From: a virus
Taxonomy: Duplodnaviria; Heunggongvirae; Uroviricota; Caudoviricetes
Virus record (IMG/VR): IMGVR_UViG_3300037455_000372
Coordinates: 291,393 to 355,392 of that record
Direction: 5' to 3' (one strand)
DNA length: 64,000 nucleotides
The notes below the pieces were generated by a model. The model did no database searches, was not told the DNA's origin, and saw nothing but the letters and a program-made list of their open reading frames with translations. Position numbers and translations under genes: made by a program. Below, one piece after another: positions 1-64,000 of the stretch; the first letter of the stretch is position 1; every line of letters starts with the position of its first letter.

Positions 1-382
1 TAGCATTGGTATGAACGTCGATACCTTTCCACGTAGGCATAATTGCGTTGGTGTTGATTGGAGTGCCGAAATAAACGGTATTTCGTTTCATCTGGAGCAA
101 CTGGTCAACCGTAAACCAATCTGGTTTAGAATATGAAACGAGTCTTGCGGAATGTGTATGCCGAACGTTCTTTATTCTCGCAAAGAATTTATGATTGCCG
201 GTTGCCTTAATGGCGTCGAATCCATAACCAGAAATGTTATAAATTTTGTGAACACCTTGATTGAAGGTATTCGTCACGGCTTGGTAAGACCCATCGTGAG
301 TCAAGACGGTATCTCTAGTTGAGATTTGGTCGATTCGAACTAGGCCACGCTTAGTTAATACCAGCGTGTCACCAGTAAGGCA
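1..382 (-). mobile_element. Intein (N-terminal part) inserted at the catalytic Pro-Cys of the methyltransferase
   Basis: CLTGDTLVLTKRGLVRIDQI (block A) directly after GGFP; ATGNHKFF (block B TxxH) downstream. Confidence 0.85.
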
Positions 383-691
383 AGGGAACCCTCCTACGAC
401 CATATCGGCTTCCGGTATTCGTTCCACACCGACAGTGCAGACATTCTCGTTGGAATGTCCGTCCGCACCGAACCTCTTAACATAGATTTCGGAAGCGTCT
501 TGTTTCTTGGTTGACGGTTCCCACTGGCTGCTCCACACCGTCTTGAACTGTTCGGATGCGCGTTCGAGACCGATGCGGAATCCGCCTACACCGGCGAACA
601 GCTCGATAACCTTGATGTCCTTGTCCAGCTCCACACTGAACTGTTCTTGTTCTTTGATATAATTGTCAACAGCACTGCAATAGGAAGACAT
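1..691 (-). CDS. C5 cytosine DNA methyltransferase (Dcm-like) interrupted by an intein; runs off the window start
   Basis: Absent from the ORF track (no stop in window). Manual translation from ATG at 691: MSSYCSAV...IKVIELFAGVGGFRIGLE (motif I FxGxG)...ADMVVGGFP|C (motif IV PC), then intein sequence. Confidence 0.9.
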   Translation of the reverse strand, partial: MSSYCSAVDNYIKEQEQFSVELDKDIKVIELFAGVGGFRIGLERASEQFKTVWSSQWEPSTKKQDASEIYVKRFGADGHSNENVCTVGVERIPEADMVVGGFPCLTGDTLVLTKRGLVRIDQISTRDTVLTHDGSYQAVTNTFNQGVHKIYNISGYGFDAIKATGNHKFFARIKNVRHTHSARLVSYSKPDWFTVDQLLQMKRNTVYFGTPINTNAIMPTWKGIDVHTNA

Positions 692-740
692 AGAGTTCCT
701 TGTAAATTTGACTGAAATATAGCAGATCTGTATTATAAAA

Positions 741-1385
741 TCAAATCATACGGAGGCCGAGTCGGTAAATCCGCTTGCCATTCCAGCTGACCCATGCTCC
801 TAACAAAAATTCCGACAAGTAACCACATATACGAGGCTGCAGTGGCCTATGGTGTTTCGCCTCGGACGCCATATACATTGTCATAGCCTTGAACAGGTAG
901 TCGCAGTATTTGTCGGCCAGATCCTTCTTGGCGATGAACATATTGCCGAGAATGTGGGTGTCTCCGTTGATATAATTGAGGCAATGGTCTGAATAAGCCT
1001 TGCCGTAGATCGCGCCGAGCACTGTGATGAAGTTCATCGTCGCGTCGGCCTTTCCGTTGTTAATCAGGTATTTCTTAACCGGAGTCCGGTACGGGTATGT
1101 GACCGTGGTACAGAGTACGTCGTTGGTTTCGAGCAGCTTCCTCGCCATAGCTTCCGGAATGGGCTGCGCTCCGTTGTAGCAGAGGTATCGCCTGTAATGT
1201 TCCAGCCCGACTATGTCGTCCGTGCAGTGCTTCCACATATAATAGAGACCGGTCAGCTCGCACATAAAGCCGTTGAGAAAGTCGATGTTGTCCCCTTCGT
1301 GCTTCTGGTCTACCAAGAACTTGGTACGGAATCCGTCAAGGGGGAGGAAGGTGTTTTTAGATGAACCAACTACGTAAATACTCAT
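741..1385 (-). CDS. DUF4422-family glycosyltransferase (putative galactofuranosyltransferase)
   Basis: GDNIDFLN..CELTGLYYMWK, VGLEHYRR, GNMFI, RICGYLSE motifs; start placed at MSIYVVGS by alignment with the paralog. Confidence 0.8.
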   Translation of the reverse strand: MSIYVVGSSKNTFLPLDGFRTKFLVDQKHEGDNIDFLNGFMCELTGLYYMWKHCTDDIVGLEHYRRYLCYNGAQPIPEAMARKLLETNDVLCTTVTYPYRTPVKKYLINNGKADATMNFITVLGAIYGKAYSDHCLNYINGDTHILGNMFIAKKDLADKYCDYLFKAMTMYMASEAKHHRPLQPRICGYLSEFLLGAWVSWNGKRIYRLGLRMI

Positions 1386-1395
1386 AAAACGCAGT

Positions 1396-2070
1396 TTATG
1401 GTTTTTTGGAACCAGAAACTTCCATAAAGTGCATCTCAACCTTGATCGCGTCATAGACCTTGAGCTTCTGCTGGCGAACCCAGAGGCCGAAGATGTGTTC
1501 GGCGAGGTAGCCGTCAATGCGGAGGTTACGGTCGTCTATGCCGATGTACTTGTCGAACATAGCGAGCTTGGGGAACAGCCATTCGCAGTATTTCACCATA
1601 GTCTCGCGGCGAGATATGAACATATTGCACTGTCTGAGCGACCGTTCGCAAGTGTACGCCTTGAACTGGGTTCCTAGGGGGAAGAACTTCTCGTCAAGCA
1701 TATCGATGAACTGGTCTAGGTCTTCGACCTTACCGGCTCGCTGGAAATACTTGTAGGCGCAGAAGTCCGGCTCGTGACGGTAGTTGCAGAGGATGATGTC
1801 GTGGTCTTCGAGAATCTTCTCGGCTTCCTCGATGGTCATCCTCGACTTGTTGCGCTTGGGAGACGCGAAGAATCGGCGATAGTGTTCTAGGCCGACGTAC
1901 TTCGCCGTGGAATGCTTCCACATATAGTAAAGTCCGGTCAGTTCGCAGTACCAAGGGTTGAGAGCGTCAATGTTGTCGCCGGAATGAGGCACGTCGACTA
2001 GGAATTTCTCGCGGCCTTCGTCTAGTTCCGGGAAGATGTTCTTGGTGGATCCAATTACGTAAATGCTCAT
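1396..2070 (-). CDS. DUF4422-family glycosyltransferase, tandem paralog
   Basis: GDNIDALNPWYCELTGLYYMWK, VGLEHYRR, CNMFI, RIDGYLAE. Confidence 0.8.
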   Translation of the reverse strand: MSIYVIGSTKNIFPELDEGREKFLVDVPHSGDNIDALNPWYCELTGLYYMWKHSTAKYVGLEHYRRFFASPKRNKSRMTIEEAEKILEDHDIILCNYRHEPDFCAYKYFQRAGKVEDLDQFIDMLDEKFFPLGTQFKAYTCERSLRQCNMFISRRETMVKYCEWLFPKLAMFDKYIGIDDRNLRIDGYLAEHIFGLWVRQQKLKVYDAIKVEMHFMEVSGSKKP

Positions 2071-2077
2071 ATCGTTC

Positions 2078-2734
2078 CTATCGATAGTTTTGCTGAAGTT
2101 TTCCAGCAATCCAGTTTATGTCTAACATAAGTGCGGCGAAGTCTACTTGGGTCGGGTCGCTGAACCAGAACGGTTTTAGGTGGTGCTTTAGCGACGTATG
2201 TGTGCGGTTGTCCATATAGTATATGGTCCTGTAATACGCCAGCAGTACACGGATTAGCGGAATCGACTCGGAATCGGTGTTCAGAATGAGCACCTTGTTC
2301 GTCAAGGCTGCTTGGTTATCTAAAACACAGCAAGAGTGCGCTCCGCAGAAAATCTGGTGGTAGTCGGTCGTTGGGATGCTCTTTGCGCCGCCGAACAAGC
2401 ATTCCATATCGGCTCCGTGCATCTCGCGGCCAGTGAACAGCGACTTGCAGCTGATTATACACTGTCTATCGAATGTGTAGTAGGACAAGTCGTGCTTGCC
2501 GTCTTGACTGTGGTAGTCAACCTTGCGGAAATGTTCGGATGACCAGTTCATACCCATTGTGGTCAGCATAAGGGGTGCCGCTTGGGTGCAAGCGTACTCG
2601 GTCGTCCAATGGTGTTCGTTCTGCGGATAGTCGAGATACAGCGGTACGCTTTCGAAAACGTGGAAGTGGCTGCCGTCCGTTGGGCGCACCAGTTCTGGCT
2701 TGTTGAATACGTTTACGACGAAATTATAAATCAT
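2078..2734 (-). CDS. DHHW/AlgJ-like SGNH-type protein (possible polysaccharide O-acyltransferase component)
   Basis: EHHWTT motif and C-terminal VLILNTDSESIPL...YYMDNR pattern resembling the DHHW family. Confidence 0.4.
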   Translation of the reverse strand: MIYNFVVNVFNKPELVRPTDGSHFHVFESVPLYLDYPQNEHHWTTEYACTQAAPLMLTTMGMNWSSEHFRKVDYHSQDGKHDLSYYTFDRQCIISCKSLFTGREMHGADMECLFGGAKSIPTTDYHQIFCGAHSCCVLDNQAALTNKVLILNTDSESIPLIRVLLAYYRTIYYMDNRTHTSLKHHLKPFWFSDPTQVDFAALMLDINWIAGKLQQNYR

Positions 2735-2844
2735 ACGACGAAAATTAGTTTTTTGCCGACGAAATGTTGCACATTTAAACACAAATTGCTATAATTTATA
2801 TCGTAGGAAGGCAATGTTGCCAACCTTTGATCAAAGGATAAACA

Positions 2845-3507
2845 ATGGGTATCTGGAACCTCATTAAGAAACTGTTCCGTATCGGCCAGATCAAGGTCGA
2901 GAACGGACTCCAAAAGCTCGTGGATGCTGAAGCACAGCTTCAGATCATCGAACACGACACCATCGACGCCTTGGAAAAGCAGCGCGAAAACGCAAAGAAG
3001 CTCGAAGCTTCTAAGCTTGAATTCGACGCCAACTTCGAAAAGGCTCAGAAGGACCTCACCCGTTTGAAGACCAGCTGCGAAGTGCTGAAGAACAAGCTCA
3101 TCAAGGAAGGAAAGGACTACAAGGAAGACGACGATATGAAGCTCGCCGCCGCCACCTACCTTGAACAGCAGAAGCTCGTCGCTGAATTTGGTCGCCAGAA
3201 GGATGAAATGGACCTGATGATTAAGCGTGTCGAAAAGATGCTCAAGCATCTCAAGCTTAACAAGAACCTCGTCCATATGAAGGCCGATATGCTCCGCCAG
3301 AAGATTCAGCTCTACAAGAGCAAGTCTGTCATCGACGAAACCGGTATGGTCGACATCAACACCACGTTTGGTGAAGTTGACGAACTCGTACAGAAGATGC
3401 AGTTCGAACAGCAAGCTGCCCAGCGCGTTGACGACATCGTCAATGGTCGCGAAACGGCTCAGCTGGCCAATGAAGCTGACGTTGACAACTTCCTCAACGA
3501 TCTTTAG
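2845..3507 (+). CDS. PspA/IM30-like coiled-coil protein
   Basis: 220 aa, amphipathic N-terminus MGIWNLIKKLF, long coiled coil, acidic C-terminal VDNFLNDL. Confidence 0.6.
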   Translation: MGIWNLIKKLFRIGQIKVENGLQKLVDAEAQLQIIEHDTIDALEKQRENAKKLEASKLEFDANFEKAQKDLTRLKTSCEVLKNKLIKEGKDYKEDDDMKLAAATYLEQQKLVAEFGRQKDEMDLMIKRVEKMLKHLKLNKNLVHMKADMLRQKIQLYKSKSVIDETGMVDINTTFGEVDELVQKMQFEQQAAQRVDDIVNGRETAQLANEADVDNFLNDL

Positions 3508-3533
3508 TACCTTAGAAGTTGGAGTGCTAGGGG

Positions 3534-3560
3534 ACGCAGCCGCAAGGCTGCGTTCTTTTT
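3534..3560 (+). terminator. Intrinsic terminator
   Basis: ACGCAGCC-GCAA-GGCTGCGT followed by T tract. Confidence 0.8.
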
Positions 3561-3604
3561 TATACAGTTTTTATAAATTATTTTTAAAAATTTAAATTTT
3601 CCTA

Positions 3605-3633
3605 TTGACAACTCGCTTGCATAATGCTATAAT
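3605..3633 (+). promoter_or_regulatory. Consensus sigma70 promoter for the ATPase-ter operon
   Basis: TTGACA-17 nt-TATAAT with TG extended -10 and AT-rich upstream tract. Confidence 0.8.
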
Positions 3634-3666
3634 TCATCTCGGTGGCCGGTTGGCCGTCAAAACTAT

Positions 3667-6318
3667 ATGGAAAACAACAATATGAATAAAAACGGACTGA
3701 CTTCCCAAGAAGTCTTAGATTCTCGCGCCAAGTTCGGCACGAACCAAATCCCTGATACGGAACCGACCACGTTCTGGGCGGAATTCAAGGAGTCCTTCAG
3801 TGACCCGATGATTCGTATCCTTCTCGCAATCGCTGGTCTTATGCTCGCTCTCTGGGGTGCAAGCTTCATCTTCCCCCAGGCTGGCATCGAACAGACTATC
3901 TATGAACCGATTGGTACTATGGTGGCCGTTCTCCTCGTCGCTACCATTTCTGCAAAGACCGCTGTGTCTTCCGACGGCAAGTACCGCGCTCTCAAGGCTC
4001 GCACGGAAAAAGACCAAGCCAAGGTCATCCGTGACGGTTCTACTCAGAGCATCGACTTCGATGACGTGGTCGTCGGAGATCTGATTCATCTGCAGTCTGG
4101 CGACAAGATTCCGGCTGACGGTACTCTTATCGAGGGTTCCCTCCGTGTGGACAACTCCGCACTGAACGGTGAAGCCGAAGAGTGCCACAAGGAAGCAAAC
4201 CCGGACGGCGTGGTTCCGGATGAAATTACTGGCGATACTTTCGTGGACAAGTCTTCTCTCTTCCGTGGTGCAATCGTCTATGACGGTGACGGCATTATGG
4301 TCGTGCAGAAGGTCGGTCTCAAGACTATGATGGGTAAGATGGCCGAAGAAATGGCCGGTGACGAACCGGACTCTCCGCTCAAGGTCAAGCTTTCCAAGCT
4401 CGCAAATCAGATTTCCGTTTTCGGTTATGTGTCCGCCGCGTTGATTGTGTTATTGTACCTCGTAACCGGAATTATTAACGCTGGCGGACCTTCCGCTTTC
4501 CTCGACCTCGGTTGGCAGCACGTTCTTAACACCGTGATTAAGGCCGCAGACCTTGCAATCCTTATCGTCGTGTGCGCTGTTCCTGAAGGACTTCCGTTGA
4601 TGATTTCCCTCGTGTTGATGCAGAATACCTCCAAGCTGCTTGACCACAACGTGTTGGTTCGCAAGGCTCAAGGTATCGAAACCGCTGGCGCAGTGAATAT
4701 CCAGTTCTCCGATAAGACCGGTACCATTACCAAGGGTAACCTTGAAGTGGTCGAACTCTTTGACGGCAAGGGTATCAGCACTGGTCTCTCTGACAAGTTG
4801 ATTAACTGCATCGCTCGTAACACCCAGTCTACGTTCGACAGAAAGGGTAATGTCCTCGGTGGCAACGCTACGGAACACGCCTTGATGAAGTTCATCGGTC
4901 AAGACCATTTCCACTCTTGCTCTGCTGGCGTGGTCGCAATGCAAGGCTTCAACTCCGCTAACAAGTTCAGCCAAGCCAAGCTCAGTGACGGAACGCTCGT
5001 GTACAAGGGTGCTCCCGAAAAGATTCTCGCCAAGTGTACTAAGTATATGGACGTGAACGGCAACATCGCCGATGTCGATATGGCCGCTCTCAACGCAAAG
5101 ATTGACGAAATGGCTAACAAGGCTATGCGTATGCTTGCCTTTGCCTACTGTGAAGATGAACTCGAAGAAAACGTCATCCACGACAACCTGACTCTCGTAG
5201 CCGTGGCCGCTATCCGTGACGATGTCCGTCCGGAAGCAAAGACCGCAATCGAAGCTATGCAGAAGGCTGGCATCCAAGTCGTGATGATTACTGGTGACCG
5301 TCTCGAAACCGCTCGCGCAATCGCAAAGGACGCCGGTCTTGTCCGCAGTGACAAGGACGTGGTGCTGTCCTCCACCGACCTCGCCGCGATGTCCGATGAC
5401 GACATCAAGAAGATTCTCAAGGACATCCGTGTGATCGCTCGTGCCTTGCCGACCGACAAGTCTCGTATGGTTCGCTTGTCTCAGGAAATGGGTCTCGTCT
5501 GCGGTATGACTGGTGATGGCGTGAACGACTCTCCGGCCTTGAAGCGTGCTGACGTGGGCTTCGCAATGGGTTCCGGTACCGAAGCCGCCAAGGAAGCTGG
5601 TGACTTGATTATCTTGGACGACAACTTCAACTCCATCAAGGACGCTGTTTGGTTTGGTCGTACCATCTTCCACAACATCTTGAAGTTCGTGAAGTTCCAG
5701 TTGACGATTAACGTAGCTGCAGTGGGCGTGACTCTCTTGGCTCCGCTCTTTGGCTGTGAACCGCCGCTTACCGTTGTCCACCTCCTCTTCGTGAACCTCG
5801 TGATGGACGGTCTTGGCTCTATGATGCTCGGTTCCGAACCCGCTCTGCCGAAGTATATGTCCGAAAAGCCGCGTAACCGTGAAGATTCCATCATCGACAA
5901 GTCTATGATTGGATCCGTGATTATCCCGGCATTCTGGATTATCGCGCTCGGTTTCGTGTTCCTCAAGGTTCCGTTCTTCACCACGCGCTTTGACTCTGTA
6001 CTCCAGATGAACACCGCATTCTTCGCATTCTTTATCTGGTCGGCCTTGTGGAATGGTTTCAACGTACGTTCTGACCGTTTCGCAATCTTCTCTCGCCTCA
6101 ACGAGAACCCCGGCTTCTTGAAGGTGCTTGCAATCATCGCAATTGTTCAGGCTGGCATCATCAACATCGGTGAGTTCAATAACCCGGTTTGCCAGACCAT
6201 TTCCAAGATGTTCAGCTGCATTCCGTTTGGTGCCGCTGAATGGGGAATCATCGCCGTGTTATCCTTCACCATCATTCCGGTCGCCTCTCTGGCGAAACTG
6301 GCTCTTACGAGGAAGTAA
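3667..6318 (+). CDS. Calcium-translocating P-type ATPase (P2 type)
   Basis: NGE actuator motif, VPEGLP, DKTGT phosphorylation site, KGAPE, MITGD, TGDGVNDSPAL, ~10 TM segments. Confidence 0.93.
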   Translation: MENNNMNKNGLTSQEVLDSRAKFGTNQIPDTEPTTFWAEFKESFSDPMIRILLAIAGLMLALWGASFIFPQAGIEQTIYEPIGTMVAVLLVATISAKTAVSSDGKYRALKARTEKDQAKVIRDGSTQSIDFDDVVVGDLIHLQSGDKIPADGTLIEGSLRVDNSALNGEAEECHKEANPDGVVPDEITGDTFVDKSSLFRGAIVYDGDGIMVVQKVGLKTMMGKMAEEMAGDEPDSPLKVKLSKLANQISVFGYVSAALIVLLYLVTGIINAGGPSAFLDLGWQHVLNTVIKAADLAILIVVCAVPEGLPLMISLVLMQNTSKLLDHNVLVRKAQGIETAGAVNIQFSDKTGTITKGNLEVVELFDGKGISTGLSDKLINCIARNTQSTFDRKGNVLGGNATEHALMKFIGQDHFHSCSAGVVAMQGFNSANKFSQAKLSDGTLVYKGAPEKILAKCTKYMDVNGNIADVDMAALNAKIDEMANKAMRMLAFAYCEDELEENVIHDNLTLVAVAAIRDDVRPEAKTAIEAMQKAGIQVVMITGDRLETARAIAKDAGLVRSDKDVVLSSTDLAAMSDDDIKKILKDIRVIARALPTDKSRMVRLSQEMGLVCGMTGDGVNDSPALKRADVGFAMGSGTEAAKEAGDLIILDDNFNSIKDAVWFGRTIFHNILKFVKFQLTINVAAVGVTLLAPLFGCEPPLTVVHLLFVNLVMDGLGSMMLGSEPALPKYMSEKPRNREDSIIDKSMIGSVIIPAFWIIALGFVFLKVPFFTTRFDSVLQMNTAFFAFFIWSALWNGFNVRSDRFAIFSRLNENPGFLKVLAIIAIVQAGIINIGEFNNPVCQTISKMFSCIPFGAAEWGIIAVLSFTIIPVASLAKLALTRK

Positions 6319-6320
6319 CA

Positions 6321-7025
6321 ATGATTAAGCTCAGTAAAGGTGGCAGCATTAAGCTGAAGAAAGACACCGATTCCCTCACCCACATCTTCGTCGGTATGGG
6401 TTGGGAAATCGCCAAAGGCAGTCGTACCGTGACTCGTGAAGTTCCGGTAAAGTCCATCGGAAACCTTTTCCGTAAGCTGTTCGGCTGCGAACTCGTTACC
6501 AAGACCGTCACCGAAACCATCACTCGTCGCACAAATGGCGAGTATGACTTGGACGCATCTTGCGTATTGCTCAACAAGGATGGTTATCCGATCGGTCGCC
6601 GTATTGAAGAAAATATGGTCTGCTATCACAACAAGGAAGTCAGCGGCATCAAGCACGGTGGCGACAACTTGACCGGTAGCGACGGCGAACACGATGATGA
6701 AGTCATCGATATCAAGTTGACCGAGGTTCGTAAGGAAACTGCAACGATTGTGGTCTTTATGAACATCTATCAGGCAGAAAACAAGAAACAGTCGTTCCGT
6801 GACCTTACCAAGGCTTACCTCCGTATCGTGAACGCGGCCAATAACGAAGAATTGTGTCGTTATGACCTCACTCAGTTCAACGAGAAGGACACGGCTCTCG
6901 TTCTCGGCAAGTTGACTCGCGAAGGCAATGAATGGACGTTTACCGCAATCGGTAACTCCCTCAAGGCCAATTACCCGATCGAAGTAGTCAACCAGCTCAA
7001 CTCCAAAATTCTTAACAACAACTAA
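6321..7025 (+). CDS. TerD-family protein
   Basis: GMGWE, YDLDAS, HGGDNLTGSDGEHDDE, W.F.AIG motifs. Confidence 0.9.
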   Translation: MIKLSKGGSIKLKKDTDSLTHIFVGMGWEIAKGSRTVTREVPVKSIGNLFRKLFGCELVTKTVTETITRRTNGEYDLDASCVLLNKDGYPIGRRIEENMVCYHNKEVSGIKHGGDNLTGSDGEHDDEVIDIKLTEVRKETATIVVFMNIYQAENKKQSFRDLTKAYLRIVNAANNEELCRYDLTQFNEKDTALVLGKLTREGNEWTFTAIGNSLKANYPIEVVNQLNSKILNNN

Positions 7026-7040
7026 CAAAGAGGTACAACA

Positions 7041-7604
7041 ATGTCCATCAATCTTTCCAAAGGTGAAAACCACGTTCTCGACAAAAACACCCAGACTGCC
7101 TTGATTGGCTTGGGCTGGGATGCGAAATCCGGTTCCGGTGCCGCATTTGACCTTGACGCTTCCGTGATTGCTCTCACGGCAAACGGCAAGATTGCGTCCG
7201 ACTCCGATGTCATCTACTTCAACAACAAGAAGCACTCCAGTGGTGCTATCGTCCACAGCGGCGACAACCTCACTGGTGCTGGCGACGGTGATGACGAAAC
7301 CATCAAGCTCGACTTCTCCAAGATGCCGGAAAATATCGAACGCCTCGTGGTCGTGGTCAACATCTACAAGGCCGATGAACGCAACCAGAACTTCGGTCAG
7401 GTGAACAACGCCTACGTCCGCCTCGTGAACACCACCGGCGGCAAGAACGAAGAAGAACTCCGCTTCGACCTTACCGAAGACTACTCTGGCTCTACCGGCA
7501 TCCGTATGGCTGACATCTACCGCCACAACGGTGAATGGAAGATGAAGGCTATCGGCGAAGGTACGAAGTGCGGCCTTGGTGACTTCATCAATCAGTTCAA
7601 GTAA
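7041..7604 (+). CDS. terD: TerD-family tellurium resistance/stress protein
   Basis: INLSKG, GLGWD, FDLDAS, HSGDNLTGAGDGDDE, QNFGQV, YRHNGEWK. Confidence 0.92.
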   Translation: MSINLSKGENHVLDKNTQTALIGLGWDAKSGSGAAFDLDASVIALTANGKIASDSDVIYFNNKKHSSGAIVHSGDNLTGAGDGDDETIKLDFSKMPENIERLVVVVNIYKADERNQNFGQVNNAYVRLVNTTGGKNEEELRFDLTEDYSGSTGIRMADIYRHNGEWKMKAIGEGTKCGLGDFINQFK

Positions 7605-7618
7605 TAAGAAGGCTAACA

Positions 7619-8227
7619 ATGGCAGTTAAATTGGCTAAGAAAGGCAACGTCATCGCTCTCTCGAAGGGTGTGAAGTATGCCATGATTGGTCTTGGCTGGT
7701 CTTGCGGTGCGCAGCAAGTTGACCTTGATGCGTCCGCATTCCTTCTCGGTGCCGACGGAAAGTGTGCGTCTGACGACGACATCATTTTCTACGGAATGGA
7801 AGCCGAAGACAAGACCCATTACAGTGGTGGTATTCGTTATGGTGGCGACAGTCTCGCCGGTGGATCTGGTTCTTCCGATGATGAAAACCTCTTCATCGAT
7901 TTCGACAAGATTCCCGACCACATCACGACGATTGACATCACGGTGACTATCTACAAGTGGAAGAAGCGTCACCAGACCTTCGGTATGGTTAAGAACGCTT
8001 ATTGCCGCGTGGTCTCTACCGACGAAAAGTTCCGTCCGGATGGAAACGAAGAACTCCGCTTCGACCTGAAGGATGACTATCCGAGAGCAACCGCGATGTT
8101 GATGGCTCAGCTTATCAAGACCGGAAATACTTGGTCGTTCAAGGCCGCTGGCCAAGACTATACCAACGCTGGCTTGAACAAGCTCTGTCAAGACCGTGGT
8201 CTCGAAACCGATGGTGGGGACGACTAA
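7619..8227 (+). CDS. TerD-family protein
   Basis: GLGW, DLDASAFLL, GGDSLAGG..DDE, QTFGMV. Confidence 0.88.
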   Translation: MAVKLAKKGNVIALSKGVKYAMIGLGWSCGAQQVDLDASAFLLGADGKCASDDDIIFYGMEAEDKTHYSGGIRYGGDSLAGGSGSSDDENLFIDFDKIPDHITTIDITVTIYKWKKRHQTFGMVKNAYCRVVSTDEKFRPDGNEELRFDLKDDYPRATAMLMAQLIKTGNTWSFKAAGQDYTNAGLNKLCQDRGLETDGGDD

Positions 8228-8634
8228 TGACCAAAAAGGTTCTGATTATTATCGGTGTGGTTGTTTACCTTTGCTTGGCTGTCCCGGCGGCTTATGGGCT
8301 GGTGAGGTTCTTTACCAGCGACGTGACTGGCGGCAAATGTGTGAAGGAATTCACCGTCGACAAGTTCCACCGTACTCAAGGCGTAGTTCATATCCCGTCT
8401 ACGGTCATTGAGATTGATGGAACCCAAGTGGTAATCCAGAATATGACGTGTGCCGAGTTCAAGAATCAGAAGGAAGTGAACGTTTTCCGTTACGCTCACC
8501 CGTACTTCTCGACTTACTCGATCCTCATTCTGGTGTCCACGCTGACAGTAATCCTCGTCTGGCCTATCGCTGGTCTCTTCAACAAAATTTCGTTGAAGTA
8601 CGAAGCTTGGCAAGAAAACCGCAAGAAGAAGTAA
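8227..8634 (+). CDS. Two-TM membrane protein
   Basis: ATG overlaps the terD stop (TAATG); two hydrophobic segments. Confidence 0.6.
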   Translation: MTKKVLIIIGVVVYLCLAVPAAYGLVRFFTSDVTGGKCVKEFTVDKFHRTQGVVHIPSTVIEIDGTQVVIQNMTCAEFKNQKEVNVFRYAHPYFSTYSILILVSTLTVILVWPIAGLFNKISLKYEAWQENRKKK

Positions 8635-8742
8635 GCAATCCATATAGCAACAAAGTGCCGTACGAGTCCTTCGTGCGGTGCTTTTTCTATTTTATACGCC
8701 TTTTCTATTGACATCGTAAACCGATTATATTATATTTAGGCT

Positions 8743-9219
8743 ATGCATAAAGAATATGACTCTGCCCCAGCTACTTTTAAGCACATCGACTTGGTTTTCC
8801 AAAACTTGTCGAAGTTTTCTACCGAACTTTTAAAGCGTGGCCATCTCCACGACCGGACGAAGCTGCTTCCGCCGGAGAAGGCCGATTTTGACAAGAATAC
8901 CCGTAACCTTGGCAAGATGGTATACAATTCGCCAGAATACAAGCAATCCAAGAAGAATATGAAGGAATGCCTGGATCACCATTACGCCGTGAATGACCAT
9001 CACCCGGAGCATTTCCAGAAAGTCGACGATATGAACTTGTTCCAGCTCATCGAGATGTTCTGCGACTGGTGTGCATCGGTAAGGCGTAGCAAGGACGGAA
9101 GTATCTACCGCTCGCTTTTGGTAAACAAAAAACGGTTCAAGTTGTCTAAGCAAGTGTACAACTTGATGAAGAACACTGCGGACGTTTTCTGCGACAAGAA
9201 GACTAAACGCAAACAGTAG
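8743..9219 (+). CDS. DUF5662 / HD-like protein
   Basis: H..HDRTK, HHYAVNDHHPEH, EMFCDW motifs; TTGACA..TATATT promoter immediately upstream. Confidence 0.7.
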   Translation: MHKEYDSAPATFKHIDLVFQNLSKFSTELLKRGHLHDRTKLLPPEKADFDKNTRNLGKMVYNSPEYKQSKKNMKECLDHHYAVNDHHPEHFQKVDDMNLFQLIEMFCDWCASVRRSKDGSIYRSLLVNKKRFKLSKQVYNLMKNTADVFCDKKTKRKQ

Positions 9220-9252
9220 GGAAGGCTGTCTCCTTCCCCAACAGGAGGAACT

Positions 9253-9396
9253 ATGGACGAAATCCAGAATCCGGTGACCAAGTTAGGTGAAGGAGTTCAG
9301 TTCGACCGTGTCCGTCGTCAGGAATCTGATGTCGGGTTCGAAACAGTCCGAAGTGAATACAATCCGAATGAAAACCTTATTAGCAATTCCAAATAA
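9253..9396 (+). CDS. Small 47-aa hypothetical protein
   Basis: Strong RBS AGGAGG; MDEIQNPVTKLGEG...NSK*; overlaps the start of the next gene. Confidence 0.4.
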   Translation: MDEIQNPVTKLGEGVQFDRVRRQESDVGFETVRSEYNPNENLISNSK

Positions 9397-10285
9397 AGAA
9401 CAGGTAAAGTACCTAGAACAGATGGTCGCGCATATAGAAGCTATGTCCGTTAAGCCGGACAAGGTTCTGTATCTGCAAGACCGACCGTCCGCCCGTGAGA
9501 TGGTGGACTGCAGAAAGATTTTGTCCGGAAACTCGCTGATCGAGCAAGTCGTCGTCAGAGACCAGCCGGAACATATGGGTCATCCGCAGATGGTCTACGG
9601 CGAGTACCATTTCTTGACTGGTCACGTCCGCGAAGTTGCCATCGACTATATGGTGAAGAACGGCTACGATATCATCGTCTTCATCGACGGTGACTGCCTC
9701 CCTGAACCAGACCTGATTAAAGGCCACGCGGCTATCCTAGGAACCGCTGGCGGTGCCGCAGTTACCATCGGTCAGCGCAAGGAGTATATGCACGGCTGGG
9801 TAGACCAGCGAATGACCAACAATAGCAAGATGGAAATCTTCTTCAAAGAGCCGACCGAAGTCAAGAACGAAGGCTATTTCGTCGATTCGGGCGTCGTATG
9901 GACTTGCAATTTCGGAATGAACGCCGCTGCAGTTACGCATCTTCGTAGGCTCAATCAGCTACTTTACAGCCGTTACGAGACCTTCCACAGCGATTTCCTC
10001 GGTACTTGGGGTGGGGAGGACGGTTTTATCGGAATGGAATGCTTCTATACCGGTCTTCCGGTATATGCGCTTCCGATAGGCGACAACGGCATCAAGCACC
10101 AGTACCACGACAGACGCTCCGCAAAATACCAGCACGTTTCCTTTATCTCGTTCCTTGAGGCTCATAGGGAGCAGCTGATTTTCTTGCTGAATCTGTACAA
10201 GGTGAATCCAAAACCGATCGAGTTCTTACCGAGGTCGGAAATTCTGGTCAAGTTTGGGCTTGTCGAAACCGAGGATCAATCCTAA
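9368..10285 (+). CDS. GT-A fold glycosyltransferase (GT2-like)
   Basis: IIVFIDGDCLP (DxD), WTCNFG, WGGEDG motifs. Confidence 0.75.
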   Translation: MKTLLAIPNKEQVKYLEQMVAHIEAMSVKPDKVLYLQDRPSAREMVDCRKILSGNSLIEQVVVRDQPEHMGHPQMVYGEYHFLTGHVREVAIDYMVKNGYDIIVFIDGDCLPEPDLIKGHAAILGTAGGAAVTIGQRKEYMHGWVDQRMTNNSKMEIFFKEPTEVKNEGYFVDSGVVWTCNFGMNAAAVTHLRRLNQLLYSRYETFHSDFLGTWGGEDGFIGMECFYTGLPVYALPIGDNGIKHQYHDRRSAKYQHVSFISFLEAHREQLIFLLNLYKVNPKPIEFLPRSEILVKFGLVETEDQS

Positions 10286-10343
10286 AATGACCTAATTTGG
10301 CATCGGAATTATATAAACTGCAAACAGCAACAGAGAAGTTCCT

Positions 10344-12707
10344 ATGCCAGTAAATCCAAAGCTTATTACTAAAGTCGCATACCAAATTCTGGGAATTCCG
10401 GAATGCAAGAGTTGCGGTATAACGCTGGATGTCAGCCATATGTCGACCAGTAAGTACCCCTTCGTTCTTCCATTCAACGGACCGGGTAATAGCGGTATGA
10501 TGTTCCGTCTTGTGTTCAACCCCAAGGGTGAGTTCATCGGGTTCAATGACGGAAAAACGACTCGCCAGATTACGGTTTCCGAAGATGGAACCTTGTCTGA
10601 AGACGACTTGAAGTGGCTAGAAGGTGAACTGAACAAACGAAACGTGACGCTCAGGTCGGTCATTATCAAGCTGATGACTTCTGAAAAGAATATGGAGTCC
10701 GAGCGCGGCGTCAACTATTATGAACAGTTCCCGAAATTCTCTCTTCGACAGATGTTGTCGATTCCTCGCTTGTTCAACTTGGTCAAGGCATATTTCGAAA
10801 AGTCTGGACGCAAGGTAAATGACGCGGCTCTGAAGGAAGAGCTGAAAACAAAGAGCGAAGAATATCTCCACGATATTTTCGCCGATGCTTTCAAGAACTT
10901 TATGTCGATTAAGGGTCTCCCGGTTTCCGAGGACATCGTGGACAACGCGCTGAACAACAACCGTGTAGAATTCGTGAAGCTTGTGCAGAAAGGCATCGAA
11001 CCGTTTAAGGCCGTTAAGTATCTTTTCAACAAGAATGGCGAAATCGAGCATATCAATACCGACGACATCGTGGTTATAGAAACCCGTTCTAAGCTGCAAG
11101 GAACTCTCGGCGATCCAGGCGACCCTCGCCTTTCCGCTATGCTTACGGCTCCGCTGAACAAGAATACGAGCTTGCTTGTCGACGTAGGCTACCTCCAAAA
11201 CGGAGAAAATGTCGAACTGTTCTACCGTGTCGGCATTGTCGCTGGCAATGTTGTATTGACTCGTTATACGAAACCGGACGAAAACGGAAACCAGAAGTTG
11301 AGTTCTGTACAGTCAAAGACGACGCTGGAAGATTTCGCTGGCATCAACGACTGGGTTGGTTCTACGGTGTCTTCAACTTTCGAAGTCGACCACGACGTGG
11401 AGGAAACCAAGCCGGGTAATATGAATATCTTCCTAGGCGACGCGCCGGAATATCCTCGCGAACTGAACAATATGTTCGAACAGATGAAGATGAAGGGAAC
11501 ATTGACCGAATTTTCAGCCGAGGAAGTTACAAGCAACTACTTCTCGAATACGATTGTGTCTGCAAGGTTCGGAAAGTTCCCGAACTCTATGGGCAGCAAG
11601 GGTATCGAGTACAAGGTGTCCGGTTATGACCGTCCCGTTGTGATTATGGGATTCAAGGACATTGAAGAATTTGGTACTAGCACGTCCATTAACGTGGATT
11701 CGAGCGCACCGGTTGAAATCCAATACTTGGCTCTATATCGCGGAGCCGGTGATTATTCGACCAAGGTCGCCAAGGATGTAGGCCAAGCGTTTGCTATTGC
11801 TCGTTCGCTGTGCGCCGCGTATATGGTCGCGTTTGACTTCATCCGTGGCCTTCCCAATATGCTTGGCGAGATCGAGAATACGCCGAATACCATTATCAGC
11901 ACTGACGAGATTTTTGCGCAGTTGTCGTTTATGCCGTGGTTTGACGAGATGCACAGACAAGTCGTCGCCAAGATGATGGTTGGTTCTGGAATCACCCATA
12001 AGAATATGATGCTCGAAGCTAACGTCAGATACAACGACGACGGAAGCTGCAATGTTGTTGTCGGTGTGAAGAAGAACAGCGTGTCCAACAATGTCAACAT
12101 CTTGAATCTGGACGATACGCCGCTCGATGACGTTATGAGTGACCCGGAAAACGAGAACTATCAAAAAATCGTAAATATGGTTCAGCCGGTTGTAACGAGT
12201 TCCGATTTCGGTTCGACGAAAATGAATATGTCCAAGGAAGCCGACTCCGCAGCAGAGGCTAACCGCCAAGGCGATGCGAAGATTCGTGAACACTGGATTA
12301 AGAAATCGACACCTGAAGTCGACCAGTCAAACGCTATGGCCAAGATTACACAGTGTAAGGAAGCGTTCAATAACACATTTGCCAAGTATGGCATACCGTT
12401 TAATCTTAGCGAAACAGCGGTTAGCAGAAACCGTCAGAACAACTCCGTCATTGCAGCCGCGTTCACCGTTGACGATGGTGATAGCGGCGAGTTTAATGCG
12501 GTTCCGTCTATGGATCAGCAGGGTTCGAAAAACGGTGATAGCAATGTCTATTACAAGCAGAACCAAGCTACCATCCCGGTCGAGTACGCGAACCCGAACG
12601 CGGACAATAGCGTAATCCGATTCTCCGACGGCTTTGTCGAGAAATTTTTGTCGATTACCGGTGCGCTGCAGAGTTCTATCAAGACTCGGTCCGAACAGAA
12701 TCAATAA
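10344..12707 (+). CDS. Hypothetical 787-aa protein (possibly virion-associated)
   Basis: Long ORF preceded by TATAAACT at 10312-10319. Confidence 0.6.
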   Translation: MPVNPKLITKVAYQILGIPECKSCGITLDVSHMSTSKYPFVLPFNGPGNSGMMFRLVFNPKGEFIGFNDGKTTRQITVSEDGTLSEDDLKWLEGELNKRNVTLRSVIIKLMTSEKNMESERGVNYYEQFPKFSLRQMLSIPRLFNLVKAYFEKSGRKVNDAALKEELKTKSEEYLHDIFADAFKNFMSIKGLPVSEDIVDNALNNNRVEFVKLVQKGIEPFKAVKYLFNKNGEIEHINTDDIVVIETRSKLQGTLGDPGDPRLSAMLTAPLNKNTSLLVDVGYLQNGENVELFYRVGIVAGNVVLTRYTKPDENGNQKLSSVQSKTTLEDFAGINDWVGSTVSSTFEVDHDVEETKPGNMNIFLGDAPEYPRELNNMFEQMKMKGTLTEFSAEEVTSNYFSNTIVSARFGKFPNSMGSKGIEYKVSGYDRPVVIMGFKDIEEFGTSTSINVDSSAPVEIQYLALYRGAGDYSTKVAKDVGQAFAIARSLCAAYMVAFDFIRGLPNMLGEIENTPNTIISTDEIFAQLSFMPWFDEMHRQVVAKMMVGSGITHKNMMLEANVRYNDDGSCNVVVGVKKNSVSNNVNILNLDDTPLDDVMSDPENENYQKIVNMVQPVVTSSDFGSTKMNMSKEADSAAEANRQGDAKIREHWIKKSTPEVDQSNAMAKITQCKEAFNNTFAKYGIPFNLSETAVSRNRQNNSVIAAAFTVDDGDSGEFNAVPSMDQQGSKNGDSNVYYKQNQATIPVEYANPNADNSVIRFSDGFVEKFLSITGALQSSIKTRSEQNQ

Positions 12708-12737
12708 AAAGAACGCCGCTTTTAAGCGGCGTTTTTG
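12706..12737. terminator. Bidirectional intrinsic terminator
   Basis: AAAAAGAACGCCGCTTTTAAGCGGCGTTTTT between convergent genes. Confidence 0.8.
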
Positions 12738-13970
12738 TTACCAAGAGAACGTTTTCTGGTATTTATCAGCTGTATCTAGGATTCGCTGGAAATATCCTGG
12801 ATCCTTCGATTTGCTTGATGACTTTTTATCCTTATCATTACCATTTCCGTCCAAATCGTCATCACCGTCATCGCCACCCCAGTTGAAGTCGTCCTTGTCA
12901 TCTGGGTTCTCTCCACCGTTCTGGTTTCCTTGCTGGTTATTGTTACCGTTCAGTGAACGGACGTGTTGAGAAATCGCGGCTTGGACATAGCGGTAAGCAG
13001 CGTTACGGGTATCGTCGTCGGCGTCGTCAAGGATAGGAGACTGGATAGCATTGAAATATTCGTCAGCCTTCTCGTTGATTTCGTTCTGTGTCATCTGCGG
13101 GTTATTACAATCCGCCGGAATGCGGTCGGAGTAATCTTCCTTGAACTTCGCGACAAATTCCTTGTACATCTGTTGCTGAGTTTTTGGCTGGTTATCTTCC
13201 GGCTGCTGCTGATTCTGCTGATTATCCGGCTGTGGCTGGTTGCCTTGCTGGTTCTGACCGTTATTGACCGGCTGTTCTTGCTTAGGCTGTTCTTCTTTCT
13301 TGGGTTCCGTCGTGTTGGACTCCGGAGGAACGCCTTGACCCATTTCGTCACCGGCTGGCTGCTGGTTTTCGTCGGGTTTCTGCTCTTGTTTGGCTTGCTT
13401 GTTCTTTTCGCGAGTAGCCTTAGCCTTCTCGGCACGTTCCTTGGCGGCTTTGTCAAGAGCTTCGATGCTCATATCCTTGCCGTCGGCGGCCTTCTTGACA
13501 TAGTCAAGCATCTGGTTGATTGCGTCTTGGAACGAATTCTTCTGGCTCTTGTGGATATTCGTGTACTTACGGTTCTTCAAGCCTTCGGCGAGGAACTTCG
13601 CCACACTGGACTTGTACGCGGCACGCTTTGCGTTGATCGTGACAGTCTTCGAACCTTCATCAAAGGTAACGACTTGGTCGCCGTCCTTGTTGAACACCAG
13701 AGTCCACGGAATATCGCCACTTGCTTCAACGGTGAACGGTTCTCCGTCACCGTAAACGAGCTGGGCGAGCTTGATACGGTTTTCCTTTCCAGACGGGGAG
13801 TCGGGTCCGAACACGTCGCCGACATCACCAGCCGAAATTGGCGGGACGGCGGCGTTAGACGAGGCCGGTTTCTTCTTGGCTTCGAATATCGAATTGGGGT
13901 TATCTTCTCCAGTCCGTTCGAAAATCCTGTCAAAGGCGTCTAGCAAGTTGCATCCGATATCAGTCAGCAT
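12738..13970 (-). CDS. Hypothetical protein with Q/N/E/D-rich low-complexity tracts
   Basis: 410-aa ORF; TATAAACT upstream on the minus strand (13996-14003). Confidence 0.65.
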   Translation of the reverse strand: MLTDIGCNLLDAFDRIFERTGEDNPNSIFEAKKKPASSNAAVPPISAGDVGDVFGPDSPSGKENRIKLAQLVYGDGEPFTVEASGDIPWTLVFNKDGDQVVTFDEGSKTVTINAKRAAYKSSVAKFLAEGLKNRKYTNIHKSQKNSFQDAINQMLDYVKKAADGKDMSIEALDKAAKERAEKAKATREKNKQAKQEQKPDENQQPAGDEMGQGVPPESNTTEPKKEEQPKQEQPVNNGQNQQGNQPQPDNQQNQQQPEDNQPKTQQQMYKEFVAKFKEDYSDRIPADCNNPQMTQNEINEKADEYFNAIQSPILDDADDDTRNAAYRYVQAAISQHVRSLNGNNNQQGNQNGGENPDDKDDFNWGGDDGDDDLDGNGNDKDKKSSSKSKDPGYFQRILDTADKYQKTFSW

Positions 13971-13995
13971 AGCGTAACCAAGTTTCTTTATTCAG

Positions 13996-14033
13996 AGTTT
14001 ATACGTTTTGAGCTAGTTTCTGCCGTATAAACT
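13996..14033. promoter_or_regulatory. Divergent pair of TATAAACT late-type promoter motifs
   Basis: AGTTTATA at 13996-14003 and TATAAACT at 14026-14033, each facing a gene; same arrangement at 30731-30750. Confidence 0.6.
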
Positions 14034-14057
14034 CCTTTAAAAGGATGCGAGGTGGAT

Positions 14058-15017
14058 ATGACACCAGAAACTATTTCGGAACGCGAGTCTAAATTCGCTC
14101 TCAAACTAATCGATTCAACCGCGAAACAGTTCACCGCCGGAACCAAGATTGGCATAGGCAACGATTTCGCAATTACTCCGATTTCCACCTCGTTCAAGTC
14201 ATACTATTACCAGACAAAGACGGAAAAGAAGCAGATCTGCCTCCATTTCACCGTAGGCGTGCTTCCGGGCGACATTGCCACCCTTACCAAGGCCGACAAC
14301 CATATGTCCGTCCAGTACGTCGTAGACCGCCTAGGATTCATCTACAGGCTGTTTCCGGATGACTACTGGAGCTATCACCTTGGTGCCACCGCGATAGGCG
14401 GAAACTCGGTTATGTCTAAACAGTCCATCGGCATCGAGATCTCTAACTACGGTCCGCTCCGCTTCAAGGACGGAAAGTACCTCGACGCTTACGGCAACAC
14501 ATACACTACCGACGTTTCGCTGGTAGACTCGGTCTCCTACCGTGGCTATGACTATTATGCGAAGATGACGGAGCGTCAGAAGGAAGCCGTCGCACGTCTG
14601 CTCGTATATCTGTCCGAACGTCACAACATCCCGCTGAAGTTCAAGGACTACATCGGCGATGTGTTCGGGTCGGCTGAAGAGGCCGTCGCGTTCCGTGGGA
14701 TTTTCTGTCACAGCAATGTCCGTCCGGACAAGTATGACCTTCCTCCCGAAATGACGCTGCAAATCAAGGACGTGCTCGACAATATCACCAAGCCGTCCGA
14801 CCCGGTACCGCCGAAGGAAGAACCCAAGGAAGAACCGCCCAAAGAAGAGGCCGCACCGGTAGCAACGGCTCAAGAAGAACCTAAGCACGACTACCACGTC
14901 GAGGAAACCCCAAAAGGCGACCTAGTAATCGTCGACAAGGCTGCGACGCCTGTAGAGGCTCCCAAGAAGTCTTGGTGGCAGCGTCTGGTCGAATTTCTCC
15001 GAAGCGCGTTCGAATAG
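14058..15017 (+). CDS. N-acetylmuramoyl-L-alanine amidase (Amidase_2), probable endolysin
   Basis: ICLHFT, YHLG, SIGIEISN, IFCHSNVRPDKYD Zn-amidase motifs; Pro/Glu linker; amphipathic C-terminus KKSWWQRLVEFLR. Confidence 0.8.
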   Translation: MTPETISERESKFALKLIDSTAKQFTAGTKIGIGNDFAITPISTSFKSYYYQTKTEKKQICLHFTVGVLPGDIATLTKADNHMSVQYVVDRLGFIYRLFPDDYWSYHLGATAIGGNSVMSKQSIGIEISNYGPLRFKDGKYLDAYGNTYTTDVSLVDSVSYRGYDYYAKMTERQKEAVARLLVYLSERHNIPLKFKDYIGDVFGSAEEAVAFRGIFCHSNVRPDKYDLPPEMTLQIKDVLDNITKPSDPVPPKEEPKEEPPKEEAAPVATAQEEPKHDYHVEETPKGDLVIVDKAATPVEAPKKSWWQRLVEFLRSAFE

Positions 15018-15053
15018 TTGCATCTACACTACGGAAATACTATATTTTCGGCT

Positions 15054-15542
15054 ATGATTGACATAACCGATAAATACGCATTTTTCTACACGGAATGGCC
15101 TAGCAACTTCTTCCGTGCTTCGTTCACCTACAAGGGTCAGAAGTTCTTCTGTTCCGAACAGGCTTTTATGTGGGAAAAAGCCATCAAGTTCGATGACCAA
15201 GCCACCGCAAAGAAGATTCTCGCCGCTTCTACTCCTATGGAAGCCAAGAACCTCGGTCGAGAAGTCAAGAACTACGTTGACTCCGAATGGGACAAGGTGC
15301 GCTTCGACGTGATGTACGAAGTGAACCTCGCCAAGTATTCCCAGAACGACGACATCAAGCGTCGTCTCCTTGACAAGAAGTTCGATGGCAAGACTTTCGT
15401 CGAAGCATCTCCCTATGACGGCATCTGGGGAATCAAGCTCGGAATGGGTGACGCTCGTCTCCACGACGACAAGAACTGGAATGGCCAGAACTTGCTTGGG
15501 AAGGCCATAACCAAGGTTCGTGAAACTCTTCTGAAGGGTTGA
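15054..15542 (+). CDS. NADAR (YbiA/DUF1768) family hydrolase
   Basis: PSNF, SEQAFMWEKA, AKNLGREV, EASPYDGIWG, GQNLLGKA. Confidence 0.9.
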   Translation: MIDITDKYAFFYTEWPSNFFRASFTYKGQKFFCSEQAFMWEKAIKFDDQATAKKILAASTPMEAKNLGREVKNYVDSEWDKVRFDVMYEVNLAKYSQNDDIKRRLLDKKFDGKTFVEASPYDGIWGIKLGMGDARLHDDKNWNGQNLLGKAITKVRETLLKG

Positions 15543-15543
15543 T

Positions 15544-16032
15544 ATGTTGACTCCGTTTCACTGGCCGGTGCTCGTCGCCTATGTGATTCTTGCCTTGTGG
15601 ATCAATATGGTTCGCCGTATGGACAAATGGCTGGCCACGATGAACCACCGCATAGACGAATACAGGAAGCTTGAACAGGACTGGAACGGTTACGACGCAC
15701 CGCCGTTCTCTGACAAGGTACTAAGTCGGACGTTCGACTTGATATTCGCGATGCGGTACACGTCGAACTTCTGCTGGTTCGAGGAATGGGAGCTTTCCCC
15801 GACTGGCCGAGGCACTATCCAGATCGAATGTTCTCCGGACGGCTTCAACATCTTCAAGGACAAGAAGAAGATGTATATGGAAGTCGAGATATATGAGGAC
15901 AAGTACGTCATATATTGCGAGGACGAGAACTGGGAAAAAGAATTCAAGTCTGTTGACGATGTAGTAGAGGTAATGCGTCGATGGACACCCAAATCATTTT
16001 TCAAATATGCTAGATTGAGGTCTTTATGGTAA
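15544..16032 (+). CDS. Hypothetical membrane-anchored protein
   Basis: N-terminal TM; LEQDWNGYDAPP motif common in phage hypotheticals. Confidence 0.55.
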   Translation: MLTPFHWPVLVAYVILALWINMVRRMDKWLATMNHRIDEYRKLEQDWNGYDAPPFSDKVLSRTFDLIFAMRYTSNFCWFEEWELSPTGRGTIQIECSPDGFNIFKDKKKMYMEVEIYEDKYVIYCEDENWEKEFKSVDDVVEVMRRWTPKSFFKYARLRSLW

Positions 16033-17222
16033 ACGGTCAATTTGCTGGTCATTATGACATTTTGCTGGTCGGAGCTGGGTTGTACAATGCCGTGCTCGCG
16101 TACCGCTTCCAACAGATGGGACTGTCCGTGTGCGTAGTGGAACGCCGAGCCGGACACGAAATCGGAGGTAACTGTGCTACCGAAACTCGTGACGGTATCA
16201 TCATCCACAAGTACGGGGCGCACATCTTCCATACGTCGGACAAAGCTGCTTGGGAATTCGCCAACAAGTTCGCGCATTTTGTTCCGTTCATCAACAGCCC
16301 GGTCGCGATTGCCGAATATGAAGTGCTTGATTCTTGTTTAGGCAGAGGTACAACGCTTAAAACCGACGTGTACAACCTTCCGTTCAATATGAACACGTTC
16401 GCGAAAATCTTCGGTTTGCATAGACCGAGGGACGTTGAGGAAAAGCTTAAAGCAGAGACGGCACCTTACATCAAGGAAACTTACAAGAATCTTGAGGAAA
16501 AGGCGTTGTCCTTGGTCGGTCCTAAGATTTTCCACGCATTGATCGAAGGATATACCGAGAAGCAATGGGGTCGGTCGTGCAGCGAATTGCCTCCATACAT
16601 CATCACGCGAATCCCGCTCCGTATGGTTTACGATAACAACTATTTCAACGATACCTACCAAGGAATCCCGGCAGCTGGCTATTCCAACTGGATCAATATG
16701 ATGTACGGCAAAGCCACGTTCTATTCTGGTGTCGACTATATCGAGAATCGCGCCGAACTGGACAAGATTGCCGACCATATCTTCTATTCTGGCCGTATCG
16801 ACGAGTTCTTCAATTTCAAGTATGGCAAGCTCGACTACCGCAGCTTGAAGTTCGAAACAGTTGCCTATGAGACCGACAACTACCAAGGTGTTGCCGTTTG
16901 TAACTATACGACCAAATTCCGGAAGTACACCCGTTCCATCGAGCATCGCCATTTTATGTGGAAGGATGCCCCGCAGTGGGCGGTTAAGCCAAACACGACA
17001 TATGTCACCTACGAATATCCGGCGGATATGAGCGAGACCAACGAGCCGTTCTATTCCGTCAATGATACGAAGAACACCGAGCTGTACGCCAAGTATGCTG
17101 CAGAATGTCCTGAAAACGTCACATTCGTAGGCCGCCTCGGTATGTACCGCTACAACGATATGGACGATACCATAATCAGCGCACTGAATATGGATCTAAC
17201 CAAGTTCGCGAAGAAATTCTAG
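16026..17222 (+). CDS. glf: UDP-galactopyranose mutase
   Basis: GAGL FAD motif, IGGNC, HKYGAHIFHT, YTEKQWG, YFNDTYQGIP, GRLGMYRYNDMD. Confidence 0.95.
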   Translation: MVNGQFAGHYDILLVGAGLYNAVLAYRFQQMGLSVCVVERRAGHEIGGNCATETRDGIIIHKYGAHIFHTSDKAAWEFANKFAHFVPFINSPVAIAEYEVLDSCLGRGTTLKTDVYNLPFNMNTFAKIFGLHRPRDVEEKLKAETAPYIKETYKNLEEKALSLVGPKIFHALIEGYTEKQWGRSCSELPPYIITRIPLRMVYDNNYFNDTYQGIPAAGYSNWINMMYGKATFYSGVDYIENRAELDKIADHIFYSGRIDEFFNFKYGKLDYRSLKFETVAYETDNYQGVAVCNYTTKFRKYTRSIEHRHFMWKDAPQWAVKPNTTYVTYEYPADMSETNEPFYSVNDTKNTELYAKYAAECPENVTFVGRLGMYRYNDMDDTIISALNMDLTKFAKKF

Positions 17223-17239
17223 TTTTAGTGTGGATAACG

Positions 17240-17272
17240 GAAGAACTCCGCCCGGTTGGACGGAGTTCTTTT
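17240..17272. terminator. Intrinsic terminator between convergent genes
   Basis: AAGAACTCCG...CGGAGTTCTT followed by T tract. Confidence 0.7.
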
Positions 17273-17299
17273 TCGTTGTACCACTATGAGAAGAATGTT

Positions 17300-17434
17300 T
17301 TATAGGCAAGATATTAGCAACAATCCGCCGACAAAAGAGAGTGCCATACCGAGACCTACGATGAAATTCATCTTGATGTCACTTTTGGTGTACGGTATTC
17401 CGAATTGGTCTGTTCCGTAATCTTTCTCTTTCAT
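17300..17434 (-). CDS. Small 44-aa membrane protein
   Basis: RBS GGAGG; ATG overlaps the pnuC stop; C-terminal hydrophobic helix. Confidence 0.5.
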   Translation of the reverse strand: MKEKDYGTDQFGIPYTKSDIKMNFIVGLGMALSFVGGLLLISCL

Positions 17435-17997
17435 ATGTTACCTCCACGCTTTTTGTATTCGCGAGTCCAGTTGGTAAAAGAGAATACTGCCAAGAGCGTC
17501 CATACGGTGTACAGAGCGAGAAGATACACGGCTTGGTCCGGCAGCATATAGTATTCGACGATATAGGCTATGTCGTTGATGAACCAGACGATCCAGGCTT
17601 CTATCTTGCGCAGAGCCATCAAGGCAAGAGCGACGAATGTCGTCACTGTCGTGAAGGAGTCGAGATGCGGCAGCGGGTCGTCGGTCTGTGCCAGTATGGC
17701 ATAACCGACAAGAGTTCCGACAATTATCAAGGCCGAAACCGCAATCGCGTGGGACGGCTTCAGGTAGGAAATTGCAGATTCTGGCTTTCCCCACTGAATA
17801 AAGGCGTATGCGCAGATACCGACCATAATGCCGCTCTGAACCATATCGCCGTACAGTCCGTTGACGTAGGAGAATGCGATAAGGAAGCCGAGCTGGATAA
17901 CGTAGATAATCCAGTTGCTACGCTTGTTCAGCATAACGAGGATTCCCTGAAGGAGGCCGAACGCGGTCGCGAGGATTTCGAGCTGTTCCGATGTCAT
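17431..17997 (-). CDS. pnuC: PnuC-family nicotinamide riboside transporter
   Basis: Multi-TM; LEILA, DSFTTV, EAWIVWFINDI (WxxW) motifs. Confidence 0.8.
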   Translation of the reverse strand: MTSEQLEILATAFGLLQGILVMLNKRSNWIIYVIQLGFLIAFSYVNGLYGDMVQSGIMVGICAYAFIQWGKPESAISYLKPSHAIAVSALIIVGTLVGYAILAQTDDPLPHLDSFTTVTTFVALALMALRKIEAWIVWFINDIAYIVEYYMLPDQAVYLLALYTVWTLLAVFSFTNWTREYKKRGGNI

Positions 17998-18009
17998 TGT
18001 TTCTGTCCT

Positions 18010-18540
18010 TTAGTTGATTGTTTTGATAAGGGTTGCGCACCAGTCCTTGGCGTGTTCGGTACTGTTGCACTTGTGGAAGGTGATGTTCGGGTTGATAATA
18101 CGCGCTTGGTGGAACGGGTACCAGTATTGGTGATGAATCTGTGTGGCGAGGTTATCCGAAGACACGTCTTCTTCGGTCTGTTCATCGGTGGGGACATAGA
18201 AAATTTCGATGCGCTTGTTGAGCGTCGCGGCGAAAATGAGTTCGGCCACTGTGCCGGGAGCTTGGCCGTCTTCGGGGAACACGAGGAAGACTATGTCGGA
18301 ACGGCGGATTGCTTCCACTTCGGACTCGACCACTGCTTCGGAGTTGAGACCCTTCTTGTAATAGTAGAACGGGCCGGTGTATTCGACGTTTCCGAGGTCT
18401 TCGATGTCGTTGTGCTGTTCGATGAATGGCTCGCCGACGATTCCGTAACGGAAGTCGCTGCGGATAAGTTCGGGGGTCACTTCACTGTACTTGAACGTGA
18501 ACGGGCCGCCCACGTAAATTCTGTGCTTAATGCGTTTCAT
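18010..18540 (-). CDS. Nucleoside 2-deoxyribosyltransferase / nucleotide N-hydrolase-like protein
   Basis: IYVGGPF, AIRRSDIV, PGTVAELIFA motifs. Confidence 0.65.
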   Translation of the reverse strand: MKRIKHRIYVGGPFTFKYSEVTPELIRSDFRYGIVGEPFIEQHNDIEDLGNVEYTGPFYYYKKGLNSEAVVESEVEAIRRSDIVFLVFPEDGQAPGTVAELIFAATLNKRIEIFYVPTDEQTEEDVSSDNLATQIHHQYWYPFHQARIINPNITFHKCNSTEHAKDWCATLIKTIN

Positions 18541-18889
18541 GGTAGAGTCCTAACTTCTTGAGGGTGGGTGCCATATTTACGTTGGGGTAGTATTTGAGCC
18601 ACGTGTCGTGGGCGTCGAGTGGTTTGTCCGGCTTGGTGAACCGTGCCGATTCCCAGTCCAGAGCGGCTTGAACCTTGTCCTTGATGTCTCCGTTGCGGTA
18701 ATGGTGGCTTGACCAAGCGCGATGGATTTTCTGGGTGAGGCGTTTGCCGAAGAATAGATACATTACAACCTTGTCGAGGTCGTGCAGGGGGAATGAGTAG
18801 CCGAGAGACTTCGCAATATTCTGCAAGGCGCGACGGTGGTCGAGCGTATACTTGATGAGATCGATTCGATACTTGATTAGTTTGAGCAT
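18527..18889 (-). CDS. Small HD-like / DUF5662-like protein
   Basis: DH..., LHDLDK, SHH, DWESAR.TKPDKP. Confidence 0.55.
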   Translation of the reverse strand: MLKLIKYRIDLIKYTLDHRRALQNIAKSLGYSFPLHDLDKVVMYLFFGKRLTQKIHRAWSSHHYRNGDIKDKVQAALDWESARFTKPDKPLDAHDTWLKYYPNVNMAPTLKKLGLYHETH

Positions 18890-19003
18890 AGCCTAAATAT
18901 AACAAAATTTGACGACTTTGTCAATGGATAAATATAAAATTTGCAATTAAAAATTTTTAGTTCTATATTCGCATTCCAGAAACAGACAAATGGAGATAAA
19001 TAT

Positions 19004-19516
19004 ATGTCATTGTTTACCCTTACCGGCATTCTCAACAGCAAAGCAACAGTTGTCGTCAAGGACACGGCACTTACACAGCTCAAGTTCAAGGTGAGCATCC
19101 CTGCCGAGGTGCGCGAAATCGGTCGCGTACTCACCGACGAATGCGGCGTTGACCAGCTCAAAGACGTTACCGACAATACCAACGGCGTGTGGAGCCACAA
19201 ACGCGACCTCAAGGAGTACGGTATCTACATCGATGCCAACTTCGGAACCGAACTCGAAACCATCACTACGTTCAAGGGTATTTTACGAAGTGTCTCTTTC
19301 ACTCACTCAACGAAGTCCACCGGAGATGGCCTCGTCGAAAACTCTTGCTGCACGCTCGAAATCTTGAAGAACTACGACAAGGATTCCGACTTCGAGATGA
19401 ACCCGTACGTGAAGTACAAGGAAGTCGAGCCGACTTCTGGCAAGAAGGTGCTTATTCCGATGGTTCTCACCGCCGAGCAGATCGACACCAACCCAGTTGA
19501 TATGACTGAGATTTAA
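19004..19516 (+). CDS. Hypothetical protein
   Basis: GGAG RBS and TTGCAA..TATATT promoter-like motif upstream. Confidence 0.65.
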   Translation: MSLFTLTGILNSKATVVVKDTALTQLKFKVSIPAEVREIGRVLTDECGVDQLKDVTDNTNGVWSHKRDLKEYGIYIDANFGTELETITTFKGILRSVSFTHSTKSTGDGLVENSCCTLEILKNYDKDSDFEMNPYVKYKEVEPTSGKKVLIPMVLTAEQIDTNPVDMTEI

Positions 19517-19569
19517 ACCTGTATTTAAGAGGTATTTGCAATACCGCAGATACCTCTTTTAGGAGTTTT

Positions 19570-20508
19570 ATGCAACATTTCTTGATTGGACCGGGTCTGG
19601 GTGGCGCGAAGCTGACCAAGGCCGCACTTGAGTACATAATTTGCAGATACCGTAGATGCGACAACTTGACATTCGAGATGAGTCCTATTACTAAGTCGAA
19701 CGGCGAGACCGAGGACTATGTTTGGGTGCATTATCCAGAAGACTCCCTCCGATGCGAATGCGAACCTTTGTACACCGAGTGGTGGAACCTTTACAAGAAG
19801 TTCCACGAAACCGAATTCAAGGACGTGCCTAACGACGGTATGATTTCACTACCGTTTATGGGAGTGTCGGAGATACGAGACTTGATAGTGATGTATTTGG
19901 TACAAGACCTGTACAATTCGTACATTCCCAAGGATGTTGCCGAAAAGATGGATAAGCTGAATAGGGGTTATGCGCTCCGTGTTGTCGACGTTCCAGACGG
20001 CTACCACTGTTTAATTACCGATGACCCCGAATACGGCACTGAATCAGTGCAAGAATGTACACGAATGTGGAACGCTGATTTGGACGATGACGGTTTTACC
20101 AAGCAACAGATAAAGAATTTTGCATTCATTGAATCATTGAGCGAAACAACGGACCGTTTTCCAGACACCATCACGGTCGACGGCGCGACGACGGTTGGCG
20201 AACCTATTATCTTCAAGGACTTGGTTATCGCCAAGAAAGGCAAGCGAGCCGTGGTATATTCGAAGCTTAACGACAAGGTTGCGTTCCTCAAGAAGGCGGA
20301 ATACTTCAGGGACACACTAGACCATCCGATCAAATGGTTCGAGATTGTCGGTGAAGTTACCAATAAGTTCCAGTCGAATACTTTGTTCCACAATATCAGC
20401 GAACTTTACGATTATTACGACCTTGTTAAGGTTGTTGGTACTTATGCCGACAAATATCGCAAAGAAAAGACCGAGGCTGCTAATGATAATGAATCTGGAA
20501 ATACCTAA
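19570..20508 (+). CDS. Hypothetical protein
   Basis: 312-aa ORF with AGGAG RBS. Confidence 0.6.
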   Translation: MQHFLIGPGLGGAKLTKAALEYIICRYRRCDNLTFEMSPITKSNGETEDYVWVHYPEDSLRCECEPLYTEWWNLYKKFHETEFKDVPNDGMISLPFMGVSEIRDLIVMYLVQDLYNSYIPKDVAEKMDKLNRGYALRVVDVPDGYHCLITDDPEYGTESVQECTRMWNADLDDDGFTKQQIKNFAFIESLSETTDRFPDTITVDGATTVGEPIIFKDLVIAKKGKRAVVYSKLNDKVAFLKKAEYFRDTLDHPIKWFEIVGEVTNKFQSNTLFHNISELYDYYDLVKVVGTYADKYRKEKTEAANDNESGNT

Positions 20509-21133
20509 CAAAATTCTTGGACGGCGCATCCAGCCAGCTTTATGGTCAGGCAAAACCATAACGCCTTATTCGTATGATAGCAAGAATTGCTTGGTCGCCG
20601 CCCACGCAATATCTACCGTGTACTACGAGCTACCGGATATATTGAACATCCGAGGCTGGTGTATGGTTCTTATCGACTTGGACGAGTCAACCGATACCCA
20701 CCTAAGTATCAACGATGACTTGTATGAGTACATTGACAAGAAGCTGGAGCACGAAGGCGTTCACCGTGTTATCAAGGACAGGTTCCATAAGGTGTCTGTT
20801 ACGAAACACACCGCTAATCCGGGGATGGCATTCCACAACGGAGACCGCCAGATATCGATTGAACACGGCTTGGACCATTACACCGGTGCCGCCCACGAAC
20901 TGAAGCTCGAACTGATTGACGAACGGCCAGACCTGTTTGAAGAATGCACCGATGTATTGAAATCGGAAGTCGAGCAAGAAATGGACAGAGAAGTTCTAAA
21001 ACATATGGTTGAAGAGGAGAAACGTCGAAATGGCAGAAACACATCTGAATCTACAGAAACCCCAGAAACCGCAAACAAATACAGTGGCATCGTCTCAGCG
21101 ATTGCCAATGCAGCAGCCAAGACCGGTGGTTGA
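20483..21133 (+). CDS. Hypothetical protein
   Basis: ORF overlapping the upstream gene; start inferred from GAGG RBS. Confidence 0.55.
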   Translation: MIMNLEIPNKILGRRIQPALWSGKTITPYSYDSKNCLVAAHAISTVYYELPDILNIRGWCMVLIDLDESTDTHLSINDDLYEYIDKKLEHEGVHRVIKDRFHKVSVTKHTANPGMAFHNGDRQISIEHGLDHYTGAAHELKLELIDERPDLFEECTDVLKSEVEQEMDREVLKHMVEEEKRRNGRNTSESTETPETANKYSGIVSAIANAAAKTGG

Positions 21134-21491
21134 CCCGGTGATTTTGGGAAAATGCGCTAATTACCAGAAACTGATCCACCGCTCCGGTATCGCAAAGGAG
21201 CTGCTGTTGGCTCTGATGATTGTCGATATGATTACCACGTTAGTATCGGGACTTGTCGTAGCTGGCACCGGCAACCCACAGATACTTACGGCGGCTACCT
21301 ATACCTTCGACACGGCGTTGGTATTGTTGCCGATACTTATCTTTTCGTTCATCTTCTGTCCGACGCCGAGACAGTACGGTCCGCTTCTGGTGGTTGAGAC
21401 AAACCGTCTACCGGAAAGTTCTTGCGCGTTGGCTTCGCTGAAGAAGCAGCTTATCCAAGAAGGCGTGAACGCCGTCGCTTGGAAGCTCTAG
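21030..21491 (+). CDS. Hypothetical two-TM membrane protein
   Basis: Two hydrophobic helices. Confidence 0.5.
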   Translation: MAETHLNLQKPQKPQTNTVASSQRLPMQQPRPVVDPVILGKCANYQKLIHRSGIAKELLLALMIVDMITTLVSGLVVAGTGNPQILTAATYTFDTALVLLPILIFSFIFCPTPRQYGPLLVVETNRLPESSCALASLKKQLIQEGVNAVAWKL

Positions 21492-22135
21492 TCTTTCCAG
21501 CACTTTTCGATGATACCCCACTTGGCGTACTTTCTCAGTGCGCCCATACAGGAGTAGTACGACGAGTAATGGTTGGGGACCTTCGTTGCGATGTCCTTCA
21601 GCGTGGCCTCTGGATGCTCGGCGAAGTATTCCTTCGCACGGGCAATGAAACGAGAAAATGATGTCGATCTGGAGCCGGTCTGCGTACCGGCTTCAAGCTT
21701 TTTGTCCATATGCTTGAGTTCCGGAAGCCAGAAATCCAAGTTTCCGGGAAGCGGCTCCGCTTGCAGTGCGATTCTGGCGTGGAGCTGCGGCTTGTCGTCA
21801 AGGATTCCTTGGAATTCCGAAACCATAATGTAGCCGATACCCATCGTACGGAGGACTTGGCGAGCGTCTTGGCTCAGTGTGCAAGGACACGCAACGTACA
21901 CTCTGGAAGCGGTTTCCAGCCATCGCGTAGCCTGAGCCATAACCTTGATGTTCACTTGTTTCTTGAGTTCGATGGCGTACACTTCGCCGTCGTTGAAATA
22001 CACTAGGTCGCAAGACCCGGATGAACCGATGCCGACTTCTTCGGCGTATTCCATATTCTTGAAAAGGTTGGCTTCCTTGATGGCGCGGCCAACGTCAACC
22101 TCGGTGAGGTCGTATTTAACTTGCTTTCTTCTCAT
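21488..22135 (-). CDS. PD-(D/E)xK nuclease-like protein (DUF2161-like)
   Basis: EV...CDLV...YAIELK..VMAQA....RVYVACP pattern. Confidence 0.65.
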   Translation of the reverse strand: MRRKQVKYDLTEVDVGRAIKEANLFKNMEYAEEVGIGSSGSCDLVYFNDGEVYAIELKKQVNIKVMAQATRWLETASRVYVACPCTLSQDARQVLRTMGIGYIMVSEFQGILDDKPQLHARIALQAEPLPGNLDFWLPELKHMDKKLEAGTQTGSRSTSFSRFIARAKEYFAEHPEATLKDIATKVPNHYSSYYSCMGALRKYAKWGIIEKCWKD

Positions 22136-22407
22136 ACTGCAAATATAGCTACTTGTAGTTTAGAGCGTCCATTAAAAGCGAAATCCATCGCTCTTGCGAT
22201 GGACTGTCCCTTGTGCTTCTCTTTTCTGCAATACTTCGACTTGAGTTGTACCACCCTAGTTCGCAAGGTGGCACCGTTGCCGGTCCCGGCAACCCTCTCT
22301 TTGCGCTGCGACGCGCTTTCTGATGCTTTTGTCTTCATAATTTACATCCTTGCACTTGACAACAGTTTAGCAAATTCCTATATTTTTGTCAACCCCTAGA
22401 GGATTTT

Positions 22408-22941
22408 ATGGCTGAAAATACCGAGAAAAAGACCCTTTATACTTCCGCTGCGCTCGAAGAACTTTTTGGGAAACAGCTGAAGGCTCTCCGTAAATTTGAC
22501 AAGAAAAAACTGGCCAAGGCTATCGAGAACCAGCTGCAGCTGGGCGAAGAAAGCTTGCCTTATGCTTTCCGTGGATTTTTCAAGTTCAATGTTCCTATTC
22601 TCCAAGCCGTCTTGAAGCCGCACATCTATGAAGACCGCTTTGGCAAAGGCGCGGCTCCCACCGACACCTATTTCGTCAAGTCTGGAGACAAGATTAGCGC
22701 GGTCATCCATATCATCGGTCAAGACAACTGTCTCGGACCCATCGACACGGTTCCGGAACACATCCACGTTTTCACCGTGGACGAACTCCAAGAGAAGGTC
22801 AACGAGGCCATCGGCATCTTCCAAGGCGAAATCGACCGTCTGAAGAAGCTCGAAAAAGACGGCATCAAGCCGGAGTTGACCGCCTTGATGAAGATGGACG
22901 AAGAGACAAACAAGCTGGTTGCCGAGGCAAAGTCTAAGTAA
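22408..22941 (+). CDS. Hypothetical protein
   Basis: TTGACA(22356)-17-TATATT promoter; GAGG RBS. Confidence 0.65.
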   Translation: MAENTEKKTLYTSAALEELFGKQLKALRKFDKKKLAKAIENQLQLGEESLPYAFRGFFKFNVPILQAVLKPHIYEDRFGKGAAPTDTYFVKSGDKISAVIHIIGQDNCLGPIDTVPEHIHVFTVDELQEKVNEAIGIFQGEIDRLKKLEKDGIKPELTALMKMDEETNKLVAEAKSK

Positions 22942-23402
22942 TGCACAGCGCGTTTATGTACATACTGGTCGGGTTCATCGTCGCGCTGTCACTGAACAAC
23001 GCCGTGAACCGACTGTGCAAGCGTTGTTTCGGTATCTTGCGGATGATGTGGAATACCCGCGATACATATCGTATGTACTGCGTATCGCTGGTCAATACGA
23101 ATCCGCCAAGGCACAACAGTCTGGCGTTCGTGTGTGAGTCCCACACAGATGGCAAGAAGTTCATCTATGCGGCTATGTCAGCGTTCCCGGCTGTGTTTAC
23201 TAGACCGGGACTCCATTTGGGCGTTGGTGGAATGTGGTCGGTTTTGGGCGTCAGCGGGTTGTCGCTACACCGGTACACCCCGGAAAATGACAGCATCCGC
23301 CAAGTATTGCGTCTTTCTAATGTGTCTGATAGTGAAGCCGATGCCGTCATCGACTGGATCAACCGGTACTGGAACAACTATATTAGCGGAATGTGTAGAT
23401 AA
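22941..23402 (+). CDS. Hypothetical membrane-anchored protein
   Basis: TAATG coupling; N-terminal hydrophobic helix. Confidence 0.5.
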   Translation: MHSAFMYILVGFIVALSLNNAVNRLCKRCFGILRMMWNTRDTYRMYCVSLVNTNPPRHNSLAFVCESHTDGKKFIYAAMSAFPAVFTRPGLHLGVGGMWSVLGVSGLSLHRYTPENDSIRQVLRLSNVSDSEADAVIDWINRYWNNYISGMCR

Positions 23403-23465
23403 AGTGTTGATATTATGTTAACAAAGTGTTTGTAAGTGGTTATTTAATGTTGATAGGAGAACCGA

Positions 23466-23636
23466 ATGAAAATGTTCTTGTTATTGTTGATAGTCGCCAT
23501 CGTCGCGCTTGTCGTGTGGACTAGGCCGAAGCGCACCGAGGTGATCAACTTCTCTACCTTTGGTGTCAACTGTTCCCTCAGCACGATAGAGCATAGGGAC
23601 GGGTCGTCGAAACTCGACTGGAAGTGCGACGACTAG
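23466..23636 (+). CDS. Small membrane-anchored protein (56 aa)
   Basis: AGGAG RBS; MKMFLLLLIVAIVALVVW. Confidence 0.5.
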   Translation: MKMFLLLLIVAIVALVVWTRPKRTEVINFSTFGVNCSLSTIEHRDGSSKLDWKCDD

Positions 23637-23676
23637 TATGATGAAAGTTTCAAATTCTAAGATAAAGGATTAACCT

Positions 23677-25065
23677 ATGGCAGTAAAAGCTTCCAAAGAC
23701 CAAATCGTTAAGGCAAAGATGCCTAACCGCACGGTGGTCAAGAAGGTGCCGAAATCGACGCCGACTATGACCATCAACAAACCCTACAAGCGTCTGCATC
23801 CGGACCGCAGGGTTATCCATCACCTTTCGCAGACCGACGCATACAAGTATTCGATGTGTCAGTTCTACTTCCACCGCTATCCGTCGGTTCAGGCTGAATG
23901 GGAATTCCGTCTCCGCACCAAGGGAGTGGACATCTCCTACTTGTACGACGATATCATCAAGGAACTCGACCACCTCTGTTCTCTCCGCTACACGCCGTGG
24001 GAACTCGAAGGAATTGCCAAGGTTATGCCTTGGATCACGGCTGACTACATCGACTATCTCAGCCGCTTCCAGCTCGACCGCAAGTTCATCACCGTCACGA
24101 AGGACAAGAACGAGCCGGGTTGCATCGTCATCCGTTCCAAGGGTCCGCAGCATCTCGTCTCTTGGTTCGAAATCTATGTGCTGCAGATTGTCCAGCACCT
24201 CTATTTCGACGACGAAGAAATCAACTGGGAAGTCGCCAAGGCCAACCTTGACGCCGTCATTGAAAAGTGGAACGCCGCTTGGCGCGAAGGTCTCCGCTTC
24301 ACCGTTTCCGACTTCGGCATCCGCCGCAGCGTGAGCGACGAATGGAACGAATATATGGTTCGCACGATGAAGAAGTATTGCCCGGCCTTCGTAGGCACGA
24401 GCAACGTGTACCTCGCCATCAAGTGCGACACCAAGGCAATCGGTACGTTCGCGCACGAACTCTACGCCACCTATCAGGGCATCAAGGACATTCCGCTCCG
24501 CCTTGCTCAGCAGCGTGTCCTCGAAGACTGGGCGAAGGAATTCCACGGCGACCTCGGCGTTGCTCTCTCCGACAACTACGGATTCCTCGCGTTCTTGCGT
24601 GACTTCGATAAGTATTACGCCAAGCTGTTCGACGGTGCTCGCCACGATTCTGGCGACCCGATTAAGTGGGGTGAATTGCTTATCGCGCACTACAAGCGTC
24701 TCGGAATCGACCCGACGACGAAGGTGGCTTGCTGGTCGGATAGCCTCGACGCTGACAAGGCCATTATGATTGCACGTCACTTCAACGGACGCATCAAGAT
24801 TGCCTTCGGCATCGGTACGTTCCTCTGCGCCACGATTCTCGGTATGAAGAAGGATCCGCTCTCGATGGTGATGAAGACCATCCGCATCGCGAACGACAGC
24901 CGTTCTCCGTGGGTCGACGTGGCGAAGGTCTCGGACACCGCAAGCAAGGGTATGTGCCATAGCCAGAAGACCGTGGACAACATTATGGACATCTTCGACT
25001 ACAAGTCGATTGACGACTTGAGCTTCGAAGAATGCCAGCTCCACGTCTACGGCGAAGCAGCATAA
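23677..25065 (+). CDS. pncB: Nicotinate phosphoribosyltransferase
   Basis: TDAYKYSM, DFGIRR, GTSNV, GTFAHE, RHDSGDP, SDSLD, FGIGT. Confidence 0.92.
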   Translation: MAVKASKDQIVKAKMPNRTVVKKVPKSTPTMTINKPYKRLHPDRRVIHHLSQTDAYKYSMCQFYFHRYPSVQAEWEFRLRTKGVDISYLYDDIIKELDHLCSLRYTPWELEGIAKVMPWITADYIDYLSRFQLDRKFITVTKDKNEPGCIVIRSKGPQHLVSWFEIYVLQIVQHLYFDDEEINWEVAKANLDAVIEKWNAAWREGLRFTVSDFGIRRSVSDEWNEYMVRTMKKYCPAFVGTSNVYLAIKCDTKAIGTFAHELYATYQGIKDIPLRLAQQRVLEDWAKEFHGDLGVALSDNYGFLAFLRDFDKYYAKLFDGARHDSGDPIKWGELLIAHYKRLGIDPTTKVACWSDSLDADKAIMIARHFNGRIKIAFGIGTFLCATILGMKKDPLSMVMKTIRIANDSRSPWVDVAKVSDTASKGMCHSQKTVDNIMDIFDYKSIDDLSFEECQLHVYGEAA

Positions 25066-25127
25066 ATTAAAGAAAATTCACACTAAAGCCGGTTGACAAC
25101 TCAACCGGCTTTTGCTATATTTAGGGT

Positions 25128-26396
25128 ATGAAACCGATACAACTTAATATGTTCATTTATGGCGGTGCCTTCGACCCGATGACCGTCGGCCACGAAGGAA
25201 TCATCCGCAACTTAGTCAATTATGTACAGACGCTTGCCCATCAGGAAACCGTTTACGACCTCGACGGGAAAGCCGTTCCAAAAGAAGAATTAGACCATAT
25301 TAAAGAATTCGCCACTATCGTGTACGTGACGAATAATGACGAAAAGAAATATTCCATCCCGCTCGACAACCGACTCAGAATTGTCGAAAAGGTTGTGGGC
25401 GATCTTGAACCGCTGACCATCCTTCCGCAGACGGAACGTATGGCGGCGACGTTGAAGACGCTGATTGCCGATACCATCAAGGGTGACGGCTATCCGGGTC
25501 TCACAGAAGAAAATATCAACATCAATTTGGTTATGGGTTACGATGAATGGGTAAGTCTCAAGCATCGTGAATGGGTCGAATCTGACTGGTTGCTCAACCG
25601 TTGTAACTTCCTCGTAGTTGACCGACCCGACGTTCGCTCGTATGGCGAATGCAATATTCGAGTAACGCAGTCCGATATTGCCATTCCCGTACCAAAGGAT
25701 TCCGACCTCCGGGTCAAGTATGTAAACTGGAAAGTTCCTTGTGTCTCTTCGACCGAGGTCCGTCGTGCTATGAAATTCAATCCTCTGTACGATGGTAAAG
25801 ATGTTCCAATCGTAGTCGCGATGGAACTCGGTCGTTTGAGGTTGCTCGGTCAGGACAGTCAGAAGGAATATGACCAGATCGAGGAAACCGAACTCAAGGC
25901 ATATGCGCCGAAGCAATATCCGAAGCCGTCCGTAACGGCCACGACTATCTTGCAGTATATGAACAAGGTTTTGCTTGTCCGTCGTCGTGGCTTCCCTTAT
26001 CACGATTATTGGTGCTTCCCCGGTGGTTTTGCAGAACCGCACGAAGACATCGAGAAAGTTGCGCTCCGTGAAGTAAAGGAAGAGACGAAGCTCGACTGTA
26101 TCGAGCCGAGCGAGGTAATTCAGCTCGGCGTCTATACTCCGGCAGACCCGCGCAATACCAAGTTTGACGATTACTGGATGTACGATGTCGGCCTTATGGT
26201 CGACTTGACTGGCCGCGCATTCCAGCAGCCGATTGCAAGCGACGACGCAAAGGATGCGATGTGGGTCGATATCGAGGAAGTGAAGAACATTCCGCTCGCG
26301 TTCCACCATAAGAAGATTTTTGAGGCATTCCTGAAGCGTCGCGAGGTTTATCGTGAACGCGCTCAAGTTGGCCGAATCCACGAAATACTGCTCTAA
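25128..26396 (+). CDS. Bifunctional NaMN/NMN adenylyltransferase (NadD-like) + Nudix hydrolase
   Basis: GGAFDPMTVGH, MGYD, VSSTEVR (NadD); PGGFAEPHEDIEKVALREVKEET Nudix box; own TTGACA(25093)-17-TATATT promoter. Confidence 0.85.
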   Translation: MKPIQLNMFIYGGAFDPMTVGHEGIIRNLVNYVQTLAHQETVYDLDGKAVPKEELDHIKEFATIVYVTNNDEKKYSIPLDNRLRIVEKVVGDLEPLTILPQTERMAATLKTLIADTIKGDGYPGLTEENININLVMGYDEWVSLKHREWVESDWLLNRCNFLVVDRPDVRSYGECNIRVTQSDIAIPVPKDSDLRVKYVNWKVPCVSSTEVRRAMKFNPLYDGKDVPIVVAMELGRLRLLGQDSQKEYDQIEETELKAYAPKQYPKPSVTATTILQYMNKVLLVRRRGFPYHDYWCFPGGFAEPHEDIEKVALREVKEETKLDCIEPSEVIQLGVYTPADPRNTKFDDYWMYDVGLMVDLTGRAFQQPIASDDAKDAMWVDIEEVKNIPLAFHHKKIFEAFLKRREVYRERAQVGRIHEILL

Positions 26397-26411
26397 CACA
26401 AGGAGTTAACA

Positions 26412-27026
26412 ATGGCAGACGAAGAAAACAAGAAGTACGATATCGACATCCTCGCGGTGATCGATATGCAGAACGATTTTATCGGCGGCGTTCTCAAGAA
26501 CGATACCGCCAAGAAGGTCATCCCGGCTGTGGTCGAAGAAATTCGCCAGTGGAAGGGAACCGTTATCGCCACTCGCGATACCCATTTCAAGGAAACCTAC
26601 GCGGACTCCGTCGAAGGCAAGTTGCTGCCGCTCCACTGCGAATACGGTACGGAAGGCTGGCAGATTGAAAGCACCATTATGAAGGCTCTCCAAGACCAGT
26701 GCGCCAAATTTGTGGACAAGCACAACTTCGGCTACATCAACTGGCCGAAGGTACTCTTCAACATCGACTCCACCGACCAAGACGCCGTTGCCGCATTGCT
26801 CGCCGGTAAGAAGGTGCGCATCCGCATCTGCGGTACTTGCACCGACATCTGCAATATGAGCCAGCTTGTCATCTTCCGCGCTTGGTTCCCGAACGCCGAC
26901 ATCGAACTCGTTGACGGCGCATCTGCGGCCTCGTTCGAAGACGACAGCCCCAAGACCCGTGACGCTGCGTTCGTTATCGCGAACAGTATGCTCTGCAAGG
27001 TCGTGCCGACCGTCTACAAGGGTTAG
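26412..27026 (+). CDS. pncA: Nicotinamidase / isochorismatase-family cysteine hydrolase
   Basis: VIDMQNDF, TRDTH, HC..GT.GW, K..FG, GTCTDIC. Confidence 0.85.
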   Translation: MADEENKKYDIDILAVIDMQNDFIGGVLKNDTAKKVIPAVVEEIRQWKGTVIATRDTHFKETYADSVEGKLLPLHCEYGTEGWQIESTIMKALQDQCAKFVDKHNFGYINWPKVLFNIDSTDQDAVAALLAGKKVRIRICGTCTDICNMSQLVIFRAWFPNADIELVDGASAASFEDDSPKTRDAAFVIANSMLCKVVPTVYKG

Positions 27027-27029
27027 TAA

Positions 27030-27920
27030 ATGAAAAATATCGTTCAACTTTCCGACATACACCTCTGCTCGGACTATGGCGGACACCTTGACACACAAGC
27101 ACAGTGGAAGGCTGTGCTTAAACACGCCAAGGAAAACTGTCCGAACGGTCCCGACGGATACGACGCCGTCGTCATTACTGGTGACTTGGTCGACGACGAC
27201 AACCTTATAGACCCAGATAACAACTGTACCAGCTGGTCTCACGAGTTGTCTGAATCCGAAAAATTCTCGCTGTATATGCAAATCTTGACGGATGCTAAGC
27301 GTCTGCTTGGCAGTGGTGGGCAACTCGTAGTAACACCGGGTAACCACGACAACCGAGAATTGCTTGGTAAAGCGGCGGTTGAAGCTGGCGTTGCTGGCGC
27401 GTCCGAACAGATGTTTTTGAAGCCGGGAAAATGCCTCCAGTTGTTCAGTATCGGACAGACCACGATTGTCGCGATGGACACTGGTAATGGCGAGCCGTAC
27501 GAAGCGATTTCCGACCTAGCATATGTTGCTAACACCAACCGAGGCTGGAATCGCGACCGTACGCTGTTGTTTACACACAAGCCGTTCAAGATTCAGAATC
27601 TTTATCATAGGTTTATGAAAAACAATATGCTTGATGAGGCTCTGGCTCGTCATATGATGCAGTATGCTGGATATTATTTCTGCGGACACTTGCATCACTA
27701 TGCGTCCTTGGTTTGTGGAAACCGCCTTGAAAGCGTCACCACGGTGACTGTGTGTCCCAGCGTCCAAGGCCAAATTGATCCCTATACGGAAAAATGCAAT
27801 GCGGTTCAGTTACCCGGATATTTGCAGATTTCGTGTTGTGATATCACAAGCACGGTAAATGTTAAGCTGCAAATGGTGGATAATTGGAAAGACCTGATTG
27901 CTAAGGCTATGTCCACCTAA
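27030..27920 (+). CDS. Calcineurin-like metallophosphoesterase (CpdA/Icc-like)
   Basis: SDIH, TGDL, PGNHD, THKP, CGHLH. Confidence 0.85.
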   Translation: MKNIVQLSDIHLCSDYGGHLDTQAQWKAVLKHAKENCPNGPDGYDAVVITGDLVDDDNLIDPDNNCTSWSHELSESEKFSLYMQILTDAKRLLGSGGQLVVTPGNHDNRELLGKAAVEAGVAGASEQMFLKPGKCLQLFSIGQTTIVAMDTGNGEPYEAISDLAYVANTNRGWNRDRTLLFTHKPFKIQNLYHRFMKNNMLDEALARHMMQYAGYYFCGHLHHYASLVCGNRLESVTTVTVCPSVQGQIDPYTEKCNAVQLPGYLQISCCDITSTVNVKLQMVDNWKDLIAKAMST

Positions 27921-28070
27921 CGTGTTGCTGATGTTGACATGAGTGGATTTATGTGCTATATTTAACAATAGGCGTATCTGGTTCAATTAGCAGCCATAAA
28001 ACACATCAAAACAACATTTTGGGTGGACATCGCCATTGCTAAATAGCCTGTTGTTTCCTAAATTGGCGGA

Positions 28071-28098
28071 AAGGTTGAGTTTAAACTCAACCTTTTTT
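28071..28098 (+). terminator. Intrinsic terminator
   Basis: AAGGTTGAGT-TTAA-ACTCAACCTT followed by T tract. Confidence 0.75.
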
Positions 28099-28124
28099 AT
28101 ATTTCCGGGAAACAAGAGGTTACT

Positions 28125-29051
28125 ATGAGCACACCAGTTTTAGTAAAAGATGATTGGGCAAAGCTGAAAGAATCACTATCGAAGATCGGAATCGATACGT
28201 TTGCCGATGGAGTCGGAAATTTCGGATTCCAGTACAATGGGTACCACCTCGGCGGTTATACCGATGGGGACCGCTATGTGGATTTCCACACCGCTTGGGA
28301 ATTTGACGGCAAATCCAATATCAAAGGCACCTTGTCTATCAAGATGACCCCGGAGGACTTCGACTCGGCAACGGTCGACGATGCTGTGGATATTCTTAAC
28401 CGTTCCAAGCAGCAGCTCATTACGATGTTCCCGATGGTCAATGTCCTCAGTCATTGCCGTTCCGGGTTTATCCGTTCCAGCCGTCTTATCGTATTCGAAG
28501 GCGTAGACAATTCCGGAAAGACCACGGTCTCCAAAGAGTTGATTAAGAAGATGCCTTGGTTCTCTTGGACGAAAGAACCGGTATTCACTACTGAACAGGC
28601 TGACCGTCTCAATTCTGACGAGTACAAAGGACAAGACGCAAAGCGCGAAGTGTTGTTCTTGGAAGGCCGACTCGCGCAACAGCAGTTATACAATACCACG
28701 CCGTGTATGCTCGACCGCTATCTCTGGTCTGGTTTGGCTTATGCAAAGGCTTTCTCGCCAAGCATCTACAATTTCTGTGAAGCGTTGTACACGAACTACA
28801 ACATCTTCAAGAAGCCGGACTTGTATATCTTTATGGAAACTCCGCTCGAAACTTGCTATGACCGTGAACCGGCTCTGAAGAAGGAACCGGGCCGTCTCGA
28901 AAAGATTCGTCAGGCATACCGTGATACCGAGCACCTTATCTCTTCTCCCATCGAGTACATCGACGGCAGCAAGAGTCTTGAAGAGTGCATCGAGGCCACG
29001 AAGCAAGCCATTATCAAGCATTTCCCCGACCAAGCACCGTTTGTAGGCTGA
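28125..29051 (+). CDS. tmk: Thymidylate kinase with ~115-aa N-terminal extension
   Basis: IVFEGVDNSGKTT P-loop, TKEP, LDRYLWSGLAY, KPDLYIF. Confidence 0.85.
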   Translation: MSTPVLVKDDWAKLKESLSKIGIDTFADGVGNFGFQYNGYHLGGYTDGDRYVDFHTAWEFDGKSNIKGTLSIKMTPEDFDSATVDDAVDILNRSKQQLITMFPMVNVLSHCRSGFIRSSRLIVFEGVDNSGKTTVSKELIKKMPWFSWTKEPVFTTEQADRLNSDEYKGQDAKREVLFLEGRLAQQQLYNTTPCMLDRYLWSGLAYAKAFSPSIYNFCEALYTNYNIFKKPDLYIFMETPLETCYDREPALKKEPGRLEKIRQAYRDTEHLISSPIEYIDGSKSLEECIEATKQAIIKHFPDQAPFVG

Positions 29052-29052
29052 T

Positions 29053-29655
29053 ATGATTAGCGAAGCTCCAAACCAATGCTATACCGAGAGTGAATACGAG
29101 CCGACCTTTGCGGAGTTCGGTAAAGAGTTGACTCGTAGACACCGTGAATATTTGCAAGCCAAGGTCCGCAAGGACGGCGATGAATATGTCGTGTTTTGTC
29201 GAATGTTTAATTTCGTGAATAAAGTTCCGACGACGGAGTGGCACGACAGTTTTTCAAGGCCGTCCAAGTGGAAATACCCGAACATTGATGGATTCTTTAA
29301 GTCGTTGACCGCTCTATCGAACGTGTATATCAGCCCGCTCGGTCGCATTAAGCTCCGTTTCAAGTCTCTGTACGACGCTTGCAACGTGGCAAAGGCGTTG
29401 GTTGACTATTTCCAGCCGTTCGGAACGATCTGCGATATGTACGACGAATCGATGAACATTGTTTTTTCTTTAGAAAAAGCATCGTTCGTCGTCTTTTATG
29501 AATACAAAAGATATAATTTACTCGACGTGAAACGTGGCGTATTGCTGCATCCAAAAAGCTTATCAGCAAATTCGAAAGAATATTTCGACGAACTGTTGAC
29601 AATCTTACGCAACAATGCTATATTTCCAAGTGACGATATTGTCAAACATAAATAA
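29053..29655 (+). CDS. Hypothetical protein
   Basis: 200-aa ORF following tmk. Confidence 0.5.
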   Translation: MISEAPNQCYTESEYEPTFAEFGKELTRRHREYLQAKVRKDGDEYVVFCRMFNFVNKVPTTEWHDSFSRPSKWKYPNIDGFFKSLTALSNVYISPLGRIKLRFKSLYDACNVAKALVDYFQPFGTICDMYDESMNIVFSLEKASFVVFYEYKRYNLLDVKRGVLLHPKSLSANSKEYFDELLTILRNNAIFPSDDIVKHK

Positions 29656-29667
29656 AGGATAATCCCT

Positions 29668-29934
29668 ATGTCTAACGAAAAGAAATCCGTATGTTCTTGC
29701 GGCGCAGCTTGCGACGCCAAGGCTCTCAAGGCTTCTGTGAAGAAGCTCACCAGCGACAACGCTAAGCTCGCCAAGCAGCTCGCTTCTGCTAAGGCTTCCG
29801 CCTCCAAGGCTGCTGCCAAGGCTGATGCAAAGCTCCAGAAGGCCAACGCCAAGGCTGCAAAGCTTCAGGCTACCGTGACGGCTCTCAAGGCCGCCGCTAA
29901 GGCTGCTAAGGCTTCTGCAAAGAAGACCAAGTAA
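29668..29934 (+). CDS. Lys/Ala-rich basic protein (histone H1-like) with N-terminal Cys cluster
   Basis: CSCGAAC then AK-rich repeats; own TTGACA(29596)-17-TATATT promoter, RBS and terminator; highly biased codons. Confidence 0.7.
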   Translation: MSNEKKSVCSCGAACDAKALKASVKKLTSDNAKLAKQLASAKASASKAAAKADAKLQKANAKAAKLQATVTALKAAAKAAKASAKKTK

Positions 29935-29950
29935 GTCGCTGAAAGAACGG

Positions 29951-29986
29951 AAAAAGAGAGGCGGTCGATTGACCGCCTTTTCTTTT
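29951..29986. terminator. Bidirectional terminator
   Basis: AAAAAGAGAGGCGGTC-GATT-GACCGCCTTTCTTTTT. Confidence 0.8.
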
Positions 29987-30705
29987 TAATTGAGAATAAG
30001 GGACATATCGTAACAAGATTCTGGGTCGTCCGACGGACCGCAGAATGAACATACCAGCTGTCCGTTAATTTGGAATCCTTCCGGAGTTTGGCCAGTAATG
30101 TTATACACCTTGGACTTCATACCGTCGCTGTTAGTAACATAGCCACCGTCTGTGGTACCAACGTCAAAGCTTACTTCCGGTACAGCCTTCTTGATTACGT
30201 CGAAAAGTTGCCACACGTTTTCCCAGTTGTTGTCGCGTTTCAAACCTTTTGTGTACGGTTCAGCGGCGACATAGATACGGTTAATCCACTTTTTCTTGGA
30301 TGAACTGGACTCACTTTCAAGTCTAGCACTCTTATGGCACAGATGATATGCTTCCACCAGTGCCTTGCGCAACTTTGGGTCGATATTCTCCATCGATTCA
30401 CGGAACACACCCTTGGGAACTTCTTGATAGTCCCAGCATTCAGCCATATCGTCGTGGATGTAGTTAGTAACCACGTCGAAGTTCCCGGTGATGTCGTCGC
30501 CGTGAACAGTCGAATCATACTTGTATAGCTGGTTGCCTTCTTCATCGGTTCCGGCCAATGTCACCTCACCCCAGTGCTGCTGGTTAAGGTCGATGATTTC
30601 AATGCTCTCGCCGTTATCCTTGCTAGTTAGTCCGGTACCGTGAATCATTGCGTCCACTGCATCCTTCAAAGCGGAATTAAGCTTGATTTGAGCGATTTCT
30701 GGCAT
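29986..30705 (-). CDS. Hypothetical protein (late-type promoter)
   Basis: Start MPEIAQ; TATAAACT on the minus strand at 30731-30738. Confidence 0.6.
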   Translation of the reverse strand: MPEIAQIKLNSALKDAVDAMIHGTGLTSKDNGESIEIIDLNQQHWGEVTLAGTDEEGNQLYKYDSTVHGDDITGNFDVVTNYIHDDMAECWDYQEVPKGVFRESMENIDPKLRKALVEAYHLCHKSARLESESSSSKKKWINRIYVAAEPYTKGLKRDNNWENVWQLFDVIKKAVPEVSFDVGTTDGGYVTNSDGMKSKVYNITGQTPEGFQINGQLVCSFCGPSDDPESCYDMSLILN

Positions 30706-30761
30706 AGTATAGTCCCTAATAACTAACCGTAGTTTATATCTATATAAACTCAAGTTAAAGG

Positions 30762-31262
30762 ATGCAAACCAATATGGATCAGATGAAAAACAAGAAACCG
30801 TTACACGAAGGTATCGACGCACCAGGCGTGCTATTATTTGGACGAGGCTACGGAGAGACGCCGGGCATCGGTTCAGTTGACGCGACCACCCGGTTCAACC
30901 AGATGGCGACTATGTCTGACCCATACAGCGGCGGTATCAACCCGGTTATGGCTCGCGTAGCCAATTTCTCTCGCCAGAATGCACCCAGATACTCGGTTGA
31001 CCCTAACCCGGAACTGGACGAGTTCGTCGATACGCTGTTCGTTACCGATATGGGTCCGGAAGCGTTCACGCTCAATGGGGAGAACCCTTACCGACTCCTT
31101 GAAAAGATCCAGAGCGGTGAAGACGTGAGCGAGCTGATGCAGACCCCGTCCGCAGTACAAGAAATCCATCGGCTCCCAGCACAAAACGAACCGGAAGCCA
31201 TCGACGACAGCTTCCTTGATTTCGCTTCTATGTTCGGTGAGGCACCAAGACCTAAAAAGTAG
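30762..31262 (+). CDS. Hypothetical acidic protein (late-type promoter)
   Basis: TATAAACT at 30743-30750. Confidence 0.6.
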   Translation: MQTNMDQMKNKKPLHEGIDAPGVLLFGRGYGETPGIGSVDATTRFNQMATMSDPYSGGINPVMARVANFSRQNAPRYSVDPNPELDEFVDTLFVTDMGPEAFTLNGENPYRLLEKIQSGEDVSELMQTPSAVQEIHRLPAQNEPEAIDDSFLDFASMFGEAPRPKK

Positions 31263-31656
31263 CACCGCAGTCAGAGTTGTTGAACTCGTAGTTGATGCAG
31301 TCCATACCTTCTGAATTGCTGGAGTTTCCCCTATCCTCGTCCCACGGCAGACAGCGCGGACCGTTATTTGTAACCGTCCCCGGTTCCATAACGTAACCGT
31401 TAGCAATCATATCGTAACGGCCATCGGCATAACGCACGGCGGTCATCTCGTGGTCGGTAGTCGGAACGGCCTCGACAATCTTCAAGGTTCCGTAGTACGG
31501 TTCCGGACGCGGAGGTGGGCAAGCCATTCCCGGATAGTGGAACGGATGCAACAAGTCCGGATGCGGAGCGCAAGACGGAAACCTCATATGATGAGGCGGA
31601 ACCGGAAGACAGTGCGGACAAGGGTTCAGTCCGAATGGTGGCTTGAAGTTAGGCAT
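31252..31656 (-). CDS. Pro/His/Cys-rich hypothetical protein
   Basis: GGAGG RBS; start MPNFKPP overlapping the upstream stop. Confidence 0.6.
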   Translation of the reverse strand: MPNFKPPFGLNPCPHCLPVPPHHMRFPSCAPHPDLLHPFHYPGMACPPPRPEPYYGTLKIVEAVPTTDHEMTAVRYADGRYDMIANGYVMEPGTVTNNGPRCLPWDEDRGNSSNSEGMDCINYEFNNSDCGATF

Positions 31657-32108
31657 TAGAACCACCTCCAGTAAGGTACCGGGAACGGCATCGAGTAGCA
31701 CTTGTGCGGCAAGCAGCCGTGGTCTGGTGCGCACTGGTATGTCGGGAACGGCATCGGCGGCGGGAACCAAGGCTGGTTAGGGACGAAGTAAGGCCAAGGC
31801 CCGTGACAATGGCATCCGCAATGGTGGAACGGGTCTGGATAGAGTCTTGAGGGTATGTACTCCCACGGTCCCTTCTGTGGGGGAGGCGGTGGCGTACAAC
31901 AGCCGAAGAACGGAATCGGCGGCTGGTTCGGAATAAAGTAGAACGGACCGCACGGCATAGGCGGACGCTTTCTGAAAGTCGGTGCTTGATGGATATGCGG
32001 TCGCGGAAAACATCCACAGCCGGGGCCGACTGGATGCGGAATCGGATGCGACGGGTGTGGAGGTGGGTGCGGAACCGGCATTACGTGCCGATGGCAAGCG
32101 CAGCTCAT
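31656..32108 (-). CDS. Extremely Pro/His/Cys/aromatic-rich 150-aa protein
   Basis: GGAGG RBS; internal repeat GP(F/W)..(F/Y)(I/V)PNQP. Confidence 0.6.
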   Translation of the reverse strand: MSCACHRHVMPVPHPPPHPSHPIPHPVGPGCGCFPRPHIHQAPTFRKRPPMPCGPFYFIPNQPPIPFFGCCTPPPPPQKGPWEYIPSRLYPDPFHHCGCHCHGPWPYFVPNQPWFPPPMPFPTYQCAPDHGCLPHKCYSMPFPVPYWRWF

Positions 32109-32111
32109 AGT

Positions 32112-32609
32112 TTACCTCCGTGTAGAACTAGTTCTCCTAGTATTACGTTTATTAGCGGCGGCTTTGGTCGGCATCTTCAAAATCTGGTCGTGGACCTCGT
32201 GTATGTAGGAATTGCCGCCTAGGTCAGAGTAAACCTTGTACATCTTCTCGAAGTTCTCTCTGTCGTAGTCTCCGATGTAGCCTTTTTCGATTGCGTGGTT
32301 ATAAATAGCCGTGAGGTCGTTTCGCGTGGAAGCGATGGTCGCTTCCTTCATAATGCGTTGCTCGTTGCGGTCGGTTTCAAACTTGGAGTAGAGGTCGTCC
32401 TTCAAACCGGTGATGAACTCGTTGATCTGACCGATTTCGGTCTCGATCTTCGTAATCCGGTTGCCCATCTCGTTCTTGTTGGTGAAGTTGTCGACGAACC
32501 ACTTACGCAGCGGTCGCACGAAGCCTACCAGCGTGGCAACAAATGAACCCAAAGCAATGATGAACCCAGAATATAACTGAAGATTCTCTGTTAAAGTAGA
32601 CCATTCCAT
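32112..32609 (-). CDS. Phage holin-like single-TM protein
   Basis: N-terminal TM, coiled coil, R..L...Y....KGYI...MY..Y..LGGN motif seen in phage lysis-module hypotheticals. Confidence 0.55.
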   Translation of the reverse strand: MEWSTLTENLQLYSGFIIALGSFVATLVGFVRPLRKWFVDNFTNKNEMGNRITKIETEIGQINEFITGLKDDLYSKFETDRNEQRIMKEATIASTRNDLTAIYNHAIEKGYIGDYDRENFEKMYKVYSDLGGNSYIHEVHDQILKMPTKAAANKRNTRRTSSTRR

Positions 32610-32831
32610 CGTTTCGAATATTCCAATCGAATTTAATTGAAGTTTATGTATCTGGCTCGGTAGATTTGCTTGACAAATGACCTCCAGAAAACTATATTTT
32701 TGTTACGAATCTCTGGGAAGCCAGTATTTATCGGGTTTCGGGCGTGTTAGTACCATTTTGATACGTTATTCGAAATCTAAATACGTCCATTCTGGAGTAT
32801 TACAATGTAACACAATGTCACACGAGGCCAT

Positions 32832-33311
32832 ATGACTTACGTAGAACAGAAAATGGATATCCGAAACGCACCGGACGACACCGACACCGTCGTTGCCCAC
32901 TGCATCGCTGCAGACCTCAACTGGGGCAGCGGCGTGGCTCCCATCATCAACCGGGATATGTTCGACGCCGAAAAATACTGTCGTTACAAGTGTTCCACGA
33001 ATCCGGACGGCGTAGAGAACGAGCTGCGCGTAGGCGAAATCCTTGCCGTCAAGGGTGCCGGGATGAAGCGTAAGAACGTGCTCGTCAACCTTATAACCAA
33101 GTATCGCTCCTTCTACAAGCCGACCTACGAGACGCTTACCGAGTCCTTGAACTCGCTCCGTTCCTATATGGAAATGAACGGGTTGACCACTCTGTATATG
33201 CCCAAGATTGGCTGCGGCATCGATATGCTCAAGTGGACGGTGGTGTCCCAGATTATCAAGGGCGTATTCGCGAGCACCAACATCAAAATTACCATCGCAG
33301 TGAGAGACTAA
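32832..33311 (+). CDS. Macrodomain protein (TARG1/Poa1p/DarG-like ADP-ribose hydrolase)
   Basis: AHCIAADLNWGSGVA, NLITK, MPKIGCGID. Confidence 0.85.
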   Translation: MTYVEQKMDIRNAPDDTDTVVAHCIAADLNWGSGVAPIINRDMFDAEKYCRYKCSTNPDGVENELRVGEILAVKGAGMKRKNVLVNLITKYRSFYKPTYETLTESLNSLRSYMEMNGLTTLYMPKIGCGIDMLKWTVVSQIIKGVFASTNIKITIAVRD

Positions 33312-33312
33312 T

Positions 33313-34344
33313 ATGTTTTTTAAAGCACTTATCAACAATGTGAAGCACTTATTCACAAGAAATCAACAAAAGCCTACGGATTCCAATAACCAGTCTCCGT
33401 GGGACAACCTTACTCTGGGCGACCGTATGAAGCTGTACGAGTCGTTCTTCACCGGCAACAACTTCCCCGGAAAGTACCCGCATTGGCCGTCGCGCCACTG
33501 CGTCCGTATTCCGGGCGGATGGCCGATGCGCCTTGACGGCTATACCGACGTTCCGGCTGGATTCTATCCAGTTGTCCGTGTCGACGGCCACTGCTTCAGC
33601 AAGTTCACCAAACAGTTCACGAAGCCTTACGATATGCGCATTGTGGACGCTATGAACGCGGCCACTATGGCTTTGGTTCAAGAATTCCACGCTATCATTG
33701 GCTACACGCAGTCTGACGAAATCACGATCGTCCTTCCCCAAGATACGGAAATGTTTAACCGCAAGTGCCAGAAGATTGCTACCCTCGCCGCGTCCACTGC
33801 AGCAGTAGCGTTCTACAACTGGTTGGTCTCTACCGGCTACAGCGGAAAGCTCCCTGCGTTCGACGCCCGTGTATTCGGCGTACCAAACCGCGACGAGGTG
33901 GCCAACTGCTTGATCTGGCGCGAACGCGATGCTATCAAGAACTCCATCAGCAACGTGGCGCAGCAGCCCAAGTTCTACAGCGCGAAACAGCTTCTCAGCA
34001 AGAACAGCGACCAGAAGATTGCTATGCTCGCCGAAAAGGGTTACGACTTCTGGAAGGACACTCTGCTCAACTACGCTCGCGGTACCTACTTCAAGCGCAT
34101 CGTGACTACGCGTCCGTACACTCCCGAAGAAATCGAACAGCTTCCGCCTAAGCATCAGGCGCGTACGGCACCGGAAGGAACCGTCCTCTGCACCCGTGCG
34201 AAGATAAAGGCTATGCATTATCCGCTGGTTGCCCACATCGCCAACCTCCCGGATGTCATCTTCGACAACGCAGTCCCGGTATTCAAGGAAGGTCTCAAGG
34301 ACATCCACGAATTCGAAACTAGGGATTACCCGGATGATGTTTAA
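33313..34344 (+). CDS. tRNA(His) guanylyltransferase Thg1-like protein (3'-5' polymerase)
   Basis: RVDGHCFSKFT, YTQSDEI, AFDARV, WRERDAIKNSI. Confidence 0.9.
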   Translation: MFFKALINNVKHLFTRNQQKPTDSNNQSPWDNLTLGDRMKLYESFFTGNNFPGKYPHWPSRHCVRIPGGWPMRLDGYTDVPAGFYPVVRVDGHCFSKFTKQFTKPYDMRIVDAMNAATMALVQEFHAIIGYTQSDEITIVLPQDTEMFNRKCQKIATLAASTAAVAFYNWLVSTGYSGKLPAFDARVFGVPNRDEVANCLIWRERDAIKNSISNVAQQPKFYSAKQLLSKNSDQKIAMLAEKGYDFWKDTLLNYARGTYFKRIVTTRPYTPEEIEQLPPKHQARTAPEGTVLCTRAKIKAMHYPLVAHIANLPDVIFDNAVPVFKEGLKDIHEFETRDYPDDV

Positions 34345-34507
34345 GAACGAGAAACAAAAGGACCAGTTTGTCCTTGCGTTTGCAGTTGTATGGATTGTGG
34401 CCAACTTGCTTGGCTACATCCTTTTCAACACTTGGAGCCTACCTAACGTGGTTATGGTTGTCATCTTGGCCGTAATCGTATATATCGACCATAAACAGAG
34501 ACAATAA
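34334..34507 (+). CDS. Small two-TM protein
   Basis: Two hydrophobic helices; coupled to both neighbours. Confidence 0.5.
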   Translation: MMFKNEKQKDQFVLAFAVVWIVANLLGYILFNTWSLPNVVMVVILAVIVYIDHKQRQ

Positions 34508-35349
34508 TGCTCACCTACTTCATATCAGACCTCCACTTGGACGCGTGGTGTCCCCTTACAACGAACAAGGGGGTTCTACGCAAGTCGTTTGAGGAACTTT
34601 ATGGCCGATATTTCATTCCGGCTGAAGCGGTTTCTATCGCTGGCGATATCGCCGACGATGACTTCACGTTCGTCGCGTTCTGTGAATTTATAGCGGAGAA
34701 GTACAAGCAAGTCTACATCATCTTCGGAAATCACGACTTAACCGTCCGTGGGTCGTTCGGAGACGTGGATGGCTTTATGAATTGGAAAACCACCGAAGAC
34801 AAGTTGGCCTGGATCGAGATTGCGCTGAGTGCCTATCCCAACGTGCATCTGCTGGACGGTAACGTGGTGGACGGATTCGGCGGTACGATGGGTATGTGCG
34901 ACTTCACCTACGACCGATACGAGGGGAGACCCTATGACACGGTAGGGACGTGGCATAACGAGTGGTATGACGGTCGTCACTGGAACTATATGGGTCAGGA
35001 CCCCATCAAGATTTGGGAGTCGGAGAAAGCTAAGATGGACGACCTAGTAAAGGCCGCCCCGAAGGTTATGCTTACGCATTTCTTCCCTACGCAGATGGGA
35101 ATACAGCCGCAATTCGTCGATACCTACAAGACGGCTTGGTACTGTTTTGACGGAGCAAAGTTCCTTGAACAGCTTCCGGAAACCACTATCTGGCAAGCCG
35201 GACACACGCACGGCTGCCTTGACACGAACTGGGTTGATAAAAACGGAAAAGGGCATCGCATCATATGCAATACCCTTGGACTTCCTCACGAAAAATTTCC
35301 GTTCGTTTCCTTCAAGGAAGCCGAGACCTTCCTAATCGACGTAGTGTAA
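34507..35349 (+). CDS. Calcineurin-like metallophosphoesterase
   Basis: SDLH, AGDI, GNHD, THF, GHTH. Confidence 0.85.
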   Translation: MLTYFISDLHLDAWCPLTTNKGVLRKSFEELYGRYFIPAEAVSIAGDIADDDFTFVAFCEFIAEKYKQVYIIFGNHDLTVRGSFGDVDGFMNWKTTEDKLAWIEIALSAYPNVHLLDGNVVDGFGGTMGMCDFTYDRYEGRPYDTVGTWHNEWYDGRHWNYMGQDPIKIWESEKAKMDDLVKAAPKVMLTHFFPTQMGIQPQFVDTYKTAWYCFDGAKFLEQLPETTIWQAGHTHGCLDTNWVDKNGKGHRIICNTLGLPHEKFPFVSFKEAETFLIDVV

Positions 35350-36621
35350 CTTGTAGTGGACCGTACTGCGGCCAATAGTGGTAATCAATTCCTTGGTTAA
35401 CATATTGGCCTTTTTCGTATACTCGGCTTCGACCATTTCGCGATACTTCTCGCCGAACTCGCTGCCTTCCTTGACACCCGATTCCTTGAGACGTTCGGAA
35501 ATCTTCTTGAAGTCCGGCTTGTTCTGGGAAAGGAACTTGGCGATTTCGAGCTGCTGATAGAAGTCGTCGGAGAAGTGGAAAGGTACACCGTACCAAAGCA
35601 CGTTCTTGTAGTCGCCTTCGACGAACTCGACCAGCTTTGTCCAAGTCCAACCGTACGGCTCAATCGTTTCGAGATAATCCATAAAGTAACGGTAATACTT
35701 GTACAGACGAGCTTCGTCGCGAGTCGCGCAGAGCCGCTTCAACGTCTCTTCCGGGTCGAATGACTTAATCGCAAGCAAGGGAACCAAGTTGTCCTTGTTG
35801 ACGGAAGCAGACACCCCAGTATCCTTGTTGTAACGGTACAGCTTAGGAAGGGAGTCGGTCAGGATGGACGGAGTAATCAAGCCCAGAGCCGAAACATAAG
35901 GAAGAACGTGGTTCATTTCCATCAGCTGGACGAATACTGCGAAGTTTCCCTTCTCGGCTACGGTCACGAACTCCTTGCGGATGCGTTCTGCAGACAGTTT
36001 CTTGACGCGGTATGCCTCGTCGCCCATAGCCCTGCGAGTGTCGTCATCGATCTTGTAATCGAACACGACCGCGAAACGCAACGCACGAATAATGCGGAGT
36101 GCATCCTCGGAGAAACGGTCGTTAGCATTTCCGACCGTACGGATGATCTTGTTCTTAATGTCGTCCACACCACCGAAGTAGTCGATTACGTTCCCATCCG
36201 CATCGAGACCCAATGCGTTAATGGTGAGGTCACGACGTGACGCGTCTTCCTTGAATGTCTTGGCGAAAGTCACGCTGTCCGGATGGCGACCGTCGGAATA
36301 GTCGCCGTCAGTGCGGAACTGGGTTACTTCGTAGGGGAACCCATACAATTCATCGCCGTAGAGAACCAAGATGGTACCGTGAGACTCGCCGTTGTTGCTG
36401 CGAGTCTTGAAATGCTTCTGCAATTCTTCGATAGGCATATTCGTGGCGATATCCACGTCGTGGAGGTTGGTTGTAACGGTCTGTCCGAGTTCGTATTGAA
36501 TCATATCGCGTACGCAACCGCCCACGGCGTATGCCTCGTAACCGAAGCCGTTGATTTCCTTGACCAGCTGCATAGCCATATTCAAGCAATCGTTTGAATA
36601 CTTGTGAATGTTGATTTGCAT
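35332..36621 (-). CDS. cca: CCA-adding tRNA nucleotidyltransferase (class II)
   Basis: VGGCVRD, DVDIAT, EVTQFR, DASRRDLTINAL, RFSEDALRIIRALRF, SAERI. Confidence 0.9.
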   Translation of the reverse strand: MQINIHKYSNDCLNMAMQLVKEINGFGYEAYAVGGCVRDMIQYELGQTVTTNLHDVDIATNMPIEELQKHFKTRSNNGESHGTILVLYGDELYGFPYEVTQFRTDGDYSDGRHPDSVTFAKTFKEDASRRDLTINALGLDADGNVIDYFGGVDDIKNKIIRTVGNANDRFSEDALRIIRALRFAVVFDYKIDDDTRRAMGDEAYRVKKLSAERIRKEFVTVAEKGNFAVFVQLMEMNHVLPYVSALGLITPSILTDSLPKLYRYNKDTGVSASVNKDNLVPLLAIKSFDPEETLKRLCATRDEARLYKYYRYFMDYLETIEPYGWTWTKLVEFVEGDYKNVLWYGVPFHFSDDFYQQLEIAKFLSQNKPDFKKISERLKESGVKEGSEFGEKYREMVEAEYTKKANMLTKELITTIGRSTVHYKLHYVD

Positions 36622-36730
36622 AATTACCTCGACGCCAAATATAGGAATTTTTTACCCACTTGTCAATACTTTATTTACGTCATTGACAAAATCGCTGCAA
36701 ATTGCTATATTGAAGCCAAAAGAGGTTTAA

Positions 36731-36877
36731 ATGGACACGAATAATACGACAGACACGCCGTCATATCCGCTGCATCACGAAGACCCCATTATCCATCCAG
36801 TCGGAGCCAACATAGCCAAGAAAGACTATAAGCCCGACGAACCGCTTGCGAATGAGGAGTCTACGGACAATGCTTAA
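36731..36877 (+). CDS. Small 48-aa hypothetical protein
   Basis: TTGACA(36683)-17-TATATT promoter and GAGG RBS. Confidence 0.5.
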   Translation: MDTNNTTDTPSYPLHHEDPIIHPVGANIAKKDYKPDEPLANEESTDNA

Positions 36878-37703
36878 ATTTTTTATCGATATCGAGGGAA
36901 CCGTTCTCGATGACTTGAAGTCGCGCAATTTCCTTACGTTCAACTGTTCCCAGATCGCGAAGCTCATTGCCGACCGCACAAAGGACAACCAAGACTACCG
37001 AGTATTCATCTATACTTGGGGTTGGAAGACCCTCAGCGACATCGACAACGACCTTCTCTTGAAAATCCTAGATGCAATCAAGGTCGACGCCGAACACTAT
37101 GGCCGCGTCTACACGAAGCTTGACGCGATCGAGAGGGTCGCGAATACTCTCTGGGACAACTTGCTGACCCTCAACTTGGTCAATGCTCCGGAAAACATCG
37201 ACGAACTCCGTGAAAGGCTGCTCCAGCCCGGCGCGATGGCTCAATACGGTTACACGAAGGTATCGGTGGCCGAAGATTTTGCTAAGAGCTACAAGGGTAG
37301 GGACCATATCATTCTTATCGACGACCTTGTCACGGTGACTGACGAGAAACATCCGCACTACGAGCTGGAAGTATTCAATCCGAGCCGTCTCGCAATCCGT
37401 ATCGACAACGAGATTGACCCCACAGTAACCCTTTATTCTCCGGACGGTCAACCCATCGGAGAAATCAAAAACTCGTCTGCGCTGGACAACGTGCGCGTCC
37501 AGATATGCAAAAACCATTACACCGGCTTCTATTTCAAGTTCAATGGCCAGAAAATCCATATTGACGGTAACGGAAATGTCGAAGACTGGCCTAAAGGCTG
37601 CTTCGACTATGGAATACAGGCCGCCGGTGAATTGTTGTGCAGCGCAAAGTCGCTCAATGAACAAATCGAAGATTATAAGAGACGGAAGGAATCCAATGTC
37701 TAA
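36870..37703 (+). CDS. HAD-like protein with C-terminal DUF3696-like motif
   Basis: FFIDIEGTVLD (HAD motif I-like), ILIDD (motif IV-like), IDGNGNVEDWPKGCFD. Confidence 0.5.
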   Translation: MLKFFIDIEGTVLDDLKSRNFLTFNCSQIAKLIADRTKDNQDYRVFIYTWGWKTLSDIDNDLLLKILDAIKVDAEHYGRVYTKLDAIERVANTLWDNLLTLNLVNAPENIDELRERLLQPGAMAQYGYTKVSVAEDFAKSYKGRDHIILIDDLVTVTDEKHPHYELEVFNPSRLAIRIDNEIDPTVTLYSPDGQPIGEIKNSSALDNVRVQICKNHYTGFYFKFNGQKIHIDGNGNVEDWPKGCFDYGIQAAGELLCSAKSLNEQIEDYKRRKESNV

Positions 37704-38262
37704 AGTTGCAATTTATCCCGGATCGTTCAACCCGGTCACAATCGGCCATCTCGCCATTATCCACAAGGCGGCTCGCCTTTTCGACAAGCTCATCGTCGTG
37801 GTTGCAGAAAACCCGTCGAAGACCTACAATATCGCCGCCGAACAGCGAATCAAGTGGATCGAAACCATCACAGCCGACATTCCGAACGTGTATGTAGCGT
37901 TGCTGCCGTCCGGCACGCCGCTCGTCGACTTCGAATACCTTGGTACCCGTCCGAACTACATCGTGCGCGGTCTCCGCAACGGATCCGACCTGATGTGCGA
38001 ACTGGCGCAGCAGTATTACAACGACGTGCTCGCCGACATCAGCCGCCACAAGGAAACCGTGTTCCTCACGGCGCAAGCTTTCAACGAAGTGTCGTCCACC
38101 TATCTGCGCGAGGTCGCGAAGCTGGTCTCGTATGAGAAGTTCGCGATGGTGTTCGGCTGGTCTGACGCGACTTCCTACAAGGTGATTCCGCCGGACAACT
38201 TGAAACCATACAACGACATCCTTTATCAGGTATACGAGGCGTACAATGGCAAGCAAAAGTAA
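37696..38262 (+). CDS. coaD: Phosphopantetheine adenylyltransferase
   Basis: AIYPGSFNPVTIGH, NPSK, IVRGLR, VSST. Confidence 0.9.
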   Translation: MSKVAIYPGSFNPVTIGHLAIIHKAARLFDKLIVVVAENPSKTYNIAAEQRIKWIETITADIPNVYVALLPSGTPLVDFEYLGTRPNYIVRGLRNGSDLMCELAQQYYNDVLADISRHKETVFLTAQAFNEVSSTYLREVAKLVSYEKFAMVFGWSDATSYKVIPPDNLKPYNDILYQVYEAYNGKQK

Positions 38263-38857
38263 GTTCGTGATAGTGACCGGCGAAATCGGTGCCGGTAAGT
38301 CAACCGTATGTAACCACCTCAGTTCGCTCGGCTACCGTGTCGTCAAGTCCGACGATGTCGCGAAGAAGGAACTCTATAACTGGCCGAAGGTTCGCCATAA
38401 ACTGGCCGAAGAATTCGGCAACGATGTAATCAACAGCGACAACACGCTTGACATCCGTAAAATCAAGAAACGCCTGTTCGACGAAAATTACCGCAAGGCA
38501 TATATCCGATTCGAAACCTATCTCACCGACTGCTTCGCTGAATATCTCCTAGACAACGAAACCGACGATCTGGTCTTTGTCGAGATTCCTCCGCTTGAAC
38601 CGAGCATAAACCTCGCGAAACGTCTGAACATCTGTAACACGTTCTTCATCCCGGTTGAAAAGGATGAACAGTCGAAACGCCTCCGTCATCGTGGTATGAC
38701 CAGTGCCGAGGTGTTCGAACGCCTTGTTCTGCAGTCCGAAGAATTCGTCAAGAATCTCCCCGGTTATGTGAAACTGACCGGAACGTCCCAGAACTACGGC
38801 GAGCCGTACCAGCGTTTCGCTGCCGAAATCATTGACCACATCCAGAAGGGAAAATAA
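38246..38857 (+). CDS. coaE: Dephospho-CoA kinase
   Basis: VTGEIGAGKSTV, D..AK, EIPPL, RL..RG...RL..Q; adjacent to coaD. Confidence 0.8.
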   Translation: MASKSKFVIVTGEIGAGKSTVCNHLSSLGYRVVKSDDVAKKELYNWPKVRHKLAEEFGNDVINSDNTLDIRKIKKRLFDENYRKAYIRFETYLTDCFAEYLLDNETDDLVFVEIPPLEPSINLAKRLNICNTFFIPVEKDEQSKRLRHRGMTSAEVFERLVLQSEEFVKNLPGYVKLTGTSQNYGEPYQRFAAEIIDHIQKGK

Positions 38858-38858
38858 T

Positions 38859-39221
38859 ATGTCCAGTAATACCGTTCTTGCCTTTATCGTAGGCGCAGCG
38901 TGTGGTGCCGCCGTGACAGCCGGTATCATCGCGTTCTCCGACCCCACTCCGAAACCGGTATGCGCAAACGAGGTGTTCACGATTTGCCTTTATGAAACCC
39001 AGAACGGCGTGTTTGGCGAAGAGCACGTGACGAAGTCCGGCAAGGGTATCTGCAAGACTTACCCCATCAAGGAATACATCGTAGAGACGATGCACAGCCC
39101 GTTCTACGGCAAGCGCGTTGTCAAGCGCAGCGACCCGACGGAAACCTATATGTACAAGTCCAACGACTATATGAGAGCTGATATAGTCTGTACAGATTCC
39201 ATCAAGCCGAAGGAGCCGTAG
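38859..39221 (+). CDS. Hypothetical membrane-anchored protein
   Basis: N-terminal TM. Confidence 0.55.
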   Translation: MSSNTVLAFIVGAACGAAVTAGIIAFSDPTPKPVCANEVFTICLYETQNGVFGEEHVTKSGKGICKTYPIKEYIVETMHSPFYGKRVVKRSDPTETYMYKSNDYMRADIVCTDSIKPKEP

Positions 39222-39222
39222 G

Positions 39223-39702
39223 ATGTCGATTGATAACATTGTCGATTTCGAGATTGTCTTTATGAACTGCGACTCGGTTATGATTGACCCAGCCGCCGTC
39301 GTTTCGATGTCGTTCGAGGTGGAAAGCGAAAAGTATGAATGGAACCCTAAGAACCAAAGAATCGACTACGAACGGAACTTGAAATCTTTCAAGATGACGC
39401 TTGACCTGAACCGCTCGCAGCTGTTCCGCAGACGCTATATCACTGGGATGTTCGGCGAAGGCGTCGACAGCAGAAACGCAGACGGCGTGGCCGCCATTGA
39501 ACGCCTCAAGTCCTCGTCCGACATTACGGCCATCTACATACAAGGCACGAAGTATTCTATGCCTATCAAGTGGAAGGTCGACGGCGGCTCCGAAATCAAC
39601 TTGCTGCAGACCACGTCCGTTCTGACGACGACCGGAGGCTGTTACCAGCTGAACATCGACATCATCCCGGAATCCGAGTACGGGAAGATTTGCGTTTATT
39701 AG
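39223..39702 (+). CDS. Hypothetical protein
   Basis: 159-aa ORF with AGGAG RBS. Confidence 0.6.
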   Translation: MSIDNIVDFEIVFMNCDSVMIDPAAVVSMSFEVESEKYEWNPKNQRIDYERNLKSFKMTLDLNRSQLFRRRYITGMFGEGVDSRNADGVAAIERLKSSSDITAIYIQGTKYSMPIKWKVDGGSEINLLQTTSVLTTTGGCYQLNIDIIPESEYGKICVY

Positions 39703-39967
39703 ATTTCTTCCTCTTGCGCCTACGCTTCTCGGCCTCCGGGTCGACCATACCGGCCTCATACATTAGTCGACCGCACTGTATGGCCATCGCGATGCCCATA
39801 GGCGAAAGACCTTGCATATTCTTTATTCTCGCTCTCAGATACTCGATTCTGGCTATATTGGAAAATTTGGATGGATCGGTGGTCGCCAACGACCACCTTT
39901 TCCATATCTTCCGGGCTGCTGCCGCCATAGCGACTACTACGAGCACATTTTTAACGAGCTGGATCAT
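39662..39967 (-). CDS. Membrane-anchored basic protein (member of 5-gene cluster)
   Basis: MIQLVKNVLVVVAMAAAARKIWKR. Confidence 0.45.
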   Translation of the reverse strand: MIQLVKNVLVVVAMAAAARKIWKRWSLATTDPSKFSNIARIEYLRARIKNMQGLSPMGIAMAIQCGRLMYEAGMVDPEAEKRRRKRKKSNKRKSSRTRIPG

Positions 39968-40457
39968 TTCGTAAGTCCACATAACCACGGACCGATGGCC
40001 GTGTGTCTACACCGCAGTCCGGCATACGGACAAGCAGTTCGGCGTTGAGGCTGTTTATTGCCATCTGACGAAGCGTTTGCATCATCCCAAACGTCATATC
40101 GGAGGGAGTCACGTTGGAAAGATTAGTTTTTCCTTGCGGACACATAACAAAGACTCTCCAAAGTGTTCCTAACCGGTTGCATACCAGAGCTAGACTATTG
40201 TTGACACTGTATATTATGTCGTTACGCTGGGCTTCCGTAATGTGGTCACATTTGTATATCCCGATAAATTTAACGACTCCGCATCGTCTGACACATATAA
40301 AGAAGGCATCGCGCTTCGATTTGCGTGTATTGTGTTTCCCCGGAATCGGAAAATGGTATATGCGAGTTTTCAGCATTCGAATCGAATTGGCTATTCCTAA
40401 CCAAAGGAACGCCACCCAAGCTATCATATACAGTCGTTTACTGGCGTTGCGAATCAT
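39951..40457 (-). CDS. Membrane-anchored basic protein
   Basis: ..WVAFLWLGIANSIRMLKTR. Confidence 0.5.
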   Translation of the reverse strand: MIRNASKRLYMIAWVAFLWLGIANSIRMLKTRIYHFPIPGKHNTRKSKRDAFFICVRRCGVVKFIGIYKCDHITEAQRNDIIYSVNNSLALVCNRLGTLWRVFVMCPQGKTNLSNVTPSDMTFGMMQTLRQMAINSLNAELLVRMPDCGVDTRPSVRGYVDLRNDPAR

Positions 40458-41059
40458 TAGATACTCATTAGGGATTTACTGGTGAGGTCGTTATTCACAC
40501 GCTCACAGTTTCTGAGGTACAGTTCACGAGCGATATTTGCTAACAGGTTAAAGAAATCACGAATTATAGCCGGATGCACATAATATCCAACCACCAGTTT
40601 CGATTTAAATATGCGAAACGCCGAAAACGGAGGCTTGATCCGCACGCCGGCATCGTTCTCTCCGACGAAGAATTCCTCCTTGTCGTGGGGGATGCGCGTA
40701 ACGAACTTAACGGCGTACTCTTTCGCGTACCTAACGCAGTGGAAATAGCGCAGTGGAAACTCAACTTTCTCTAGTACAGTATTCATCGTGGTTTCCGACG
40801 AGTCCTTGATGTACTGAAGTTCGTACTTGTTGTTATATCGTACCTCGAACCCGTGGTCAGTGTAGATAACCTTCCTTGTCCGCTTGTTCTGGAAAGCCAA
40901 AACCAGTCTGGTACGATAGCGACCACCTACGGTTAACGGCTGGTTTCGGGAATTGATGTGGCGAGCGATCAATTTGCCATAGTTTTTTACCGCTCGGCGA
41001 ATCGCCCCGACTCCGAACCCAAGGTACACCAGATATTGAAACGCCTTGCACAGTGTCAT
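40457..41059 (-). CDS. Membrane-anchored basic protein
   Basis: GGAG RBS; MTLCKAFQYLVYLGFGVGAIRRAVK. Confidence 0.55.
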   Translation of the reverse strand: MTLCKAFQYLVYLGFGVGAIRRAVKNYGKLIARHINSRNQPLTVGGRYRTRLVLAFQNKRTRKVIYTDHGFEVRYNNKYELQYIKDSSETTMNTVLEKVEFPLRYFHCVRYAKEYAVKFVTRIPHDKEEFFVGENDAGVRIKPPFSAFRIFKSKLVVGYYVHPAIIRDFFNLLANIARELYLRNCERVNNDLTSKSLMSI

Positions 41060-41069
41060 AGCTACTCCA

Positions 41070-41642
41070 CTACACAAACACGTCGGGCGGATATAGTCCG
41101 TCAATTGTCATACGGCGGTACAAGCCGACCGCGAAATCCTTCATCACGCCATAGACGAACGACGACGGATATCCGTGCGTCTTGGCGAAATACGGTATGG
41201 AGTATATGTCCCTTATGGCCATTTTCACATAGCCGCCTCCGCCTTTCCGTATTTCTTTGACCTTCTCCGTCGCGTGACCGGGAATCCGGTCGAAAAGCTC
41301 TACGCGGACATTCTTGCCCAGCCTTCCGTCTACGATCTGCTCGTTTCCCCAGTCCTCTATCTTCTGTCCGTACTCATAGCGTCCGCCCGGTGCCGTACTA
41401 GGCATCTGGATTTCCCACCAAGTATAGAACTTTTCGTCGATGATCGTCGGGTCATCGTGCTGTACACGGAGACCGATGATGAAGATCTCCATTGGGATCT
41501 TCATCTCCCGAAGCTTCTTGCCCCACATCCCGCCCCAGTTCTTGCTGTACAGCGTGGTTATCATTTGACGCTTATCCATAATCTTCCGGACAGCGTTCAC
41601 AACCGTGAGGACTATTGCAACAATGGGAAATATCCGCTTCAT
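41070..41642 (-). CDS. Membrane-anchored basic protein
   Basis: MKRIFPIVAIVLTVVNAVRKIMDKR. Confidence 0.6.
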   Translation of the reverse strand: MKRIFPIVAIVLTVVNAVRKIMDKRQMITTLYSKNWGGMWGKKLREMKIPMEIFIIGLRVQHDDPTIIDEKFYTWWEIQMPSTAPGGRYEYGQKIEDWGNEQIVDGRLGKNVRVELFDRIPGHATEKVKEIRKGGGGYVKMAIRDIYSIPYFAKTHGYPSSFVYGVMKDFAVGLYRRMTIDGLYPPDVFV

Positions 41643-42208
41643 CAGTCCAGCCCCGTCACACAGTCCCTAGGTATCACTCCGTCGATGACGGACTTGTTGT
41701 ATATGAACTTGACCACATCCAGCAGCATTCCGCGAAGCTGCGGACGACCGCCCACACAGTGCGCGAGTTGGTATGTGCTGTACTCGTCCTTGATTCGCTT
41801 GAACCCCTTACGCGTGCGGCACGGCATCATCGCGTAGTCCGGTATGGTATCGACCAGCAACAGGACGTTGCCTTGCCCGAAACGGTTATTCCCGAACTGG
41901 TCTTCCACTATGGCCTTATGGGCGGCTAATGCCACGTCGAAATAGTAGTCGCCGTCTGGCAACCCCTTTCGCCTCACCTTAACGTCCGGAACATAGACCG
42001 TGAGGAACGAGTACAACAGTTCGCCACCCATTGCAACAGCCAGATACTTCCGATTCAGATTGATGCGGTACTTGCGGTATAGCTTGTACGAGTCGATGGA
42101 CGTTATGCGGTCGCCGTATAAGTTCGCTGCAAGGTTCCTCTTCCCAAGGACCTTCCTTACCACGTTGAACGCCGCCGCACCCAATGTTATCAAATGTAAA
42201 ATGTTCAT
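41642..42208 (-). CDS. Membrane-anchored basic protein
   Basis: MNILHLITLGAAAFNVVRKVLGKR. Confidence 0.6.
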   Translation of the reverse strand: MNILHLITLGAAAFNVVRKVLGKRNLAANLYGDRITSIDSYKLYRKYRINLNRKYLAVAMGGELLYSFLTVYVPDVKVRRKGLPDGDYYFDVALAAHKAIVEDQFGNNRFGQGNVLLLVDTIPDYAMMPCRTRKGFKRIKDEYSTYQLAHCVGGRPQLRGMLLDVVKFIYNKSVIDGVIPRDCVTGLD

Positions 42209-42283
42209 ACGTCAAAAAGAAATATAGCATATACAGTTACAAACTCAAACCGGATTGCTATATTTAAAGAAAACAGAGGAAAT

Positions 42284-43660
42284 ATGTCGAAAAAGAAGCA
42301 GATTAAGCTCGAAAAGGACAGCGTGTACACGCTCGTCACGCCGCAGTCATACGAGTCACTGGCCGACTTTATCGTAAAGAACGGCGAATACAAGTTTGTG
42401 AAGGATTACGAATACTTGTCCAAGGAAGGGGTCAGTTTCCTCTTGTCGGCCAACGTACTGACCGTCTACGACTGCATTTTCGACGTTTCCGCACTGACGA
42501 AGCAGCACCACCCGGAAACCGGCGCATATCTGACCCTCCTCAAGGGTTCCCTCGAAGGCGACAAGGACTCGATGTGGGTTATCCAGTTCCAACGCTGCCA
42601 GTTCTACACTATGCTGGACAAGGCGAACCCGAATGCGCACACCGCAGCGAGCCTCTGCCTCAACGAGAACTGCGTCTTCAGGAGCTGCAAGTTCTTCGAC
42701 GGCGCGACCATCCGCACCAAGAAACACATAGGCTTCTCCAACTGTAACGGCAGGGACGCGGTGTTCGTCGTGTCCGATGCCAGACCGTCGTCTTTCTATC
42801 TGGAAGGTCTCGGCTATAACGAACTGCTTCACCTGACGGTCAGGAACTTCCCCATCGTCGAGGTGGTGAAAGCGGACGGCTTGCCGAAGGATTTCTTTAT
42901 CGCCGACTCTTGCAAGGTCACGTTCGCAGACTGCAAGATAACCGGCGTACTGAACGAAATGCTCTCATACAACAGGTTCTACATAAACGGTATGCACTCC
43001 GGCTACCACAGTAACGCTCTGTACTTCAAGGACTGCGAAATCTCCGAGCCGATTCAAATCGGTAGCTCCATAGTACACTTCAACGCAATCGGCTCGAAGC
43101 TCGATAGCGTCCGCGTGACCAACAGCATAGTCAAGCTGCTCTACGCAGACGGAGCGTCCAACATTGTCAAGATGGATTGCAACAAGTGCATCTTCCAGAA
43201 CCCAAACGACCTAAAGAACTATACGCACGAAAACCTCAACCTGTTCCCGACCAAGTCGGTCGGCTACGGCAAGTTCAATCCGCTGACCCTCTACAAGAAG
43301 GTGTTTGCATATTCCAAGCTCAAGGCGTTCTTCCACGCCTACGGATCTAACAGGACGGAAATCATCGCCAAGCTCGAAGTGCCTCGTCACGCCGAACGCC
43401 ACGTCGACATCCAGTCCGGCAAGATCCGCGTCAGCGAGGCCGTCGTGACCCAGTTCTACACCTTCGACTACGGCAAACTCTCGGCGACATACGAGCCGGA
43501 CTTCTTCACGACAGTCCGCTCCCTCCACGACAAGAGCTTCAAGTACAAGGTCGGCAAGACAGTCAAGCCCAAGTACGGATTCGACAAGTCCGACGACGCT
43601 TGCGGGTCCGGCATCCACGGCTTCCTCACCCCGGAAGAGGCCATCAACTACGGCAGATGA
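42284..43660 (+). CDS. Beta-helix-like protein with C-terminal DUF5758-like domain
   Basis: Repeated F..C.(F/I) pattern; C-terminal KIRVSEA..YKVGKTV..FD..CGSGIHGFLT..EA..Y. Confidence 0.65.
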   Translation: MSKKKQIKLEKDSVYTLVTPQSYESLADFIVKNGEYKFVKDYEYLSKEGVSFLLSANVLTVYDCIFDVSALTKQHHPETGAYLTLLKGSLEGDKDSMWVIQFQRCQFYTMLDKANPNAHTAASLCLNENCVFRSCKFFDGATIRTKKHIGFSNCNGRDAVFVVSDARPSSFYLEGLGYNELLHLTVRNFPIVEVVKADGLPKDFFIADSCKVTFADCKITGVLNEMLSYNRFYINGMHSGYHSNALYFKDCEISEPIQIGSSIVHFNAIGSKLDSVRVTNSIVKLLYADGASNIVKMDCNKCIFQNPNDLKNYTHENLNLFPTKSVGYGKFNPLTLYKKVFAYSKLKAFFHAYGSNRTEIIAKLEVPRHAERHVDIQSGKIRVSEAVVTQFYTFDYGKLSATYEPDFFTTVRSLHDKSFKYKVGKTVKPKYGFDKSDDACGSGIHGFLTPEEAINYGR

Positions 43661-43663
43661 CAT

Positions 43664-43999
43664 ATGTCCAAGAAGACGTACACAGAGAGGAAAGCCTTGG
43701 AACTGCTCTCGCTGCCGTGCCTCGGCTACCACACGTATTCGCCCGACGGGAACGAGTTCGACTGCGAATACCAAGCCGAATGCATCTGCGAGGACTGCAT
43801 CTGCAACTTCGGCGAATGCCACGGCCACATCGACCCCAGAACCAACCACCACGTCTCCCAGAAGATCCTCGACAAGATGCGGGAAATCTACTCCCTGCCG
43901 TTCCGGCGGATGAAGGACAACCCGCTACCCCCGGAAGAGTTCAGGAAGTACCTAGAAGACCTCCAATACTGGAAATATCCAACGCCGTACAAAGGGTAA
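43664..43999 (+). CDS. Cys-rich hypothetical protein (possible Zn-binding)
   Basis: C..Y...C.C.DC.CN...C.G. Confidence 0.6.
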   Translation: MSKKTYTERKALELLSLPCLGYHTYSPDGNEFDCEYQAECICEDCICNFGECHGHIDPRTNHHVSQKILDKMREIYSLPFRRMKDNPLPPEEFRKYLEDLQYWKYPTPYKG

Positions 44000-44002
44000 C
44001 CT

Positions 44003-44197
44003 ATGTCCAAGAAGATAAGGGTCTCCGAGGCCGTCGTGGCCGGTTTCTACGATATGGAACATAAGGAGATAAAGCTCTCGAAACTCCACCGCCTCCTGAA
44101 GCCGCTACAACCGTTCGCCGACAACGACGACACTTGCGCATCCGGAATCCACGGGTTCGTCGAATTCGACGACGCGGTATCGTATAGCTGGCCGTAG
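44003..44197 (+). CDS. Short DUF5758-like paralog (internally deleted copy)
   Basis: KIRVSEAVV and CASGIHGF match the C-terminus of 42284-43660. Confidence 0.55.
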   Translation: MSKKIRVSEAVVAGFYDMEHKEIKLSKLHRLLKPLQPFADNDDTCASGIHGFVEFDDAVSYSWP

Positions 44198-44260
44198 AAT
44201 ATGAAGGCTAAGAACCCATATTCTATCTCCGAACCAAAGAAACGGACCAATTTTAATTAA

Positions 44261-46105
44261 TCACTTTCTACTAGAAAGGGGGTGGGCGTTTAATCGGCCA
44301 CTTTGTTTTGGCATATCCTTTACCAGTTCATCGTATATGCCTCTTTTCTTTGCCGTATATGATTCGGTTCTGAATTTCTTGTTAAACTCGGTCCTACTTT
44401 TGCATTGACGGATACAGTCCTTGATGCGGTCTACCGTGATATCATCCGCCTTGGTATAACTACGCGGTAACCGTTCCAACAAGTCGTCCCAGTGGTTCCG
44501 ATGTGCAGTCCCGTATTCTGAAGGATATTCTTTCAGGAATTGGGCATAGGTACCGCACTTGCTTATAGCCTGTTCTACATCGGAACGAGTCACTTCGCTT
44601 CGCCTTTTATGCTCTAAAGTAGCCGAGACGGCTTTATATAACCCATATCGCTTTATTTGGGAATAGAGATTCTTGTCTGCACGGAGTTCTGCAAGGGTCG
44701 TATATTTGCGTTCTACAGTTTCAAGCAGCTCGGTTCGCTTGGCCGCCTTCTTACGTTGCTTGGTTTCAGCTTTCTCAACAGATTTCTGGCGGTCCCTCTC
44801 GGCTCGCCTCAGCGCAGAAATTTCCTCAACTGGCTTCAATAATCCCTTCCCCAGTCTAGTTAGACGGTTCGTGGTTATACCTAGCCTAGACGCGGCAGAA
44901 CGTTTAGTCAGTGTACCTTCGTTCACTAAGGCGATGACTTCGTCAAACCCATCCGGTAGTTCCGGCTTTACCGAACGGTCTAACCGGTTCAGCATATGGC
45001 ACAACCCACGGCGCGACATATATTTGTATTCCTTTGGATATGACGTCTTAAATTCTATAAATGTGGTACATTTTCTTATTATGCTGGCTAAATAGTCTAT
45101 CGAATATTTAACCGTGCTTGAGAATTTTGGTAACCGTGACCACACTTGCTCATATAGATTACGCTGCGATACGATGGTATACAACCTCTTACCGTGTTTA
45201 CGCAAATCGCTGTATGTACTGAACCTAGAAAATATCTCGTTCAATATTTCCTCGTCACTCCGGGTGTCAACTCGCCGTTCGCCTACATATCCACCAATAC
45301 TCCCACCGGGATGACGGTTTATGACCGTATATCCGGCGTTTCTGTGCTCTTCTATGCATTTACGCTCGTATTCGGCGGCCTCGTGGCTGTATAGACCAGT
45401 TTTCAGCTTCTCTATCTTGAACGTGCAGCCAGTATCGTCAAGATACCGCTTAACAGGACTGGTGTCACGTTTCTTATATTCCTCAGATATTCGACGCTTG
45501 TAATTGCTTGTTAAACCGATGTAGACAGCTCCGGTCTCTATAAATGTCCACTTGTAGATACACCATATAGGTTGTTCATCTTCTCTTCTTGGATAATAAG
45601 GCAACCCAGATAGCAGATCGTCCCAACCCCTTTTATGCAGCTTTGCATATGCACTTCGATATTGGTTACGGAACTCAAACTGGCTTTTACACCTAGAGAT
45701 AAGATCTCGTAAATAGTCCTTGGTATATACTGGACGAGAGGCCGGATGTATATAACCTGGCTGATGGGTTGGCAGTAAGTCCAGTAGGTCTTTCCACCCG
45801 TTACGCTTCATAGCGTCATAGGCACAACAATGGTTGCGCCGGAAGTCCTTGCCGCTGGTACAGGTCTTTATTACAGCTTCGATACGTTCCTTCGTCCAAG
45901 GTTGGGGATTCTGCTTACTTGTTCCTATAAATGGCTGAATCGCGGGAATGTTCTGGTACGTAGGTAGTACCGACTTCAAATCATCCCAATGGTTGCGCTT
46001 CATTATCTCGAACGCACCACTATAGCGTCGTCTAAAGTCTTTTACGCTTGTACAAGTCTTCAGTACATTGGTTATGGTTTCTCGTGTCCATTTCGAGCTT
46101 TTCAT
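44261..46105 (-). CDS. Free-standing GIY-YIG homing-endonuclease-like protein with tandem helical repeats
   Basis: WCIYKW..AVYIGLTSN..RR..E, E..CI...IN; ~8 repeats of T.E.I...I..C.(S/T)..(D/E)F...Y..AY....R..W.DL...LP; AT-richer codon use than neighbours. Confidence 0.8.
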   Translation of the reverse strand: MKSSKWTRETITNVLKTCTSVKDFRRRYSGAFEIMKRNHWDDLKSVLPTYQNIPAIQPFIGTSKQNPQPWTKERIEAVIKTCTSGKDFRRNHCCAYDAMKRNGWKDLLDLLPTHQPGYIHPASRPVYTKDYLRDLISRCKSQFEFRNQYRSAYAKLHKRGWDDLLSGLPYYPRREDEQPIWCIYKWTFIETGAVYIGLTSNYKRRISEEYKKRDTSPVKRYLDDTGCTFKIEKLKTGLYSHEAAEYERKCIEEHRNAGYTVINRHPGGSIGGYVGERRVDTRSDEEILNEIFSRFSTYSDLRKHGKRLYTIVSQRNLYEQVWSRLPKFSSTVKYSIDYLASIIRKCTTFIEFKTSYPKEYKYMSRRGLCHMLNRLDRSVKPELPDGFDEVIALVNEGTLTKRSAASRLGITTNRLTRLGKGLLKPVEEISALRRAERDRQKSVEKAETKQRKKAAKRTELLETVERKYTTLAELRADKNLYSQIKRYGLYKAVSATLEHKRRSEVTRSDVEQAISKCGTYAQFLKEYPSEYGTAHRNHWDDLLERLPRSYTKADDITVDRIKDCIRQCKSRTEFNKKFRTESYTAKKRGIYDELVKDMPKQSGRLNAHPLSSRK

Positions 46106-46130
46106 ATTACTCCTATAAGGGGTTCCGTAT

Positions 46131-46780
46131 GCCCCCCCCCCCAAAAAAAATTTTTTCAGACGGCCACATCGTGGTTTGTTTTTAACGGCGGTGGGGTCTG
46201 TATTAAACTAGTTTAAAATACCCATACCCCCCCTATATAGTACGCGTTTTTCCATACCCAAAAGTTTATACTTATAAAAACTATTTTTTCGTGACAATGT
46301 TTTTTCTTTAATTTTTCGCGGCATATCCTGTACACCACAGCTGGAACCAGTCCGCCAACCAGTCCCCTCGGTGGGAACCGGCTGGCAACCAGTCCGAACT
46401 GGTCGGACCCGGTCTCAACTGGCTGGGAAATGGTGGGAACCAGTTGGCCACCGGCATGAACTGGTCTGCCACAGGCCGCGAGCGTAAACCACAAGCAGAA
46501 ACTACTGCTCAAACGTGCCTTACGGCGAAATTAGCCCAGACTAACTTAGCCCTGGCTAACTGATGGGGGTGGATAGGTATGGGGTCAAGGGTCAGCCGTG
46601 GGGGGTATGGGTCAGCGGTCGCCACCACGAGCCACGCAGTCCCACGATGGGGGAGCGGTGGGCAGATGTAACACCCTAGCACGAAAGAGCCTAGAGAACC
46701 CCCTTACGGCGAAAATGGCTCGCAGAAAGTCTGCACCTACTGACTGGACCGGTCCGGGCTTCCCCCTACGGCGAATCTCT
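46131..46780. repeat. Non-coding junction with homopolymers, short AACCAGTCC/AACTGG repeats, TACGGCGAA x3 and G-runs
   Basis: C-run/A-run/T-run at ~46132-46156; nested AACC(A/G)G / AACTGG units 46340-46470; TACGGCGAA at 46521, 46705, 46767. Confidence 0.7.
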
Positions 46781-46924
46781 CGTATGTCGAAAGGCGGTTG
46801 CCCAAGACCAATGAGCCTAGAGGCGGTTACCCCACTGCCTAGGTTCAAATGGGTTTCCCCTAACCGACTATCCAAATGATGTAAGGCAATGGAGCCTTAC
46901 GAAAGCTCAAAAGGAGTTAAGCTT

Positions 46925-47701
46925 ATGATGTTCAAGGTCAATGAAGACGCTATCGTGAAAAACACCTTCGCTCGTATGGAATACAGCGGTGACTATACGA
47001 CCTATATGGTCAAAAAGGCTCGCGACTTGTCCAAGTTCCCCCAAGTGTGTGCCAAGATGGACGAAATGGGTCTGAACATTCCGACCGTTGGCGCACCGAA
47101 CCCCTACCGCTCGGTCATCAAGGAACAGACCTATCCGATTCAGCTCGGCGGTTCTCTCTCTTACACCAAGATGCAAGAGAAGAAGCTCGACCGCAACGGC
47201 TTCGAGGGTGCTACCTACGAACCGAAGTATCGCAAGCCTCACAAGTTCCCCCTCTACAAGGAACTGATTTACCTCGGTATGGATATGCAGACCATTTACT
47301 TCACGGCCTATCCGACCCAAGACGGCAAGGAAAAGCCCAAGGCAAAATGGATTGTTGACGGCCACCCCACTTCAAAATATGTTTTGTTGCCGTGGGCAAA
47401 GTCCGATGACTTCAAGCTTTGGACTGAAGGTCTCGTAACAAAGTCTGTTTTCAAGGACGGCGACGGCAACGCTATCCTTGACAAGGACGGCGAAGAAATT
47501 TCTTTGCGTGAGTTCATTGAAGTCAAGTTTGAAAACTGCAAGATTTTGGTGAACGGCACGGACATCAAGGAAAAATTCTTCTACGATGACAAGTTCTACA
47601 CCGATGAAGAATTGGTCGCTATGCGTGACGCTTACATTGAAAAGACCGAAAAGGAATTTGAACGTAAGCACCGCGAATGGGAACTTTCCCAAAAGGGTTA
47701 A
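46925..47701 (+). CDS. Hypothetical protein (first cassette gene)
   Basis: GGAGTTAAGC RBS; terminator hairpin at 47705-47727. Confidence 0.75.
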   Translation: MMFKVNEDAIVKNTFARMEYSGDYTTYMVKKARDLSKFPQVCAKMDEMGLNIPTVGAPNPYRSVIKEQTYPIQLGGSLSYTKMQEKKLDRNGFEGATYEPKYRKPHKFPLYKELIYLGMDMQTIYFTAYPTQDGKEKPKAKWIVDGHPTSKYVLLPWAKSDDFKLWTEGLVTKSVFKDGDGNAILDKDGEEISLREFIEVKFENCKILVNGTDIKEKFFYDDKFYTDEELVAMRDAYIEKTEKEFERKHREWELSQKG

Positions 47702-48106
47702 TCAAGGGGGGTAAAACCCCCTTTTTCCGTTTTATTTAATTTTTGAGCCTAAAACCTATGGTTTTGGGCTTTTTGTTTTTTGGTTTTATTTATCCGCTAA
47801 AGGTTAATTTTTAAGGCTCTAAAATGCGTTTTTGGTGCCGTTTTTTCGTGTTGGGGGTATATCCGCACCGATTTATAATTTTAAAGGCTATGGACGACAC
47901 AAATAGAGCCGTTTTTATTGTTTTCGTGTATTGTGGAGCCGTTTAAATGGTTCTATGGGCAAATATACGGATATAAATTTTAGACGCTCAGACGGCCTGG
48001 ATTTTTATATCCGGGGCTTCCGGACTGACTGGATCGGTCCGGGTCTCCCCTCGTTGCGTATGCCTAGGGTGTAAGCAATGGTGCTTACGAGCAAGGAGTT
48101 AAGCAA

Positions 48107-48367
48107 ATGTCCAAGTGTATCAAAATGAACTCGGAATATATCCGCAAGTTGGCTATTAAGCAGTGGGAAAAAGAAGGCCGTCAAGGTGCATTTTTACGCA
48201 CCTATGTAGACCCAAACGGCAAAATCTACTTTGACACAATGACAAACCGCTTTGAGCTTGTCGGCTGGGTTATCGCCAAAGTAAAGGGTATTTGGAAGCT
48301 CTTGACGAGCGAAGAGAAGGAAAAGGCCGACCTTGCCAAGCTCTTTGCAGCTATGGGCAATGCATAA
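48107..48367 (+). CDS. Hypothetical protein
   Basis: Cassette element and RBS upstream. Confidence 0.7.
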   Translation: MSKCIKMNSEYIRKLAIKQWEKEGRQGAFLRTYVDPNGKIYFDTMTNRFELVGWVIAKVKGIWKLLTSEEKEKADLAKLFAAMGNA

Positions 48368-48513
48368 CCAAGGAACCGCCAAAGCCGCCTAAAGGCGGCT
48401 TTCCTAGGGGCAAGGGAGAGAAGCCACTGACTGCCACGGCACGGGCTTCCCCCAGCCTCCTATCACACCTATGTAAGCGATAAGGCTTACGAAAGAAAAC
48501 GGAGTTAAGCAAT

Positions 48514-49461
48514 ATGGCAAAAGAAAAGATTACGGCTGACCAAATCAACCAAAAGATTTACAAGGAACTGAGCGACAAGTTTATCGCCGCCTTGGAACAA
48601 GGTGAAATCCCTTGGAAAAAGCCTTGGATTTGTAGCGAAAGTGGCTACATCGGCTCGTCTGGAACTCCCTACAAGTTCCTCAACACTATCTTGTGCGCAA
48701 TGAACGGCCACGAACCAGGCGAGTTCGTGACGGCCAAGGAACTTGAAAAGCGTGGCGGTCACTTCATTCCGAAGGCCGATGGTTCCAAGCAAGAACCGAC
48801 CATCGTTGTCATTCGCAAGTACCCAGAGAAGTGGGTTGAAAAGAAGGACAAGGACGGCAATGTGGTCAAGGACAAGGACGGCAAGGTCATCAAGGAACGC
48901 AAGATTTGCAGCAACCGCTATTTCCTCAAGACTTTCAAGGTGTGGCGTGTGGGTACGCAAGTCGAATGTCCGACCAAGTACACCGAAAAATATGCGAAAA
49001 AGAATCACAATCCTATCGCAGAGGCCGAAAAAATTTCTCTTGACTACATCGCACGAGAAGGAATTAAATTTTCTCACGATATTCATAACCGCGCCTTCTA
49101 CCGACCGAGCGCAGACCTTGTGAATGTGCCTCCGATGGATACTTTTCAAACGCAAGCTGGTTATTACGGAACCTTGTTCCACGAACTGGCTCACTCAACT
49201 GGAGCGGAAAATCGCCTTAAACGAGATATAAAAAATGTTTTTGGCGACCACCTTTACTCCAAAGAAGAGCTTGTCGCTGAAATCACTTCGGCTTGCATTA
49301 TGCACGATAAGGGTTGGAACACGGCAGACACCGATAAAAATAATATCGCTTATCTGCAAAGTTGGGCAAAATCTTTGAAGAGTGACCCCCAACTTATTGA
49401 AAATGCGATGCACGAAGCTAAAAAGGCGGTGGAACTTATCTACCACGGCAAGAAAAAATAA
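48514..49461 (+). CDS. ardC: ArdC-family antirestriction ssDNA-binding protein with zincin-like domain
   Basis: LEQGEIPWKKPW, Y...N, AFYRPSAD.V.VP...F, YYGTLFHELAHSTG..RL.R, YSKEELVAE, AYLQSW. Confidence 0.9.
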   Translation: MAKEKITADQINQKIYKELSDKFIAALEQGEIPWKKPWICSESGYIGSSGTPYKFLNTILCAMNGHEPGEFVTAKELEKRGGHFIPKADGSKQEPTIVVIRKYPEKWVEKKDKDGNVVKDKDGKVIKERKICSNRYFLKTFKVWRVGTQVECPTKYTEKYAKKNHNPIAEAEKISLDYIAREGIKFSHDIHNRAFYRPSADLVNVPPMDTFQTQAGYYGTLFHELAHSTGAENRLKRDIKNVFGDHLYSKEELVAEITSACIMHDKGWNTADTDKNNIAYLQSWAKSLKSDPQLIENAMHEAKKAVELIYHGKKK

Positions 49462-49510
49462 AATTCAAAATTGGGGGGTGCATTGCACCCCCTTTCCCAA
49501 AGGGGGATTT

Positions 49511-49669
49511 ATGGTACTTACTTGGAAAATTATTGTTTGTCTTGTGGTGGCTTTCTTGGTCACGATTAAGGTTTTTAAAAGTGGTTCGGCGGTATCTGTT
49601 TTAATAGGTTTTTTGGGCGTGTTCGCCTTGACTACTATCGCCTTGAATTCTTTAATTTCTCAATTTTAG
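49511..49669 (+). CDS. Small two-TM protein (52 aa)
   Basis: AGGGGG RBS; entirely hydrophobic. Confidence 0.55.
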   Translation: MVLTWKIIVCLVVAFLVTIKVFKSGSAVSVLIGFLGVFALTTIALNSLISQF

Positions 49670-49673
49670 ATTT

Positions 49674-49815
49674 TTTGCTTAACTCCCTAGCGGTGGGAAA
49701 CGCTCCCACCGCTTTTAAGTTTGCTTAACTCCCTAGGGGGAGCAAGGTGCTCCCCCTTACTTGCCTTTGCTTAACTCCCAAGGGGTGCGGACGAGGTGTC
49801 TGCACCCCATTTTTC
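49674..49815 (+). repeat. Three-unit array: TTTGCTTAACTCCC + unique GC hairpin, 46-bp period (candidate ncRNA)
   Basis: Repeat starts at 49674, 49720, 49766; stems AGCGGTGGGA/TCCCACCGCT, AGGGGGAGCA/TGCTCCCCCT, GGGGTGCGGAC/GTCTGCACCCC. Confidence 0.85.
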
Positions 49816-49917
49816 TGATCGGTCCGGGGATAGGACTGACTGTACGAGGCCGGGCTTCCCCTCGACGGTGATTACTCGTATGTAAGAAACAACTGCTCAA
49901 CCAAAGGAGTTAAGACA

Positions 49918-50058
49918 ATGGCAGATGTAATCGAAACCCTCATTCCGTGTGAAGCCATCGAAATCGATGAAAAGACCTACTTCGCCGCCCAGCGCAATGG
50001 GGCAACCCCCCTCGAAGCGGCCAAGCTCGCCACCATCAAGACGGAGGATAACCGCTAA
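49918..50058 (+). CDS. Small 46-aa hypothetical protein
   Basis: Cassette element and RBS; MADVIETLIPC.. Confidence 0.65.
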   Translation: MADVIETLIPCEAIEIDEKTYFAAQRNGATPLEAAKLATIKTEDNR

Positions 50059-50393
50059 TGAAACCCATCAAGACCGCACTCATAGCGGTGGCCGTGGCCA
50101 CCGCTTCCCTCTTCGCCCAAGACCTCCCCATTTGCGAGGAGTTCCACGGCGAGGCAAATATCCACTGCTTCCGCACCGAGGATAGAGCCATCGTCATTAG
50201 CCGTCACTCCGATGGTGGAATGACCTTCGAACTCTACACCAAGAACGGCAAGGCGTATGTGGAAACGGACGGCGAGGGGGGTATCTTCGCCAACACATCT
50301 AACACCCAAATCAACCTTTACGAGGTTGACGAGGACAAAGAAGAAACTTTACAGCAAGTCATCGCCTATGTGGCGGACGAAATCAAGTGGTAA
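50058..50393 (+). CDS. Secreted hypothetical protein
   Basis: Signal peptide MKPIKTALIAVAVATASLFA. Confidence 0.7.
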   Translation: MKPIKTALIAVAVATASLFAQDLPICEEFHGEANIHCFRTEDRAIVISRHSDGGMTFELYTKNGKAYVETDGEGGIFANTSNTQINLYEVDEDKEETLQQVIAYVADEIKW

Positions 50394-50416
50394 TTTTTAA
50401 CCAAAGGAGCAACCAA

Positions 50417-50710
50417 ATGAAAAAATTTATCTTTATCGCCATCGCTTGCGTGTGCCTCACCGCTTGCGGAGAAAAGACCGCAGAAGCCGCCAAGAATGTA
50501 GGCAAGGCCACCGCCGACCTCGCCACCACCGCAGCCTCTGAAGCCGCAGAAGCGACCAAGGACGCCGCCACGGAAGCCGCCGCCAAGATTAAGGACGAGG
50601 CAAGCAAGGCAGCGGACAAGGCAGCCACCGCCGCCAAGGACAAGGCAGCCGAGGCAGCCGCAGCAGCCTCCAAGAAGCTCCACGAGGCCGCCGACAGCCT
50701 CCGCAAGTAG
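50417..50710 (+). CDS. Ala/Lys/Glu-rich lipoprotein
   Basis: MKKFIFIAIACVCLTA-C lipobox; helical AK/EA repeats. Confidence 0.75.
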   Translation: MKKFIFIAIACVCLTACGEKTAEAAKNVGKATADLATTAASEAAEATKDAATEAAAKIKDEASKAADKAATAAKDKAAEAAAAASKKLHEAADSLRK

Positions 50711-50839
50711 TAAGCACCAACCCCAAGCCGCCGAACTCCGAGGCGGCATTTTGGGGCGGTTCCCGGATAGGGGACTGACCAGATCCGTCCGGGCGTCCCC
50801 CGGTCGGCTATCCCACCTATACAAGCAAAGGAGTTAGCT

Positions 50840-51070
50840 ATGTCAAACCGAGTAACGCAGAAGTACCTCCGCTCTTTGGAGCGAGATGGGTTAGCCACCA
50901 ACATCAACCAATGGGACGAAGCCCAGCTGAACGAAATCCGCCACAAGGGTGTAGCCACCGTGAGCGTGTCCGTGGGCGTGAACGGCTTGAACGGTGCCGA
51001 ACTCCAAGACGACGACGGCAAACGCTATGTAATCGTCGGACGGAACACGACCCTAGCGAGAATGGTCTAG
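50840..51070 (+). CDS. Hypothetical protein
   Basis: Cassette element upstream. Confidence 0.7.
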   Translation: MSNRVTQKYLRSLERDGLATNINQWDEAQLNEIRHKGVATVSVSVGVNGLNGAELQDDDGKRYVIVGRNTTLARMV

Positions 51071-51148
51071 GGACTGGCTGGGACTGGCTGGGTTTCCCCA
51101 AGCCTCCCATCACCTCTATACAAGAAACGACCTCAAAGGAGTTAAGCT

Positions 51149-51604
51149 ATGGGTTTTACAGCAAACGAAATCAAGGATTGGGCGCACAACGCCGTCAGTA
51201 TGATACCGCACGTAGAATGGTTCCACGGTTGGGAACTTACCTACCGCACGAACGCACTTAGCCTCGTCAAGGAAGATGTAGTCATCGTCTTGAGCGAGTC
51301 GATAATGAAGTTCTGCCGAGTGACCAGCTCGACCAAGCCGAGCGAAGCTCGTCGCCGTATCGAAGAGCATATGACCATCGGCTTCGACGGCTCGGATATG
51401 CTCATCAACATCGACGGCGGTGAGGGTAGCGGCCTCCACACCTACACGGTTCCGCTCCGCTGCTGGGTCGATAAAGAGGACGAGGCAAGGGTGGCGAGCC
51501 AGCTCAAGTTCGACCTCAAATACAAGGTCGAAGCATACCACCCCAACCAAGGCGCAGAACACCTCCGAGAGTTCGGCAAGTTCGACAAGAAATGGCCGAG
51601 GTAG
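51149..51604 (+). CDS. Hypothetical protein
   Basis: Cassette element upstream. Confidence 0.7.
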   Translation: MGFTANEIKDWAHNAVSMIPHVEWFHGWELTYRTNALSLVKEDVVIVLSESIMKFCRVTSSTKPSEARRRIEEHMTIGFDGSDMLINIDGGEGSGLHTYTVPLRCWVDKEDEARVASQLKFDLKYKVEAYHPNQGAEHLREFGKFDKKWPR

Positions 51605-51658
51605 GACGGGTTTCCCCCTCCGTCCTATTCACTCTATACAAGAAAAGGAGTTAAGACG

Positions 51659-52051
51659 ATGAAAAAAATTATTACGCCTCGTGAACCGATGCCCATAAAG
51701 ATTTTGAACTGGTGCATCAAGAATGGAGTCTGCGATGTCTGCACCTACGACAACGGCAAGGAATCCCTCGACCGTCGCTGGGAGGTCGAATTCCGCACCG
51801 ACAAGGTTATCAGCCTCGACGGTTTGGACTTCTGCAAGTGCTTTACGGATGGCCGTGAGGTCGTCGATAGCCTCACAAAGCAGCTTGGGGCGACGACGGT
51901 CATCGGTATGACTGCCGAGGGAGCCTTGAACTATGCGCTCCACTATGGGACGGATTACAAGCTCCGTGACCGTTTCACCAAGTTCCTCGACCGTTACGGC
52001 TACAAGTGGCACTGCATCAGCAACTGCTATTACCTCGTCTACAAGGTCTAG
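51659..52051 (+). CDS. Hypothetical protein
   Basis: Cassette element upstream. Confidence 0.7.
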   Translation: MKKIITPREPMPIKILNWCIKNGVCDVCTYDNGKESLDRRWEVEFRTDKVISLDGLDFCKCFTDGREVVDSLTKQLGATTVIGMTAEGALNYALHYGTDYKLRDRFTKFLDRYGYKWHCISNCYYLVYKV

Positions 52052-52130
52052 GAACTGGCTGGGACTGGCTGGGTTTCCCCCAGCCTCCCATCGCCTCTAT
52101 ACAAGAACTGAACAACAAAGGAGTTAAGCT

Positions 52131-52553
52131 ATGATGACCGTTTCCGAAGCCTACGAATGGGTATTGAACCATACGAAACCAGCGCACGAATGTTTTCAGC
52201 GTGGCGTCCGTGAATATATGATTGAAATGCTGAAAAAGCTCAAGGATGGCGACCACGAGGAAGTCAACGGCGAAACGCCTATCAATAAATTGACGTTGGC
52301 GCACCTTACGCACCACTGCGACGGCTCGAACATTTTGATAACCGAACGCAGCAAGGAAGCAAAGGAAATAGTCCGCCGTGCTTGCTATGGTGCTATGTTC
52401 CTAGTATCAAACGAGGATATAGCAAACCGCCTTTTCACGAAGGCCGAGAAGGCGAACGCTCGGATGTACGAAAACGCTATGGAAAGCCAGGTGGAGGCCG
52501 TTTGGGCGGCCATTGGCTTGCTCTCCGAACTGCGCTTAGTGTTGCGCTCCTAA
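52131..52553 (+). CDS. Hypothetical protein
   Basis: Cassette element upstream; anti-RBS motif downstream. Confidence 0.7.
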   Translation: MMTVSEAYEWVLNHTKPAHECFQRGVREYMIEMLKKLKDGDHEEVNGETPINKLTLAHLTHHCDGSNILITERSKEAKEIVRRACYGAMFLVSNEDIANRLFTKAEKANARMYENAMESQVEAVWAAIGLLSELRLVLRS

Positions 52554-52682
52554 GATTTGCTTAACTCCCAACCCCCTTCAAAGGGGGTGTTTCTTGGGGG
52601 AAGTCCGGTCCGGGACTGACCGGATCTGGCCGGGCTTCCCCTTCTTGCCTATCGTACCTATATCAGAAAGGAGTTAAGCGAT

Positions 52683-53219
52683 ATGTCAAACACAACCGAA
52701 ACACAGAGACTTTACTACGGCTTCAGCAAGACCGAGCTTGCCTATCCGTCTAGGATTGACCGAGACAACTGGGACAACTATGTCATAACCATCAGCAACG
52801 GCACGGAGCTGCGTGAACACTGCCGAGCCATCGCCGAGGCCGAGCACGCCAACGCCGACTGTATCGAGCACGCTCTTGGCGAGCTGTTCAGCTGGCTGGG
52901 CGACGGCGACCACGAAGAGGTAGGCACGGTCGAAGAGGAAGGCTGGTACGAGCCGCCTCGCTACAACTACGCCGACCCAGCAGCCGCTTGCGATGCCGAA
53001 GGGGGTATCACCTCGGCGGTGGTCAATCTGACCTACCCAACGGCGGACACGGCTGGCGGCGCATACCACATCATCGACGAGGTCATCGGCTTTATGCTCG
53101 ACGACGAGGTGATTGACAGCGAAGAGGAGATAGCTCTGCGCACTTGTCAAAAATTCATTTCTCGCTGGGTGGCCGAGAAAGTCCACGAATTTGACCGCCA
53201 AGACGTTCACGAGGATTAG
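52683..53219 (+). CDS. Acidic hypothetical protein
   Basis: Cassette element upstream; D/E-rich. Confidence 0.7.
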   Translation: MSNTTETQRLYYGFSKTELAYPSRIDRDNWDNYVITISNGTELREHCRAIAEAEHANADCIEHALGELFSWLGDGDHEEVGTVEEEGWYEPPRYNYADPAAACDAEGGITSAVVNLTYPTADTAGGAYHIIDEVIGFMLDDEVIDSEEEIALRTCQKFISRWVAEKVHEFDRQDVHED

Positions 53220-53309
53220 TTTTTCTTAACTCCCAAACCGGGGGACTGGCTCGAACTCCGTCGGGCCTCCCCCAAGCTTTTATTTTTCTTATATCGAAAA
53301 GGAGACCTT

Positions 53310-53723
53310 ATGGCTTTGTTAGCATACCACTTCAGAACACCGGACTACGACGACCCCAATATCGACAATATGCCCCAAGCGACGACAGCGTCCAACGAGA
53401 AGAATGCGTGGGACATCGTTCGACAGAAGGCACGAGATTTTATTCAAAATGTGATTCACGACACTCCGTCGAACATCGACGAACTCGACGACCGAATCGT
53501 TAAAGGCGGCTGCCACGACGAGAACGGCACGACGGTTAAGTACACCCACACGGCCAAGCTCGACGGACAGTTCGAATACAGCATCGAAGGCTGGTCGGTC
53601 GGTAACTTGGTGTGGCTCACGGTCGATATCCATCCGTTGGCACGTCGTTCGGCTCTCACCTTGAGAAGCGACGACGAACCGCTCTGCGGCCTCGCCATCT
53701 TCGAAGCTCGAATCTACGCATAA
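53310..53723 (+). CDS. Hypothetical protein
   Basis: Cassette element upstream. Confidence 0.7.
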   Translation: MALLAYHFRTPDYDDPNIDNMPQATTASNEKNAWDIVRQKARDFIQNVIHDTPSNIDELDDRIVKGGCHDENGTTVKYTHTAKLDGQFEYSIEGWSVGNLVWLTVDIHPLARRSALTLRSDDEPLCGLAIFEARIYA

Positions 53724-53803
53724 CAAAGGAACCACTATGGCAAAAAACACCATCCGCATCGTCAAACCGTCCAAGAAGCGCATCTGCGGCTAAAGGAGCA
53801 TCT

Positions 53804-53938
53804 ATGTTCATCCAGTTTGGTAGAACCAAGTTTTTACGTACTGCTGGCTTTATTAGCGGCTTGCCCCTAGTTAAGCCCATCGTCACCGCCTCGCACAACA
53901 ACGCCGATCTCTACGGTCGGTTCAAGAAGCGGAAATGA
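53804..53938 (+). CDS. Small basic 44-aa protein (preceded by an 18-aa ORF at 53737-53793)
   Basis: AAGGAG RBS; both mini-ORFs have RBSs. Confidence 0.5.
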   Translation: MFIQFGRTKFLRTAGFISGLPLVKPIVTASHNNADLYGRFKKRK

Positions 53939-53998
53939 CTGGACCGGTCCGGGCTTCCCCGGACTGGCTATCGTTCCTATACAAGCAAAGGAGTTAAT

Positions 53999-54322
53999 AT
54001 GGAAATGATAGACGCCATTGATACGATTGAAGCTGCAAAGGCTGACTTTGAGAAACGCACTAGCAACTTGGTTAACGGTCTCAGCACATACGGATTTGTC
54101 AAGGTCTCGTATGCGTGTCAAGGGGTTGACTTTAGGATTAGCGCAAAGCTCGACAAGCACGATGTTGAGCTGTTCGCTTGCCACCGCAAGGACGGCAACA
54201 AGAACATAGCTCTAGGGGTATCTTACAAGGACGGAGACGAATGGGAATCGCGCTATTCGGACGATGACACTTGGCACGGCTTGGCCTTGGTTCTAGTGAG
54301 CTTAAAGCGAGAGCTTTCCTAG
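53999..54322 (+). CDS. Hypothetical protein
   Basis: Cassette element upstream. Confidence 0.7.
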   Translation: MEMIDAIDTIEAAKADFEKRTSNLVNGLSTYGFVKVSYACQGVDFRISAKLDKHDVELFACHRKDGNKNIALGVSYKDGDEWESRYSDDDTWHGLALVLVSLKRELS

Positions 54323-54405
54323 TGCAATGACCAGATCGGTCCGGGCTTCCCCGGACTGCCTATCGTTCCTATACAAGGAACGAAACAACAACAAGGAGTT
54401 AAGAT

Positions 54406-55473
54406 ATGTTGAGTTCAGACTTTATCGCATTTCACGAGCGTTGCAAGCGTAAGTTCGGAGACATCTTCCGCCAAGGCGCACGAGTCAAGCCGTTTCCCCA
54501 CGATGTGTATGGTTGGAAGGCGGTGGCCATTGACCGAGAAGGGAACGTGATGGTCTTCAGCGGAGACCACGGCTCTAGCAATCCTGAAGGCATTGTCGGA
54601 GTCCTAAACGGCAAGGTATACAAGACCCACCACTCCAATGGCCGCTTTCAGAGCGGAGTCCGCACCATTAGCGAATCTCGCGACACCTACCCCGAAATCT
54701 GCGGCTTCAGCAGTCCTACGGAAATGGCCGAAGTGAATTGCATCAACCTTAGTCAGTGCGAAATGGCTATGGAAATGCTCTCCGCATTGGTTCCCGAACA
54801 AGTAGCCAAGAACGAAGCCGAAGACAAGGCGGTTACGGAACTGCGTGAATTTTGCAAGAGCATTTTCAATGTGCGTGGGTTCTTGTCCGACTTGAAACGC
54901 AAGCACAAAAATTTGATTGATTGGTTTGCAAGGCTTGAAAACAAGGAAAATTCCACTTGGAACTCTAGCACGCCTTTGTGGTGCGGTTCTTATAGGGGTT
55001 GGCACTCCAATGTGGAAAATGTTTATTTTTGTGGCAACAAAGTTACGCAAGGCTACAAATTTATTTGCAGTGCGAACAAGGCGGAAGGCACGGAAGTCAC
55101 CGAAAAGACTTTCTACAAGAAACTTCTGCCGAGCTTGGCCGAGAGAGCCGAGACCTTGAAAGACTTGGACAAGTGGCACACCTTTATTCAATTCTGTATG
55201 TGCCGTTATGGTGATTTCTCTATCACACGCGAGCCGAGCGGAGCGGTTCACTACTATATCAAGGGTTATAGTGACACCGCTATCCCCAAGGACTACCATT
55301 TCAGCGGAGCCGCTTGGAGAGACGGCCTTCGCAAGGCGACCGAGACCGAAGAAAAGACCATTACCAAGTGGGTCAAGGTCTGCGGTAACTGCAAGCTTGA
55401 CACGGCTATGGTGAATTGGTCTAAAAGGGTGTGGAGAGAACCCACCGAAGACGAACTGAACGCACTCCCTTAA
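54406..55473 (+). CDS. Hypothetical protein (355 aa)
   Basis: Cassette element upstream. Confidence 0.7.
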   Translation: MLSSDFIAFHERCKRKFGDIFRQGARVKPFPHDVYGWKAVAIDREGNVMVFSGDHGSSNPEGIVGVLNGKVYKTHHSNGRFQSGVRTISESRDTYPEICGFSSPTEMAEVNCINLSQCEMAMEMLSALVPEQVAKNEAEDKAVTELREFCKSIFNVRGFLSDLKRKHKNLIDWFARLENKENSTWNSSTPLWCGSYRGWHSNVENVYFCGNKVTQGYKFICSANKAEGTEVTEKTFYKKLLPSLAERAETLKDLDKWHTFIQFCMCRYGDFSITREPSGAVHYYIKGYSDTAIPKDYHFSGAAWRDGLRKATETEEKTITKWVKVCGNCKLDTAMVNWSKRVWREPTEDELNALP

Positions 55474-55622
55474 CTCCGCTAGGGGTGGTTCCCAAACCGA
55501 TGGGAGCCACCCTTTTTGGGGGTGGGAATCCGCTCAGGACTTACTGGACCGGACCGGGTTTCCCCCTACCGAGTATCTACCCTATACAAGAAACGAATCA
55601 CCCATCACAAAGGAGTTAAGAT

Positions 55623-56279
55623 ATGGGAATGGTAAAGCTTACTAAGGCTAACGAGAAGACGCTCGCCAAGCGTCAGAATATGGTCGCCAAGGCAGCCGAA
55701 AAGGCGGCAGCAAAGGCAGCCAAGGCAGCAGCAAAGGCGGCTCCCAAGGCCGAACCGCTCAAGGAACCGACAGTGGCCGAACTCAAGGTGTTCGCCGACT
55801 TGCTCAAGAGCGGCAAGAAAGCCTATCTGTTCGCCACCCCCAAGGTCACGCTCGAAGGCACCAAGCTCGGCTTGGCTTGGGCGAACGGCACCGCAATGGA
55901 GAATCCGATTGAAGCTCTGTGGAGTGTCAAGGCCATCGTCACCAAGTCGCCCACGGTTGAAACGGCTCCGACCGACGGCTACTACATCAAGACCAAGACT
56001 TGCGACGATGGTTCCGTGGTTGTGCATTTCTTCAAGGCACCCGGAAAAACTTCCTTCTGCCATTCCACCCACAATACCACTATGGTGGACAAGGTGAAAT
56101 GGATTAACGAAGGCAAGCCGTGTGGCTACCGCTACGGATTTGCTTTCAAGGGAGCTAGTTCCCACCGAATCACCACGGGCGAGGCCAAGGAAAGAATTTT
56201 GAACCACAAGTATGACGAATGCGATGTGGAAGGTGGTGTGCTGATGTTCCAAGAATATTCCGCAGCCGATATGGAATAA
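55623..56279 (+). CDS. Hypothetical protein with AK-rich N-terminus
   Basis: Cassette element upstream; KAAEKAAAKAAK tract. Confidence 0.7.
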   Translation: MGMVKLTKANEKTLAKRQNMVAKAAEKAAAKAAKAAAKAAPKAEPLKEPTVAELKVFADLLKSGKKAYLFATPKVTLEGTKLGLAWANGTAMENPIEALWSVKAIVTKSPTVETAPTDGYYIKTKTCDDGSVVVHFFKAPGKTSFCHSTHNTTMVDKVKWINEGKPCGYRYGFAFKGASSHRITTGEAKERILNHKYDECDVEGGVLMFQEYSAADME

Positions 56280-56338
56280 ATTTTCTTAACTCCAAGTGGG
56301 GGAGTGGCGACACTCCCCCTTTTTTAAAGGATTTTACT

Positions 56339-56626
56339 ATGGCATTGAATGACGACCAAGACGAAAACATTACCTATTTGTCAACAAATAAATTTAAAAT
56401 TGTTCAGCGAATCCAAGAACTAAAGGATACTCGCGACAAGTTGGTTTCTTTGTTCGGCAAAGACCCCTACCACAGCATTATTTTTAACCACCTTACGGAC
56501 ACCATAAACGCCTTGTTTGGGCAAGTCCAACTAATCAACACCCAAATAGATAGGGTAAGGGTAAAAGGCGGCTTAAAACCGCTCTATGACCAGTACGCCG
56601 AGCTTTACGGCAAGCAGACTGGCTAA
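56339..56626 (+). CDS. Hypothetical protein
   Basis: AAGGA RBS; start MALNDD. Confidence 0.55.
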   Translation: MALNDDQDENITYLSTNKFKIVQRIQELKDTRDKLVSLFGKDPYHSIIFNHLTDTINALFGQVQLINTQIDRVRVKGGLKPLYDQYAELYGKQTG

Positions 56627-56685
56627 GATCGACCGGGCGTCCCCCGCCCGGTTATTCTTTTTATACAAGAAACAAAGGAGTTAAT

Positions 56686-57018
56686 ATGGTAAAGGTTATC
56701 AAAAACACGGCAGACAAGACTAAAAAGCTTCTCAAGGCCGAAGTCAACAAAATCGTAAAGCAGTTCAATAGCCGCCTCGTGTTCAATAAGCAAGGCTGGG
56801 TAGGCAAGACGCCAGCTGGGTTCGCCGACAAGTGGGTGGAACTGTATGCGTCAGACTACAATGACGAAGCTCTCAAGGAAGCCATCGACCAGATTAAGAA
56901 AGCTGGCTACTATGTGTGGAAAATCTACGGTTGCTATGGCCGTAACTCTGCGCTCGACACGGTCTACCGTATCACCGAGAGCCGTCTGAAACCGACTCCC
57001 GGATGCACTCTGGTGTAG
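56686..57018 (+). CDS. Hypothetical protein
   Basis: Cassette element upstream. Confidence 0.7.
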   Translation: MVKVIKNTADKTKKLLKAEVNKIVKQFNSRLVFNKQGWVGKTPAGFADKWVELYASDYNDEALKEAIDQIKKAGYYVWKIYGCYGRNSALDTVYRITESRLKPTPGCTLV

Positions 57019-57107
57019 CCTAACTGGCTGGGACTGGCCGGGTTTCCCCGGTCCGGCTATCTCTCCTATACAAGAAACAACCAACCACTCAAAAGGAGTT
57101 AAGACCT

Positions 57108-57524
57108 ATGGCACAGAAACTGCTCACCAAATCCATCATCGAAGCTATCGCAAAGACCCCCTACGGTTCTGAAGACGGCGTCGACCGCGACAACAAGAAG
57201 GTAATCGCTCGCTTCTTCGGCGGTGCGGCCTTTGTCTGCTATGTCCTCGAAGACGACAGCTTCTTCAAGGAATACAAGACCGACGAAAAGACCGGCAAGA
57301 CGGTTCCGACCAGTATCGAGGAATCGAACATCGAAGAGAATATGATAGTCTTCTGCGCCCAGTCGATTGGCCACGGCCTCGAACTCGGCGGCGTCTCCCT
57401 CAAGGAAGTGTTCGAACTCCGCTTCCGTCCGTTCGGCCTCGGAGTTGAACGCGACAGCAGCGTGGAACCGTTCAAGTACACCCTTGGCGAACTTCGCAAA
57501 AGACAAGGCGAGGAATGGATGTAG
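57108..57524 (+). CDS. DUF2958-like protein
   Basis: LLTK..., VIARFF, ELGGVSLKE, GLGVERD pattern. Confidence 0.65.
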   Translation: MAQKLLTKSIIEAIAKTPYGSEDGVDRDNKKVIARFFGGAAFVCYVLEDDSFFKEYKTDEKTGKTVPTSIEESNIEENMIVFCAQSIGHGLELGGVSLKEVFELRFRPFGLGVERDSSVEPFKYTLGELRKRQGEEWM

Positions 57525-57590
57525 CCCCATCCTCGCTGGGGGAGGCGGTAGGGGTGCCGACCTCCCCATTTTTCTTTAAAGGAGCTTTTT

Positions 57591-57878
57591 ATGGCACAGA
57601 TGAAACTTGTCACACAGTTCAAACAAATGTTTTCTCGTTTCTGCAACGACGGTAAGCAAGCCGTGTTTGGGTATTGGCAGTGCTGCCGTGGTGGTTACGA
57701 CAAGTGGTTTGAAATTTATTTCAGTCGTCACAATATCGGAGCCGTGTGCGACTGCGTGAACGGTGAATGTAATTGGTTCGGTAACATCAAGGAAATCGGA
57801 ATCACCGAATCCGAGCTAGAGGAAATCAAGAAATTCATTACCGATCATTACCCTCACACCAAGTTCGTCGAGGAATGA
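57591..57878 (+). CDS. Hypothetical protein
   Basis: AAGGAG RBS. Confidence 0.65.
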   Translation: MAQMKLVTQFKQMFSRFCNDGKQAVFGYWQCCRGGYDKWFEIYFSRHNIGAVCDCVNGECNWFGNIKEIGITESELEEIKKFITDHYPHTKFVEE

Positions 57879-57947
57879 CCGGGACGGTCCGGGTCTCCCC
57901 GGACTGGATATCGCTCCTATACAAGAAACAACCAATAGGAGACAGAT

Positions 57948-58355
57948 ATGAAATTCGTAGTATTAACCTCGAACGACACTCGCGACTCGCTTTCCGAGAA
58001 CACGCTTTTTGGCACTCGTCTCTATTCTGACGAGAACGGCAAAGACCCAGTAGAATCGGCGTCCGCTACGATTTGGGAGCGTATGCAAAGCGACCTTGAA
58101 GCGTATAACATCTACAAAGTCGAATTGAACGGCGAAACCGTATTCCAAAAGGAAGATGGCGAAATGGGCTGGGGTAGTGTGGATAAAGAAACCCCAGACC
58201 AGCTTAAACTCCGCACACACGACGAAATCAAGGCGGCGTATGGCTGTCTGAAGACCGCTTCCGTGGTCGTCCGTGGCTCTGACGACATCTTCTGCGGTAT
58301 CTTCCACAAGGCACAAGAACGCAAGCCGAACGACGACACCGCCGAAGTCGTCTAA
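57948..58355 (+). CDS. Hypothetical protein
   Basis: Cassette element upstream. Confidence 0.7.
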   Translation: MKFVVLTSNDTRDSLSENTLFGTRLYSDENGKDPVESASATIWERMQSDLEAYNIYKVELNGETVFQKEDGEMGWGSVDKETPDQLKLRTHDEIKAAYGCLKTASVVVRGSDDIFCGIFHKAQERKPNDDTAEVV

Positions 58356-58427
58356 CGGAACTGGCCGGACCGGTCCGGGCGTCCCCAGACCGGTTATTTC
58401 CTCTATACAAGAAACAAAGGAGCTAAT

Positions 58428-58964
58428 ATGAAATACTTCCAAATTGAAAGCGCAAAAGAACTGGAACCCATCGAAAAGACTCTCGACCGTCACGACACCG
58501 GCGACGAGGAATGGATTTTCGTGAGCAAGAAGACGACGGAAATCGAACTGGACGGCGGCAAGAAGTGCAAGGTCAAGCTTGGCGTGTGGGTCAAGGATGT
58601 CCAAGCGTGTTCTCCCTCGGTTGACACAAAGGACGGCGACTTCAAGGTCTTCCTCTTCCTCGTTCCTGATGTGAAGACGCTGGGCAAGAAGACAAAGGCG
58701 TGCGTCGCAGCGACGAGCGGAATCAAGCCGAGCGAGGTTGACGAATACGACTGCTGGCAGTACGGTCTGGAAGTCTCTTGCGGTCGTGACGAGAAGCTGG
58801 AGAACATCACTGGCCTCAACGACCCCAAGCTCCAAGAAGTCATCAAGTTCGCTGGCGATGTGGCTGCCTCTTCTATCCTCGGCCTTATCGGTTTCACCCT
58901 TGACCAGCCGATTAACAAAGTTGGCGATAACGGCTGGAACCGAGCTTCTGAATGGGTAAAATAA
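58428..58964 (+). CDS. Hypothetical protein
   Basis: Cassette element upstream. Confidence 0.7.
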   Translation: MKYFQIESAKELEPIEKTLDRHDTGDEEWIFVSKKTTEIELDGGKKCKVKLGVWVKDVQACSPSVDTKDGDFKVFLFLVPDVKTLGKKTKACVAATSGIKPSEVDEYDCWQYGLEVSCGRDEKLENITGLNDPKLQEVIKFAGDVAASSILGLIGFTLDQPINKVGDNGWNRASEWVK

Positions 58965-58985
58965 TTTTCAACAAAGGAGATTTCT

Positions 58986-59126
58986 ATGGCGTGGGCGTTT
59001 CCGTTGACAAAGGCTCAAATCCGCAAGAAGTTCGGCTGTACGCTTGACGAATTGCAGAAACGAGCCGATATAAGGGTGGTGGACAGCATCGACCCTAAGA
59101 AAAAGATAGTGGTCGTGCTTCCGTAG
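58986..59126 (+). CDS. Small 46-aa protein
   Basis: AAGGAG RBS; MAWAFPLTK.. Confidence 0.55.
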   Translation: MAWAFPLTKAQIRKKFGCTLDELQKRADIRVVDSIDPKKKIVVVLP

Positions 59127-59197
59127 CGACTGGCTTGGAATAACCGGGTGTCCCCAGCCCGGTTATTTTTTCTATACAAGAAACAAAGGAGTTAAGA

Positions 59198-59506
59198 ATG
59201 GCTAAGAAAGATTGGTCGAATGTCTACGCAGTTAGACAAGAATACAACAAGTTCCAAAAGAAGTGGTTCCCCATTATCCTCGTTTGGAGTAAGAACGACC
59301 GCACGGCGTGGATTGAAGCTCTCTGCACGGAAACCGGAAGCTCGTTCTACTATACCGAAATCAAGGACGACTACACCAAGGTCACACGCAAGGGAACCGA
59401 CAAGTGCGACCCCGAAGATGTGAAGCGAATCAGTGACTTCTTCGAACACGACTACACTTCCGAAGAAATGCACGAAGTTCAGAAGCTCGGACAATACAGA
59501 CCGTAA
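59198..59506 (+). CDS. Hypothetical protein
   Basis: Cassette element upstream. Confidence 0.7.
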   Translation: MAKKDWSNVYAVRQEYNKFQKKWFPIILVWSKNDRTAWIEALCTETGSSFYYTEIKDDYTKVTRKGTDKCDPEDVKRISDFFEHDYTSEEMHEVQKLGQYRP

Positions 59507-59516
59507 GGAGGCTACA

Positions 59517-59771
59517 ATGGACATTAGCAAGCTCACCGACGAGGAAATCAAGGCGCATCGCGAGAATTACGAACGGTCGACAATGACCGCGCTCGAACTA
59601 TATGAGGCGTTGGGCGAACTTATCAAGAACGGCGACGGCGACGCTATGATTGATGTGGACGACAACTGCGGAGGCTCGTATCCCTTGGCTAAATTTACTG
59701 TTCCGAACGGTACGCCGCCTCTGAAAGCGACCGTGGGCAAGATGGGGAAGTGGATTACGCTGGGGTTCTGA
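59517..59771 (+). CDS. Hypothetical protein
   Basis: AAGGAGG RBS; start MDISKL. Confidence 0.65.
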   Translation: MDISKLTDEEIKAHRENYERSTMTALELYEALGELIKNGDGDAMIDVDDNCGGSYPLAKFTVPNGTPPLKATVGKMGKWITLGF

Positions 59772-59844
59772 CCATCGACGACCGGGTTTCCCCGACCCGG
59801 TTATTTCTTCTATACAAGAAACAACCAGTCAAAAGGAGTTTAAA

Positions 59845-60261
59845 ATGAATATCGACTTTCAGAAATTCTGTTCCCTCTGCGAAACGTCCTTGTTGGACAT
59901 TCTGAGCGGGTTCGGCAGCAATCCGGGCGTACTGCGCTATGATTACAGCGAGGAAGACTACAAGAACGCCAAGGCAGCTCTCATAATCCAGCACGACAAC
60001 GAGGGTAAGCCGTACGAAATCACCTACGAGGAAGTGCTTGAAAGCATCGTGTACCGTGGCGGAAAGCTGACCTTCTACGATGTCGAGGACGAAAAGGAAA
60101 CGCCGTACGCGCTCGATCTGGCCGCCTTGGAACGTGGCGTCGATGGGTTCATCGAGAACGCAAAGGAATCGTTCGCCGACTATCTGAACGGCAACGGCGA
60201 CTCCATCGCGGACAATGTGTTCATCCAGTGCTGTCTGTTCGGAAAGCCGGTTTACGCCTAG
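59845..60261 (+). CDS. Acidic hypothetical protein
   Basis: Cassette element upstream; C-terminal D..AD...Q..LFG..VY motif. Confidence 0.7.
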   Translation: MNIDFQKFCSLCETSLLDILSGFGSNPGVLRYDYSEEDYKNAKAALIIQHDNEGKPYEITYEEVLESIVYRGGKLTFYDVEDEKETPYALDLAALERGVDGFIENAKESFADYLNGNGDSIADNVFIQCCLFGKPVYA

Positions 60262-60331
60262 CCGAATGTTCGCCGGTCTCCGGGCGTCCCCGGCCGGCGT
60301 ATTCTTTTTATGTCAAACAAAGGAGTTAAAG

Positions 60332-60769
60332 ATGGCACAGTTTAAGAAACCCGAATATGTCAACCTCACCTACAAGATGGCCGCTCGATACCTCGTGAGC
60401 AACTATATAGAAGGCATCCGCACGCCGCGCACCCCTCTGAAGGTAATCGCTTATCCTGAAGCAAAAACGACGGTCACACCTTCCGACGGCTGCCCGAATC
60501 CGACGCACTGGAGTTTCCTCGTACACAATCTGCTCGATGTAGAAACGATATCGGCGTGTTGCGAGGAACGGAACAGTGGTGGCGGTGTCATCCTCGAATC
60601 CAAGGCCGTCGTCAATGTCATTAACGAGATGAACAAGAATAGCAGCTACACCGACGCCTCCGCGCTGTTCATCGAACGAATTGCCAAGGGTCACGGCTTC
60701 AACACCGACGGTCTGTGGTGCCGTGCCACGCCTCGTCTCAAGCAGTTCCTCTCCTACTCTGAAGGTTAG
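60332..60769 (+). CDS. Hypothetical protein
   Basis: Cassette element upstream; start MAQFKK. Confidence 0.7.
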   Translation: MAQFKKPEYVNLTYKMAARYLVSNYIEGIRTPRTPLKVIAYPEAKTTVTPSDGCPNPTHWSFLVHNLLDVETISACCEERNSGGGVILESKAVVNVINEMNKNSSYTDASALFIERIAKGHGFNTDGLWCRATPRLKQFLSYSEG

Positions 60770-60838
60770 GGACTGTATGACCGGTTCCGGGTTTCCCTAG
60801 CCGGTCTATCTTTTTTGTACCAACCAAAGGAGTTAAAA

Positions 60839-61234
60839 ATGAATTTTGAAATTGGAATTTCCGCCGGTACAGAAGCATTCACCGTGGCCAAGTTCAGCCA
60901 TTATGCGCCCAAGGACTACGGTACGCCCCAAGACACGCTGGACAAGCCGTTGCTGCGACCCGACCAAAAGGCCGCCGAGAAGGCACTGTACGAATCCGCC
61001 GAGGCGTATCTGACGCAATACGACGCCGTCCGAAAGCTCAAAGGCAAGTCCGACACTAAGGGCATTAGTTCCGACAAGGTGTGGGAAATACGAATCGACG
61101 GCGACGACCGAGAAGACGAAATCAAGACGCTCGACGACCTCAAGGACGCGCTTGTAGGCCATTCCCACTTGATTATCGTGCTGCAAGGCGTTGGCTGGGC
61201 TGAATGGAGGCTCGACAAGGTGACTTGTGGCTAG
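60839..61234 (+). CDS. Hypothetical protein
   Basis: Cassette element upstream; C-terminal WAEW like the next gene. Confidence 0.7.
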   Translation: MNFEIGISAGTEAFTVAKFSHYAPKDYGTPQDTLDKPLLRPDQKAAEKALYESAEAYLTQYDAVRKLKGKSDTKGISSDKVWEIRIDGDDREDEIKTLDDLKDALVGHSHLIIVLQGVGWAEWRLDKVTCG

Positions 61235-61307
61235 GGAACTGGCTTAGGCCGGTCGGGCGTCCCCAGACCGGCTATTTCTTCTATACAAACCAACAAGGAG
61301 TTGCAAA

Positions 61308-61700
61308 ATGCTTAAAAATGTTACAGCAGCAATCAAGTGGATTACCAAGGGAATGAAGGCGTACATCATTACTGGACGCTGGCACGACCGGCACGGCGAA
61401 GACGGCCTCAACAAGCCTCGAATGTGTATGCGCCTCTCGAAGGCTCGTAAGGTACTCGCCGAACTTGTCATCGCCTATCTGAAGGAAAGGGGAGCCGTCA
61501 ACGACGACGGAACCATCGACTACCGAGCCGTCTATTCCATCAACGGTAACGAAGTGGACGACGGAAAGCCTCCCTATAATACCGTTGACGATGTCAGAAA
61601 GGCGATTATGGCCAAGGGTGTCTCTGGGTTCTCGGTCGATGTTGACAACGACGGAACGTGGGCAGAGTGGGATATAAGCCTAACCGAATGTGAAGACTAG
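61308..61700 (+). CDS. Hypothetical protein
   Basis: Cassette element upstream; C-terminal WAEW. Confidence 0.7.
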   Translation: MLKNVTAAIKWITKGMKAYIITGRWHDRHGEDGLNKPRMCMRLSKARKVLAELVIAYLKERGAVNDDGTIDYRAVYSINGNEVDDGKPPYNTVDDVRKAIMAKGVSGFSVDVDNDGTWAEWDISLTECED

Positions 61701-61760
61701 CCAGAACCAGCCGGGCGTCCCCCAGACGCCCATTCTTTCTATACCAACCAAGGAGACTAT

Positions 61761-62270
61761 ATGGATTTCATCATTCCTTTTGACCAGCTCGGAACCGCTC
61801 TTTCAGAAGAAAATTTTCTCGAAAAGGGGTTTCCTATAACCGGACTTATCAGTCCCAACACGAACTCGACCTATGAAATCAACCGTTCAGATATGGAAGA
61901 TGCGTGTGCGCCTATGCGTGTGCGTGTGGTGTCTGACGACGGTATGAAAGCGGTCGCCAACTATCTCGCCTCGGTCTGCTTGCCTCTTCAGAAAGAAGTA
62001 AAGGACGCTGGTTGGGGTGAACAGGAGGTTTGGAACCGTGTCGAGAGCGAACTGTGGTCTGAATACGAACGCTACCTAAGCGACCACGGTGTCAAGTATT
62101 ACGAGGATATCAATCCGAGCGACTTCAATGTCGGCGACCGTGTGTTCGTCTTCGACAACCGTAAGTATTGCACTGTTGTGGAAATCGACGAAAGCAACAA
62201 CGACGAAGGTAGCATCAAGACCGACGACGGACTGTGGCACGACTCTGACGACCTTATCGCAGCATACTAA
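61761..62270 (+). CDS. Acidic hypothetical protein with C-terminal SH3/KOW-like segment
   Basis: FNVGDRVFV....CTVVEID. Confidence 0.65.
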   Translation: MDFIIPFDQLGTALSEENFLEKGFPITGLISPNTNSTYEINRSDMEDACAPMRVRVVSDDGMKAVANYLASVCLPLQKEVKDAGWGEQEVWNRVESELWSEYERYLSDHGVKYYEDINPSDFNVGDRVFVFDNRKYCTVVEIDESNNDEGSIKTDDGLWHDSDDLIAAY

Positions 62271-62347
62271 CTCCCTTGGCCGGTCCGGGTTTCCCCAGAC
62301 CGGCTATTTCCTCTATACAAGAAACAACCAACCACAAGGAGTTAAAA

Positions 62348-62746
62348 ATGAAAAGTTGTGTAATCCCTACCGAAAAGACCGTGGCTGCCTTCAAGGACTA
62401 CGACTTCGAGAACTGCGATGTTCCGGAAAAATACTGGGGCGACTATACCCACGCGAACTTCTTCCGCAAATACTTCATCCCCATCGTCCGCAAGGAACTC
62501 AAGGCGATGGCAAAGGCCATCGGTGCTACGCTCAAGTTCGAACCCAACCACTTCGACTGGTCTGCGTTCTTCGGCAAGAACGGCAAGTACGTCTATGTTC
62601 ACTGCGATGATGCTCGCTGGAACGACTGGTATGGCCAAATGTACTACCGAACGGCAGAAAGCGAAAAGGACTACCGAGGCGGTCCGAACAACTGGACAAG
62701 CTACGACAAGCTCCAAGAAAGCGTGGCGGAAATGCTCGACCGTTAA
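62348..62746 (+). CDS. Hypothetical protein
   Basis: Cassette element upstream. Confidence 0.7.
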   Translation: MKSCVIPTEKTVAAFKDYDFENCDVPEKYWGDYTHANFFRKYFIPIVRKELKAMAKAIGATLKFEPNHFDWSAFFGKNGKYVYVHCDDARWNDWYGQMYYRTAESEKDYRGGPNNWTSYDKLQESVAEMLDR

Positions 62747-62824
62747 ACTGGCTCGACTGGTCCGGGTCTCCCCGGACCGGTTATTTCTTCTATACAAGAA
62801 ACAACCAACCACAAGGAGTTAAAA

Positions 62825-63382
62825 ATGGGTTACAGCTGCGAATATTGCCGTACTACCAAGGAACAAGTCGACGCTTATGTTAAGTCGATCAACCCCAACT
62901 ACGCCGAAGTCGTCGGAGTGACCGGTGCTTGGGTCAAGTTCATCGTCAAGGAAACCAATAAGCCGTGCGCCGACGTGCTCTTGATGCACAAGGACAAGGA
63001 AGGGTATGTTTGGTACAAGGCCATCAGCGCGTCGGATCGTCCGGGCGTACTCAACCAGAGCGTCGCTCGCTGGCTCAAGAAGGAATACGCCGCCCGTGGC
63101 CTCACTCCGAGCGACTACCTCCAGAAATGGCTCGACGACTGCGACAAGAAGGCAGCCGAGGCCAAGGCTCAGAAGGACAAGCTGGCAGCCTTCGCCCAGA
63201 GCCTTGTCGTGGGCAAGCGTTACCCAGTCAAGCACGAGTTCCAAGCTGGCCCGTACAAGTTCAAGGTCGGCGATGAATTTATCTACTGGGGAACCTTGCC
63301 GAAGAGCAAGAAGCGTCTTTCCTTCCATCACGACAATATCCCAGTGAATTTCTTGCTCACCGCCGATATTTTCATCGAATAA
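62825..63382 (+). CDS. Hypothetical protein
   Basis: Cassette element upstream; terminator-like hairpin at 63391-63420. Confidence 0.7.
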   Translation: MGYSCEYCRTTKEQVDAYVKSINPNYAEVVGVTGAWVKFIVKETNKPCADVLLMHKDKEGYVWYKAISASDRPGVLNQSVARWLKKEYAARGLTPSDYLQKWLDDCDKKAAEAKAQKDKLAAFAQSLVVGKRYPVKHEFQAGPYKFKVGDEFIYWGTLPKSKKRLSFHHDNIPVNFLLTADIFIE

Positions 63383-63509
63383 ATTTTAAAAGGGGGTTGC
63401 CGTCCACGGCAGCCTCTTTTATCTTGGGAACACTTTGGGAACACTGACCAGTCCGGACCGGGTTTCCCTTAACCGGTTATTTTTCTTATATCAGAAAAGG
63501 AGTTAGAAA

Positions 63510-63911
63510 ATGCTTGAACAATTACGAGCCAGCATAGTTTCTCTCGATGAAGAGAATCCGTTGAGCAAGTCGACCGATGAAATCCACGCCGATATTCAGA
63601 GTGTCGCGACTGAATACTACACACGGCACAACAAGTGCGAGGTGTACGCCCATTCCATCGTCCATCTTCCTTGCTACGGCTGTACTGAATCCGGCGAGAA
63701 GCTTTACCACCTCGGTTGCACGGTGGTCGTGAAGTACGGCGACAAGTGGGTGTACGGAGCCGAAATCAGCCTCTTTGCCACGCGCAAGCTTGTTCCGGAA
63801 CACACGCCTAACGCCTCGGTTCCTATCGCTGAACAGTACAACGTGTGGGAAATCGACGTGAGCTTCGCACGAGCTGGCAGACCGGCTGAAAATCCGCACG
63901 GTACTGTCTGA
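63510..63911 (+). CDS. Hypothetical protein
   Basis: Cassette element upstream. Confidence 0.7.
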   Translation: MLEQLRASIVSLDEENPLSKSTDEIHADIQSVATEYYTRHNKCEVYAHSIVHLPCYGCTESGEKLYHLGCTVVVKYGDKWVYGAEISLFATRKLVPEHTPNASVPIAEQYNVWEIDVSFARAGRPAENPHGTV

Positions 63912-63980
63912 ACCGGTCTGGGTTTCCCCCAGCCGGTTATCTTCCCTATACAAGAAAGAAACCAACCACAAGGAGTTAAA

Positions 63981-64000
63981 ATGAGCTACGAACTGTCACG
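63981..64000 (+). CDS. Start of the next cassette gene (truncated by window end)
   Basis: Element at 63911-63980, RBS, ATG AGC TAC GAA. Confidence 0.6.

Follow-up and report, generated by a model that had tools for sequence, protein, structure and literature searches.

Three copies of a U-rich 14-nt seed, each followed by a GC hairpin, lie at 49674..49815 of the DNA analyzed here (the window, 64,000 nt of a virus record), and this array is a dispersed 3'-end element in tripled form. We judge it to be a real, conserved RNA module that, from comparative sequence analysis, is probably functional. We lean towards the reading that the array is a tripled 3'-end module on the tail of a predicted early ardC transcript and would damp translation of cassette genes by pairing with their ribosome-binding sites (RBSs). 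The anatomy and + orientation of the array, the dispersal and conservation of its module, the covariation of its hairpins and the complementarity of its seeds are established directly.

Early-gene switch-off in T4-like phages is only partly understood, and its known post-transcriptional part is a protein nuclease. If the reading is true, a self-encoded anti-RBS tail would provide an RNA route to class-wide early shut-off, and it would also explain the uniform spacer of the early RBSs.

The phage and its early cassette region

The window belongs to a linear virus record of 355,392 nt that is 93% complete. A T4-type capsid protein, portal, gp32, family B polymerase and sigma factor were found among 160 scanned proteins (at least 230 aa), and the matches to Gp23, portal and gp32 gave the T4-like assignment. 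The sequencing runs containing the region are mostly from bovine gut, and the record represents a giant, uncultured rumen phage. We propose with moderate confidence that its host is Fibrobacter, based on a Fib_succ_major match below the curated cut-off and on homologs named TIGR02145. The phage also encodes an IF3 homolog, a TnpB-like protein, a P-type cation ATPase, Thg1, a poly(A)-polymerase/CCA-type enzyme and a GIY-YIG endonuclease (listed at L047:17644-18360 (+), L046:15845-17002 (-) and window 3667-6315, 33313-34341, 35335-36621 and 44261-46105). A search of the phage for Hfq gave no match; those for RegA and RegB were blank, as were their controls.

From 46.7 kb to the contig end, the window is occupied by small genes, each behind a repeated promoter module. 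A PWM built from 21 cassette sites gave 37 matches (27 distinct), all on the + strand at 46755-63919. Apart from the promoter at 48426..48480, the + strand gave no match from 48442 to 49851, and the minus strand gave none; within the array units there was no promoter, the best score being -4.8 bits. Because no promoter intervenes, we take the array to be the predicted 3' tail of the transcript of ardC and a 52-aa peptide gene, and not a separate gene. Transcription of all three, ardC, the membrane-peptide gene and the array, would start from the promoter at 48426..48480. The original prediction had offered, as a second role, a decoy for an RBS-binding factor. This would need the minus strand, where no cassette-type promoter lies near the array and where, by inspection, no start codon follows the Shine-Dalgarno (SD) sequence, and we rejected it.

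Contigs from RNA libraries, which lack strand and ends and may be DNA, join ardC to the peptide gene (49206-49595) and cross units 1 and 2 (49459-49780). The peptide has six homologs and no match in Pfam or PHROG. A type I toxin-antitoxin pair of array and peptide was dropped, as the array seeds bind the peptide's RBS at only -9.3 to -9.8. Two hairpins lie at 49473-49511 between ardC and the peptide gene, the second of which hides the peptide's G-rich SD; a similar C-rich/G-rich stretch is found in L027, a distant relative described below.

Some further properties of the promoter module were noted. Its 27-nt spacing was invariant in 21/21 training sites (window 46739-63960). The upstream box, which reads ACTGAC/ACTGGC in the window and ACTCCC in L027, stands 21 nt before the -35-like hexamer in both (window 46739-63960; L027 6264-18570), and many copies of the module form a hairpin over the -35 box.

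Table 1. Positions in the window of the array, its predicted transcript, single modules and candidate target sites
Feature	Position	Strand	Details
RBS of first cassette gene	46913..46922	+	10-nt seed complement, equal to 51138, 52120, 52670
Top predicted target RBS	48095..48107	+	13-nt seed complement; -19.7 kcal/mol; rank 1/408
Early promoter module (predicted)	48426..48480	+	PWM 48.7 bits; upstream box, -35-like TTCCCC, 17 nt, -10-like hexamer
ardC RBS	48501..48512	+	12-nt seed complement; predicted target on own mRNA; same RBS in L027
ardC, ArdC-family anti-restriction, 315 aa	48514..49461	+	Pfam ArdcN, MPTase-PolyVal; phrog_7245; L027 protein 51% identical
52-aa hydrophobic peptide gene	49511..49669	+	Directly before array; L027 ortholog 35% identical, before its array
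Unit 1	49674..49713	+	U-rich anti-RBS seed 49674-49687, then 10-bp hairpin 49689-49713
Unit 2	49720..49757	+	Seed 49720-49733, then 10-bp hairpin 49735-49757; weak U-tail
Unit 3	49766..49814	+	Seed 49766-49779, 11-bp hairpin 49782-49808, T5 tail
Next cassette promoter module and RBS (49906-49914)	49835..49920	+	PWM 40.6 bits
Single module	52556..52588	+	After stop at 52553; seed 14/14 and hairpin
Single module	53221..53273	+	After stop at 53219; seed 13/14; hairpin overlaps next promoter-like stretch
Single module	55469..55514	+	9-nt core overlaps stop codon of 355-aa gene; orthologous L027 module 15711
Single module	56281..56319	+	After stop at 56279; seed 12/14, hairpin and T6; orthologous L027 module 16546

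Anatomy of the array

Exact copies of the 14-mer TTTGCTTAACTCCC begin at 49674, 49720 and 49766 (spacing 46/46), and each is followed by one hairpin of 10-11 GC-rich base pairs that differs from the other two, exactly as originally described. A fourth exact copy is found at 52556. The arrangement exceeds chance: with up to two mismatches allowed, the window holds 8 matches to the 14-mer versus 0.46 expected, and 0/100 shuffles reached 8. The 171-nt array folds with z = -4.84 (0/200 shuffles as good), and the seeds are 55-73% unpaired when the array is folded in isolation. Unit 3 is likely the operon terminator. A hairpin within a 111-aa ORF (50084-50105) has the same outer 8-bp arms as array hairpin 1, which is probably chance.

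The alternation of a constant repeat with variable units had invited comparison with CRISPR and type III antitoxin arrays. CRISPR arrays have repeats of more than 20 nt and spacers taken from foreign DNA that differ between strains; here the repeat has 14 nt, and the spacers are perfect, conserved hairpins with no match longer than 12 nt elsewhere in the genome. In type III antitoxins, pseudoknot repeats that are almost identical separate a promoter from the gene of a toxin RNase. The array units are unlike one another, a variable gene with a promoter of its own comes next, and no toxin family was found among 23 proteins. An Rfam search with the array gave no family at the gathering score, only two sub-threshold chance matches, and the arrays of the relatives L023 and L027 had no Rfam matches.

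Integron attC sites depend on an IntI-type tyrosine recombinase and complementary L boxes. GCTTAAC after stop codons and GTTAAGC before start codons would fit RYYYAAC/GTTRRRY, the inverse-core/core consensus. However, the 93%-complete record has 0 matches to PF00589 (the control matched 14/14), the inverse site is missing from most cassettes, and the inner (L) boxes are not complementary at the two sites inspected by eye. Integron-like sites, a mini-CRISPR array and a type III antitoxin mimic are thus extremely improbable, and we consider these readings largely excluded.

The module also ends single genes

One seed and hairpin also closely follow each of four further stop codons (modules at 52556, 53221, 55469 and 56281), and these single modules are confined to the early cassette region of this 355-kb T4-like jumbo phage. 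Seeds lie 0-14 nt from the stop codon. An 8-nt core of the seed occurs 11 times on the + strand of the 355,392-nt record, seven of them in the units, and its complement 21 times, with 19 at cassette gene starts. A strict filter, which missed two known units, found 90 terminator-like hairpins in the genome. Of the 10 in the cassette region, five are preceded by at least 9 nt of the RBS-consensus complement (background 0.03%), whereas none of the 80 elsewhere is preceded by even 7 nt or more. RNA-library contigs end near single units at 53233/53247, 55516 and 56294/56296; because these come from one study and are located at repeats, they were not used as evidence, and neither were the stretches without contig coverage, which carry no weight.

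The seed is complementary to cassette ribosome-binding sites

The seed is the complement of the SD sequence plus the spacer common to cassette genes. As claimed originally, its complement extends for 13, 12 and 10 nt before 48107, 48514 and 46925, respectively. We compared the unit-1 seed with 408 mechanically called ORF starts (28 cassette and 374 other; six minus-strand calls in the region were excluded). The top three of the 408 were all cassette genes: 48107 (-19.7 kcal/mol), ardC (-18.9, rank 2/408) and 52683 (-18.5). Duplexes of -14 or better were formed with 9/28 cassette starts versus 5/374 others. A generic 16S tail gave only -6 to -8.5 on ten of these starts. Being conserved, mostly unpaired in the isolated array and RBS-complementary far beyond chance, the constant part of the array remains its likely guide, as first suggested.

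The further idea of three upstream genes for three units did not hold up. The start at 46925 is not special, since equal 10-nt matches occur at the RBSs of 51138, 52120 and 52670, and L027 has three units yet no homolog of the 48107 gene. About 20 target RBSs stand against 7 seeds, and the 14th base of the seed, its last C, mismatches most of them.

The spacer after GGAG reads T, T, A, A in 23, 25, 23 and 22 of 28 sites in the window and in 11, 11, 10 and 9 of 12 sites in L027; both lineages have thus kept it constant, even though translation could do without it. Seeds and RBSs show no clean covariation, as L027 seeds keep GC after genes with GA in the RBS. The sole variant seed of L027 pairs best with the sole variant RBS of 21 (n=1), but the canonical seeds bind that RBS just as strongly (-12.5 vs -12.6), which makes the match only suggestive.

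The conserved non-SD spacer could instead be a recognition sequence for a protein, either on DNA in both orientations, as for a repressor at the RBS, or on RNA for a termination or processing factor, with complementarity as a by-product. The T4 nuclease RegB reads an extended SD motif in early mRNAs, according to excerpts of a T4 review (PMC3014915). Nevertheless, the orientation before hairpins is antisense in 13/13 units, the promoter-to-RBS distance varies, an RNA-binding factor would have no need of complementarity, and unit spacing, which varies from 45 to 52 bp, leaves no helical phasing. We therefore find a protein-binding site very unlikely.

The array is conserved in relatives

A two-seed pattern matched 10 metagenome contigs. 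One (L031) carried an unrelated repeat and was dropped; the other nine are relatives, and all have three units, one being cut by the contig end. Because the search demanded two seeds, relatives with 0-1 unit could not surface. Scans of IMG/VR by pattern, protein alignment or ArdC revealed no member of this array group: four pattern matches and one further match were unrelated, and 18 distant ArdC loci were without the motif. Neither GTDB contigs nor GenBank phages gave a match.

In L027, ArdC is 51%, the peptide 35% and other proteins 40-49% identical. Here too the peptide gene precedes three units, at spacings of 52 and 49 nt; their stems differ and two seeds are identical. L027 also carries single modules at three places, two of which lie behind orthologous genes. 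Across the two lineages, CTTAAC is invariant in 13/13 units and the core TCC is kept in 12/13. In hairpin 3, 4/11 pairs have changed on both sides in L027 and 100% of cells are paired (2/500 shuffles); all compensatory changes come from this one relative, and the alignment places hairpin 1 out of register. The array hairpins are under structural selection. A U-tract follows only the last hairpin of the L027 array, which fits one multi-unit RNA.

Spacings of 45/46, 46/47 and 52/49 in relatives show that the exact 46-bp period, while true of the window, does not extend beyond it. Given the L027 spacing and its missing 48107 homolog, we regard the exact period and the matching of three genes to three units as incidental, and the conserved feature is the seed-then-hairpin anatomy.

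Since the module is dispersed at 3' ends, the stacked 3' ends that had been named as one ground for refutation are plausible as the origin of the array. On a stronger version, recombination would have left the units behind as stacked terminators or as degraded ends of PeSL-type cassettes, with the seed a relic of the upstream promoter box or of an old inversion and with termination alone mattering. The same module ends single genes, the cassette slot just 3' of the array holds four different genes among 10 loci (nine relatives and the window), one L027 seed is without the SD-complementary core, and degraded PeSLs with intact stem-loops are described in accessible parts of the literature (PMC4122927). 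Moreover, L027 promoters start with ACTCCC, which is also part of the seed, so part of the seed may come from a DNA element. However, the seeds have stayed unchanged while adjoining stems and linkers turned over, the window lineage kept its seed after altering the promoter box to ACTGAC/ACTGGC, the TTTGCTTA half of the seed is missing from the promoter, and the inner L027 hairpins are without U-tracts. The stronger version is therefore quite improbable.

Folding and a candidate mechanism

We used equilibrium folding of RNA, without ribosomes and without a shuffled control. In such folds, the seed pairs with the RBS of its own mRNA at a predicted P of at least 0.8 in 4/7 window units, 4/6 L023 units and the 1/1 L027 unit tested. 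On read-through RNA, it pairs with the next matching RBS at a predicted P of at least 0.9 in 4/7 window units, and at 1.00, 0.98 and 0.45 in the three L027 units tested. Seed 3 has a possible cis partner in the RBS at 49906-49914 (predicted probability 1.00 on read-through RNA). Units 1 and 2 have P 0.00 for a downstream RBS, yet their seeds are perfect. In nascent RNA, the C-run of most of 12 units would pair with the G-rich 5' arm, as any C-run would do, and this was given no weight.

The module could accordingly act purely in cis, as a read-through insulator or coupling switch in which the seed hides the RBS of the next cassette on leaked RNA, leaving translation to RNA that starts at that cassette's own promoter; as a variant, a ribosome at the upstream stop codon could unmask the next RBS. 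Next to the pairing just described, this would fit the closeness of seeds to stop codons and the RNA-library contigs X21 (49701-50047) and X22 (49757-49889), which run across hairpin 3 into the next cassette and may be DNA. A precedent exists in T4 genes e, soc, 49 and I-TevI, again according to excerpts (PMC3014915). We nevertheless regard both forms as unlikely: units 1 and 2 are partnerless, the RBS of the gene just after 53221, 56281 and L027 16546 does not match (-3.4 to -6.2), and the best seed fits are upstream RBSs (48107 and ardC). That units 1 and 2 are conserved without a downstream partner speaks for each molecule having more than one target, and hence for a trans component, and the excess of three conserved seeds over the one RBS available in cis counts for a multi-target tail.

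In the damping model that we favor, transcription would run from the 48426 promoter through ardC, the peptide gene and the array. Hairpin 3 would terminate it, while hairpins 1-2 would be leaky, or purely structural and guard the transcript against decay from its 3' end. Duplexes of 9-13 nt (-13 to -20 kcal/mol) would form between the unpaired seeds and the SD, spacer and start region; one of the seeds could fold back on its own or the next RBS, leaving the others free to pair in trans with early mRNAs. Stable 3' fragments would accumulate, with cleavage possibly at U-rich linkers, and serve as an early-phase timer; processing is the least supported step of the model.

A bolder form, possible in our view but short of probable, is that in a lytic T4-like jumbo phage the early genes are barcoded with one extended RBS and carry its antisense seed in their own 3' ends, the tripled copy being processed to sRNAs that shut the regulon in trans. 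With the same reserve, the array might be an RNA-only counterpart of T4 RegB within swappable cassettes, such that any gene entering is put under the timer.

Comparison with known systems

We compared the array with the accessible parts of published descriptions. The CcsR1-4/Cuckoo RNAs of Alphaproteobacteria are, like the array, anti-SD modules repeated in tandem within the 3' UTR of a gene for a small protein, with one upstream promoter and a 3'-end terminator, as is predicted for the array; their processing by RNase E has been shown (PMC8034643). However, the Cuckoo motif CCUCCUCCC lies in hairpin loops, whereas the array has its seed, which reads UUUGCUUAACUCCC, in the single-stranded stretch 5' of the hairpin, and its loops vary. 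The Cuckoo ORF is DUF1127, whereas the array follows a 52-aa membrane peptide without a Pfam match (PMC8034643). Unlike Cuckoo, the array seed extends over the spacer of the RBS class that the phage itself uses and also occurs singly, and the array matches no Rfam model, which leaves it outside the Cuckoo family.

For icaR of Staphylococcus aureus, a C-rich 3'UTR motif has been described that blocks initiation by base-pairing to the SD on its own mRNA, with cleavage by RNase III shown (PMC3868564); for the seeds here, a fold-back on the own RBS is predicted in 4/7 window units. In icaR one gene has one motif in a long UTR, whereas the array repeats a module near the stop codon that fits a whole gene class (PMC3868564). 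LhrC of Listeria has three redundant sites per RNA (CUCCC-type) that block an SD, as the three array seeds would, and is Hfq-independent on lapB; it differs in being encoded by multicopy bacterial sRNA genes with UCCC motifs, host mRNA targets and sites mainly in loops (PMC4132741).

Among phage elements, the PeSLs of T4-like phages place a promoter, stem-loop and SD between swappable ORFans, as found around the array (PMC2839356, PMC4122927), and the surrounding cassettes correspond to them in their 27 distinct + sites, T4-like hallmarks and four alleles in one slot. Unlike PeSLs, the array units are without -35/-10 boxes. The accessible text of the PeSL descriptions contains no anti-RBS element (PMC2839356, PMC4122927). 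In T4 e, soc, 49 and I-TevI, an anti-SD upstream of the promoter masks the downstream RBS, as the array might, and RegB shuts off early mRNAs class-wide via the extended SD motif, as proposed for the array; these T4 elements are gene-specific local hairpins or a protein nuclease, unlike the array (PMC3014915). The same 2010 review states, in its accessible part, that no trans-acting small RNA has been characterized in T4 (PMC3014915), and that of a 2025 review of phage sRNAs contains nothing resembling the array. In the openly accessible literature, no such element appeared by title or abstract start among the matches listed. By analogy, the best reading is that the array would work in the manner of CcsR/Cuckoo, LhrC or the icaR 3'UTR, with the regulon of the phage itself as its target.

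Minor features of the cassette region

A leader hairpin of the form GTAAG...CTTAC is common to the first three cassette genes (46880-46901, 48071-48090 and 48473-48490) and missing from later cassettes; these genes possibly form a separate expression class. None of the RBSs listed from 59835 onward (59835-63972) has a G after GGAGTTAA, and several read GGAGTTAAA. No seed modules lie in this stretch, and the seed binds two RBSs tested there weakly (-7.8 and -10.5). Degenerate short direct repeats occupy the non-coding stretch before the first promoter (window 46340-46470), and a long T-rich spacer follows the first gene (window 47720-48020), which in L027 is repetitive (7240-7650).
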